Shown here: piece by piece, positions 1 through 64,000 of the stretch
How the letters are laid out: every line of letters begins with the position of its first letter
How positions within the stretch are numbered: the stretch's first letter is position 1
DNA from: Marsupella aquatica
Lineage: Eukaryota; Plantae; Marchantiophyta
NCBI GenBank assembly: GCA_973895155.1
Contig: OZ316891.1
Span: forward strand, 2,037,324-2,101,323
Direction of reading: 5' to 3'
Length of the DNA: 64,000 bases
The notes under the pieces: generated by a model
What the model was told of the DNA's origin: nothing
Databases searched by the model: none
The model's input: only the letters and a program-made list of their open reading frames with translations
Program-made: the position numbers and the translations under genes

Positions 1-1667
1 CTATTGGGAGATACGTTAAATTAAAGACCCTCTAGACGACGTAAAATGGGAAGGAAAGTCAAATGGGTAAACCCATTTTGGGTTACGACGTAGAGGGAGA
101 TGTACTGGGGAGTAACGTCGTGTCACATGACGCGAAAGGAAGTCACGACGTAGTGAAATGTAGTTGTGGGTTAAATACACAACCCTCGGTGTATTCAAGT
201 CACTTAATGATATTCTCCATTGTAGAGAGGAAGTAAAAGGGGAAGGGGTGTATCAGCGGTGCCCCCAAAACCAGTAGCAGCACCAGCACCGACAAGCAAC
301 CCCTCCCAGGTATGTCTTGATGTACCAGGCTAATTTCCTTATCAAACTGCTTTGCAGGGAGTGAATACACAACCCTCACTGTCTTCTATGTCAATTAATA
401 ATTTTGTTCATTGTAGGGAGGAAGACAAAGGGGAAGGGATGTGTCAGCAATGTCCTCAGCACCAGTGGCACTAGCAATCCCAGTACCAGCTACCAACCCC
501 TCCAAGGTACGCCTTTGTGTCTTAGGCCACATAATTGAATTCCTTCTCATCAGCGGCGTCCAATTGTTGAGTAATGTGAATACCTCTTTGTCAATGTATT
601 TTGATGTTGCTTTGGATTGTAGGAAGGGCAACAACGGGAAAAGGCAAGCAAAAGGCGAAAAGGAAAGGGAAATTTGGTGGAGCAATCCCTTGCACCTGCC
701 CCAACCCCTATCCCAACAAATGAACACTCAGCCCCTGTCCCTGTAACAACACCAACACATGCACCTGCCGGTATCCCTGGACCACCACTAGCACATGCCC
801 CTACACCAGGACCAGCAGAAGCACCAGCCCCTATACCAGTGCCAACACCAGGCCCTGCACCGGCTACGAACTCCTCACAGGTGCAGCAGCAAAATTCCTC
901 TGCTTCATTGTGGAATGTGAATACCTCTTTGTCCATGTATTCTAATGTCTTTGTGGGTTGTAGGTACCACAAGGAGGAGCTGCTTTGTCCTTAGTACCTG
1001 TTCTTGTCTCAAGGAAGAGGAAGGAGGCCTCTAAATCAAGCAAGGGTATGAGCCAGGCATTGCAAGTTGTTCCTCTATTGGCAGTCAACCCCAAAACAAA
1101 AGTTGTGTTTTTGCACCCCGAAGATGATGACTTAGCAACATCAGAAGTTGAAGACAGAGTGAGAGGCAAGCCAAAGCGAAGTAAAATTGCGACAAGTAGA
1201 GGGGGGGCAAGGGAGAGGAAGAGGAGCACAGTCTTCTACTCAACCAACTCCCTTGCATGAAATCCAGCTAGATGATGGTGACAATGTAGACACATTTGGG
1301 CCATCACAACTTTTGCATGACTCCCAAATGACTGCTTCACAAGATACATTCAGGGAGGTTATTGACCAACTCCCGCACCCTTCCCAGTATGCTGACTGAG
1401 CGTGGACACCCTTCCCGTGTGGTACTAAGCCATTTTTGTGGTAGCTTCAATGGTCTTTAGATGCAATGTAGCTTGAGGTAGCTTCAAATACAATGTAGCT
1501 TCATTGGAAGGCAAGGAGGCCCATGATACATCTACACTGCAAGGTCACAACTCGACTTGCAACTTGTACTGGAAACATTTATGAATAAAAAGCAAGTTGC
1601 ATTCACTGTGTTCTGATGTATAAAAGTTATTCATTCTGCTGGATACTACCTTCAGTTTGCACCTTCA

Positions 1668-2425
1668 GTTTTGGAAGACATTGTCCACATTGTCGACAGG
1701 ATATTTCGCTTGAAGAAGCCATTTGAGCAGGGGTAAATGACCGTGGATGTTGTGGGTTTTGGAAGACATTGTCCATATAGTCTTCGCACCACACTTAGCC
1801 ATTTTTCCAATGATAGGATATTTTGCTTGAAGAAGCCATTTGAGCAGGGGTAAATGGTGGATGTTGTGAGTTTTGGAAGACATTGTCCATATAGTCTTCG
1901 CACCACACTTAGCCATTTTTCCAACGACAGGATATTTTGCTTGAAGAAGCCATTTGAGCAGGGGTAAATGGTGGATGTTGTGAGTTTTGGAAGACATTGT
2001 CCATATAGTCTTCGCACCACACTTAGCCATTTTTCCAACGACAGGATATTTTGCTTGAAGAAGCCATTTGAGCAGGGGTAAATGGTGGATGTTGTGAGTT
2101 TTGGAAGACATTGTCCATATAGTCTTCGCACCACACTTAGCCATTTTTCCAACGATAGGATATTTTGCTTGAAGAAGCCATTTGAGCAGGGGTAAATGGT
2201 GGATGTTGTGAGTTTTGGAAGACATTGTCCATATAGTCTTCGCACCACACTTAGCCATTTTTCCAATGACAGGATATTTCGCTTGAAGAAGCCATTTGAG
2301 CAGGGGTAAATGGTGGATGTTGTGAGTTTTGGAAGACATTGTCCATATAGTCTTCGCACCACACTTAGCCATTTTCCAACGGCAGGATATTCGATTCTGC
2401 TTCAAGAAGAAATTTGAGCGGGGGT
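1668..2425. repeat. Tandem repeat, 114-bp unit, about 6.5 near-identical copies
   Basis: TTTTGGAAGACATTGTCCATATAGTC recurs at 1871, 1985, 2099, 2213 and 2327 (114-bp spacing). Two minus-strand frames stay open and give 38-aa repeats. Confidence 0.95.
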
Positions 2426-2619
2426 ACGTAAATGGCCAACACTAGTGGTTTCACACAAGATGCACATGACAACTGCAAAATAGTTTCAAAATTTGTAGAA
2501 CATCTCTAAATTGTTGGAGTACAATGCTGTTGCAGACTTCAATGTCTGCAACTAAATCAAAATTGCAATTGCTACTTCCTGTGAGCTATTATTTGAACTT
2601 CTTACCACTGTGGTGTAAA

Positions 2620-3309
2620 CTAAGTCAAGAGCTCATTGCTACAAAATACTTCCCCACAACAGGTGCACCTAAATACTTCATGCCCAGACTCATCTACTCC
2701 CAGCAACTCAACATTAACTCTATGACCATCTGCTTTGATAGGAGCCCTCCATTGTGCACCCATTGCACTAAATTGTCGTTGAAGCCATGCCTCCGCCTCA
2801 GAATGGGACCTAAAAGACTTGTGACTAGCTCCACTGAATCCGCTCACCTGACATTCTGCCTCCTCCCAAGTACAATATATTCCAGGACTGCGCCCCCTAG
2901 CAATGGCATACCATTTCTTCTTTGAGGTAGAGCCTAGATCACAATTGTATGGAAGAGCAATTGACTTAGAGCGAGAGGACAAAGTCTGTGATTGTAATTT
3001 CACCCTTGTGGCAGGCTGAGTTTGCGCAACGTCAACCAATTGTGCTTGTGAGGCTGACAAAGATGGACCTGCATTAGCACCCTGGCGCCGAGCCAATACA
3101 GGTTTTGGTGGCCCAACAACAGCCACTACAGGGGAATCGTGACCCTCTGATTTTGATGGCGCTGTACTTTGAGCAAGGGGAGGCAGCCTATCTCGATTCC
3201 ACACTGAAGACAAACACAAAATCCGTTCCAACATGCGATGGAGGAAGAAGAGTAGTGCACTCAAACCTGCAAATACGGTCCATATGGCGAACCCCAATGC
3301 CCAAAACAA
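2620..3309 (-). CDS. ORF with an RNase H1 N-terminal hybrid-binding (caulimovirus viroplasmin-like) domain and a C-terminal CxxC motif
   Basis: KKWYAIARGRSPGIYCTWEEAECQVSGFSGASHKSFRSHSEAEAWL matches the HBD consensus (YAVxxGRxPGIYxxWxExxxQVxGFxGAxxKxFxxxxEAxxxL). FRCTCCGEVF follows. Exon limits are uncertain. Confidence 0.75.
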   Translation of the reverse strand: MFWALGFAIWTVFAGLSALLFFLHRMLERILCLSSVWNRDRLPPLAQSTAPSKSEGHDSPVVAVVGPPKPVLARRQGANAGPSLSASQAQLVDVAQTQPATRVKLQSQTLSSRSKSIALPYNCDLGSTSKKKWYAIARGRSPGIYCTWEEAECQVSGFSGASHKSFRSHSEAEAWLQRQFSAMGAQWRAPIKADGHRVNVELLGVDESGHEVFRCTCCGEVFCSNELLT

Positions 3310-3888
3310 CTAAACTACAAAACCAACACTGCCTTCGTTGAACTTTGCCATTGCCAAATGGCAATCCTATCCTTGGCGCTCTCGTTGTCGCTCTCATGTC
3401 CCTGGTGCTCTTGCTCTCTCTGGCGCTCTTGCTCTCTCTGGCGCTCTCGCTCTCTCTGGCGCTCTCGGGCGCTGCACAATCTACTCAGACCCCTCTCTCT
3501 GGCGCTGCAGTGCTATCCTGTCCGTCCTCTACTACACTGGTCTCCTAAGACCTCCTACCTTTGTTGTCACTCACGTGGACAACTTCAAAGACTCTGCTTT
3601 AGTCCGCTCGCAAAACGCGCACATTCTCCATGGAACACTCAATGTCGACCAACGGTCCCGCACGCCAATATCATTGCGGAAGTAGATTCAAATTTGAAGA
3701 CATTATGGTCAATGTCTTCAATAACAATGAAGGAAGTTAAGAAGACAACATGGTCGCTATCTTCAAGTGCAAGGATGGAAGATAAACGGAAAGACAACAT
3801 GAATATGTTGTATTCATCAGAGAATAATGGTGGAAAAAAGTGACAAGAGTCTGTTTTGATGCACAACCAAAGTTCAGTAAATAAGTAA

Positions 3889-6800
3889 CTAGTAAGGTTC
3901 AGTAATATCAACATGATATTGTGACCCAAATCCCTGACACTCTATTGCAGCCTCATTGGCCAATTCCATGCACCTATCAATGAAAGCTTGTGGCAATTGT
4001 TGTTCACTATTTTGGAGAAGGGGCTGAGATACAATGCTCTGGATTGGTCCTGTGCCTGCTGTTGGTGCGGTCGATTCAATACTATATTCAGTCTCCGGTA
4101 GTTGGTCTTCCCAAGGAAAGGGTGACACAGGTGGGTGCTCCAAATTGACTGCATCACCATTATCCACCTGCATATGAAGGCAATTTTAAAATTTGTCCCT
4201 AGCATGAGACCACACATGCATGAAGCCCACAAGTAATGATATATACTTGTAAGAAGACTGTTAATGTTGGAATCCTTACTCTTGCTGGATCTGTTGGCGT
4301 CACACTATGGACTTTATCACAAGATCTTCGGTTATGTCCAACCTGCCCACACTTACTGCACCTGCACTTCCCAGTGTTAGGCCCCGCTTTCTTTGCCCTC
4401 GATTGAACAAGAACAATTGGAAGTCCAGCAATAGTGTTTGCTGTTGAAAAAGGTTCCACCCTGTTTGGATCATCATCTAGTGGATATCTCAAGAACAGTT
4501 GTCCAAGGGAGTCAATCACTGATTCTTCGCCTTCTCCAAGAGCCCTAGGTGGATGCCTCCCTCCACGACCCTGTTCGATGCGGACCATTCTATGTCTGCC
4601 CCTTTTCACAGCAGCCACAGGAGCAACACAATTTGGACTTGGCATTAAGTCTGATACAATAAAGCTAGGTAAAACATTGTCATACAAGGCCCTAATTGAA
4701 GCAGTCCGCCAACATTTGTGAAAATGAGCAGAAAAATTTCTGCCTTCCTGGTCATCCCAAGCCATTATATGCTCACATGGCCACACCATCTCTTGCAGCT
4801 CCCAACAAGTGCAACATTTCTTTGGTGACAGTGACACTAGATACTCCTCACTTTGGGATGTAGTTTGAACCTTGGCTGTGGACGCACCATCATCAAACAC
4901 CTGAGCATATGAAAACTTGGATATAATTACTAAACTATTCAAATAAAGAATACATTCATACTAGTGTATTTTAATTCAACACCGAGCTATTAAGAAGACA
5001 TTGATGTTACAGTATATACAGAACACGTAGCTAGTAATGCATACACAGACCAGGCATGAAGATTACCTGCCATTGACCAAACGTCTTGAGATTCTTGTTG
5101 TACCTGAGCAGGGCTGGAATAGTGAGTACTTCCTGTCTCGTCAACGCAGCTACTTTCCTTTCTTTAAACTTTTGCTGAACATATACCCACATGCGCTCCA
5201 TCAACTTGCAAGGAGCAAATTCGCGTAAGGGGAGTAAGCCTGAATTTGCTTGCTCAGCAGGGTTGCTTGTAACCTTTGCCATGCGGGGAAGTGGAAAGGC
5301 ATGCCTGGCATAAAGTTTTGCATCAAAACTTCTGATGTAGTCTACAGCATTTGCATTCTCATATGCCTTGACGGACTCTGCCAGTCGCTTCAAACATGCT
5401 TCAAATCTGATACAGGTGCACAGGGAAAACATTGATGTTAATGTATACAATCATGTCATACACAGAGAAAACATTTGCGTGAGTGATATGTACTTCACAT
5501 TCTGTATTCGAGGAGAGGTAATATAATTATTGTATTGAACACTGAGTATGCGGTGTATACATAAGAAGTCAAATGTATGTAGAATCAAAGCAATGAAGGT
5601 TTTTGGACTTACTGTCTTTCATCGTTGGCATATATGCATCCTGTAAAATATCTGTTGCTGCCTTGCCATGCCTGTTCTTGACATTAGCTCTCAGGTGGTT
5701 TGCACATGCTGCATGTATCTTACCTGGCCACACGTAACTCACAGCGGCAAGTAGGCCTTTCTGTCGGTCTGATATGAGTGGCATGTGAGGCAATTCAATG
5801 CCGTAGAGTGATCTATCTACCAATTCCAGAAACCAGATCCAATTATCTGTGTTCTCAACTGGAGCTACTGCGTAACATAGAATCAATCCTTGGCCATTTC
5901 CATCCAAACATGTAGCTAAGAACAGTTGAGTGGGGTACTTCCTGTTCTTTGTATGACATGCATCAAGAGAGATGAGAGGTTGAATGTAGGTACATGCTTT
6001 TCGTGTAGCTGATGGGCAAATGAATGCTTGACAGAAACGTTGGAGTTTTCCATTGGGGACCAGACTGCCACTGCACCAGGGTCAGTCTCTCTCACCCTGG
6101 CAATTAATGCCGGAATCATTTGAAACGTGTCTTCCTGCCCACCAAGGTGCAGATCCCGTACATAGTCTTTTGCTCGCCACATTTGGTGGTAAGTGCTGTT
6201 CTTTTTATAATCCCCTTGAAATCCACAGAGTAGTTCTTTGACCGGCACCTTCAGATTTCTACACACTCTAGGCGCAGTGTGTCTCCTAACCACACTGCCT
6301 TTTGTGTTGGGCCCCTCCACTTGTGTTTAGATGCTGGACAATTGTGTTTCAGCTCACACACAGTAATGATATGAGCCCCGCTGTGAGCTTGCCTGTGACA
6401 TCGGACCCTGAATGGGCAGTAGGCTGAACAATCAAAACCATCTTCATCGTACTCTGGCGGGGGCCTAAACCTAGAAAACTCCCCGCATACTCCTGTGGTA
6501 GATATCTTCCTGACTTTTATCGTGCCAGGGGCATGTGACCCAGGTAGCCACACACTGCTATGCTGCACTACTGTGCATGGTTTCTTTGCCATCGTTGTGT
6601 TCCTCTGGAGACAGTTTGGATCCAGAGGTCCAAGGGGTGCACGAACCTCCTATTGCAATCCACACAGAACATATTCATGTTATTGTATATGGAAACACAG
6701 AAGACAGTGGTGTCATTGTATACAAAATACACACCACAATGGGGATGTTTATATGAAACATAGAAGACACTCATGACGTCGTATACAAAACATTGATGGT

Positions 6801-7771
6801 AAAATGCAAAGAAGACATTCCGGTTTAGGTATACCTGTGGAGCATTTGTGAGAACGATTGCTCCAGACTAGTTTGTTGATCTGCCATCTGTTGAATAGCA
6901 ATTTGAAACTCACGGTCTTCCATCTGCAATGGCAGCACAAACATACCATGCATCAAAACACAGAGTGACAAGTATTACATTTCTAACCCTTCAAAAAAAC
7001 CACAATGATATAGGTATGGACTCTTCAAAAGCTTTACCTCTTCCGCTGTCAATAATGGTTCTGCATAGGCATTGTGTGTCCTTCGTGTCCCCCTTGGTTC
7101 GGATGTCATTCCTCTGTCATGGAACCCACTATACTCACCGTAACGACTGTTATAGTGCCAATCTAATTCATGTTCATGTTCATCATCCAATTCATGGATA
7201 TATAGTGAATCTTCATCTTCTGAACTATCACTACATTCAAAACTGTCTGGCCCAGGTCTGATGTCACCACTTGACTTCCTTTCATGTTGATGAGCAATCT
7301 TACTAAATCGGCAAACCCTTGTTCAAAAATTGGGGGAGGTTTTAAGTCTATACACTACTCGGCCATGCATGACAACCCACGAGTCCAAACATCTATCAAA
7401 TTCATCAAAATTGTTAAAACGCTCGCCCAGATGAATGCGAGCCGCCTCTGCTTCCACTGCCAAGAGCATTGTAGAATACATAATGAAGAACGTCTATGGG
7501 AGCTCTCCACTTCAACAGTGCAAAACTTATGATTCATACAGGAGCAACTTCATACTTAAGCCAAACAAATCCTCCAAATACTAACCTGAAGCACAGTAGA
7601 TTCACCTTCTTCGGGACTCTTCCCATCCAGGATTGATTTCAGATTTTTCAGATGTCTTCGTGTTGTTCCCCGCCTTGCTCTTTGTGGTGATTGCCTGTCA
7701 GAATCGGGAATGTCCACCTCACAGACATCCCCTCGACGCCAAAGATTGATGTCACTTACATCATTTGCCAT
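3889..7771 (-). pseudogene. Mutator-like (MULE/MuDRA-type) transposase, spliced and frameshifted
   Basis: Fragments include CPFRVRC...HNC, YHQMWRAK, LDACH, MDGNGQGLILCYAVAPVENTDNWIWFL, ISDRQKGLLAAV...HAACANHL, TSNPAEQAN, SWIM finger CTCWELQEMVWPCEH and CCHC knuckle CSKCGQVGHNRRSC. Frameshifts occur around 6000-6320. Confidence 0.9.
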
Positions 7772-8439
7772 CCTGTACTTCAATGTGCATATGAGTACTG
7801 TGCAGAGGTTAGTCATGTCCATTTAACGTAAAGCTCAAAAACATTTACTAAGCCACATGCGAAAGGGCTCTGGAGCCCATGAACTGACGTCGTTTCCTGA
7901 CATTGTTTGTGCCTTCAGTTTACACATTCTAACATCTGCACAGTAGTACCTTGTTTTCCTCTGCAATCGATGGTGGCAGGTGCATGCGCCGTGCGCCTCG
8001 TGGAAAGTTGAGTGTACTTGTTATCGAGCATGGACAAAAGTTGGGATGGGAGGATATTAAAAAATTATGGAGATCAGTTTACAAATAGAATACAATCATG
8101 TCAATGTATTTGCATTCGCGTAACATAACCCTAATGTTGATCGTGGCGGCGTGGATGGGCAAATGCCCGATTTTGACTTCTAATTACGAGGTCCCGTTGC
8201 CTGATTACTGCGCGCTTGACCCTAAACCACCTCGACAATGTGTGCCCCGACAATGTGCGCCCTAAACAGAAATTTTGTTGAAGACATAAACCACAAAGTA
8301 TTCACGCTCATAAGGGACCATAGTGCGAGAACGCAAAACCGCATAGTTGCAGCCCTACTGCAGCGGAGTCTCATGGTCGACTGCGGGAGGCGACCCTGCG
8401 TGGTGGCATGGCTCCCAACTATGCAGTATGGCCTTTACA

Positions 8440-8567
8440 CGGGGGAAACTGGCTTACACGGGAGAAAAGGGTACGGGCCATAATGAGGGGGCTGATTGGG
8501 GCAAAAAAGTTTGGAGGGGGCTGATCAAGTAAAGTTTCTCCTGGAGGGGGTCTATTGAGCATATCCC
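8440..8567. mobile_element. Probable right terminal inverted repeat of the MULE (partner not found in window)
   Basis: GAGGGGGCTGAT sub-repeats ending ...GGGGGTCTATTGAGCATATCCC, which reads GGGATATGC... on the minus strand as MULE termini typically do. It lies upstream of the transposase. Confidence 0.45.
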
Positions 8568-10117
8568 TCGCAGTTTCAAAGAGAAAATTCACAAAGAGAA
8601 TTAAGATTATGGTTATGTCCTGGGTTGAGAGAAGTGGGGGCTCTAATGGCCCTCAATCAATGCCTTTAATAACCAGAAGAGTCCCCTTACCTAAATATTT
8701 GAGTAAGCTTTTGAAGAAAACCAAAAGAATTAAGATAGTGGACTAGTGTGTAATTAAAGAAGAAAAATTTAGAATGCATTTTAGGACCTCCAAAGATCTT
8801 CTGTTTTAAAAAGAGCAAAACTTGTGTATTTAAATTACATTTGCCTGGATTAATAGATCATTGCACAAATTCCCTCCTCAAAGCAACATGTGTATTTTAT
8901 AAAAAAAAATGCTCTCAAATGAACCAAAACTTTCAAAAGTCGTTGGGTAATCTCAGAGATGTTCACGAGGTCAATCAAGTTTTATGGCAGTGCTCATCCT
9001 TAATGCCCCGGTGGTAGAAATCTACCTCCAGACCAGCATTCTTTTGTGACAAAAACTTTCACCTCTTTAAAAGTATAAATGAATTTTGGGTGAATTACTC
9101 ATTTTCGTTGTCTTCCATTAACCAGTTTTCCTTTAACCCACTCGAACACTGCTCTTTAAATATAAGGAGACAGATTTGACATCAAAATTTAATTAAGAGA
9201 AAAATTATTCTTAGCATGTCATCCTCCCACCAGGTGACCTTCGCCACGTTTGGAAAAAAAACCTTTAATTTAATCTGGTCACGGAGTCGACCTCCGGACC
9301 AGAGGCGCAGATCCTTCCCTGGCAGGTTCGCGACGCTTTCACTGGGAAAATAATGAGCAACGTTGCACAAAAGGTTTCCGGCTCTCGTTGAACGGGATCG
9401 TCGCGGGCGGCATTTGCGGGACATCATTAGGGCGTCTCAACCCTGCGCGTTCTAGGACTCCTTCCGGTCACCCGGATGTCTCTAATCGCCGCCCGATATT
9501 GAACACAGGTACCCAAAATCGGGTCCCAAAAAACTGGGGGTCTGAACTTTACCTCGCACCTCAAAGGAGTCCCGGCACGGGTTAGACCTGGGTTTTTCCA
9601 AAGAAAAATTGTAATAAAAAAAACCCGGGAAAAACTTTACGGTCACCAAATCGGTGGGCCGACCACCTGATCCGGGCGGCCCGCGACTGTGAAATCCCGG
9701 GTGCCATTCGGAATTCCAAATGCTTAAGTTTGAGACGCCCTATTCTCACGGGGCGGCTCTTTTCACGGGAGAGGCAGAGTGGTGGAGGCAGGTTTGTAAC
9801 AGAAGGTCGAGATCAACTGGCATGCCTCCATAAAGTTGACTAACCCGTTACTGCCGTCGATCCTTCTCTCTGTTTTGGAGATAGTTGCCGGTGTCCGCCG
9901 ATTTTGGAGAAAATGACGGCAGCAAACACGACATTACGTCGGGGAATGTGCGCCGTTGGTCCCCAACTCCCGGTGACCCGGTGGCTCTAGGTCAAGTGAT
10001 CCAGTGGGACTTGTTATGGAGTGCTGTCCTGAGTGCCGTTTGGGCGGGGTTATGTTACGGAGTCATGCTTACGTCAAATTTCACATTAATTTATGACAAT
10101 ATCAACTCACTACATCT

Positions 10118-10270
10118 GTAGATCGAAGGGGACTTTTGATATTAATTTCGGGCCACTAGCTTGCTAGATCTAAGGAGAATTTTTATATTAATTTGTGGCC
10201 ATTGGATCTTGCTCGATCTAAGAAGAATCTTTGTATACATTTGTGGCCATTAGATCTTGCTAGATTTCGA
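10118..10270. repeat. Short degenerate tandem repeat, about 45-50 bp x3
   Basis: TAGATCTAAG(G/A)AGAAT...ATTTGTGGCCATT(G/A)GATCTTGC recurs. Confidence 0.6.
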
Positions 10271-12837
10271 CTAATGGACCTTGCGGTTTGGTGAAAAACT
10301 GGAGACCAAAAATATTGGCTATCTTAGTCAAAATGGGCAATAATTTCGATGTAAGTGAAATTTGGCAAATTTTTCTCAGTAGAAATAACCAGGTTGTGGT
10401 TTGTCTGTGGCACATCAAGTCGCTTCTAACCACCATTAAGGCTTGGGGAATGTGGCCATCTTGGACAAAAATAAGGCCATTTTGGCATCTTCCATTTTTG
10501 AATCAGAAAGTCATTTTTTGGTTATTTCTTTCAGGTTAGTGCAACTGATGCACCAAACATTAATTTCATGTGTTTTGAGAGTATAGCGCAAGCAAAGAAC
10601 CTTCAGTTGAACACTTCCAATAAAACTATAAAATAATAAGTACAAGAATAAATCAATGTTTTAGTTCCAGATACTTAGATTATCCCTGAAGTATGCACTG
10701 CAAAGTTTTTGGTAGCTTTCACAAAACTTACTCATTAGGCTGGAGCTAATGTGGTCTTTCTCACAGCTATCCCACCCATCGAGTAATCTTGTTGACCACT
10801 TGGTTGACCATGGATTACCCATGGGCTACCTTACACTTGGGTTAGCTATGTGGTCATTTCTTTCAAACCGCGTAGGGGATGGGTGGGATGGTTTTGAGAA
10901 AGAGTCAAGCGTATTGTCTTACCATGAGGAGGGGCATTGAGAGCAAGGAGTGTGGTAAACATGGGCTTGTTACAATGTTTATTTGAGCATGTGCCCCTGT
11001 TTCCGTTACTATCTATTCTCTTGTCAAGATTGCAACTCCCTTTTGTTATCTGGGAGTTAAAACTTGGTGCTGTTGTTCCTCATGGTTATAGTTTCCAGAA
11101 AAAAGGTCATGCATTCTCTTTATATGGACCTGAATAGTCCTGTCCTACACATGATTTGGCAAGTGTGGTGTGAATGTGGAATTTGAGTATACTAGGGGCT
11201 TGAAAGGTTCTTTTTTATGAGGGGAACAGCAGAGTACAAAAATTAAAGTGCGGATTCTTGGTCAACCGTAAGATTTCATGATTTATTTGCAATGTAATGT
11301 TCTCGATGCTAAGAGATAATCAAAGATTGTTTTCCTGTTGTTTTTTACGATGATGGCTCCGTGTTTCATCCCACTACTTTCGTCGTTGAAATGAGATCTA
11401 ACGAGCTTAGTTTGATGAATTCAATTCCTTGTAGTCTAGGCAATGAGCCTGGCTGATCCTCACAAATATTCAATTGTCTAGACCTGCTTTACGGATCTCA
11501 TGGTCTATATCCTTGTCCATTTTGTTTTGTTTGAAACGAGTAGCTTAACAATAGACATGTGAATATCACTTACCTACTTTGTTTGTTATAATATCTGCGA
11601 TGCATGTCAATAGTTTAGCATTGTGTTTTAGGTTAAGATTCCACGCAAATTAATATGAGTACCGTTTGACCCTTGACCTTTCTCGCATCAGGGCTGCTTC
11701 GTAGACATGTCTTTTGGAGTATCTACAAGAAGAACCCCTTCTCTCCATGGCATCCCCATATATGTCCATCCCTCCATCATATCTTATTATATAAGTGCAA
11801 AGAGAAGCTAAAGTAAGCCATAATGATGGTCTAGATTGAAGCCTTTAAATACTGACTCTAACCACACCGGGTCAGAAACCTACTATCAGGCGGGGTGGAA
11901 AATGAGAATGACATCTTCTTTCTCTCACAATCTATTGACTTCCAGTGAGATACGCATCAGGCTAATAGTCAATACATTGTAGAGCGCCTTCTCTCCACTA
12001 CATCCTCATCAATCATTTGTTTTTGTGGGATACTCCTTGACTTGTTGGGTCTCTTTGGTCTTCCTGGGGTCTTTCCTTTCTCCCCTTTATTGGATTCTTT
12101 TGTCTTTGGGATCATGTCTCCAGGTTTGGTTTTCCTGTCTTTTTGGCAGTGTGATATATACATCAATCAGTCTGCCTGATTGACAAACAAACTAGCCACA
12201 TCATGCTCCAATCAGGAAATCATGGTTAATAGCCCATGTTCTGTCTCAGAAAGCACCTTCCTCAAAATGATTCACCTGAGACCACCTCCCCATAGTAACA
12301 CCCAAACTTCACTATCTTACTATTTTGTTACTTACACAGTCTTTCAAGAAACAGGGAACCACGAGAATTTTTCAACAATCCATACTCCATAGGGGATCCC
12401 CATGCATTAGGACAAAACCTTATATGTCTCTCTGTGACTTTGTACAACCTTTAGTTTGCTTTGGTGTTTAGTATTTAGGGTTCTCGTCATTACACTGGCG
12501 CGTAGCTGATAGCTACTTTCCAGGGGTGTAACAACTAGGGTATCCCTGCAACAGGTGGGGCACACACCTCCTTGCCCGCCAGCCAAAAAAATGTGATGAA
12601 TAATTCACAAACAGAAGCTACATTCTGTCTGCTGCTCACTCTAGACCTTGACTATGGAGGTTTAAGAAGTGGTATACTTAATCTCTCATTTGGAAAGCGT
12701 TAGTTGGTGGGCCCCGGCCAATTGAGGTTTTGGGTATACTTAATCTCTAATTTGAACAGTGTTAGTTGGTGGACCCAGGCCAATTGAGGTTTCGGGTACG
12801 TTAATTTAAGGTCTATCACTGACTGGATAACCTCATG

Positions 12838-12906
12838 GGGGTCCAATAAGTAATGCTTTTCAGTTTGAGGGTCCAATAAGTAATGCTTTTCAGTTTGGGG
12901 GTCCAA
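12838..12906. repeat. 30-bp tandem duplication
   Basis: GGGTCCAATAAGTAATGCTTTTCAGTTTG(A/G) x2 plus a partial copy. Confidence 0.8.
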
Positions 12907-13242
12907 CAAATTTATCTTTCACAGGTATTCAGGTGGCGGCAAGTTCCGGGGTGAGGCCACGGTAGAGAAAATGGGCCTAAGCTTAACTTGAGCATTCAGG
13001 CTAGGAAAAATAATGGGGTGTAAGCAGAGGCTGGTTTGCTGGATCTCTCAGAGTGTAATCAAAGTGTAAATACAGTGGTTTACACCTTGTCATCCATGTA
13101 AGGTACCTATCTCAGCTATGGTGGAGAAGCTATTCTTCAGACTCAAATTAAAATCTCCACTCCACAAACCCTCGATGATTTTTCACTGAAGATTGTTGCT
13201 CTGAATGCTGCAGGTCTGCGTCCGGTATCGGGAGGGAGGGTC

Positions 13243-17552
<4,310 letters not shown>

Positions 17553-20500
17553 TTTCATGATGTATGGATCGGCTCTAAAAGTCTGCGATAGGATTTTTCC
17601 AGAATAGAAATTTCACATTCTCATGGGAAAGGGCTGATCTCTCGGTTGTCACACCACAATTTTGTCTCGTGTAACAGAATTCGGATCTTAGATGTGTTCT
17701 CTTAAATAGTGCCTGAATCCATAGGAGGCTTTCAGGGTGTACATTTTCCGATCGTTGGATGTTCCATTGCAATCTTGTCTATTGTAATCAAACCAAAGAC
17801 GATTATAGGGGCAATATGGATGGCAGTCTCAAAGGTCAATATCAGGGACCTTCATTAATTGTCGTCTGATATCGTTCGGTTTCATCAATAAATTTTGGAC
17901 TATCTTGTTGGTGAGATTCCTTCTATTTCTTGAGATAGTTCTACATTGAATTCTATCAGACTTGGTTTCAGCATACCCATATGTGTCAGGACTGCCAAGC
18001 TCGATGCTCTTTGTGCTAAAGAATGGAATTTGAAAACTTCCATTGTGGGCATTATATCCCCACAATGCCCGGTAAACAAGACGGTAAACAAGACATACGA
18101 TCGAGTTTTGAGGGCTATTATGCCCATAATGCTTTGGAAACAGGACCTTACTGTGGATTAAACATTTTTGTTTTTATTAAATTTATTAAAAGTAGATGAG
18201 AATCTTCATGATCCAAATCTTGGCGGGGCATCTTCTCCAAGAATCTACTGAAGGGCATTAAGTCTTGCTAGTGTTGCTATTGTTTTAGAAGCAGCACGAA
18301 TTGTTTAATTGATCATATTACTTAGATCAAAAAGGTCTGCGATGTATTGATGTTCGTGCTATTGTTTTCGAAGGAGAGTAACAGCTTTCATCTTTTATCA
18401 TACAAATCAAGCCTGCAAATTTTAGTTTCAGCTTTTTTCTCGTGTTACTTTTTTGAAAGAGCCCCACCAATGAACAGCGACTACAAAGTGCCTAGAAGAA
18501 TATGAGTGAAGGAATGAAGTCTGCTACTGTAGTCTACGAGGCATGCAAGGCTGATGTAAAAACGTGTTGTACGTATCCCAATCTTCAGAAGTTGATGCCT
18601 GAAGCCAAATATAAAAACGTGTTGTTCACCACTTTCTCAAAATAAGAGGCTAGTTTGGGTAACCAAAGTCTACTAGTATTCCACTAAAATTGTTCCTACT
18701 TGCCACACTTTCTTAAAGTACTTAATATCACATTGGCACTCTTTTTTACCACTTTCAACTGTGTAATTTCAGACAAACTTCAAGCAAGACCCAAAGGTGA
18801 AAAACATTAGGAAGCATACAGTCCCAGTTATTTTAAAATGTGAACTCCTTGAAGCCTGGTTTGTCAAGGTTTTTTTTGCCAAACTGCTTTTTGTCCGAAA
18901 GTGTTAAATTATAAAGCGCTCAACAATTAACCCTGGGCCACAAAAGATAATATCATTGTAGCCAAATCCAGAACAAATGCTGCTTGTTGTTTTATGGTTA
19001 GAACTCAGTGGAAACTGTTTTGGCAATAAATCTGGAAGTTGGTTGCAGCCAGCCTGGAGACTTTATGGTCATGCCAGGGACATGGAAAGTGGAACCAACT
19101 TCCATGCACCTAGTCATGACAATGTGGAAATCCAATCAAAGGCAACAAGTTGAGAGCAACTTATTAGAAATGGCCCCAAAATACACAATCAGAGATGGGA
19201 GGACGTGGTTTCACAATAAAATTATCAAATGACAATAATAGTAATGACAAAACTTGCTAAATGTCAGCTCACAATTACTATTATTTGACTAAATGTCAGC
19301 TCACAATTGAGAGATAAGAACTAGAGAACTGCTGAATGTGCACTTCGTCAACTGAATTCATGTGTCTGGTTTTGCTTTATATGTTTCTCAAAGGTCGGGG
19401 TGTGAAGATCCGGAAAGTTTCTGGCCTTTGCCATTTGATCTCCAATTTAACTGTCATCAAGCCTCTCAGAGTAGATTTGGGGCTACGGATCCCTGGAAAG
19501 TCATTTATGGCTATCCTTGCTCATTGCCCGCCAGTTACTATGTGAACTGTGCGCATTGTTGTGAAATCAAGTACCAAGAATTGGACCTGTATTCTCCAGC
19601 AGAGTATGGGTGTTGTGGTAGGCCATCTGTGTGGGGAGGCGGAGGTGCATATTTCAAAATTGTGCTAAACTCACTTAAGTTGAGTAGTTTGGGGGGCCAT
19701 ATGTCCCGCCATATCTCCTTTGAACCAATTCACTTCAAGATTTTTTGAAGTTAAATCTAAGTGTAGTATGGGATGACTCTAGCATAATTATTAGTCTATG
19801 GTTTTGTAAGCATGGAAGGTTGTGTGAATGGTGTATCTTGGATGTTGGTATTAGCAGGAAAGGTGAATATATTATTTCTTTTTTACTGTATTTGCATTCA
19901 TTGTAGACCATTGGATATTGTAGGATCAAATCTAAACCTCTGGATCTTGGCAAACATTTTTTGAAAGGCAACAACTACACTATTCACATTAATTAGCATT
20001 AGTACAAAAGTAATGTTATTACACTAATTTTGATAAAAGTGATTTTGAGTCCAAGTAACACTAATTTTCATCGGTTTTTCAAAATAGTCATATTCCACTT
20101 CTGTTTAAATTGCTAGTTAAAATGGATGATCCTGAATCCAAAGTAGCACGAATTCTTGTGGATTTTCAAAATAGTTTAATTCCCTCTATATTTCCACTAT
20201 TGAGACATAAGACTCATTCATGTGTGTGGAAACAGTGTTAGCACAAAATTAGTGCTACTAACACTAATTTGTGAGTGACCTCCCCCCCCCAACCAATTTA
20301 ACTGGTGTGCGCCCTGGCCATGGATTATCTCAGTTCTACACTCCAACTATTTGAGTTATTTGTGGCCATCTGATTCCTTGCAAGAGGGCAACATGGTAAT
20401 TAAATTAGTTGGGGACAAGTTAGTAATTTTGTTCAAATTTTGGGGTGACATGGTAAACAAATGGTAGTTATTTAGAGGGCAGGTTAGTAATTTTGTTCAA

Positions 20501-20624
20501 TTCTGGGGATGATATGGTAAGTAAAAATAGGAATTATTTAGGGGGCAAGTTAGTAAATTATTCAATATTGTGGGTGAAGTAATACAAATGGAAAATGAAG
20601 TCCAGATAGACCTCTAGGTTTATT

Positions 20625-20850
20625 AAAATGCTCCCATGGATTTTCCAACTCAGATGGACCCCATTTTACTCACAATGTCGCAACCAATATCCCTCATTAA
20701 GCCACCCAGATTGTGTGATTTCTGTCTAGGGTCCTATCAAAATGCTCCCATGGATTTTTGAACTCAAGAGGACTGTATTTTACTAACAATACCACAGCGA
20801 ATATTCCTCATTAAGCCACCCAGATTGTGTGATTTATGTCTAGGGTCCAT
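20625..20850. repeat. Direct duplication of about 114 bp
   Basis: AAAATGCTCCCATGGATTTT...CCTCATTAAGCCACCCAGATTGTGTGATTT.TGTCTAGGGTCC at about 20625 and 20739. Confidence 0.8.
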
Positions 20851-21949
20851 GGGAGCCTGGATAGACCTCTAGGTTTGTCGATGACAATTATTTATTTATT
20901 GGGTGAGCCGAAATGGCACTACGGTAAGTCGGTAATGTACTGGAATTTGCAGTATGTTGGTCTTATCATTCTGGGACGCGGATGAGTTAAAGGTTAGTAA
21001 TGAAAGACCCCAACTGGGAAAGCTGCGAACCACCGACAGACGTCCTGCACGCGCAGATCGCGAAGGGGGCGATCTGTATCGCAAGTCGCGACTCGTATTG
21101 CAAAGGGGCATGGGCATCATTCTGTCAGCGCCGGCAGTCGCTAACCGCCCCCCAGTCTCTGACCGGGCTCGACCCTGAGAGGTGAGAAGCTCATCCGTGG
21201 TCAGCACTTCTCTGACTGCGGGTCACCTTATGCCATCCTGTTTCGCGAGCACCTGTGCCAAATAGAAACAAAAGCCAGGATGGCCATCTCCATGGACTGC
21301 GTAAAACTATCATCACTTTTACACTGAAAAGAAAAGATAAATAGGTAGTGGATCGCAGTTGACTACTTTGACTACCTTGGGGAGAAAGTAGTCAAGTTGA
21401 TCGTGAGCAATGGCACAATGTCTTGACGTTTTTCGGGTTCAACATCGTCAAGTCATCAAGTTACCGAGAAAACCTGTTCAATAATTTAATTGAAATCAGT
21501 TGCAAATGGTAATGAGACCATTTATAGGTCACATTTCAGTCAAAAGTGTAGACATTATTATCTGAGCCAGTTTAAATGTTTTGAGCAAGTTCATTCAAGT
21601 TTTTCCAGTCCATTTGGGTTTCATAGACAAAGTGGAAGTCTATCCGGGCTTTAGTTTTGTGCCAAATAACCTATGGCCAGAAGTTTGTTTCTCTTGTTTT
21701 AATTTTTCAAGTTCTAAAACAAGGTTACACTACAGATTATACTATAGTAGTAAGTAGTAAGCTCTTGGCCTTGGAGAGCCCACCCATGTTTACCATTTTT
21801 TTGTTTAGCATCACACACTGGCCTGCACACTCGCATAGAGGTCAAACCCAAGAGCTCTGAGCTCTTGCCACTCTTGATCCAGGTTGTAAAAAAACTAAAA
21901 CCCTAGAAAAAACCCAATTCCCATGAAACATCTTCTGGCACTCTATTTG

Positions 21950-22825
21950 AGCCCCCTTTAAAAGAAGGCAATATATACATGCTTTTGGGAAAGATAGTTG
22001 TTTTTGGACTGGAGTTAGGCTACACCACGATTCCAACTAGGGTCTGATTTCCAGAAACTCCTCTGGTTCTAATAATTGCCCCCAATTGCCCCCAACGTTA
22101 CTCAACTTTCAAGTGGTAAGATCTAGCTCCACCTACTGAGTAAGTTGATAGCTCTTACACTAGAGTGACTCCATTACATTAGTGCCCCTTCTAATAATCA
22201 GAATCTAGATATACGCTTTCTGGAGTTAGGCTATACCACGGTTACAACCAGGATTTGGTTTCCAGAAACGCACTGCTGACAAATCGCCTCGGATCCTGTT
22301 GACATTCAAGTGGTAAATTTGAGTACCACCTATGGGGCAAGTGACAGCAATAAATTACTCTAGACTACATTTCCATTAGATATGAGCCCTCTCTAATAAT
22401 AAGAATCTGAATATATGTTTTGTGTTAACAATAAATGTTTTTGTGCTGGAGTTAGGCTACCACGGTTACAGCCAGCCAGCCAGGTTTGGTTTCCAGAAAC
22501 CCACCTACTACTGATAATCACCCCCAACGTCAGTGTACTTTAAAGTGGTAAACTTGAGTTCCACCTACTAGATAAGTTGATAGCGCTTATAACAGAGTGA
22601 ATCTCCATTGCAGTTGAGCCCCCTCTAAGAATCAGATTCTAAGTATACGCTTTTGGGAAAGATAATTCTTTTTGGACTGGAGTTAAGCTACACCACGGTT
22701 ACAACCTCGATTTGGTTTCCACCTACTTCTGATAATCACCCCCAACGTCAGTGGACGTTAAAGTGGTGCAATTGAGCTCCACCTATAGGGCAAGTTGATG
22801 GCAATACACTAGAATGTATCCCCAC
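21950..22825. repeat. Diverged tandem array, about 210-230-bp unit x4
   Basis: CTGGAGTTA(G/A)GCTA(C/T)ACCACG...GGTTTCCAGAAAC...AAGTGGTAA...CCACCTA at about 22009, 22220, 22446 and 22677. It ends at the presumed left edge of the Gypsy element. Confidence 0.8.
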
Positions 22826-23622
22826 TGTCTCTATTGACAGAATCGACGGCTACAGTAATATATGCATTAATTCCTTTCTCGTTAAAGTGTTGGCTCTTAT
22901 ATTAGTGAGCGAAGTGGACTTTCACCATCATGTTGACCGGTGTTGCCGTGTTGGCCTGGCCCTGGAGGCTGGAGCTCACCTCGTGGTCAGCATTTTCCCC
23001 GACTTCTGAGCTTAACTGCAGTTAAATATAAATATAACTTTTGAACTGCAAAAGTTGCGCTCTAACAGTCCTCTTCATCTTCGTGATTTGAGATCTGCGG
23101 TGCAGATCATAAGATTCCACCTTATAGTTGCTCTTGACGAAAACAAAATACAGTAGGGAAGCAAGCGGAGTTAAGTTCCAGCAGGGTAAAAGTCTACCTA
23201 ATAACTGGGTTGGCTTTATTGAGGTCACCAATAGGGGGTGTAAAATACTTAGCTCCTCGGCCTTGAAGTGGCTTCTGTCTGGTCTTGCATTATATGTATT
23301 TGAGGTCACCTGGCACCCACTGTGGCCCACCATTAAATCTGTGCAAATGGGGTAACACAGGAGGAATGTAGTGAGAATAAAGGCAGGTGAGTTAAGTGTC
23401 ATTTCCTTGTCGTGACATATAGTATCGTAGCCATAGTGTATCAAAAACATACAAGTCACCGGCAATGCATATGTGCAAGCTGCTAGCAACCAACATGCAT
23501 AGAAAAAGTCCAATCACATTCACAGGTGCCAAGAAAAAGCAACTGAGGTGGTATGTACGTAGTGGAGGTGTAAACCTCTATATCCCCCCCAGACCACAGC
23601 CAAAAGGCGGGCTGAAGAAAAA

Positions 23623-25032
23623 TCAGATAGCACGTGGAGCACAGGAAGGGCAAAACCATAACCCTTCTGGCACCTGGGTAAGTTCAGGCCGAAGGCAGAA
23701 AAGATGGTACCCTCCATTGCAATTGTCACACAGCAGCATCTGGTCAGCATCATCAATTCGCAAACACACTTTGCAAGGGTAGTCCACAGGTGGAATCCAA
23801 GTAGAAGTCACAATGGTGGGATCCAGGTTAGGCAGATGACAAGGGGCGCAATTCTTGGCATTGTCAGCAATTGTGCGCCCATCTGCCCCTTGTAACTCTA
23901 GCACTCCAGACGGTCGAATAGCTTTGACCCTGAGAATAGTGCGACTGGTAGAGGTGTCCAGGGTGTCGTTAGCTTGCCGCTGCAAGTACACAAAATCTCC
24001 CACTTCAAACTTCCTGACCTTGGGCTGAAAAGTGCCCCCTCGCGTGTGTGCATAACGCAGTGTGTCCCTGTGCTGTGCAATGGCCAAATTCTCCATGGCC
24101 ATGGGCATAACCCTCCTGAATAGGGCAGCCCTCTCAGAGATCACATCAGACCAAGTCACAGCTGAATCCAAGTCCACCACCTGAAGCATGTGAGAAGCAA
24201 TAGCAGAAGGTGGAACTGGGTGACGACCAAACAACAAGAAGTAGGGAGAAAAGTTAGACAGTGATGCATGTCTGGACATCCTATACCCCATGGCAATGTA
24301 GGGTAAGGCCAGGTCCCAATCCTCCTTGTTTTTGGTGAGGCAGATCTTCCGAAGGCCCTTCTTGCATGTCTGAACCATGCGCTCTGCCAAGCCATCTGCC
24401 TGTGGGTGATCTCGTGATGTCCGGCGATGATCAATGAGAGCCTGATCAAGCAGCTCCTGGAACTCTCCTCTAAACTCTGAGCCCTGGTCAGTGAGACATT
24501 CTGCACAAGCTCCAAAGCGGCTGAGAACTTGTTGCAAGAATGCCTGGCTGGTGCTACGGGAGGTCTTATCCGGCAATGCCACAAGTTCTATCCACTTGGA
24601 GAAATGCTCTATCATGATCATGATGTAGAGATTACCCCGAGATGTGAGGGGTAATTCTCCAGCCAAATCACATGACCAACGATAAAACATGCCCTGAATA
24701 GGGAGTGGATGAAGTGTGGGTTGCCGAGATGTGAAAGAAGTCCTTACCCTATCACACTGCTCACACCGGGCAATAACATCTCGAACCTGGCCATGCATGC
24801 CTCTCCAATGATAATGGGGGACCAAGAGGCTATAAGTCCTCTTAACACCAAAATGACCAAGCTCAGAATGTACCTTACGGATAAGGCCAACCCTCTCATG
24901 AATGGGTGGAACCACCACTTCCCTGTCTGGCAAGCAGCGCACAAGATGATCTCCCTTCCACAAGTAGCGCTTGGACCTTTGCTGAATTCGGTCTCTCTGG
25001 GCAGCAGTAACATGGGTGGGGTACTCCCCATC
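23623..25032 (-). CDS. Pol part 2: integrase (HHCC + DDE core) with C-terminal PHD finger
   Basis: HSELGHFG...CEQC, WSCDLAG, LTDQGSEF and HPQADGLAERMVQT. C-terminal CKVC...LLCDNCNGGYHLFCL...WFCPSC is a C4HC3 PHD. In frame with the upstream pol across the TAG at 25033-25035. Confidence 0.92.
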   Translation of the reverse strand, partial: DGEYPTHVTAAQRDRIQQRSKRYLWKGDHLVRCLPDREVVVPPIHERVGLIRKVHSELGHFGVKRTYSLLVPHYHWRGMHGQVRDVIARCEQCDRVRTSFTSRQPTLHPLPIQGMFYRWSCDLAGELPLTSRGNLYIMIMIEHFSKWIELVALPDKTSRSTSQAFLQQVLSRFGACAECLTDQGSEFRGEFQELLDQALIDHRRTSRDHPQADGLAERMVQTCKKGLRKICLTKNKEDWDLALPYIAMGYRMSRHASLSNFSPYFLLFGRHPVPPSAIASHMLQVVDLDSAVTWSDVISERAALFRRVMPMAMENLAIAQHRDTLRYAHTRGGTFQPKVRKFEVGDFVYLQRQANDTLDTSTSRTILRVKAIRPSGVLELQGADGRTIADNAKNCAPCHLPNLDPTIVTSTWIPPVDYPCKVCLRIDDADQMLLCDNCNGGYHLFCLRPELTQVPEGLWFCPSCAPRAI

Positions 25033-28000
25033 CTACAGAAATCTCAGAGCGTCGCTGTCCTCCCATATGTCCACCACAGGTTGGTCAACAATGTAGCATG
25101 GCAGCAAAGCAAGATAGGTAGATGCATGAAATGTAGGCAAGATGGAAACCTGGTCAAAATCCTGCTGTGCATCTGAGGGATCATCAGAGGCAATCAAAGG
25201 GTTGCGGGACATAGTGTCAGCATTTTGATGTGTCACACCAGGCCTATGAATTACCTCAAAATCATACTCCTGGAGTATGAGTGCCCAACGAGCAAGCTTG
25301 CCAGTAAGCTTGTCGTTGGTCATCAACCACTTCAAGGGCTGGTGGTCGGTGTAGAGAACAAACCTGGTCCCATAGAGGTAGGGCCTGTAATGTATGACAG
25401 CCCACACAACAGCAAGGCATTCACCCTCATAAGAAGAATAATGACTCTCTGCCTGATTGTTGCTCCTGGATGCATAGGCAATGACGTACTCTTTACCTTC
25501 CTCATCATGCTGGCCCAGAATGGCACCAATCCCAAGGGCACTCCAATCTGTGTGTAGCACAAAGACCTTGTTGAAATCAGGTCTTCTCAGCACCGGGTAT
25601 TCTGAGAGCTTCTCCTTCAAAGTGGCAAATGTTGCCTCAGCATCTGTACTCCATGTCCAAGTCACATTCTTTTTCAACAAAGCATACAATGGGTGTGCAA
25701 TGGTACTGAAATCTTTGATGTAGATCCGGTAGTAATTGCACAACCCAATAAAACTCCTCAAAGTGTGAACATCGGTAGGAGTGGGCATTTCCAAGATGGA
25801 TACCACCTTGGCCCAGTGAGCCATGGTTCCATTTGGAAGAATGCGATGCCCAAGATATACTACTGATCTGACAGCAAATTCATACTTCTTGGGGTGTATC
25901 TTTAGGTTCACCTTCTTAAGCCTCATGAATAGCTCCTCAAGGTCAAGTAGATGCTGGTCAAATCCTTTGCTGTGGACCAACACATCATCAATGTAGCATT
26001 TCAAAAACTCAGCACCTTGAAGAACCTGGTCCATGACTCTTTGAAAGAATATGGGCGCATTCTTCAAGCCAAATGGCATCACCAACCACTCCCATAGTTG
26101 GTTACTACCATGGAAAGCTGTTTTCTTGCGGTCCTTTGCAAGCAGCAAAATCTGGTTGAAGCCTTGCCTTAGATCCACAAGAGTGAAGATGTCTGAGTCT
26201 CCAATGCTGTCAAATAGCTCCTCTGGCCGCGGCATGGGGTACCTGTCCTGGGGTGTGACCAGGTTCAATGGCCTGTAGTCCCCACACATGCGCTTCTCTG
26301 TCCACAATCCACTGGAATCCTTCTTTGCTGGCATCACTGTAGCTGCCGCAAAATCTGATGTAGATGGCTGAATAAGACCAGCTTCATAAAGCTCTTGGCA
26401 CCTCTCATCCACCAGCTGCCACTCATGCTTACTCAAACGGTGTCTCCGCCTAAAGATAGGTGTTTCATCAGCCAACTCAATGGAGAACTGCATAGTCTTG
26501 CACTTACCCAAGTCCTTCATAGAGAAAGCAAACACATTCTCATGCTTGAGGAGCAAATTCAGCAGCTGGTCCTTCTGTCTTTTACTCAGGTGGTTGCCCA
26601 TGATAAATGTGTAGTTGGCAACACTAGGAATAGGACCTGATGTACTCATGCTTGAAGAGGCAGAAGTGCCAGCCTCTCCACTGTCCAAGCTGCTAGCATG
26701 CTGCTGATAAGGTGATGAGGCCTCTCCAAGGCCTGCTGTATCTGTTGCTCTGGTCTGATCCACACCATGAAACTCAGAAATAATGTCAGCCACATTACAA
26801 GGAACCTCCTCCCCCCCAACACTTGGACTGAAGCGGTGAGTGTTGAATAGAGGTAAGTGCACCTGGTCTGGATGCCATGTAGCAGCACTGTGGAGGGGTA
26901 GGGCTGGAGCTCCTAATGCTGGAGGAATGTACATCTGAAAAAGGATGCAAGTGACCAGAAGCCAAGTGAGAGCATTGAGATCCATTACCCTGCCAAGTAA
27001 AGCATTCCTGGCCAGCCTGGTGATTTTGGTGTGACCTGTAGTACCGGGTTGGAAGCCCATAGCCCGTTCTCTCTCCTCAGGACTAGGTTCATCCCATGTA
27101 CCGGTAGAATGTCGATAAACCAGCCCAAGACCATCACCCTGAAAAGCATGTGCACCTGGAAAGGACACAAATGTAGGCCAAGCAGCACGGGGTTGTCCAA
27201 TGGTATTAGCTGGATACCAAGGTGCTGGCTCTTGCCGTGTAACTGGTTGGCAAGAACTGTCAGGATCCAAAATCTGGTCCACTGTAAGGTTAGTGTCCCT
27301 GGATGTGTGGTGAAGAGCCATCTCCAGCAAGGAAGGTGGTGCAAGGTTAGTCCAAAAGTTACGAAGACGATGTGCGTAAGAACCACAATGCACTGCATCA
27401 ATGAGAAGGGGTGGTCCCAAGTAGTGCTGGACCACACTGAAATCCTCTTTGACCTGTGGACGCTGGTCAAACTGAGATGGAGTATTCTCAATGATATAAC
27501 CAACAGCAGGATAAAGGGATTGAGCCCAGGTGAGAATCTGAACCAATGCTGTGAAAAGGCCAGAACGAGAATCATGCAGTCCAGCACCGTGACCAGCAGC
27601 TGAAAACCCTTGGCATTCCCAACTAGCTATGATCAAATCAAGGGAGCCAAGAAGGGTTAAGTGCCGGTGCTGGACAAGCTGGATATCTGAAGGAAAGAAA
27701 GAAAATGCAGACTTCCATGCACTGTGTGGAAACTGCTGAGGAAATCGCTCTGAAAATTCCAGCAGACGGGATTCAGCCACTTGCCTTGCACCTGGATCAA
27801 TATCCACATAGATGTACTGCTTCACCACCATGCCAGACTGTAGGAGAGCTTCCAGGCCTGTAGAAATGCCACCAAAAAGCTCAAGCAATGTAAGGTCATC
27901 TGAAGGAGGAGTCCATGTAACTGGTGCGCTCAAGATTGGGGCTATTGGTTGTCCATGATGCTGCCCAAGGTCCTCAAATTTGTGCAATGCAGCCACCAAA

Positions 28001-29553
28001 GGTCCATGGGCTGCTTGGAGCCGTTGTACCACCTCTGGTTGATGATCCACGTTGCTGGAAAGTGCTGCTATACGTGCAGCAGCATGTGCAGTAGCCACCT
28101 CATCATCATCCTCCTCAATCCAATCCTGCAATGGGTGGTTGACATAGGTAGTTGTGTGCACTGCTTTCAACACATAGTGGTGAGCCATAGGGGTATGGGC
28201 ACCATGCAAATCCAGTGGAATGTATCCCAAGTGTGAGCCATCCGTATGCCAATCAACTCTGTAGTATGCATGCTCATGCCAGTTGTCAATGGTAAAACCT
28301 GGTGGGAACAAAGCCTCCTGGCCAATGAGCACATCATACATAGTGGCATTGGTAACCAAACATCTGACTGGGAAATGCAGTTCCTGATCTGTACCTCCAT
28401 TAAAAGTGAGAGTGAGTAAAGTAGAACTCTCACCCAACACATCCTCCACAGTGCCACTAGCAGTCCGAATATGCCACCTGGATGGCTGTAAATGATCAGT
28501 CAGCAGTCCCATCTTCTTGGCAAACTGAATGCCCAAGATTACTGGTTGAGCACCTGTGTCTAGCATGACCACCTGAGGAGTGTGACCCTCCAACTTGACT
28601 GCTGAATTCCTGTTGTCAACAATGGCAATGGTGGTGGAAACTAAAGTCCTGTCACTAGGCACCACTTTTGGCAAATGATGAGGTACCTTGTGAAGGGAGT
28701 TAGTGTCCATGGTCTTCCCACTCAACAGCATAGCCAAGAAAGATGGAGCAGCATGACCAGAATCAAGTGTAGCTCTGGTCACACAATCTGCAGTAATACT
28801 GTCATCTCTACCACTGGAAATCGGTACTGGGATAGCCAAACCAGTGGAAGCATGCAATGGAGAAGAAGAAGGTCCAGTATTAACATGAGATTGGACCTCC
28901 AAAACTGGTGTTACAGGGGCTGATGAAGAATGCAGTGAGCCCTCTAGCGCTCTGATGACAGCTCTAGCATCCAGCTGTAAATCATGGCAACTGAAAAGTG
29001 GAGTGGTAAGAATCCTTTGTGCCATACCGGAGGTGAAATGCTCAAGCAGCTCAGGAAAAATAACTCCCTGTGAAATGTCAGCAGCACCTGGTGGTGGAAT
29101 GGATGTAGCTGCAGCTCCCTCCCCCCTCGCCAACAAGGTGCGCTCTTCAGCAAGTGTGAGTGGCTGAAAAGATTGGGGCATGACAGCCCGAGCTCCCCGG
29201 GCTCTAGTCATAGGACCAGCAGCAAGACCATCAACTTGTACAATGCGGCGTGTGGGAGCAATACGGGAGGCAGCACTGGCCTGCTGGTAAGCAAAATAGG
29301 AAGGGCAGAATGAATTTGAAAATTCTGCTGTAAGGCCAGGCTGTGTAGCAGAGGACAACACACACTCACCCATATGAGCATCAAATGGCAAGCCATAGAA
29401 AGAGCGGGGTAGGGGTGCTGAACTGTCAGTGGTGCCTAGGCCAGGGATGGGTTGCACGTGACCAGCCGGTTGAGAAGGACCAGCAGAGGCAGTGGACTTG
29501 CCTTTGATGTTGGCAAGTTGGGCACGTAATGACTCAACCTCATGAGTTAGAGA
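25033..29553 (-). CDS. pol: Pol part 1: aspartic protease, DNMT3-like C5 cytosine methyltransferase, reverse transcriptase, RNase H
   Basis: Protease VMLDTGAQ (about 28550). MTase motifs at about 26950-27900. RT motifs KRMCGDYRPLN, VDLRQGFNQI, MPFGLKNAP and YIDD. RNase H motifs LHTDWS, YEGECLAVVWAV and LYTDHQPL. Confidence 0.93.
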   Translation of the reverse strand, partial: SLTHEVESLRAQLANIKGKSTASAGPSQPAGHVQPIPGLGTTDSSAPLPRSFYGLPFDAHMGECVLSSATQPGLTAEFSNSFCPSYFAYQQASAASRIAPTRRIVQVDGLAAGPMTRARGARAVMPQSFQPLTLAEERTLLARGEGAAATSIPPPGAADISQGVIFPELLEHFTSGMAQRILTTPLFSCHDLQLDARAVIRALEGSLHSSSAPVTPVLEVQSHVNTGPSSSPLHASTGLAIPVPISSGRDDSITADCVTRATLDSGHAAPSFLAMLLSGKTMDTNSLHKVPHHLPKVVPSDRTLVSTTIAIVDNRNSAVKLEGHTPQVVMLDTGAQPVILGIQFAKKMGLLTDHLQPSRWHIRTASGTVEDVLGESSTLLTLTFNGGTDQELHFPVRCLVTNATMYDVLIGQEALFPPGFTIDNWHEHAYYRVDWHTDGSHLGYIPLDLHGAHTPMAHHYVLKAVHTTTYVNHPLQDWIEEDDDEVATAHAAARIAALSSNVDHQPEVVQRLQAAHGPLVAALHKFEDLGQHHGQPIAPILSAPVTWTPPSDDLTLLELFGGISTGLEALLQSGMVVKQYIYVDIDPGARQVAESRLLEFSERFPQQFPHSAWKSAFSFFPSDIQLVQHRHLTLLGSLDLIIASWECQGFSAAGHGAGLHDSRSGLFTALVQILTWAQSLYPAVGYIIENTPSQFDQRPQVKEDFSVVQHYLGPPLLIDAVHCGSYAHRLRNFWTNLAPPSLLEMALHHTSRDTNLTVDQILDPDSSCQPVTRQEPAPWYPANTIGQPRAAWPTFVSFPGAHAFQGDGLGLVYRHSTGTWDEPSPEERERAMGFQPGTTGHTKITRLARNALLGRVMDLNALTWLLVTCILFQMYIPPALGAPALPLHSAATWHPDQVHLPLFNTHRFSPSVGGEEVPCNVADIISEFHGVDQTRATDTAGLGEASSPYQQHASSLDSGEAGTSASSSMSTSGPIPSVANYTFIMGNHLSKRQKDQLLNLLLKHENVFAFSMKDLGKCKTMQFSIELADETPIFRRRHRLSKHEWQLVDERCQELYEAGLIQPSTSDFAAATVMPAKKDSSGLWTEKRMCGDYRPLNLVTPQDRYPMPRPEELFDSIGDSDIFTLVDLRQGFNQILLLAKDRKKTAFHGSNQLWEWLVMPFGLKNAPIFFQRVMDQVLQGAEFLKCYIDDVLVHSKGFDQHLLDLEELFMRLKKVNLKIHPKKYEFAVRSVVYLGHRILPNGTMAHWAKVVSILEMPTPTDVHTLRSFIGLCNYYRIYIKDFSTIAHPLYALLKKNVTWTWSTDAEATFATLKEKLSEYPVLRRPDFNKVFVLHTDWSALGIGAILGQHDEEGKEYVIAYASRSNNQAESHYSSYEGECLAVVWAVIHYRPYLYGTRFVLYTDHQPLKWLMTNDKLTGKLARWALILQEYDFEVIHRPGVTHQNADTMSRNPLIASDDPSDAQQDFDQVSILPTFHASTYLALLPCYIVDQPVVDIWEDSDALRFL
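26950..27900 (-). other. DNMT3-like C5-methyltransferase domain embedded between protease and RT
   Basis: Motif I LELFGGISTGL, II YVDID, IV DLIIASWECQGFS, VI YIIENT, VIII AHRLRNFWTNL, IX EERERAMGFQPGTT, X RNALLGRVMDL, in non-permuted DNMT3 order. Confidence 0.9.
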
Positions 29554-31011
29554 CTAGAGTTGAGTTGCTTGTGCGTTGTGAGCCTCCTTCTGAGCGGGTT
29601 GCTTCTGTTGCTGCTTGGGCAATTTGTTAGCACTGGATGCTTTGCCACTGGAAGGAGGAGCAACTGATGCAGTAGGAGCCCTCCTAGCTGGTGGGGGAGT
29701 GGAAACAGGAGCAGGATGAGTGGCCTGCTGTCGTAGCTGCTTCCTCTCGGGGAATTTGGCAAAACAAACTGCCTCCAAGTGGCCCACTTTCCCGCAAAAA
29801 TCACAAGACAGGTCCTCAGCAACAATATCACATTCATTAGCCTTGTGATTAGGGTTACCACAGTAGTTGCAAGATGGCAGCATGAAAGCAGCATGTGCGG
29901 GCTTGGTCTTGGAACCATACTGTGGCACACGGGAAGGAGTGGCCAGTGTAGGAGCAGTAGCCTGATACCTGGATCGCGGTGGACGCGCAATACTGGCCTC
30001 ATAATGTGCATGGGCCAACTCAAGTTTCTCAGCAGTGTCATAGACATTGAGCAGGGTGTAGCTATCTCCAAACTCTGAGAATACTTGCTGCAACACTTGC
30101 GAATGGAGAGCTGGGGTGCCCTCCAATGCACGAAGATAGCGGTGAGCAGCTTCCAGGTCAGTGATGCTCTGGGTGTCTTCCTTCAGCTTGAGAAGCCGGC
30201 GATACAACATCTTCAATGTTTCATCGCGCTGCCTCACAAATGTGGCCAACTGCATGATTTTGTCAGCACTCTTGATTGGGAATTCCAATTCAAGAACCTG
30301 GAAAAACTCAGCCACTGGATCAGCAAAGGCAGGGGAATCAATGGTGGGAGAAATGCCTGATGTAGCCTGTGCCAAGACAGTGGGAGTAACTGGTGCAGTA
30401 GTGGGAACTGGAGTAGGAGGGGAAGTGGTAGGAGCAGCAGCATGGGCTGCAATGGCATTCTGTAATGTCAGTTGTGAGGCAGCCGCAATTGCAGTGGCAT
30501 AGGCAGGGTTAGGCAATTGTGTGACAGCAAGCAGCCGTTGAGAATGCTGCTCATACACATCCAAAGCCTCGTGGTGCACATACCTGGCTAGCTGCTTAAA
30601 TGCAAAAGCATTTGTGAAATTGCTGCCATACTTCAACTCCAATTCGTAAATGACAGTGTAGAAAGTGGATTTGAACTCACGCAAAGAGACAGTGCCTGGC
30701 CGCCTGCTGAAGCGCTCAATGCGGCTAGATGAGTGACTGGCATCCATGCTGTATGTCGGTGAAGCTGGAACAATCACTGATGCAGAAGGAGAAAAAGGCA
30801 AAGAAGTGATAGCAGGCTTCGGGGTAGAGGTGAAGCGACCGCCAAATGTAGCAGAAGGGTTGCGTGGTGTGGGTGCTGCTGCTGTCTGCTGACGTCGTCG
30901 AAATTGCCGAGACTCCAATGAAATTGGCACCAACGGTCGTGGATCACTCCGTAAGTGGTACCGGGGTGTCGGTGGCAATGAGCTGCTACCTCCCGGCTCG
31001 TCGGCTGACAT
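29554..31011 (-). CDS. gag: Gag with two CCHC zinc knuckles
   Basis: CNYCGNPNHKANEC and CDFCGKVGHLEAVC knuckles; capsid-like FVRQRDETLKMLYRRL. Same frame as pol, separated by one TAG. Confidence 0.85.
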   Translation of the reverse strand: MSADEPGGSSSLPPTPRYHLRSDPRPLVPISLESRQFRRRQQTAAAPTPRNPSATFGGRFTSTPKPAITSLPFSPSASVIVPASPTYSMDASHSSSRIERFSRRPGTVSLREFKSTFYTVIYELELKYGSNFTNAFAFKQLARYVHHEALDVYEQHSQRLLAVTQLPNPAYATAIAAASQLTLQNAIAAHAAAPTTSPPTPVPTTAPVTPTVLAQATSGISPTIDSPAFADPVAEFFQVLELEFPIKSADKIMQLATFVRQRDETLKMLYRRLLKLKEDTQSITDLEAAHRYLRALEGTPALHSQVLQQVFSEFGDSYTLLNVYDTAEKLELAHAHYEASIARPPRSRYQATAPTLATPSRVPQYGSKTKPAHAAFMLPSCNYCGNPNHKANECDIVAEDLSCDFCGKVGHLEAVCFAKFPERKQLRQQATHPAPVSTPPPARRAPTASVAPPSSGKASSANKLPKQQQKQPAQKEAHNAQATQL

Positions 31012-31514
31012 GCTGCATGCTCACCCGGGGTGCCAATGGGAAAGAAATTGACAAGAAAAAGGAATGGCAGCCCCAAGGCTAGGAAATAAAACCCACAAAG
31101 GAGACAAACGGTACAAGGCAGCAATGTGTAAAATGTGTAAACACACAGAAAAACCGTCACAAAGAAAAATCGTCGGCAAAGGAAAACCCCTTAAAAACTC
31201 GGGAAAGGCTTAATGTTGGCGGCAATAAAGAAATCCGGGAAAAGAAACTAGAAGTGGCCCCCCCCCTTAAGTGTATACATCGGGCCCCTATGTGGACCCA
31301 AAAACTGGCAGGAAAAGGGAAACCAAAGAGGCGCGCGTCAGCGGGAAAAGAAAACCGGGCCAAGTGGGACACAGAATCTGAAGTGTATACACATCAGCCC
31401 GATGTGGACCCGAGAGATGGAGACAGGTCGATCGTCGCGCGGCGAAAAAGTGAGACAAGCCGAAAAAGGCGAAAAGAAAACGGGAAGAGTGAGGCGAAGA
31501 AAAAGAAATGAGCC

Positions 31515-31940
31515 CTGTGCATAGGGCTTCGCACCCCCCTCCTTATGAGCTCCTGAAGAGGTGGGGCTACGAGCTCCCCCTCCCCTCTTAAATGTGCTGG
31601 GTGCCTTGTGCCTGGCAGGACTCCCGAGGGGAGTCGACGTGAACTCCCCCTCTCCCCTTTAATTCTTCATAGGGCCTCGTGCCCACTCCTTGCGCTCTGC
31701 CTCGGCTATGTCTCCCCCTCTTTAATGCTGCTATCTGGGATTCGAGAAGGGAGTCGTATGTACTCCCCCTCCACCTTCAATGCAGCATAGGGGCTCGTGC
31801 CCTATCCTGGCACACTCGCTCCCCTCCCCTCCTTAAATTGCAGCATAGGGCTTCGCGCCCTCTCCTGGCACACTCGCGCTGCCTTGTGCTCGGCTCCCCT
31901 TCCCCCATGCTTTAATTCTCCATAGGGCTTCGTGCCCTCT
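31515..31940. repeat. Sub-repeat array in the retroelement 5' leader
   Basis: CATAGGG(C/G)(C/T)TCG(C/T)(G/A)CCC at about 31520, 31667, 31786, 31843 and 31921, interleaved with CTCCCCCTC/TTAA motifs. Confidence 0.75.
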
Positions 31941-32267
31941 GTCCTCTCGCTTGCTTATGGCAGGGCAAAAAGAAAGGGAGTCGAGGCAGGAAAAACGGGC
32001 GAGAAAATGCCGAAAAAGGGAAGAAACATCCCGGATTGAGGAGGGACTACGGCCGATAAAGGGAGATACAGCCGAGGCAAGGGCATGGTGCCCTATGCAC
32101 GGCCTGTGCAGGGTGTCGTGAGGCAACAAAACGGGCTCAATGGCAGCTGTGGCCGAAAAGTGGCAACAAACACAAAATGGCCCCCAAAAGCAGTCGAGGC
32201 AACGGTTGATGCAACGTCGGCAGCAGCAGGTTGTGGCCGGAATGTGAAACCCGGGTCTCCCAAGGGA

Positions 32268-32303
32268 GTGTTATGTGTATACACTTAAGTATACACATAA
32301 CAC
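32268..32303. other. Perfect 15-bp inverted repeat (hairpin)
   Basis: GTGTTATGTGTATAC-ACTTAA-GTATACACATAACAC. Confidence 0.9.
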
Positions 32304-33584
32304 CACAATAAACCCATAACTTTTAACTCGTCACTCCGATGTCCGTCGAAGAAATTGCAATGGCTTCACCAGAAATTGTCGAAATCGTCACGAGCAATCT
32401 TCTTCCCGTCACCGCTAACTCGACAGTTCTTCTTGAATAAAAGGCGTAAGAGAAACAATCGTACTGAAATCGAATCGAAAACCGGCGGGATGCCAAGATC
32501 GGCCGGGAGCATCTAATGAATCACTGTGTGAATCCCGTGTACGGAACTGACAAGCACTGTCTGAGCTCTGTCAACAGCGATTCAAGAAGAACTGAAGAAC
32601 GGCAAAGAAAAACATGCCCTAAGTAGGACCGGGTCCAGGCGTCACACTAACAAACCCCTTTTGCTTCAAGAACAGCCCAGACTCGCTACAAGAACATGAC
32701 ACTAACTCAAGTAGTACACTAGCCCTAACCATACCTAGCGGGCTTGCGAGGGACATGCCGATGTGCACAAGCGGCACTGTCCCTCGGCATGACATCCTCG
32801 GTATTATTATTTCTGCTAAATGAAAATGCCAGTGCCTCAGTTGGCCCACCTTTTAGAATGCACTGTGTCCATTTGTCCCCCTCCGAGATGGGACCATTCA
32901 TCATTGATGGTTCACTGAGTGCTGTTTGCTGTCACACAATTTAGCCATACTGGAGTAACACAGGCCCATCAGTGCATATCAAAGGTATAATTTGACACCC
33001 CTTAAGCAATATGCCACGTGAGCCATACGCCCCCCCCCCCCGCCGCTGCCGCCAAAAAAAAAAAACATTTAAATGAAAATTGAAAATAGTCCATGAACAC
33101 TGTTGTAGGGGGATGTCTCAGAAGTGCTGCAAGGGGGTAATAGCCAATATGTTTGATGGTGCAAATAGAGTCATGAAACTGTTGAAATCTGGGCGGGAAT
33201 GAAATACAGGGCTAGTAGTGTGTCTCAAAGCTTCATCATTACTGGTGATGGGTTTGTGGCCACAATGAAATGGCCATAACTTTTTTAGCAGGGGTTGTGA
33301 CTTTTATTTATTTTTATTTTCGCTAGCCTACACAGTAACTCACTGACTTATGATCATTCTTTATCACAAGAAGGTTTGCTTATGATTTTGGTAGTTCATA
33401 ATTTTTTCTGTCCATAACCTAGTTAAAATTCATTAAATTTGGAGGTTTGAGATCCCAAAGCCCCCCACCTCACATGTTTGACTAAGCAGACTCAGTATAA
33501 AATCTACACTATTATTTGTCATGAAAGTCTACTGTTCATGAGCCACTGAGTGGAGTGAAACAATGTGCCATAAATTCTCCAGGG

Positions 33585-33960
33585 CACATGGAGTTTGAAG
33601 TATGGGGAGCCTTTGCCTTGCATATGCACAGGCATAATTGCCTAGTTTGCCATATTTTGGTGTGGGGCTGCTCACATGTAATACAGCCATCATGGTCCTC
33701 CCCCCCCCCCCCCACACACACACACACGACATACGACAGGCTCCCCCAGAAATTCAGCCCACACCCCTCCCTTAGTCCTTACATGGAGTTTGAAGTATGG
33801 GGAGCCTTTCCCTTGCATATGCACGGGCATTATGCCCATTTTGCCAAAATTTGGTGTGGGGGGCTGCTCACATGTAATACAGCCATCATGTTCCTCCCCT
33901 TCCCACACACACACACACACACACACGGGCTCCCCCCAAAATTCAGCCCACACACCTCCC
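33585..33960. repeat. Direct duplication of about 195 bp with (CA)n tracts
   Basis: ACATGGAGTTTGAAGTATGGGGAGCCTTT...CTGCTCACATGTAATACAGCCATCATG...(CA)n...AAATTCAGCCCACAC at about 33586 and 33781. Confidence 0.85.
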
Positions 33961-35476
33961 TGGAGAGAAACTTGGTTAATTAGGACTCAGGACTCTGGTT
34001 TGGGAGTCCAGCCATGGTTAGGCACGGGGGGAACGGTTCCATGGCGTGGTCTGCGGTGTGGTGTGGTATGACGAGCTCTTGGGCTGGCTGTGATATGCTG
34101 TGCTGTGCTGTTACTCAATGTACTCTTTCTCTTACTACTCTACAGTACTAACAGAGGTCACTCCTGCCTCTTGATGTTGAGCACTAATAATGTCTTGCTC
34201 GCCAGGAGAGCATTGACCTCTCTCATGTCTCTTACTGCCCGTCAGCTCTTCTCTTCTCTTCTCTTCTCCTCTTCTCTGCTCTCCTCTCCTCTCTCCACTC
34301 CTCATCTCGTTCATTCGCTCCTCTCTCGTTCTCTGTGTCATCTTTTTCTGCTGGGCTGGGGAGCTTGCTGGCTGGCTGGCTGGCTTCTTTTTCTTCCCTC
34401 CTGCTGTGGCTGACTGCCTGCATCCTTGCTCGTTTGCCATTGTTGTTTGCGTTGCTGATTTGGTCCGTGCGGCGGATAGCAGCACCGGCACCAGCAGTAG
34501 CAGCAGCATTCGAGTGGTGGCTCCATTGGAGTGGCAATCGAGCTCCGGCCACGGAATTGAGTTTGTGACAGAGTTTTGGTGGTATGGGTGATTGCTTGAT
34601 TTGTTCGGATTTGATTTTGATCGTTGTCTGGCAGATTGGTCGATGGACGGATGGACGGATGGATGGATAGAGGAAAGGGGAGAGTGTGGGAGGGCTTTGA
34701 GAGGAGATATGGGGGCTAGAAGGAGGGGGAGAGGGGAGAAATAGGAATAGTAGTGTGAGGAGGAGGCGAAGATTGGTGAAGTGAATTTTTCTGGAGGAAT
34801 CGGGGTGGTGGGTTGTGAGATTGTGGGCGCTAGGTGGTGCATCTGCATTTTTCAGAGCTTGTGAGGTGGTCGATCTGGAATGTGTCTTGAAAAGGGATTG
34901 GCGGTGGGGAAAGTAGCCGAAATTTTGGATCAATCTTGGTTTTGGTGGCGAGGGGGGAAGAAGAGGGATCAAGCAGGCCCCATGTTGCCTGGACGAATGT
35001 TAAGTCTGTACGGAGTGTGAGAAGAAAAATCTGCAATTTTGGGGCCTCAGTAGGTGACAATCTGGGGGCTTGGCTGCAATTTGCTTCGGCAATGTAAAGA
35101 AAGGCCTGCTGGACGAGCTGAAAGATCTGGCGGGGGGGTGAGGTGTAGAGCCAGTGGGTGGGTACGTGGATGCAGGGAGGGGATGGGGAGATTTTGAATT
35201 TTTGTTGGAAGAGTAAATCGCCAACGCTGGGATCGATTAAATTTTCCGTGCTCGTCGGAGGAAGGTGAGGTGCAGAAAAAGTCCTCGAGGGACGATGCAG
35301 GAGGAGGAAAAGATCCTCGTGAAACTCTGGAGGGGACGGAGCTGTATGCGCTTTTATTTGGGAATTTCTCAGATGTTTGGCAAGAAGAGTAGATAACGGC
35401 GCTTCTGCTGCTGTTGGAGCAATGAAATAAGCAAAAGCTTGTCATTTTTTAGGAAGTAGTAGAGGAGGGAGAGAGA

Positions 35477-38400
35477 ATGATGGAGTTGACAAATGGTCTG
35501 AGGGAGGGGAGTCCCCTTTGCAGCGGTGATCGTATCTTGCCCCAAATTGGACCCAATCATCAAGTGACCATGCCGCCGCTGAAGCAGAGTGCGCGAATTG
35601 CCTCGCTGGAGTACATCAACAGAGATAAGTGGTATGCATGCGGATTGCCCGTCCCCGTAATCCACATTGCTGCCGCGCCGTCTTGGCGGAAGAGCAGGAG
35701 TTCCGCAGCAGATCAGGACAAAAGCTTAAGTCTTGCTTCCACCTCCAACTCTCGTACTAATGGCTTCCAGCCGCCCGGGTTTGTTCCTCATCAGCAAATT
35801 CCTTGTGCAACAGAGGCGATGGCCAGCAAAGATGCGAATTCTTGTGCTTCTTCCAGCAAAGAAACATGCCAAGCTTGGAAGAAGGAGGAGTCATCCTCTT
35901 TGACTATGATGGACGCATTCCAAGGGGGGCCTCAATCAGCAGAAGAGAAGGCACAGGCAATGGGGGAAGACCACTTGCCAGGGGTGTCCGGTCAATCGGA
36001 GCTGAAATCAAGCATCACGTCGGTGGTGCAAGGAGGAAGTACTGCTGCCATTAAAAAGAGGAAGAAGAGGAGGAGCTGCTGGCAGACCTTGAAGAGGAAA
36101 GGTGGTAACAAAAAAGCTAAACTAGAGAAAGGGAAGATGTACAAGCGGTGGTCCGGGTCTCTGAATAGTGAGGTGGGAGAGGAGGAGGAGCAAGGCTCAG
36201 CAGGAGATGGAGTGGGGCAGGGTAGAGGCAGAGTGCTCCCTGGAGGTCAGCCGGAGTCATGGAGTGAGGAGGAGGTGGCTGGCTTCACTCTTGCCCTTTA
36301 CCTCTTTGACAAAGATTTCTGTGCCATCAAGAGGTTTCTGGAGACCAAGAAGATGAAAGACCTTCTGCACTTTTATTACGGAAAATTTTATGGCACGCCA
36401 GCTTTCTGTAGATGGGCGGGATCCAAGAACAGCCGGAACAGGAAGTTTGTCCACGGCCCTCGCATTCTTCAGGGATGGCGTCAAGATGAATTATTGAGGC
36501 GGCTGCGTCCCCATTTTTCTGATGCCGCCATGGATGTAATCCCCCAGGTGAGCCAGCTCTTGATCCAGCTACTCTGTACGGTCATCCATCGGTTCTCCGT
36601 CAGGGATCCTCGAAAAGCTGATCAGGTCAAATCAATCCACAATCTCCTCAGTAGCAACAAATGGGATGGCTTCTCCTTGACGGACGAGTTTCGCATGGAT
36701 GGAACGAAAATTCTTTGACATGAAAGCTCTCTCTTTGCTTCCCTTTTGTGTTGTTAATTCCGAACTCGCGGTCATGTCGTTGCCCAGAATTGTTGTGCAG
36801 CGCACGAAGAAAGGCTCTTGGGGAGATCTTCTACAGTCCTTTACTAATTTTTTCCAGCGGCTCGAGTTGTGGTTATGGTGTTGCATCCATCTCCGGGCGG
36901 CCGATCCACTCAACTTTCTTCGCTTTGATGATGCTCAATGGAAAATGAACACAAGGGTCTGATTGGGTTTTTCGGTGGGTGGGGCTGTTTGTTGGTTTTC
37001 TTCTTGGCAGGCTGTGAAATCTTTCGAAGAACGGGAGTTGACGGTGGAAGGGTTAGCAACCGAGCTAAGGGCAGCCGCTGGGTTGGATGTCCTCGTACAC
37101 TGCGTCGGCATTGGGGTCCCAAAGCGAGACTTGACGGCCGTGCATGGCGATCCTAACAGGCACGGAAATTATCTTAACCATCTTGGAGGTGGTGGTGGTG
37201 GTGGTGGAGCTGCTCGTGTGGAGAGCACAGCTGGGGCAGCAGGGAAGGCGTGCTCCACCCTGACGAGGGAAGAAATGTTAGAATGTCTCACCGGAGACTT
37301 CAGAATCAGCAAGACTCGTGCACAGGATTTGTTCTGGGAGGCCGTGTGGCCTCGCATGCTGGTCCATGGCTGGCACTCAAAAGAATGTGAGGCACCAGGA
37401 TTCCCGGGATCGAGGAACCCACTTCTATTTCTCCGTCCTGGAGTGACTAAGATCGCCAGGGGATCGTCCGAACGAGGCGTTCACTACTTTGATTCCGTGA
37501 GCGAGGTTTTGAAGGCTGTGGCCAATGATCCGGGCCTTCTGGACGGACTGGGCGATGAATTGACCGGGGATACAATGGAGGGGTCAGAAAATCAGGATGA
37601 TGACGATGAGGAGGAAGTGCAAGAAGAAGGGTGGTCGGATGACATGTTTGAGACTCTGGACATGCACCGATTGAAAGGGCCCAGAGCTGGGAAGATGGTA
37701 GGTGGAGCAGGAGTGAAGAATGCGAAGCCGGCGTACAAGGCCGCGTCTTATTCGTCTCCCTCTGAAGAGCATGCAGCTCAGGACAGCTCCGAGTCCTCTT
37801 CGGTGGACATCGATTTGAATCGGCCGCTGAGTGCTGTGAGCTCAAAACCTCCAGACTTTCCGAAGGACGAAGTGGAGGACGTGGAGTTGCTGCGCTCGTC
37901 AGCTCCCGTCCAGGCGACCGTGAGCCACCGCCATAGGTTTCCCATTGAGGAGATAGACTTGAATCTGCCACCTCTTGATCTTGACTATAATTCCCCCGTT
38001 GGGACAACAGAAGATGATGGGGAGGTGCAGTTGGAGCTCCAGACTGCTTATCCTGTTCCGCATGTCATTTCCAGCTCTCCAATTCCGAACCCATTAGAGA
38101 ATGTGGAGGTCTTGGAGTCCAAGACCTGGGATCTCTGTCCTCCGGTGATGCATACGGTCATGTCGGCTTCGATTGAGATGTGTTCAGGGAGCATAATGGG
38201 AACCATCAATTTGAATGATCCATTGCCTGGAGCAGAAATGATGATTTATGAAGCTGAATTGGATTCCGTAGCACAACCACGTCTAGGAGAGCAGGATGAA
38301 TTTTTGGCAGGTAGTGGTGGATTTCGCAGCATTTGGCATGTAGGTGGGGAGTTGGTGCCGGTTCATAGATTTTCTGGTGACAATGCCGGCGAAAGGCCAC

Positions 38401-40169
38401 AATTGTTAAATAAGGGTGCTTCTTGTGCGTGTGAATTTGCCGATTCTTGCAAGTGTCAGTCAAGAAAGCGGTCACTGAGCCACCAAGAAGATGAGGCTGC
38501 TTCACGAGGTGTGGATTATGGTAAGGAGCTAATCTCAGCTTCCAAGAAAAGGGCTATCACATTTGAGCTTCCTTTCAGGTTAAATGGCTTAGATACTCCC
38601 AACTTTATTTTCTCTATGCATGTTGCAACGATGAATTCGTGGGCAAGTTTGGGGATTCGATCTCTCCCGAGGGCTTCTGAGTGGAAACAATCTTGGAACT
38701 TTGGATTGTCACCGTCTGCGGTAGAGAATTTTGCTCGCAGCATCGAATCTCGGCTGCCAAAATGTAAAGTCGTGGAAATCAATGGTGACGTGGAGGCTGT
38801 CAATACAGAGACTGATGCGGAAAATGAAACCAGTGAGGGGCACTTACAAAGTTCTCTTGCCACCCGAGCACCAGTTGCAGGGCAGTATGGGCACGTAAAG
38901 AGGTTGCGATGCCATTTTTCAGAGTCAGAGCCTCCACTGTCACCGTCATATCACCATTCTCGATCAAAGCTCCAACGACAACCTCGTAAATATACAATTT
39001 CATTTGATTCTAGGTCCGGCAAGAACCGTCTTTTGAAAGCTAAAGAAAGGTGTTCCGATTGGTCTTGGCCTCAAGATGGACGGAACAGTAAGAATGTCGT
39101 TGACAGTACGAGCTGCTGTTCAACTAGTCATGGAATTCCTTCAGCTGATTCGACAGATGGTCAATGCCCTTCGGAAAATTCTCAGCAGGAAGGAGTCAAG
39201 GCTGAACTTTATGAAGATAGCAAAGAAAACGATTATGGTCCCCAAAGAAAGCTAGGAGGAGATGCGGAAAGTCTTTGGAAGACCACATCCGGCCCTCTGC
39301 GTAATGAAGGAGACGCTGAGGAGATCCATCATTCAAAGTCACTTCCGAGCGATTGGAAGGTACCATGCTTAACCTTGACTGCACCTGGAGATTCATGTGA
39401 CTTTTTTGGATTCCGACAAACGCCACGGTCTCGTGGCATCAGAACTCATGGCAGGGTTCATCATTCTCATAGTCTCCCAGCAAAGACCAGTGATAGTGAT
39501 TTTCTGAATTTTAGCACGGGAGCGAAAAGGTTCCCAGATGATCTCGAAGAATTGGACACTACTACTAAGAAGATCAAGATGGATCCTTCATACCCACTTA
39601 GAACCCGTGAAGAGCAGGACCTTTTGATAACATTGTGTAGCTTGCAGCAGCGAAGATTAGAAGGGGGAATAACTTCTAGTGAAGTTACTCCAATGCTGAA
39701 GGGGAGGAGGTCAGCAAGATCTAGACGTAGAACGTTTAGCTATTTCCCGCAATTCATTTTTGAGAGAGAGGAAGAGGAGGTGGAAGAAGGATTGTTTTTA
39801 CAGCCTTGTACATCCCAAGGACCCTGGCAGCCAACCTTGCCAACTACTGGAAAAATCTCGAGGTCGCCAAAGCTGAGACGCCGCCGATCAGACCTTCCAT
39901 GCAGAAGTTCCTGTGTTGTGGCAGATACAAGTCCGGTTGCTTCAGGGTCGAAGATTGCAGTAGGGAACAGCTCAAAGGGGCAGCTGGGCTCCCGTTTGCA
40001 AAGCGAAAATGGGACAGGATGGGAAGAAGCTATTGCTGCTTGGAACTGGCCTGTGCATGACGTCCGGTTCTCTTCCCTACGAAGACAACTCTCGGATGGT
40101 TCCGCCAAGGCAGATCGTCACACCGGCAGGAAGGTTCCAGCTCGTTGGAACCAATATCCTGTCTCCTAG
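35477..40169 (+). CDS. Plant SANT-domain protein (Arabidopsis AT2G47820/AT1G09050-like), 2 coding exons, with DLNxxP EAR-type motifs
   Basis: Exons 35477-36547 and 37011-40169 join in phase 0 across GT-AG. Motifs PQIGPNHQV, WSEEEVAGFTLALYLFDKDF...FYYGKFY, SKTRAQDLFWEAVWPRMLVHGWHS and GVHYFDSVSEVLKAVANDP; also IDLNRPL, IDLNLPP and INLNDPL. Confidence 0.85.
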
Positions 40170-42878
40170 TCTGGCATGCCTGGGCAGCAAATGTGCCCAC
40201 AGAAATGTCAATGCTCTGAAGAAATTGTAGCTCGTTAACGGAGGATTTAGATAAGAGGTCATGGAACGGCACCAGTAATATTCTAGTCATAGTCAGGCTC
40301 TGTCACATACATTCTTTCATTCATATTTCACTATTCCGAGGAAGCGCATGTCTTGTCTTCTGGGGTTTTGTGATTTGGTAGGTTCGCTTGGTGGGCTGGT
40401 CCAATGGACTCAATGCTGTAACGGTTTTGTTAGTGCCCAATATCAATACATGAGTTGTATGTCTTACCGGCTAACAATGCCTGGGAGCTCGTTAGGTGAG
40501 ATACGGCGTCATTGGGTTATGGGGGTCTCCAATCTTCTTGGAAGGGCTGATTATTTCCGAGGTCATCAGGTGTCTACTTCCACTTTTTTCCCTTCTTGAT
40601 GTACTCTGCATTTAAGTGTCCTTGTTTGCACCTGTGAAAGAACCGTGCTCTTCATTTGGTGTCTAGAATTCAAATCTTGTGTAAGGAAATGATAATACTT
40701 GCCAACACAGATAGCCGTAGCCATGCCAGTCAAAAGCAATGAAATGGAGTCGTTTACTGCTTTGGCTATGAAGTCACAGTGAGGGTACTTCACTTGCTTT
40801 CTACTTTCCGTCCGGTGAGAGTGAAGGTTGAGTCCATCTTCTGCTCAATTTTGGAATCTACTTTGAGATTGCACCTCACCTACTCCGATTTCTTGGGCTG
40901 CCTCTGCGTCTGGGCAGCAGTTAAATCATCTTCGTCACCAGAAAGGAAAAGGAGGAAGCTGACAGGGTGAAGGGAATTAGAATGTGGCTTGGTGTTTTGA
41001 ACTCCGTGATCTAGTACTCCGCAAGAAGTTTTAGTTGGCTCTTGATCGAATGTGATTACGGCAATGTTTCATAAACCTACAGATAAAACGAACCAGTCTC
41101 TGCACCGAACAAGTGGAACTTGGGATCTTTTGCCGCATCTGTTGTAAGCGTCAGAAAAATTCTGCGTGGAGTTTTGAGCATGAGTACCATAAGCTATCTG
41201 CACACGAAATTTTGCTTGAAATTGGTCTAAAGCTGAATACGATCCCTGAGATGCCCACGAAATTTCCCACTGCGTGTCTGGTTGTGGGGAGGTGGGTCCA
41301 AGAGGCTCAGTCAGAAGGTACAGTAGGCCTCTTGACTGTGTACATGAGCGATGAAAGAGTCTGAACTCTACCTTCGGATCAGCTTCTCAGCAGTGTCGTG
41401 AAGACGCGTAGTACAAAACAAGAGGTACGAAGGGAGAAGGAAACAAAGTATGTTTCAGAGTTAGTGGTGGGAAAGAAATGGGTACAAACAACGAAACATG
41501 ATTGCGGAGCAAGAGAACAAGAACGCTTTCTGCACCGTCTAAACTGTCTTGTTCGATGTGGTTTCCAATTTGGGTCTGGCCAGCTGCGAAGGGTGAACCA
41601 CGGCACGTCACAAGATGGCGCTCGGCGGACGACGTCTCGATAAAGACGAGGATTGACGTCACCTTCCTATTTAAAGACCGAAAGAGACATAAAACTGGTC
41701 TATGAAACAAGCATAAACTTATGGGTCCGGATAGCAAGTGCTCGTCACTAGTATCGAACCATCGTCGACGCGAGAAACGTGTTTACCTTAGCAGAGAAGT
41801 GAATTCACAGCTCTCGTTCTGTTAAACATGCTCACTTTCCGAGGATGGTTCTCCAAATGGAATTTTGCTAAACGCGAACTCATGAAACTCAAGATAATTC
41901 TGTCACACTCCATCTTCACGCAACGTTTCTTCGGCGAGAGCAATCTCTGCAAGAATATGCAGAGAATGCATGTTTTGGTGTGACTATTGTCGAATAAAGC
42001 ACGGAGTACAACCATTTCACATTGGAGTACTAAAAAGTAGCCACAAGATCAAGTTAATTATGTAACGGTTTCAGTCTTGAGAATAATTATTGTAATATTT
42101 TGGTGGGAGGGTAATCTCAGTGACAATCTTTATGAACTTCCTGTTCCTATCAGACACCTGTCATGTTTTCGGCGAGGTTGGTGACATTATTGGACTGGAA
42201 AGGCCTGTCAGTTGAACTGTTTGGTACCTCATATAGCCAGTTTAACGAAAGCTGCTGCATCACAACATAGGAGGAGAACCTGTTTCTCAAGTCACGCGTT
42301 CCCAGACTGGGGATGGTTGTAAACTTGGCCGATCCGTCGCTTAACAGAGTGTTGGCAACCTCCGAAATCAGGGATTCCACGTCCAACTAAGCTCTGACCG
42401 CAATTGAGGCTTCGTGCACACGTATGCAAGAGCTGAAACGTTATAAACCAGTCGTTGAGCTTATCGGAAGACTGAAGATATACTGACGGCACGGGAAATG
42501 TCAAAATGACCAGCCCAAGAACGGCCAAATTCAGACTTTTTCGGGAATGACCAGCCCCGTCTAAAAGTCGTTTTGGGATGACATCCCCTCGTTATCTTCC
42601 ATGCAACTATCATGCAAGGGTCCCTCTTGAAACAAATGCACACTAGTCACGCTCTCACGTTACAACATTGTCGTACGGCAACAAATGTTAGTTTCTAGCA
42701 ATCCATACGAATTCACGAGCAACAGAATGTGAAGTTTTTCTGCTCCAAGAATATTGTGGGACCAACTAATGTACAAATTGCAATGTAGAAGAAGAAAGAG
42801 CACCCCAACCAGATATCAATCAGGGGCGGCGGTAGTAGTACCCTACAATAGCAGCATGGATCATCGGCGGATTCCTCT

Positions 42879-44693
42879 TCATGCTCGGATCTTTTCCGCT
42901 ACCCTCAGCATGAAGCTGTTCACGTCATCTTTGTCCAGCTTTATCCATGACGACTCAAATGCATATTGGCAGAGATCAGCTCCCATAATTTCAGCCACAT
43001 CTCGGAAAGCAAGCCCAAACTTGTTACCGTGAGGTACTCCAAGCCGAGGCCGGTGGGCGACTCCAACAATTAAATAGTACTTCGGACTACCGGGAACAGG
43101 AGCTGCTATAACCATGGGTTTTGGCCTACTCCCTTGTTCCTTGAGAGCATCCATCAAGAAGTAGCAAAATCGAGTCAACGACAACGGGTGGGCCAGCAAC
43201 TCCGTCTCGGCAGTCATTTCAAGTTTCAGAGCTCTAAACCCTCCGCTGCTTTTGATAACGTCCTTCCTCGCAATGGCGAGGCTCCCCTGTCGAATGATCG
43301 CACGCTGCACCTTGATAGCCATGTGCATTCCCTCCTGCAAAAGGCTCAAGTTGTCTGCCTTCAAAGCCTTCACCGCGTCCAAGAACTGGGCCCCTGAGTC
43401 GTCCGACTGAGAGCCTCCTTTCCACGTCTCCAGTACAGCTGTGACTCCGAAAACGACATCAGCAGCCGAGAGCTTCGCACTGTAACCGTGATATCTATTG
43501 AAGCTCCTGTAATAAAGGTCGGTCAATCCAGACGTGGACTCCTTTTCCTCGAACATTGTTTTCAAGTTCTTCTTTGTTTCACTCCTCATGTGCTGATATC
43601 TCTGCTGACATTCTACGAGCGGAATTCCCATATTGGCGAGCAGCAGCTTAAGCGTATGCAATCCATTGTCCGTCCACGTCTTGAGCTTCGTCGCCACGTA
43701 CGAGGAACAGAGCATGGAGTCGAACAGCGTCCACTCCCTGAGCAGCATGAGCCGAGGCTCATCCTCGAAGACGATCCTGGTCACATCCGGGACCCTTACT
43801 CGAGTCCCGTCCTTGAGCGTCGCCGATGTTTCTCTCTCCAAACATCCGGAGGTGGTCACATATATCTCCAATGTCCTAACACTCGACAGATACCGTTCGC
43901 TTGTGAGTCTCTCGTGGACATATTGATCCGTAAGAGCGACGCACGCTAACCAGAGATGCTCGTTGTTGTTCTTCCTTGCGGCGTGGCTCATTTCAAACAT
44001 GAGGAAACCAGACGGCTTTCCGTGATAAGAACCCTTGCTGTAGTACTCATGTTTCTTCCTCTTCAGCTCTCTCAAATAAGGATCTCCTCCTCCCTTCTGC
44101 TCGGCACCGTCTCCTGACCGCCTCCTCTTCCGCACACCATAATCTAGATCGTCGTCATCATCTTCGTCATCGTCGTCTTCGGCATCGTCATCTGACGCGT
44201 CCTTATCCGACTCGTCCTCGTCAACTCTGAGCTCGGGGCAATTCGCCAATTCATTCAGCCTGAAGCTGTAACGAATGTCGGTCTCGCCCTCATCTTCTTC
44301 AGTGTAGAGAACAACCACTCGTGGATTCAGCTCGCTGATGTTATGGAGGTGGATTGGTCGGTGGCTGTCTACCACGAAGACGTGAACGTTAGGGCCGCAA
44401 TTGAGCAGGCGGAGGAGGTCCTGTGAGGCGCCCCAATTGATGAGCACGACGACAGTGGCTTCTTCGGCGTTCAGCGAGAGGGTAGGGAGAGTCTTGATGT
44501 CGCCCGAATTTGCCACAGGGTATGCAGAGTAACGCACGGAATCGGAGGCAAGACAGAGGGTGAGAATTTGGAAAGCGCAGAGGGAATCGGTGTCTCGAGC
44601 TGAGGGGAAGATGAACACGGGGGATGATGGGGCGCTCAGTGCGGCATTCCGCAGGCGCTCGTAGAAAGCGGCTACGCTGGTCTCTCGCACCAT
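42879..44693 (-). CDS. CDC45: Cell division control protein 45 (CMG helicase component), single coding exon
   Basis: 604-aa ORF with DSLCA, VVLINWG, FVVDSHRPIHLHN, an acidic insert, YHGKPSG, LWLACVALTDQ, LLREWTLFDSM and LSAADVV. Confidence 0.95.
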   Translation of the reverse strand: MVRETSVAAFYERLRNAALSAPSSPVFIFPSARDTDSLCAFQILTLCLASDSVRYSAYPVANSGDIKTLPTLSLNAEEATVVVLINWGASQDLLRLLNCGPNVHVFVVDSHRPIHLHNISELNPRVVVLYTEEDEGETDIRYSFRLNELANCPELRVDEDESDKDASDDDAEDDDDEDDDDDLDYGVRKRRRSGDGAEQKGGGDPYLRELKRKKHEYYSKGSYHGKPSGFLMFEMSHAARKNNNEHLWLACVALTDQYVHERLTSERYLSSVRTLEIYVTTSGCLERETSATLKDGTRVRVPDVTRIVFEDEPRLMLLREWTLFDSMLCSSYVATKLKTWTDNGLHTLKLLLANMGIPLVECQQRYQHMRSETKKNLKTMFEEKESTSGLTDLYYRSFNRYHGYSAKLSAADVVFGVTAVLETWKGGSQSDDSGAQFLDAVKALKADNLSLLQEGMHMAIKVQRAIIRQGSLAIARKDVIKSSGGFRALKLEMTAETELLAHPLSLTRFCYFLMDALKEQGSRPKPMVIAAPVPGSPKYYLIVGVAHRPRLGVPHGNKFGLAFRDVAEIMGADLCQYAFESSWIKLDKDDVNSFMLRVAEKIRA

Positions 44694-45306
44694 GGCAGCA
44701 TAGACAACAACACGCCACTCTCCTGGCCATGGACCACTTCTAGGTCTCCATCTCTTCTACTCCCACCCTCATTCCCGAGTGAAGTGAGGGCTCTCCTTAA
44801 CAAAAGTGCTGTCCGTCTGTCCGCAGGGAGAAATCGCAGGGAGGTTCATAATATTTCAGCTGTTTGAGTGATTGCCGTATATTTGTTCAAGTGAACTGCA
44901 GGAGACATCAATTCCTGAAGTTTAGTAAGTCAAATTCAAATATCACTGAATGCTTGACAAGCTGGTGCACAGAATTTTTGTCAAGCCAAGATTTCTGTGC
45001 TGAGCTTTGACAAGATGCTTAAACCAAACGTAGTAGCGAACGAAAACGAGACAGTGTGAGTAGAGCAAAAGATTTCTGCGAGGGAGCTTGAGAAAATGCT
45101 TCGACCTGGTTACGAACGACTTGTACGAGATAGAGCCTTAACCAAAAGAGCTAAGAAGATTGCTGCGCTTCAACAAAATGCTTCAACAAAATGCTACAAC
45201 CTACCACTGCCATCGCGAACGCATTGACGACTCAAACGAACGCTCGACACAAGGCGAGATCACAACTTCAGGCGACGCTCCTGCACCAAAACTAAAGCGA
45301 AACAAA

Positions 45307-45470
45307 ACGCTACTGCTCCCGCCGGCCTCCGGATCGTCCAGGGTTTCTTGTGAAGATCGAGGTTCGCAAAAACCAGAAGCGAAGAATGAAATTGGGTGAC
45401 GCTACTGCTCCCGCCGGCCTCCGCATCGTCTTGGCTTTCTTCTGAAGATCGAGGTTCGCAAAAACCAGAT
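45307..45470. repeat. Direct duplication of about 92 bp upstream of CDC45
   Basis: ACGCTACTGCTCCCGCCGGCCTCCG...GAAGATCGAGGTTCGCAAAAACCAGA at 45307 and 45399. Confidence 0.85.
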
Positions 45471-45557
45471 GAGAAGGATGGCAGTGGGCGCTTCGGCGCT
45501 ATGGCTCTTTCTTCTCTACTACGGGCGAATTCGTGAATGAGGTCTAAGGGAACGAGA

Positions 45558-45672
45558 GATTTGAATTCCCCGACAAGCGAGAAGGTTTGAATGTTCGGAG
45601 CGGAGTAGGCGGGAGTGAGCGCTCTTCAAACGTTTGAATACCCGGCGGGAGTACCTGAGGGAGTTCCGCCCA
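45558..45672. promoter_or_regulatory. Cluster of CHR-like (TTTGAA/TTCAAA) and E2F-like (GGCGGGAG) motifs in the CDC45 upstream region
   Basis: TTTGAA at 45560, 45586 and 45633; TTCAAA at 45625; GGCGGGAG at 45608 and 45644. Confidence 0.55.
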
Positions 45673-46719
45673 CCTACCTTACGTGTAAGACAGTAAGAGA
45701 ATCGAATAGATTCCTAAACCGTCCAATCTGGACAGTCGGTTTCGATATGGACGGGTGAGATCTACATCGCTCGTACCACTTACTGCGGTCAGGCGGTGTG
45801 AGACGAGCGTGCGCACGTCACTGACATGTCGGGACTTGGGGAGGGGGGCTTCAAAACGCCCAAATTTGGTCGGGTCTGTACCGAACGATTCCATACAGTA
45901 CTAGTGGACTCATTTATGTCTCGTCAAAGGCAGGTCTGTGTCGCTCATTACAAGAACCACTGCAAGAGCCACCGTTTGTGCCACTGTAAGAAGCGCTCTT
46001 GTGACGGACTACAATTTATTAGTGTGTGTAATTATTGAGTGTAATGCAGTGTAATGCACGGTCCTTGCTTGTGTGGGAAAAGGATGACAGTGTAGACATC
46101 CGAATGAAGTCAGGAGGTTACTGTAAAGTGAGCCGAGGACGCGGTGATGACTGTAATGACGTTACTGTCGGTGGACGCAACACCTTGCGGCCTTTCTCCA
46201 CGTGTTGCTGTAACAGTACCGGACAGAGTACAGTAGGGACCATCAGGTTCGCGCGTGCCCCTTCAAATTATAACACAATGCCATAAATGCTTTCTTTAAT
46301 GCACATTTTGTTATTTCAAATAATGAATACCTTGATAAATCAGTGTTTTAGTTCAAACGCTTAAAACATTCCCACAATAATTCTAGTAAAATATTTAGAA
46401 CTCTTAAAACATTCCCACAATATTTGAAGCAAAATATTTTTCAAAAGTTGCACAAACACTACCTCAAAGTGCCATCAAAATTTTCTCAATACCATTTTTA
46501 ATTTTTAACACAATGTACCTATGTTTTCAGGTTGAACTTGTTGGGCTGCACAATTTTATCCTCTCTAGCAACCTTGTCAAGACACTTGAAATGGACCAAC
46601 CTCAAATTCTTTCTTTTGGAGGGAAAGGTGTTGAAGGATGGCTTCAGGCCAATCCAACCATCCTCCATCTGCAGATGTCTTGAGATGAGTTCTCCATCGC
46701 CATTTGTCTTTGTCTAGTG

Positions 46720-47638
46720 CTACACCATCCTTTTTCTTGTAGGTCTACCCACTTCATGTACATGTGGAAAACCTTGTGATGCCACAAAGGTCCATTTTCT
46801 TTGATGGAGTTTGGGAGACTAAACCATAATGGATCATGATATTGTGAGAGATGCTACTGCTCTCCCTTTCTGGATCTTTGGTACACATGTGGAGGGAGGT
46901 GATGCTTGAGCTACCTGGTCCTCCACCACAACGATTACGGGTTGATCTGACAATGGTCCATGATGGTCGACATATTTTGGCAGATGTTGTGGTAGCAAAC
47001 CCTTTGTGTCAAGACCTCATTGCGTTAGCAACAGCATCGGCAAGAGTAGTGACATCCCAAACGGCCACAACAAAAGTAGGCAAAATATGCCATTGGAGCT
47101 TCATTGGATTCTTTCCTCCCCCTCACTATTGAGTTTTTGGGCATCTTCATCATCAGTTTGATGAGCTTCTTCGATAGGCTACTCCTGAATTCACAAACGG
47201 ATCCTCCAGACCCCCACTATCCATCTTGACCACCTACTTTTGTCAGGGCATTTAAATGGCCTTACAACATGCTGCATTTATCATCGAGTCCTCACAATAG
47301 GAGCCACTGTGCCTCCGCCGATGCTAGCCTCCCTAGAGTACATTCCTGTCCCACTTGCTGATGTAGTTAGGACATTGGATGTGGCCTATTAGCTCTTGTT
47401 ACATTTTCCAATGCGGACACTAGTCACTGAGTTTGCACTCATGCATTGTTTGACACCCTTCCCTTCCCTTTATTTCTTCAGTTCTTTAGGTTTGCACTTG
47501 TTTTCTTTTTCTTTGTTTGGTTTTTGTCCTCTTTGGACCTCTTTTTCTTGGACCACTTTTTCTTGCCTTTCATTGTACTTTGTTTTTTTCCTGTTATATA
47601 ACTTTGGTGACTTGTTAAAATAAGAAAAAAAAAAAAAC
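46720..47638 (+). mobile_element. 3' remnant of an RLE-type (CRE/R2-like) non-LTR retrotransposon with poly(A)
   Basis: Degenerate HDIVRD...RVDLTMVHDGRHILADVVVANP...K...FFPLTIEFFG resembles a PD-(D/E)xK restriction-like endonuclease C-terminus. An A-tail sits at about 47625-47637. Confidence 0.6.
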
Positions 47639-47847
47639 TAATGTCAAAGTTTGAATGTTCCCAAATTTACAAATTTGTTCACATATTATTATTATTATTA
47701 TTATTATTGTTAATTGTTCATATCACACTGCCAATGGGCAAAAATGCCAAACCTGGAGACAAGATTCTAAAGGCAAAACAATCAAATAAAGGAAGACAAG
47801 AGGGAAGGGAAAGGGCCTAAGAAGACCAAAGAGGCTAAAATCCTACT

Positions 47848-47915
47848 GGGCCGAGAACTCAGTTGGCCAGAGGATGAGCCTAGAACCGAGAGGTCCCAGG
47901 TTCAATCCTCCCTCC
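47848..47915 (+). mobile_element. tRNA-derived SINE-like head or degenerate tRNA
   Basis: A-box-like AACTCAGTTGG (47856-47866) and B-box GGTTCAATCC (47899-47908) at tRNA spacing. No convincing cloverleaf. Confidence 0.5.
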
Positions 47916-48339
47916 ACACATAAGGGGTGTGGAGGGTATGTGTGTGTGTGTGGGTGGGGTGTAGTGGTGGGAGTATTGATTATCTCCTCAGCCTTGGTTG
48001 CCCACTTTGGGTTCTGGTTTAATCCTCTCTCCCTCCTGGTCTGGTCCCTGTCGGATCCCTGGGTATTATCCTCTTGTGACTGCCCTACATAGAAATGCAT
48101 GCTCCAAAGCAGGACGTCTATCCTCTGTTGGATGGGCCTGCTTTCAGTTTTCAAGGCAAAAAAAGCCTGGTAGGTTCATGCATAAATAGTTGGGAAAGTC
48201 ATGTCATTGATGTTGAACAACATTTGACTCAACATCATTTACTATTAAAAACATTCTGCAGCTCATGGACATTGGGCTACTGAAATATATGTATTGCACT
48301 ACCCCAACAATGAAAAGTATTATTTGACAAGAACCCTGA

Positions 48340-48573
48340 ATGATCCATACTATTGATGATTGACCTCGATAGACAGACATACCCAAAACCTCAGGGTCCT
48401 ATTAAGTAACAGTTTTTCATTTTGGTATCCATACTATTGATGATGGACCCTCAATAGACAGACATACCCAAAACCTCAGGGTGCTATTAAGTAACAGTTT
48501 TTCATTTTGGTATAGACAGACATACACAAAACCTCAGGGTCCTATTAAGTAACAGTTTTTTGATTTTGGTATC
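48340..48573. repeat. Tandem repeat x3
   Basis: AGACAGACATAC(C/A)CAAAACCTCAGGGT(C/G)CTATTAAGTAACAGTTTTT(C/TG)ATTTTGGTAT repeated three times. Confidence 0.85.
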
Positions 48574-49162
48574 CCATCAAACAAACATATACTTTCCCAG
48601 CGCGAGACCGGGACATACCTTTAGAACGACTAGTGACCAAACAACAATAATAAAGAGAAGAACGTACAGTCCTGTAAAGCAGAGAAGGAGTTACAAGAAA
48701 GGCACCGCCCACTAGCGACGGTAACCTGGAGTGCTCCCAGTGCACGTAGGGGAGGCAACCCGTCACCCCTGTGTTCCGACGGGTCCCGTGGATCAGCAGG
48801 TGTCCCTGATTGGCTCAACAGTCAGTACGCAACACAGGAAACGAGTAAAGCTCACAACAGGGGTTTCCGCGAAACGCACCGCCCTCTCAATTTGAGGAAA
48901 AGAAGGCACACGAAGAAACGACTGCGGCGATGATGAGAAAGGCATCGGTGGGGAAGAAGAAGGCAGAGGATTGAAGCGGAGGAGGTGTGAATTCCGAAGC
49001 AGGACGCAAGGTTCTTGAGATAATTGGAATCGATCGGACGAAGTAGGGAGAATTTGGGAGGGTATCGGAGTTTAGGGGCGGAGTTTCTGGCTTGCTGCTC
49101 ATGTTGTTTGGGACATGGGAGGAGGGAAGGGTGGAGAAGAGGGAGGAGATAGAGGCGAGGTG

Positions 49163-52100
49163 ATGATGGACAAGACGACGACGACGCCGACGACGGATTG
49201 GGCGGACGATGCCGACTATTCCGCCGTGCAGCAGCAGCAGCCCAATCAGCCGCAACGACAGAACCAAGCGCAGGAGTGGAATGGGGGATCCGGGTCCAAG
49301 TTGACAGTTGAGGTGAGAATGAATTACTTTGTGGAGTGTTGCTGTTGTTGATTCTTGGATTGCGTTCGCCGTGATGGTGTGTTTGTCTCTCTTTTGAGGG
49401 TTCTGCCGAATAGGGAGGGGGTTGTTTGCGGGGCCAGCAGACGCAGTGAGGGAAAGGTGATCGTGGCGGTCCGTAAGTCTTGCCTAAGGAGAGCGATAAC
49501 TTGCTGAGCATCGTGGTAGGTTGAGTATGTCGTCAGTAAGGCACAATTGCGGTCGTCCAATTCGTCATCGTGCAATCAGCTGGACTTTAGAATTTCGTGT
49601 TCAGGTTTTCAGCATATATCGTTGAGACGGGAGTTTTCGCTCACTTACAGCATGTGATCGACCAATGCCGAGGGGGAGCTTAGTCAGTAGTGGGCATGTT
49701 ATGAAGTCGATCGTCCGACTGAAATTAAGCATGGCTTCAATCACCGCTCATGAGCAGGAAAAATGATATGTAATTACCACATTTGGCATGCCCTCTGAGA
49801 GGGATACGCTGCTTAGCTTCAGCAGGGCCTCTTGTATTCGTTTTCAAAGGTGACCTTTACTTGTGAGCATGATGAGCTATGCCTATGAGCAACTTGTCTT
49901 GCGCTAGGCCAAGGCTAGCAGGTTGAAATTGAGGATTGGGAATCTCGTCGCTTCACTTTTCCTAGAAGGTCTTTGGGTTTACAAACCCTTGTCAGCAATG
50001 ATCCGCACTGCTGAAATTGACAGTTGTTTTCACCAGTTCAAATTCCTTACTAGGTTATTTTAATATGACCTTTTCCAATCTGTCGTGACTGCATTCACTG
50101 TCATGTTGCCCTGGGTGACTTCTTCCAAGGAATTGTGGATTGAATGTATCGTCCACAGCCTGGCTATTTACGCAAAGTCTGGACAGAATTGGAGAGAGAT
50201 CAATTTTGAATTGAGTGTGACAAACCTGTTAGAAACACGCCAAAAATATTACTTAGCCTGTGAGGAAATTGTTGTTTTTGAAGGGAGGAAGCCGGACCGG
50301 CTTGGTAAAGGAGACGGGTGCTGAGGCAGGAACTAGTGGTGGAATGGAGGCGCCATCGGAGGACTATGAAGTGGTTTACGTTAAGGATAATGTTTCAGTG
50401 CACCCAACGCAGCATGCAAATGGGAGAATCAGTGGGCGACTACGCCTTATCAAACAGGGTCCTTCACTTTTCATGGTACACATCTCTTTCGTTTCTCGAC
50501 ACGCCAGAAGTTACAGTCACTCCGCCAATCCGTGCGTTCCAGCAACTAATTGAATCTTTCTCAAGTCCCAGTTAGAAGTTTTTATTTGATTCAATTTAAG
50601 ATGTGACCAAACAGTTATGTGCCGGAAACAGTTACGGGTCTGTGCAGTTTGGTTTGCGTATGGTGCATACTTTAGTGTAGCCAGATAAATACGATCATTT
50701 TGACTCGTCCAGATTCCGTCAAAATTACCGTAGCATTGAGTGGAGTCTGTGTGCCAATGATGACATTTTCCATCAGGCAGACAGGGTCACGTTGCGCATA
50801 ACCGGCCTTCGAGTGACCTCAAAGACACTTTATGAGATTCCTGTAATGAATCTGGACGAATCCGCGGCATTTTGTTGATACGTTATAATATTGTTTTTTC
50901 TAACATGTACACGAATTTATTAATTGGCAGTACGTTTTCTGTTCTCTCACAGTGGTGGGCCTAACTCCCAATCTTCTGTGCTTTTCTAGCAGACCTGGAT
51001 ACCATACGCTCAGGGAGGGGCCTCCAAAAACGTCTCTACTTTAGTCGAGAACGGTGCGGCCAGGAACAAAAATAACATTAACAAAGCTGCTGACAGAGGT
51101 ACTGACACTGTTTTGCTGTGCCTGAACTCTTTTCACGTTGCTGTGCTACTAGGAGGGTGTGTAAGGTCCACGCAAGTGGAAGTTGCTAGAAAGCTTTATG
51201 TCATCGTCGGTCTATGCTTTTAAAGCAGTTCCTTTGCTAGAGACTTTCTTTGTGTTATTTGCTAACATTAATGGTCATGTCTGGTATCTGCACAGATCGA
51301 AATTTGTACACCATCCGTGCAATTTCATTGGCAGAAATGCGGTCAATTCGCCGTCACACGCCGCCCCTGGGGTGGCAGTATATCATTATTGTCTTGCAAT
51401 CAGGTCTGTACCTGGTCGTTTTGGCAGATTGTTCCCTGGAGCTGACTTTAGTCCCCGGTTCCAATATAATATGTCTCAGACGAAACTCTTGGATGGGGTT
51501 AACTGAAATTGGTGCCACGGTGGTGCAGGGCTTGCCTTCCCCCCTCTCTATTTTCACAATGGTGGAGTACGAGAGTTTTTGAATACCTTAAATCTTCATG
51601 CTAGCCTTATTAGGTAAGTGCTCTCCAGACTCTTGAAGTGGAGCTGAAGTTGATGTTGTCACTGACGTCGGGAGTAAAATGTTTTTTGTCTAGAGTGCGC
51701 CACTTGTCTACTGTCATGTGTAAAGTAGTTGTCCCACACTGGGATACAGTCCACCTATATGTTTTGGTCCCTGTTAGTACCTTGTTGGTAGGCACTCCAC
51801 TGCTTGTACGCATTGGTCATGCAGCTGTCACGGATTATTTTACCCAATGGATGTTCAGCTATCACCTTTGTCTTTGGTTTCACTCTCGACAATAAACAAT
51901 ATTTCCTCACAATGCCCTCATTGATAAAATCAGGTATTATGGGACCTTGAAACTGTGATCCTGTGAGTTGGTTTCATAACCCATTGGTGCAGATGGTTAA
52001 TGTGGTCTTTTATCATCTTTGTCAATGTAGGTCTGCAGAAGATGCAAATGTTTACCTTGTGAATGACATACAAGATCCACTTCAGGTACCCCTTATATAA

Positions 52101-55100
52101 CCTTATCAAAACCTCTTGATGGTGGAAATTTTTAGTCTGGCAGTTGGGGACGGATTCGAATGTTTGCCTAGTGAATTTGGTGATAATTTCTTCAAGCTCT
52201 ACAATTGCAAGGATGATGGTCAACCATTACATCTTATCGGATTGCTGATTTAATTGCTCACATGGTACTGATCATGAGTGGGAATACTGGTTAAATTGCA
52301 GAGGAGCCTCACATCCCTAGATTTGACAGTCTCACCAGCACCAATTCCAGGATCCTCCAGCCAAAACGAGTCAATCGCGATTGTGCAACAAACTGAAGAA
52401 GCATCGCGAGATTTATCTAGGAATGATAGAACAAGCGCAGATAATTCTATTTTCGTGCAATCAGACCGCAAACAGAAGGACCCTGCTCGTGACATCTCAC
52501 TGCAAGTTTTGGAGAAGTTTTCGTTAGTGACCAAATTTGCAAGAGATACCACTGCACAATTGTTTGGTGGTGATAGCCGAATGACCTTTGATAACCTTGA
52601 GTTGGATCATGGGCCAGCGCCTAGGCGCTGTCAAGACTTGGGGGTAGGCTCAACTCTGGCAACCCCCGAAACACTGATCCAAGACCCATCGCCTCCAAAG
52701 GCCAGTAATGAGGTGAATGGCATGGGCCCTCTAGTCACTTGGATCTTGACAGATTGATTCCTGAAGATGTAAACGACGACCATTTCAAACGAATTTATTG
52801 ATTCTAAGAAGTGCAATTTCTTTAACTTTAGTTTTTGTACTGCACGGAAAACGGATAGTCATTTGCTTTCGTGTTATTCTGCGTGCTCTTTTTCAGCAGC
52901 CAAAGCGAGATGAAGAACAGAAAGCAGATGAAGAAGCATCCACTAATGTGGGGACCTTTGAGCTTGTGGATGGTATGCGGGTACTTAGTTCAAGTACCCT
53001 CTCTGTCAATTTTGCAATTGTTGCCAATTCCTTGGCATAACCGGCAAACTCTCTATCTTGACGTAGTGTGTCTGAAGGTTTTAGTCTTAGTTCTGTTTTA
53101 TCAGGAGGGAAGCAATATGTCCTTAAAGCTCTTTCTGCAATCTTCAAGGAAGCTTATTACTGATGCCATAATTAAATTTCTTCAGAATGAATCTCCACCA
53201 CTGGTATGGGGAAGAGCCCGACCTCCGCCGTTGGGTAGTGAAGAGGTGAGGTACTGTTCTTATTTTTGCTTGTGAAAAATCCAACAACTATGTCAAGTTT
53301 CTCTATTCTTATGCTGAAATTCCTCTTTTGTAAGTTTTAGGGTTTGTAGTTCCTACCGTAATCTGGAAAAGTCTGCATGGACTGGTTTACTAAGAGTAAA
53401 TTTTGTCGCAGTGGAGGAGCTTCATGGACAGCGAAGGTCGGGTGGTTGATCCCAGAGCTCTTAAGAAAAGGATTTTCCATGGAGGACTTGAGGCAGGCTT
53501 GCGGCCCCAGGTAGCCATAAAAACTTTTCTTTTAGGGCATATGCGGTGAAATAGCTGTTTCTTGTTTTCCTCGTGATGATAATCTGTTCCGTGTGAGACA
53601 TCTTGCAATTGAATGAGACGGAATACTAAGAGAGCTGCTAATGATGGACCATTTCTCTTGGGCAGGTCTGGAAATTTCTACTCGGCTATTTCCTCTTTGA
53701 CTCAACATATGCTGAGCGGGAGGTTTTGATGATGCAAAAGAGAGAGGAGTACGCAATTTTAAAAGCGCAGTGGCAGGTATCATTTGTGTTTCTTTAGGTT
53801 TCATTGTTCAGCTGAGCATATGTACAACTGTTCCACTGCCCTTTGCTTGTATCAAAGTGTCAATCTGATGTGAACCATGTTGTTTCCAGACTGTATCAGA
53901 GGAGCAAGCGAAGCGATTTGCTAAATATCGAGAAAGGAAACATCGCGTTGAAAAAGATGTGGTATGTTTTCCAATCACAATTTGGGTTGTGTGCAAAATA
54001 CCCTGTAACCTGGCATGTTTTTCCCGCATGGTTTTCCAGAGGATAGAATAGATTGACGAGTAGCAGTTCAACGGACTGCCCAATTTTTGGTGCTTTAAGG
54101 ATATGCCCAACCGCCAGTAAACAATCAGCGAACAGACTGAGTCATAAAGTGGACTTCTAACTGTGGCAGAGGAATATCCAATGTATAGCTATTATTGGAT
54201 CCAATTCATTCATACCTTTTTAGGAAGTTCTGGGTGTTATCTATCTCTGCCATTTTTTTACTCATCAGGGTTTAGCCCTTGAAGCAGTAGAACCTTATGT
54301 ATCTCACGTTGAGACTTTTTAAGATCTATTAGAAGTTTAGAGATCGCTAGATTCCTAGCTTTGTTGTCAGCAATAGTTGAGGGACTTGTGATGTGTGGCC
54401 TTTGGTTACCAACGCGTGAAGGGCACCAGCCAGTACTAAAGATAGGAAACTGATCAGGACTAATAACTGTCAGCTTAATTTAACAAGCTGGATCTAATTA
54501 GATCAAATTATGGTTATGCAGGTACGGACAGATAGAGTTCTACCCTTCTATGAAGGGGATGACAATGCTAACGTTACGCTTCTAGGGGATATACTTGTTA
54601 CGTATTCTTTCTACAACTTTGATTTGGGATACTGCCAGGTGAACATCCGATGAAATCCTCGACGCTTTAGTCTGGAACTATCAATGTCAAATGAAAATGG
54701 AGCTATTTGAGTTTCAGGAACAGCCGTCTTTCTCTCTTGTGGACAAGTATTTAATTATAATATTGTATCATGGTGTGATGGTTCAAGTTGATTTTCCATC
54801 CTGATCCACCCTACTATCTTTACAGGGTATGAGCGATCTCCTGTCGCCAATTCTCTATGTTATTGGGGATGAATCAGAAGCATTCTGGTGTTTTGCTGCA
54901 TTGATGGAGCGTATGGCTCCCAATTTCCATCGTGATCAAAACGGAATGCACTCACAACTCTTGGCCCTATCCAAGGTACATAAATGATATCCACATGGCA
55001 TGGTTTTAATTCGCATCAAGTGGTTATTCAATGTTGTTCATGGCCAGCCAAATCGAGTTTCGAGAATTTAGGCTGTCTAGAAAGTAGAGTATCTCTTTGC

Positions 55101-56075
55101 GGTTAAGGAAATTAGAAAGCTGATTAGATGCCATGGTTGGAGTCTGTCGTCGTGGTTTGTAATTCAAGCAGCTTGCAGTGCTTCTGCCAGTTTTTTTTCG
55201 TAGCTTGGTTCTTTCCGTTTCTATATCTGTGCTGATTTTTATGTGGACCTCTTTATATGTGGACAGTTGGTGCAACTGTTGGATGGCCCTCTACATGATT
55301 ATTTCAAGCAGGCCGACTGTCTAAATTACTTTTTCTGTTTCCGTTGGATTCTCATTCAGTTCAAGAGGTAAGGGATCATAGCTGGACTTCGTTTCTCGAA
55401 CATTTTATGATGGTTACGATGACAATATTTAAGTTGCTGCAGACCAAGCTACTAGTTTTTCCCCAATAGAGTTCAATTCAGTCTTTTACTTGATGGTGAA
55501 CTTTTTTAAGGCCTAAGCTTTGAAGTAGAGTAATATGCTTGCTTCAAAGCTGCTTGTCACATTCCGAATTATTCTAACATGGGGTTCATGGTACTTGAGC
55601 ACGGAGTTTTCTTTGGTCATCTATCATACATGGGGTTGATGAAAGTCGTTAGTACCAGTGAGTTGATTACTTGACTAGTTTGGAAGAAGATTTGAAGTTG
55701 GACGTCATTGAAATGCTTATAGCATACCTGAGAGGATTAGCAGCTGTGCTCACGTTCAATGTGATTTTGGACAGGGAATTTGATTATGACACTGTGTTAA
55801 GACTTTGGGAGGTACTCTGGAGTCATTATCTGTCAGAGCACTTTCATCTGTACATATGTGTAGCATTGCTCAAGCGACACCGGCGCAAAATAATGGATGA
55901 ACAGATGGAATTCGATACTTTGCTAAAGTTCATCAATGAGTTGAGTGGGCACATACCACTGGAATCAACGCTACGAGATGCCGAAGCTTTGTGTTTGTTT
56001 GCAGGTGATAGAGGTGTAGCTTGTATACCACCAGGAACGCCTCCTGCTTTGGCAACAATAGATCAAAGCCAATAA
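49163..56075 (+). CDS. TBC-domain RabGAP (TBC1D15/TBC1D17/Gyp7-like), multi-exon
   Basis: Exons encode VYVKDNVSVHPTQ...ISGRLRLIKQG, SIRRHTPPLGWQYIIIVL, LQVLEKFSLVTKFARDT, IEKDV/VRTDR, LGYCQ/GMSDL, MERMAPNFHRDQ, FFCFRWILIQFKR and LRLWEVLWS...FDTLLKFINELSG. First exon 49163-49312; stop at 56075. Confidence 0.92.
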
Positions 56076-58612
56076 GAATGTGACTATCGTGTTCATGTAG
56101 CAGCTCCAGTATGAACGAGAGAACCGCGATCTCACATATTAAATAATAGGATTCATCTGTAGTCGCAGGTGTTAGTGGACATACTTTCATTAGTGTATCA
56201 CGAATCAAGCACAATTCAGTTTAGCGTTCTGAGTTGTTGGTTTAAGGAGAGCACGTTTAGCTTAGAGATCCCGAGTGGACAATATACTTCAAAGCCTGTA
56301 CCATGGAGGCATCTCACGGAGCTCAGGTGGTATCAAATGCACTCAAATGTTAAAATAACCAGACTCATCATTTAGAAACTGGCCTAATTATTCGCCCTGT
56401 ATGGGGGCCGCACGCAGTCTTCTGCAATATGGATAAATCGACACAAGCTGTTGTTGTCACCTGCAAGTCTTTTCCTGTCTTTCACTCATAACGCGACAGT
56501 GTCATTATCACGATGCTATGATTTTAGTAGAGTTACATTTATCCGTCCCATTTTCAACCTCGAATGATATGGGAATTTTGGACAGAGAAGAGGTCCACAG
56601 AAAAGGGGCAAATGAAAATTTCGTTACGATCAACTGATAGCAGGAAATGGTGGTGTTGCCGCTTTGGAATTCACTTGTGGAATGGAGTATCGCCTTCAAC
56701 GAATCTATACATAGCTGGCAGGTGTCCGTGCTGTGCAGCCCCTTTCCCCTTTCACCTTAGCATTTTGCACTAGAAATGAGGTTTGTTGCTGTTTGCCTGA
56801 TTCCTTAGCAGCTGTCTCTTTTTAAGGTGGCCGTGTTGATGAATTGAACAACACGTTCCTGACCTGTCACCACGACACTAAATCAGTGAATTCCGATACT
56901 GCTGGCTCATTTGCATATCCAGACCCACTTCACTTCCCCCGTATGATCCGGGGTTTCTGTCCTGGACGGTAACTTAACTTCTCCAAATCTAGAACATGCC
57001 GATGTGACTAAGTGCAGGCTTCCGTGAAGACGTCCCCAGCCTGCACTCATCCACGGAATACACACTAATAATAGAAGTGCCGGAACTTTCTATTATGCCC
57101 TTCTGGGCATGTGCTCGGGTGCAGTTTCAAAGATGTGAGATGTGCCCTTCTCGAACAAGTGCATGCATTTGATATGTGACAGTCTCACTAGCAATTTCTT
57201 TGTAGGTTGATATGTGACAGTCTCATTCGCAATTTCTTTGTAGGAAAACGAAGGCAAACACAGAAATATAGCAAAATGTGCAGGAATTGAAATGAACTGC
57301 CATGTGACTCCATCACACAACTGCAGTGCCCGACTCTGCCATTGTAAATCATCACTTTCCAAATTCCTTCCCATGGCTCGTATCCCCCCAAATAGGTGAA
57401 TAGCTTCCTAAGCGTTTGTGCTTCCATGGCTTTAGCTCATTGCTTTGCCCCACTAGCCATTGCCAAGGCATTGTTGCTGCCAGTTTCCTTCCCATCTACT
57501 GACTCCCCCAAACTGACCCCCATAACTCACAATACAGAAATGCACGCCCAACTTCCTCCCAGGTTATCGTATGAGAGGCCTTCCTGCCAAGCCTCTAGAC
57601 AGTCTATCGTTGCATCGTTACGGAACTGCAATACATGCATTGAGCACTCTGAGAACAAAAAATTAGGCTCCGGTGACTCCATCTGCCAACAGGGTGACTC
57701 ACTCATTTGATGTCCAAATTTTTCACTTGTTGCTCCCATTTCGCATCATGTTTTCTCCTTATCCCTTTTTGGCTGCCCAATTTTGTCCTATGCTGCCCTA
57801 TTGTCCCTTGTTGAATGACACCATCCTTGCCTTTCATGACCATTCCCTCTAATTTGTCTGATGCTATTGTTGAAAGTGGTAGCACTATTGCAATTGGCAA
57901 CATAATATAAAAGAATCATTGGTTTTAAATCATAATTTTATTGCACTTCATAAATTACTACTAAGTATGTGCCCTCTTGGCCCCCCTTACAGAATTGTAT
58001 TCTATATACAAAACTGTAATGACAAGCCTTATAATCTATATAACTAATTGCAATGGCAAGCTAGACTCGGGGTCTAGGCTTCTAAAGCGAAGCCTCTAGA
58101 CTGTGACCCTAGGCCCCCACCAAAATTTATGTGGGTGGAAAGAAGGATGATCCTGAAAGGTTTTGTTTGTCATCATTTCTATTAAAGTTCAAAGAATGGG
58201 CGTACAGGCTTGTAAGGAAAAGGGAGAACTGGAATTCACTATTGTAGATTGCCACTCTTTTGTGGCATGATACATATCTTGCCACTGAATTTTCTCTGTT
58301 TATCAGAATGTCATTGTTTTAGTTTGTGGGCAAAAAGAATTTAACCCAGGTTAGCTCCTTCACATGCAATGACTGTCCTCACACATAATTTTGCTATTAA
58401 ACAGTACGGGTCTTCCACAAGGTGATTTTGACCATCCTTGGGTCAATTGATTGAGGGTGGGTTGACAGGTCTTGTCGTCCCATTCTACACACCTCACTTG
58501 TTAGGGGCCAGCCTGTCCCTATGCATAGCCTCCTGCTTCTGTCCCGCTTAGGTGATCAAAGACACATTGAGGGAGACTAGTTGTCCAATCACAGGGTTTA
58601 GGTGCAATGATA

Positions 58613-61168
58613 TGTAGGATCGAAACGGACAGCATGACGTCTCATAATCGTCAGTCATACAACACTCCGGTACACCGACACAAAGATACGTGGTTCACCC
58701 CGTCAGGGCTACGTCCACGGCCGCACCAAGAGCTTCACTATGAACACGAAAAGTACATATCACCATAGCTCCATGGTCCAAGTTCTCTCTCTTTCTCACA
58801 AAGTTCTCAACTAAGTGTTCTCTCTCCATAGGACACCAAGAGGGTATCCCTTCATGAAGAGTCTAGTCAACTAATGTTAACTCCGGTTAGCTTACTCTAG
58901 TTAACCTAGCCAAGGTTGAGTCGAAACCCTAACAAACTCCCCTTTGACTCTAGCCTTGAGCTAGCTGCTAGCAATCTGAAGCTAAGATCTGCAGTGAATT
59001 GCAATGTCTTGCAAAATCACCATGAGGGATAACCTTGGTTAACATGTCAGCTGGATTGAGTTTACCATCAATCTTGACTAGCTCAACCTTTCCTGCTGAC
59101 ACTTCCTGTCTGATGAAGTGATACCGGATATCAATGTGTTTACCTGCCATGTGTCATTTGGTTGGCAGCAATGTGTAAAGCATTATTGCTATCACAATGG
59201 AGTAGCACAATGCGTTGTGTAATCCCTAAATCCTTCACCAAGTTGCTTAACCAAATTGCCTCCTTAGCTGCTTCAGCTGCTGCCACATATTCAGCTTTAG
59301 TAGAAGATTGAGATATGCATTTCTGCTTTGTGGACCTCCAACTCACACATCCACCTGCAAGAGTGAAAGTGTATCCTGAGGTGGACTTCCTCTGGTCCAA
59401 ATCTCCTCCATAGTCAGAGCCCACATAGCCAATCAATGATTCTGCATCTTCACTGTGTGCATCAAACAACAATCCAACAGTAGAGGTTCCCTGCAGATAA
59501 CGAAGTATCCACTTCACTACTTCCCAATGTATCTTTCCTGGATTAGCCATGTACCTGCTCACCAATCCAACAACATGTGCTATATCGGGCCTGATACAAA
59601 TCATAAGATACATTAAACTGCCCACAGCATTATAATAGGGAACCTTAGGGTTTAGACCTCTCTCAATTGCATCTGTGGGGTAGGATGCAACTGAAAGCTT
59701 GAAATGTGACGCCAAAGGAGTACTCACAGACTTGGCACTTGCCATATTGAACTTGGCAAGAACCTTATTAGTGTACTTACTTTGTGTCAACCACAAATTG
59801 CCATTTTGTCTATCCCTATGAATCTCCATGCCCAATATGCACTTAGCAGCACCCAAATCTTTCATACTAAACTCAGAGCTCAATTGAGCTTTCAGCTTAG
59901 TAATGTCAGATTTATTCTTTGCTACTATGAGCATATCATCCACATAAAGAGCTAGCAAGATAAAACCAAAAGTTTCATCATTCACTCTCTTCATGTATAG
60001 ACAGCAGTCATGCACACTTTGAATAAATCCAAGTGACAACATAAAATCTTTGAACCTCTTGTTCCACTGTCTTGGACTCTGTTTCAATTCATACAAGGAT
60101 TTTAACAGCTTACACACCAGATGCTCCTTGCCTCTTTTGACATATCCTTCAGGCTGTTTCATGAAGATCACCTCTTCCAGTGTCACCCCCCTCGACCCTT
60201 TTTTCGCATCCGTGCGCCGCCCCGCGCGAGTAAATACTCACGACAGACTTACCCCCCGACGGGATATCTAAGATATCTCTTTGCGGTTTTAACGAAAAGC
60301 AAAACCGATTTCAGATTCTGAAACTAGACTTCAAGGCACTTCAAATTGATATAAAGATTTCTGAAAACGGTGAAGAATTGAAGGAGATAGAATTCGATTA
60401 AGATTATTGATTTTGACCTAGCCACCATAGCCAGGACTTTCGAGCTCAACTCAATCCAAGAGTTCTTCGTGACAACTTAATGAAACACATTGATTTCTTC
60501 ACCACCGCATTCCATAGCAACATCACTCGCACCAACTTTCCTTTAACGATCACGAACGTCTTACAAGAAACCAAAATCATATCACGGAAGTCACGTTCCC
60601 CTCGGTAATCAAGTCGGGACCTCAAAAACCGTCAAAAAACCATCTAATATGAAGATTGAAATTGCTCAGCCATATGTGAACAATCTTTCGACTAAACGTG
60701 CAAGTTTTCACTCCGTAGACCTCCTTATCCGATCACCACTTCGTATGTCAACGTTCACACTTCCATCGTGCCCCAAAAAACCGTCAATCAATCACGATAA
60801 ACTGCTAAGACATCAGCTCATCCCGAACCGAAGCTCTGATACCAATTGCAGGATCGAAACGGACAGCATGACGTCTCATAATCGTCAGTCATACAACACT
60901 TCGGTACACCGACACAAAGATACGTGGTTCACCCCGTCAGGGCTACGTCCACGGCCGCACCAAGAGCTTCACTATGAACATGAAAGTACATATCACCACA
61001 GCTCCATGGTCCAAGCTCTCTCTCTTTCTCACAAAGTTCTCAACTAAGTGTTCTCTCTCCATGGGACACCAAGAGGGTTATCCCTTCATGAAGAGTCTAG
61101 TCAACTAATGTTAACTCCGGTTAACTTACTCTAGTTAACCTAGCCAAGGTTGAGTCGAAACCCTAACA
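58613..61168 (-). mobile_element. Ty1/Copia LTR retrotransposon, internally deleted and non-autonomous
   Basis: 322-bp TG...CA LTRs at 58613-58934 and 60847-61168; 5-bp TSD TGATA on both sides; tRNAiMet PBS TGGTATCAGAGC (60833-60844, minus); PPT AAGGGGGAGTT next to the 3' LTR. Confidence 0.97.
58968..60186 (-). pseudogene. Copia RT C-terminal half and RNase H, frameshifted near 59145
   Basis: IFMKQPEG, LLKSLYELKQSPRQW, LYVDDML, MKDLG, RKSTSGY, AEYVA, LHCDS, KHIDIRYHFIR and NPADMLTK. Confidence 0.92.
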
Positions 61169-63776
61169 TGATAGTCATTGGGTGTGAAAGAGCTAACACA
61201 GGTTAAGTTTTTTAACCCACATTTAAAAGTATTATTGGCATAATCTTACTATAAAAGCGTAACCAAGTTTACTCTTAAGGGCCTAGAGTCTTGAGTGAAG
61301 CCTCTAGACCGTAACCCTATATACAAACATAAGTGATCATGAGTCTCAATAAAAAATATTTATTTTAAATAAAAAATAAAACTGAAATGAGGGTGAACAA
61401 AAAACAAGGATGGGACAAAGATTAATTGAAATAGCAAACAAATTTTATTATGCAGGATTATGTTTCTTCATACGGGTAATTGGGCTAGATTGAAAAAATT
61501 TAATGGTGATGTAAACATTATACCAAAATAGAGCAGCAATCAATCTAGTAAGTCTGAGATAGTAATCCTGAGAAAGTAGTCGGTCAGCCCCCACTCAACT
61601 CTAGGTTTCCATAGGTTCCTCGTTTGTGCCCCTTCCGCCCCTTCCTCATCACAATAGGTAGCGAATCTCCTGTGACCCGATTTTCGTTGGAGGACTGAGA
61701 CATTAAAATCCTTTCAGTCGCTCGGGTCCTCTATCTCCGTCCCTCTCTGTCCCACGCTCTCGGCGAGTCTCTTGTTGGCCCCTCTCTCTCCCTCTCTCTC
61801 CCTCTCTCTCCCTCTCTGGCTCTTCCGCTGTGAGCTTGTATAATTGTTACTCCCATCCAAGGACCACGCTGTCGAGGCTGGTGCGCTGAGGGACCCACAT
61901 TGCTGCTTCAACTCCACGGCAAATCCAATCCATCTCAAACCAATCGACCCAGCAGAGCTCTGTCGTGGATTGGTGGGTTTTCGTCTGGCATTGGTTGATT
62001 CAATGGTTTGCGAGGTGGGCTGATTGAAGGATTGATTGATTATCTGATTGAGTGTTTGATTGATTATTTGATCGAGTGTTTGATTGATTGATACTTTGGA
62101 GCCTGGATTCCGCTGTGGTCTTTCTCTTTCGAATCTTTGGCACGCGAATGCATAATTCAGTTTTAAGCAATCTGTTCTGCTCTTCCTCTTCCTCGTCTCA
62201 TTAGCTCTTCTTCCTGCAGCTGAATTACAAGTTGGGGCATTCACCATTCTTATGCACTGATGGACGAGTACGAGGTATGTCGTCGGCCAAATTCTCCCCT
62301 CCTCCCTGTCCTGACTTCTTTCTATGCGCGCCCGCTTGACTTGAAATGAGGTGGAATGATTCGGAATCGATTTCAGCTTTGTTTGCTGCTCTCTCCTTTG
62401 ATTGTACAGAGCAGCTTTGGCACATACTCGATTCTGTGACATTGCTTGAGAAATGGATGGATGCAAGGATGGGAGGACTTGAATCGGAGATCAATGAGAG
62501 ACCGTAATGAATTTCCCACAAGTAGTTATCGGGAATTTGAGAATGTTAGGTCACCGAGTTATTGAATTTCTTGACCTACGGGTGTTCTTTAAAGTGATGC
62601 AATTCTGTAACTGGAATCTTTGACGACATGATGATTGAAGTTAGCCATGATTTTACAGTACCAGAAAGATTCGGGAGTGGCTAGGCCGAGTAGTTTGGAT
62701 TTGGGGTGTTGAGGGTGTTTCCCCGAATGAGGATACTCTTCCCATGGGAATTTCTCAATAGGTTGCAAGCCTTACACGCGTAGGCCTTCGATTTTGAGTG
62801 TGACTTTATTGATTCGAAGAGGATGCTAAGAATTATGCCTCGTGGGAAAGTAGAAAACCATGATTTCTTCAGACATTCACATCTGAGTAGACCGCTGAAT
62901 GTTTGAGGATGAAGGACTGGTTCGAGAAGGAATCGAGAATTTGGTCAGTCAGGACAATGTTTACCCTAATTACTGAGCTACTGAATGTAACAGTTGCTTT
63001 GTAAATAAGGCCTCAAAATGACCTAAGCAGCCTTGTGTAATTGTTCAAGTACTGTTTTCACACATCTGCATGGGGACTGCAGTATTGCAGGAAAGCTTGA
63101 GTCTTGTAAGGGGGCGTGTGGGAATTAGCTGACTATAGTTTTGAAGCGCTTGCAGGCAGAGGAGAAGAAACAGGCAGCAATCACTGTCCTATCGAATTAT
63201 TCCCAATTTGTAATGGCATGCATTGGAGAGGGAGTCACCCCTCATCAACTACGGCTGCATTTGATGAAGGTGTGTTTCGAATAATGCTTTTTCCTCTATT
63301 TTGGGTTCCAAGAGAACCAAGAGAACAATATCTGCTTGATTGATTTTACAATTGTATGATGCCCCTACATGTAAGATGTTGTTCGATTGTACTCTTTGGG
63401 TACCGATATGTACCTGCTCAAATGAAAACCGAGTTTTGATACAGAATGGACAAGTGTGTAAAATTGAAAATTTCCCATCTCTGTAGAAGAATTCAAATAG
63501 CTCTTGAGTGGTGATGTTTTAAGAGTTGCATGATGGATCACGCGATTTCTTCACCGTGCATGCCTCTCTATGAATTAGTTCAGGGTTGGTAGTTGCGACA
63601 GAATACTATGGGGCTAATCTACTTGTATATTGAGATTGCTTTGAATGAACGAGTGTTGGATACATCAGAGGTTATCACAGCTCGGAGCCTTACCTGTGTG
63701 CAGATGATGAAAAGATAGCGTCAGGATAGGTGTCACTGATTCTATAGTCCGTGGAAATGGATAGGTAATGGCAGGA

Positions 63777-63960
63777 ATGCTAACATCCTTGGATGTTCAC
63801 AAGGTCCCTGTAGGTCAAAAACGAGAGATAGGAGGTCATCGTTCTCACACGTAAGAGCTAGTTCTAACCATAGCCAAGGCTGATTCCACAGTTGGTGCAT
63901 ACTGACAGGAAATTACAGGGATGCCAACATCCTTGGATGCGCACAAGGTCCCTGTAGCTC
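63777..63960. repeat. Short dispersed direct repeat, about 40 bp x2
   Basis: ATGC(T/C)AACATCCTTGGATG..CACAAGGTCCCTGTAG at about 63777 and 63921. Confidence 0.7.
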
Positions 63961-64000
63961 GAAAAGGAGAGGCAGCATCATCGTCCTCAGAAGCAACCAG

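What the first reader, a model, noticed from the sequence alone, without database searches (positions are those of the whole stretch)
23623..31011. Gypsy retrotransposon polyprotein carrying its own DNMT3-like cytosine methyltransferase and a PHD histone reader
Seen: one reading frame of about 2460 codons encoding Gag(2xCCHC)-PR-C5 MTase-RT-RH-IN-PHD. The roughly 310-aa insert between protease and RT has motifs I, IV, VI, VIII, IX and X in non-permuted order. By eye they resemble DNMT3 (LELFGGISTGL vs LSLFDGIATGL; AHRLRNFWTNL vs AHRARYFWGNL; RNALLGR vs RQRLLGR). Established: cytosine methyltransferases captured by retrotransposons have been reported in dinoflagellates and charophyte algae, but they are not a standard feature of land-plant LTR elements, and plant DRM enzymes have permuted motifs, unlike this one. 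Inference: a self-contained write-and-read module. The element could methylate its own cDNA in the particle or the new insertion (host mimicry or self-silencing) and pick target chromatin through the PHD.
Basis: partly seen in the sequence, partly recalled or inferred. Interest (0 to 1): 0.95.

Follow-up and report, generated by a model that had tools for sequence, protein, structure and literature searches.

The report
Liverwort retrotransposon with its own methyltransferase
This is a broken copy of an abundant jumping-gene family, in what is likely a leafy liverwort, that encodes a DNMT3-type DNA-methyltransferase domain and a PHD finger and has split terminal repeats, and it likely methylates its own DNA copy and would integrate by cutting a palindrome inside its terminal repeat, a route not described for such elements in the papers I searched.

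Summary
The domains are real, but the frame is on the minus strand and has two stops, so it is not one ORF. The methyltransferase passes Pfam's cut-off, folds like DNMT3A, keeps its catalytic residues in 22 of 22 aligned relatives and is under purifying selection (dN/dS about 0.1). Sequencing contigs carry it at about 100 times flank depth, like the rest of the element, so it is no chimera. The host is likely a leafy liverwort. The closest described element is KnitGypsy-Dnmt3 of Klebsormidium; this scan has noted moss relatives before. There is no LTR pair: the copy reads A-coding-B with TGTC...GACA ends and a 4-bp target duplication. Relatives read A-coding-B-A-B with a palindrome GACAGCTGTC at the B/A join (10 found, 0.38 expected) and a Tf1-like self-priming complement. 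The integrated ends therefore lie inside the repeat that reverse transcription would make, which points to integrase cutting a circular intermediate. Methylase activity, PHD targeting and the circle are inferred, not shown. Verdict: new variant of a known kind.

The parts
23408..32794 (-). Whole insertion, 9387 bp, form A-coding-B; starts TGTC, ends GACA; 4-bp target duplication AGGA on both sides; no LTR pair
   Evidence: no flanking direct repeat; low-depth flank contigs stop at 23433 and 32767; joints at 23408 and 32794; sequence of the ends
32437..32794 (-). Repeat A (358 bp), 5' end of the element; in sister copies it recurs after B
   Evidence: (joints 32794/23408 and 23583/32437)
32580..32594 (-). 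Predicted self-primer and RNA start: 15 nt complementary to 32438-32424
   Evidence: 15 nt; 0 of 40 shuffles reach it, maximum 9; role inferred from Tf1
32424..32438 (-). Predicted primer-binding site directly after A; does not begin with the TGG of a tRNA-type site
30748..32423 (-). Long 5' leader with short degenerate repeats; varies among copies
   Evidence: low depth, many joints
29557..30747 (-). Gag with two CCHC knuckles (29883-29746)
29554..29556 (-). In-frame stop 1; relative P0002 has a residue at this place; state in the family's own copies not determined
28291..28623 (-). Aspartic protease
   Evidence: PF13975, PF13650 above cut-off
26943..27918 (-). DNMT3-like C5 cytosine methyltransferase domain, 325 aa; catalytic Cys codon at 27615, motif VI Glu-Asn at 27489, motif VIII Arg-x-Arg at 27369-27361
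25246..26583 (-). Reverse transcriptase (YIDD) and RNase H; best solved relative is Ty3
25033..25035 (-). In-frame stop 2, private to this copy; sister copies differ here in nearly all laid depth
   Evidence: place 25035: X1 26409 of 26409, X2 54329 of 54615, X3 3078 of 3100, X5 28 of 37
23796..24918 (-). Integrase: H2C2 finger, D,D(35)E core, C-terminal region
23626..23793 (-). PHD finger at the end of integrase, without the aromatic-cage Trp; nearest solved PHDs are CHD4, WSTF, KDM5 PHD1, ATXR5, BAZ2B
23583..23590 (-). Polypurine tract directly before B
   Evidence: same position in L003, L004, L010, L048; role inferred
23408..23582 (-). Repeat B (175 bp), ends GACA; in sister copies followed by GC and repeat A

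Best explanation
This is a broken copy of a high-copy Gypsy-type retrotransposon family whose polyprotein holds a conserved DNMT3-like methyltransferase domain and ends in a PHD finger, and the family likely methylates its own cDNA inside the particle, would steer integrase to nucleosomes with unmethylated H3K4, and likely integrates after integrase cuts a palindrome inside the terminal repeat. Steps: (1, inferred) RNA starts inside A and primes itself on the site just after A, as Tf1 does. (2, inferred) Reverse transcription between the purine tract and that site gives a terminal repeat B-GC-A, whose own ends are not the integration ends. (3, inferred) The co-packaged methyltransferase, released by the protease, methylates the new double-stranded DNA, most likely at CG, so that it arrives pre-marked. 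(4, anatomy shown, chemistry inferred) Integrase cuts after CA on both strands of GACA-GC-TGTC, which leaves the usual recessed CA ends with 2-nt overhangs. Cutting a two-repeat circle at the upstream site gives A-coding-B-A-B, the form that can be copied again. Cutting a one-repeat circle, or both sites of a linear cDNA, gives A-coding-B, the dead-end form in this window. Separate odds: identity of the element 0.95; domain catalytically active in the family 0.75; cDNA is its main target 0.5; ends made by cutting the internal palindrome 0.7; circle as the intermediate of the full form 0.5.
For: Methyltransferase: profile vs DNMT3A E 4e-25, DRM 3e-13, M.HhaI 2e-9; model pLDDT 93.8, all 35 listed Foldseek hits are DNMT3 entries, TM 0.66-0.74 over the query; Cys, Glu-Asn and Arg-x-Arg invariant in 22 of 22 aligned domains; dN/dS 0.098 window vs L001 and 0.129 for L002 vs L003 at dS 0.25. 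Family: in run X3 five listed coding contigs, one inside the methyltransferase, have depth 1207-1686 against 10 and 16 for the flanks. Ends: TGTC...GACA with 4-bp duplications in the window and in L048. L048 reads A-coding-tract-B-GC-A-B. GACAGCTGTC occurs 10 times in L001-L060 (0.38 expected) and 0 times in L061-L080, always downstream of the PHD; the window's own family has the same B-GC-A joint in reads (depth 2450 in X1, 596 in X3). 7 of 7 distinct 5' ends in the L048 family begin at TGTC with unrelated flanks and no B before them. Self-priming complements of 15, 17 and 16 nt in three families, 0 of 40 shuffles each. The A-to-B join differs between two copies of one family, L045 keeping 9 nt of the primer site plus filler, as expected of joined cDNA ends. 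Precedent: foamy-virus integrase cuts the palindromic junction of 2-LTR circles (PMC1180852, abstract). PHD: Gly, not Trp, at the cage position in 75 of 82 PHDs matched; that its nearest solved relatives bind unmethylated H3K4 is recalled knowledge.
Against: No activity was measured; the Klebsormidium domain gave no methylation in yeast. Motif IV reads Glu-Cys rather than Pro-Cys in 11 of 22 aligned domains, and this copy also departs from the family's near-invariant Gly just before it. CpG depletion of the coding region (o/e 0.25) equals that of a Copia fragment in the same window (0.25), so it does not point to self-methylation. A circle cut at either of two equal sites should also give the mirror form A-B-A-coding-B; 0 of 7 5' ends show it. 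Only one locus (L048) shows the complete A-coding-B-A-B with both flanks, and only two A-to-B joins were read in full. Folding the predicted 5' RNA did not give the primer duplex (z -1.35). The self-priming complement is weak or absent (7-12 nt) in 7 of 7 tested loci of the other architecture. 15 of 26 loci with a mapped PHD lack the palindrome downstream; at least two of these end at B and many are short. Read depth of contigs is not a copy number, and one run may be the window's own source.
Confidence: 0.55

Rival explanations
1. The methyltransferase acts after integration or in trans, on the new insertion, on sister copies or on host chromatin (self-silencing or copy-number control), and not mainly on cDNA in the particle.
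For: Offered as an alternative in PMC5890265 (section 11). In a sister clade the enzyme ends a Gag-PR-MTase product with a stop before RT, so it could be made in excess of what cDNA needs.
Against: Fusion to Gag or Pol would bring it into the particle (established knowledge of Gag-Pol packaging); it has no reader domain of its own, the PHD being on integrase; two different positions inside Pol are both conserved.
Confidence: 0.25
2. The split repeats are copied by template switches as in PAT/Ngaro-type elements, so that a linear cDNA with ordinary ends forms without a circle, and A-coding-B copies such as this one arise later by recombination between the two B repeats on the chromosome.
For: The repeat order equals that of split-repeat DIRS elements (PMC5890265, Fig. 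4 legend). No mirror form in 7 of 7 5' ends. B-by-B recombination would keep both ends and the target duplication, as seen.
Against: B-ended copies are common (window, L028, L019 against L010, L048), and the B-GC-A joint has only about 35-50% of coding-contig depth in X3 (596 vs 1207-1686), much for rare recombination in 110-175 bp. The A-to-B join varies while the B-to-A join is conserved across distant families. A 2-nt spacer in a perfect palindrome matches integrase's staggered cut.
Confidence: 0.3
3. The domain is kept for a non-catalytic job, such as binding DNA or RNA or spacing the polyprotein.
For: No activity of the Klebsormidium domain in yeast; Pro-Cys of motif IV often reads Glu-Cys; dN/dS is higher than for RT (0.129 vs 0.039 in L003 vs L004).
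Against: Catalytic Cys, Glu-Asn and Arg-x-Arg are invariant at 35-46% overall identity; simple patterns for them match 180, 197 and 199 of 213 proteins, partial ones included.
Confidence: 0.15
4. One-off capture of a host DNMT3 piece, or an assembly chimera.
For: No single laid contig spans the whole element; no genome is held.
Against: Same order in one frame in independent proteins and loci (P0004, P0020, P0037, L003); methyltransferase at family depth in 4 runs of 3 studies; 570 clusters at E up to 1e-30, 105 of the best 150 with another retroelement domain.
Confidence: 0.01

Closest known systems
KnitGypsy-Dnmt3 of Klebsormidium nitens (de Mendoza et al. 2018, PMC5890265; abstract, sections 9-11, passages and two supplement passages read; figures not held)
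   Same: Gypsy domain set; intronless, non-permuted Dnmt3-like domain inside Pol; purifying selection below 0.2; repeats arranged as in DIRS elements (A-coding-B-A-B).
   Different: Host here is likely a land plant. The text I read has 0 occurrences of 'PHD' and sections 9-11 give no termini, target duplication, palindrome, self-priming or replication model. The domain order is only in Fig. 4c, which I could not see. No K. nitens sequence came back, so common descent is untested.
SymbioDIRS-Dnmt3 (same paper) and split-repeat DIRS/PAT/Ngaro elements
   Same: Dnmt3 domain in Pol (active on CG in yeast for SymbioDIRS); split repeats; a circle opened at a repeat junction (recalled).
   Different: They use a tyrosine recombinase; this element has a DDE integrase, a 4-bp target duplication and a purine tract.
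Tf1/sushi and Tcn1 self-priming Gypsy elements (PMC6317226 and PMC4600332, passages)
   Same: Site after the 5' repeat is complementary to a stretch inside it; no tRNA site; histone reader at the end of integrase.
   Different: They have two whole LTRs and, in chromoviruses, a chromodomain; here a PHD, a methyltransferase and split repeats. The REXdb paper has 0 occurrences of 'PHD' or 'methyltransferase'.
EpiLTRs and DAM-LTRs (bioRxiv 10.64898/2026.05.21.726589; passages; supplements closed)
   Same: LTR elements that join DNA methyltransferases with a chromatin reader; the preprint names 'streptophytes (Gypsy-DNMT3)' as known.
   Different: Those have adenine methylases, a DNMT4-sister domain and a chromodomain. 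The writer-plus-reader idea is thus in print, though not with DNMT3 plus PHD in the passages I read.
Foamy-virus integrase on 2-LTR circles (PMC1180852, abstract and outline)
   Same: Integrase cuts a palindromic repeat junction to make processed ends.
   Different: There the palindrome forms when the natural cDNA ends join; here it is genome-encoded inside the repeat, and the natural ends form a separate, variable join.

Membership tests
DNMT3-type C5 cytosine methyltransferase | C5-MTase profile and fold, DNMT3 nearest | tested here: met
DNMT3-type C5 cytosine methyltransferase | Motifs I to X in non-permuted order with catalytic Cys, Glu-Asn, Arg-x-Arg | tested here: met
   Pro of motif IV is Glu here and in 11 of 22
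DNMT3-type C5 cytosine methyltransferase | Branches with DNMT3 in a tree with labelled DNMT3, DRM, DNMT1 and bacterial enzymes | not tested
   no labelled full sequences in hand; only score ranking
DNMT3-type C5 cytosine methyltransferase | De novo methylation activity | not testable with these tools
   bench assay needed
Ty3/Gypsy LTR retrotransposon | Order PR-RT-RH-IN and Ty3-type RT | tested here: met
   (Ty3 RT E 4e-65, caulimovirus-type next at 6e-49)
Ty3/Gypsy LTR retrotransposon | DDE integrase, TG...CA ends, 4-6 bp target duplication, purine tract | tested here: met
Ty3/Gypsy LTR retrotransposon | Two whole direct LTRs flanking the coding region | tested here: not met
   repeats are split; it works like a Gypsy element by its enzymes but is not a canonical LTR element
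KnitGypsy-Dnmt3 kind | Non-permuted intronless Dnmt3 domain in the Pol frame of a Gypsy element | tested here: met
KnitGypsy-Dnmt3 kind | Repeats A-coding-B-A-B | tested here: met
   met for the lineage (L048; both joins in the family's reads); this copy has only A-coding-B
KnitGypsy-Dnmt3 kind | Purifying selection on the domain | tested here: met
KnitGypsy-Dnmt3 kind | Same clade and domain order as the K. nitens element | not testable with these tools
   no K. nitens sequence returned; figure not held
DIRS/PAT/Ngaro tyrosine-recombinase elements | Tyrosine recombinase in place of integrase | tested here: not met
   rve integrase; no recombinase family hit in the element's three ORFs
Tf1/sushi/Tcn1 chromoviruses | Self-priming complement of 10 nt or more at the end of the 5' repeat | tested here: met
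   criterion from PMC6317226 methods passage; RNA fold did not show it
Tf1/sushi/Tcn1 chromoviruses | Chromodomain on integrase | tested here: not met
   PHD, no chromodomain
Tf1/sushi/Tcn1 chromoviruses | RT branches inside the clade | not tested
   no reference RTs in the tree

The most novel reading that the evidence does not exclude
An old green-plant lineage of Gypsy elements has left the textbook LTR cycle: it self-primes, carries its integration site as a palindrome inside the terminal repeat, passes through a circle that a DDE integrase opens, methylates that DNA with its own DNMT3 and docks by a PHD on H3K4-unmethylated chromatin, so rebuilding in a mobile element the enzyme-plus-reader pair of animal DNMT3; the methyl marks might also decide which of the two palindromes is cut.
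Probability: 0.35. Interest if true: 0.85.

Novelty: new variant of a known kind. Interest (0 to 1): 0.62.

Why it matters
It extends DNMT3-carrying Gypsy elements from one alga to abundant families in bryophytes, with named relatives in Marchantia, Closterium and Haematococcus. That makes the open question of what these enzymes do testable in a model plant, and suggests that four Marchantia gene models are pieces of such elements. The termini give a concrete, testable explanation of the 'DIRS-like' repeats noted in 2018: integration from an internal palindrome, probably through a circle, which for LTR elements is usually treated as a dead end. LTR-pair finders would miss these elements.

Tried and rejected
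No genome is held, so no copy census. IMG/VR scan: no relative. No RNA holder listed: no evidence on expression either way. Whether stop 1 is shared by the family's copies stays open; its context does not match the read-through context of the sister clade, and P0002 (772 of 1190 aligned residues identical) has a residue there. RNA folding of the predicted 5' end: not significant, duplex not formed. CpG depletion as a sign of self-methylation: rejected, a Copia fragment is as depleted. dN/dS among decayed copies of the L048 family is 0.36-1.10 (14 of 28 possible pairs computed) and L022 vs L027 is uninformative. Trees (FastTree, midpoint root, 95 MT-after-RH rows thinned to the first 30 plus named ones, no methylase-free outgroup): 12 of 12 MT-before-RT elements form one RT clade (support 1.00), but in the methyltransferase tree the window's clade does not group with them under that root and P0210 falls among the other type, so no order of events is claimed. 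Literature searches without a description of the palindrome, self-priming or land-plant members: (open-access library only; Repbase, theses and most subscription journals not covered). Search of earlier scan notes by sequence: nothing. No complex prediction was run.
Full report
Observation. The plus strand of 23623-31011 is closed. The minus strand gives one reading phase from 31020 to 23623 with two TAG stops, at 29556 and 25035, and so three ORFs of 488, 1506 and 469 codons. Pfam finds protease, DNA_methylase (24.8 bits, cut-off 22), RVT_1, RNase H, the integrase finger and core, and PHD above cut-off; zf-CCHC is just below. The domain list is right; 'one reading frame' is not.

The methyltransferase. 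The single sequence hits DNMT3A best among solved structures (E 5e-5). A profile of 22 domains hits DNMT3A at 4e-25, DRM at 3e-13 and M.HhaI at 2e-9, with three colinear segments that include the C-terminal motifs. The AlphaFold model has pLDDT 93.8, and all 35 listed Foldseek rows are DNMT3 entries. Catalytic Cys, Glu-Asn and Arg-x-Arg are invariant in 22 of 22; the Pro before the Cys is Glu in 11, Pro in 10 and Ser in 1. Nei-Gojobori dN/dS is 0.098 against L001 (dS 1.8, near saturation), 0.129 for L002 vs L003 (dS 0.25) and 0.07-0.13 for four other between-family pairs; window vs L003 gives 0.29, RT in L003 vs L004 gives 0.039, and decayed copies of one family give 0.36-1.10. Activity was not tested. 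In PMC5890265 (section 10) the dinoflagellate DIRS domains methylated CG in yeast and the Klebsormidium domain did not, which the authors call inconclusive.

Not a one-off. Of 47 proteins found among 3184 candidates, 6 have the methyltransferase before RT, 17 end in or after it behind Gag and protease, and 24 carry it between RNase H and integrase or directly before integrase. A profile search gives 570 clusters at E up to 1e-30; of the best 150, 105 show another retroelement domain. Named relatives are four Marchantia polymorpha gene models, Closterium and Haematococcus. Four runs from three studies cover the whole coding region. In X3, five listed coding contigs, one inside the methyltransferase, have depth 1207-1686 with 1-6 differences, against 10 and 16 in the flanks, which suggests on the order of 100 near-identical copies; the tool warns that depth is not copy number and one run may be the window's source. 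Stop 2 is private to this copy. The state of stop 1 in the family is open.

Host. The CDC45 gene at 44693-42882 is 88% identical to that of Calypogeia fissa and 59% to Marchantia, so the host is likely a leafy liverwort (inference).

Ends of the element. No direct repeat flanks the coding region. Flank contigs and joints put the ends at 32794 and 23408. On the minus strand the element begins TGTC and ends GACA, between two copies of AGGA. A G-rich tract lies directly before the last 175 bp (B). Reads hold two joints absent from this copy: B, then GC, then the first 358 bp (A) (depth 2450 in X1, 596 in X3), and A then B (listed in X1, X2, X3, with two further variants); 85 joint rows were not shown. 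Locus L048 shows the whole form, A-coding-tract-B-GACAGCTGTC-A-B, between two copies of AAGG. The 10-mer occurs 10 times in 438 kb of L001-L060 (0.38 expected) and 0 times in 119 kb of weak-hit loci; with one variant, 11 of 26 loci with a mapped PHD have it downstream, in both domain orders. Eight loci hold the 5' end of the L048 family; they are 7 distinct insertions, all starting at TGTC with no B before. L028 and L019 end at B like the window copy; their 5' ends are not held. The 15-17 nt after A are complementary to a stretch inside A in the window, L048 and L003 (0 of 40 shuffles each, maximum 9-10). This meets the criterion for self-priming used in PMC6317226 (passage) and matches Tf1 and Tj1 (PMC4600332, passages). 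Against it, the folded RNA did not show the duplex, and 7 of 7 loci of the other domain order gave only 7-12 nt.

How it most likely works. By established retroelement logic the repeat made by reverse transcription starts after the purine tract and ends before the primer site; here that is B-GC-A. The integrated ends are instead the two halves of the palindrome in its middle. A cut after CA on each strand of CA-GC-TG leaves recessed CA ends with 2-nt overhangs, the normal integrase substrate, and foamy-virus integrase is reported to cut a palindromic circle junction (PMC1180852, abstract). To place B behind the second A, the natural cDNA ends must be joined, most simply in a two-repeat circle. 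The join differs between L048 and L045, the latter keeping 9 nt of primer site plus filler. A one-repeat circle or a doubly cut linear DNA gives A-coding-B, which lacks the terminal redundancy needed for another round. The weak points are the missing mirror form (0 of 7), the few joins read, and the alternative of later B-by-B recombination. For the enzyme I commit to methylation of the cDNA in the particle, the proposal of de Mendoza et al. (section 11). One new pointer fits: in the sister clade a stop lies between methyltransferase and RT at a matching place in 8 of 8 loci examined plus L003, always followed by CAA or CAG, in L002, L003 and L004 in the full context that I recall as the plant-virus read-through signal. 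There the enzyme would be made with Gag, in particle-forming amounts. The window's frame has no stop at that place. The PHD lacks the cage Trp (Gly in 75 of 82) and is nearest to CHD4, WSTF, KDM5 PHD1, ATXR5 and BAZ2B, recalled as readers of unmethylated H3K4; it would steer integrase, not the methyltransferase. CpG depletion gives no extra support.

Comparison and novelty. KnitGypsy-Dnmt3 is described with a non-permuted Dnmt3 in Pol, Ka/Ks below 0.2 and DIRS-like repeats (PMC5890265 section 9), so the kind is known; a 2025 paper and a 2026 preprint refer to it as present in streptophytes (PMC12344493 and 10.64898/2026.05.21.726589, passages), and PHD fusions to retrotransposons are known in general (10.1101/2021.11.30.470311, passages). 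I could not see Fig. 4c or the preprints' supplements, which may show the PHD, the domain order or land-plant members. Eight searches returned no description of land-plant members, of the palindrome or of self-priming in these elements. This scan has noted moss relatives before (e1-7304403, which also mentions split repeats; e1-7226111; e1-7364918); these are unchecked notes and I tested the claims only on my own data. In the RT tree 12 of 12 elements with the enzyme before RT, the window and Closterium among them, form one clade; rooting and outgroups are weak.

Verdict. Observation partly confirmed, interpretation partly supported. A dead copy of a real, abundant and selected family; a new variant of a known kind. 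The terminal anatomy and the replication route it implies are the most surprising part. Interest 0.62.

Noticed in passing
L002:2081, L003:5083, L004:4661, L010:11219, L013:4430, L015:4245, L028:3631, L033:1345, L034:11222: Conserved in-frame stop between methyltransferase and RT, followed by CAA or CAG, in the sister clade; likely programmed read-through, making Gag-PR-MTase the main product.
   Followed up: partly
proteins P0014, P0022, P0026, P0035: Marchantia gene models Mp_4g09160, MARPO_0063s0090, MARPO_0204s0011 and MARPO_0020s0163 are Gag-PR-MTase products ending 82-84 residues after the domain; probably parts of such elements, not host genes. A search for these ids, three in their Mapoly form, found no paper.
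   Followed up: partly
L005-L046 (many) and 24 of 47 proteins: A larger radiation carries the same methyltransferase between RNase H and integrase, also with PHD and the same palindrome (7 loci); the domain has moved within Pol at least once.
   Followed up: partly
L045:5538-5819: Partial A joined to B with 9 nt of primer site and filler between, next to an inversion.
   Followed up: partly
window 21945-22806: Degenerate repeats of about 218 bp, 600 bp downstream of the element's 3' end; not identified.
   Followed up: no
window 58613-61168: Direct repeats of 323 bp, 97% alike, around 1.9 kb with an RVT_2 fragment: a deleted Copia-type element.
   Followed up: no
window 1629-6081: Six 114-bp tandem repeats, an RNase H1 N-terminal (Cauli_VI) domain at 3309-2623 and a MULE transposase fragment at 6081-5572: likely a Mutator-like remnant.
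   Followed up: no
window 35453-44756: Host genes: DUF7952 ORF and DUF7650 ORF on the plus strand, and a CDC45 gene in one uninterrupted ORF on the minus strand; the element sits about 2.7 kb from the first.
   Followed up: partly
L025:1-10057, L027:1-1648, L042:9398-9601, L022:9855-9909: 100% identical duplications, probably assembly artefacts of collapsed repeats.
   Followed up: no
window 23414-23408 and the 11 junctions: A CG lies directly before or overlapping the GACA end in the window and in 9 of 11 junctions, although the window's coding region is CpG-poor; a possible methylation-sensitive site for integrase.
   Followed up: no
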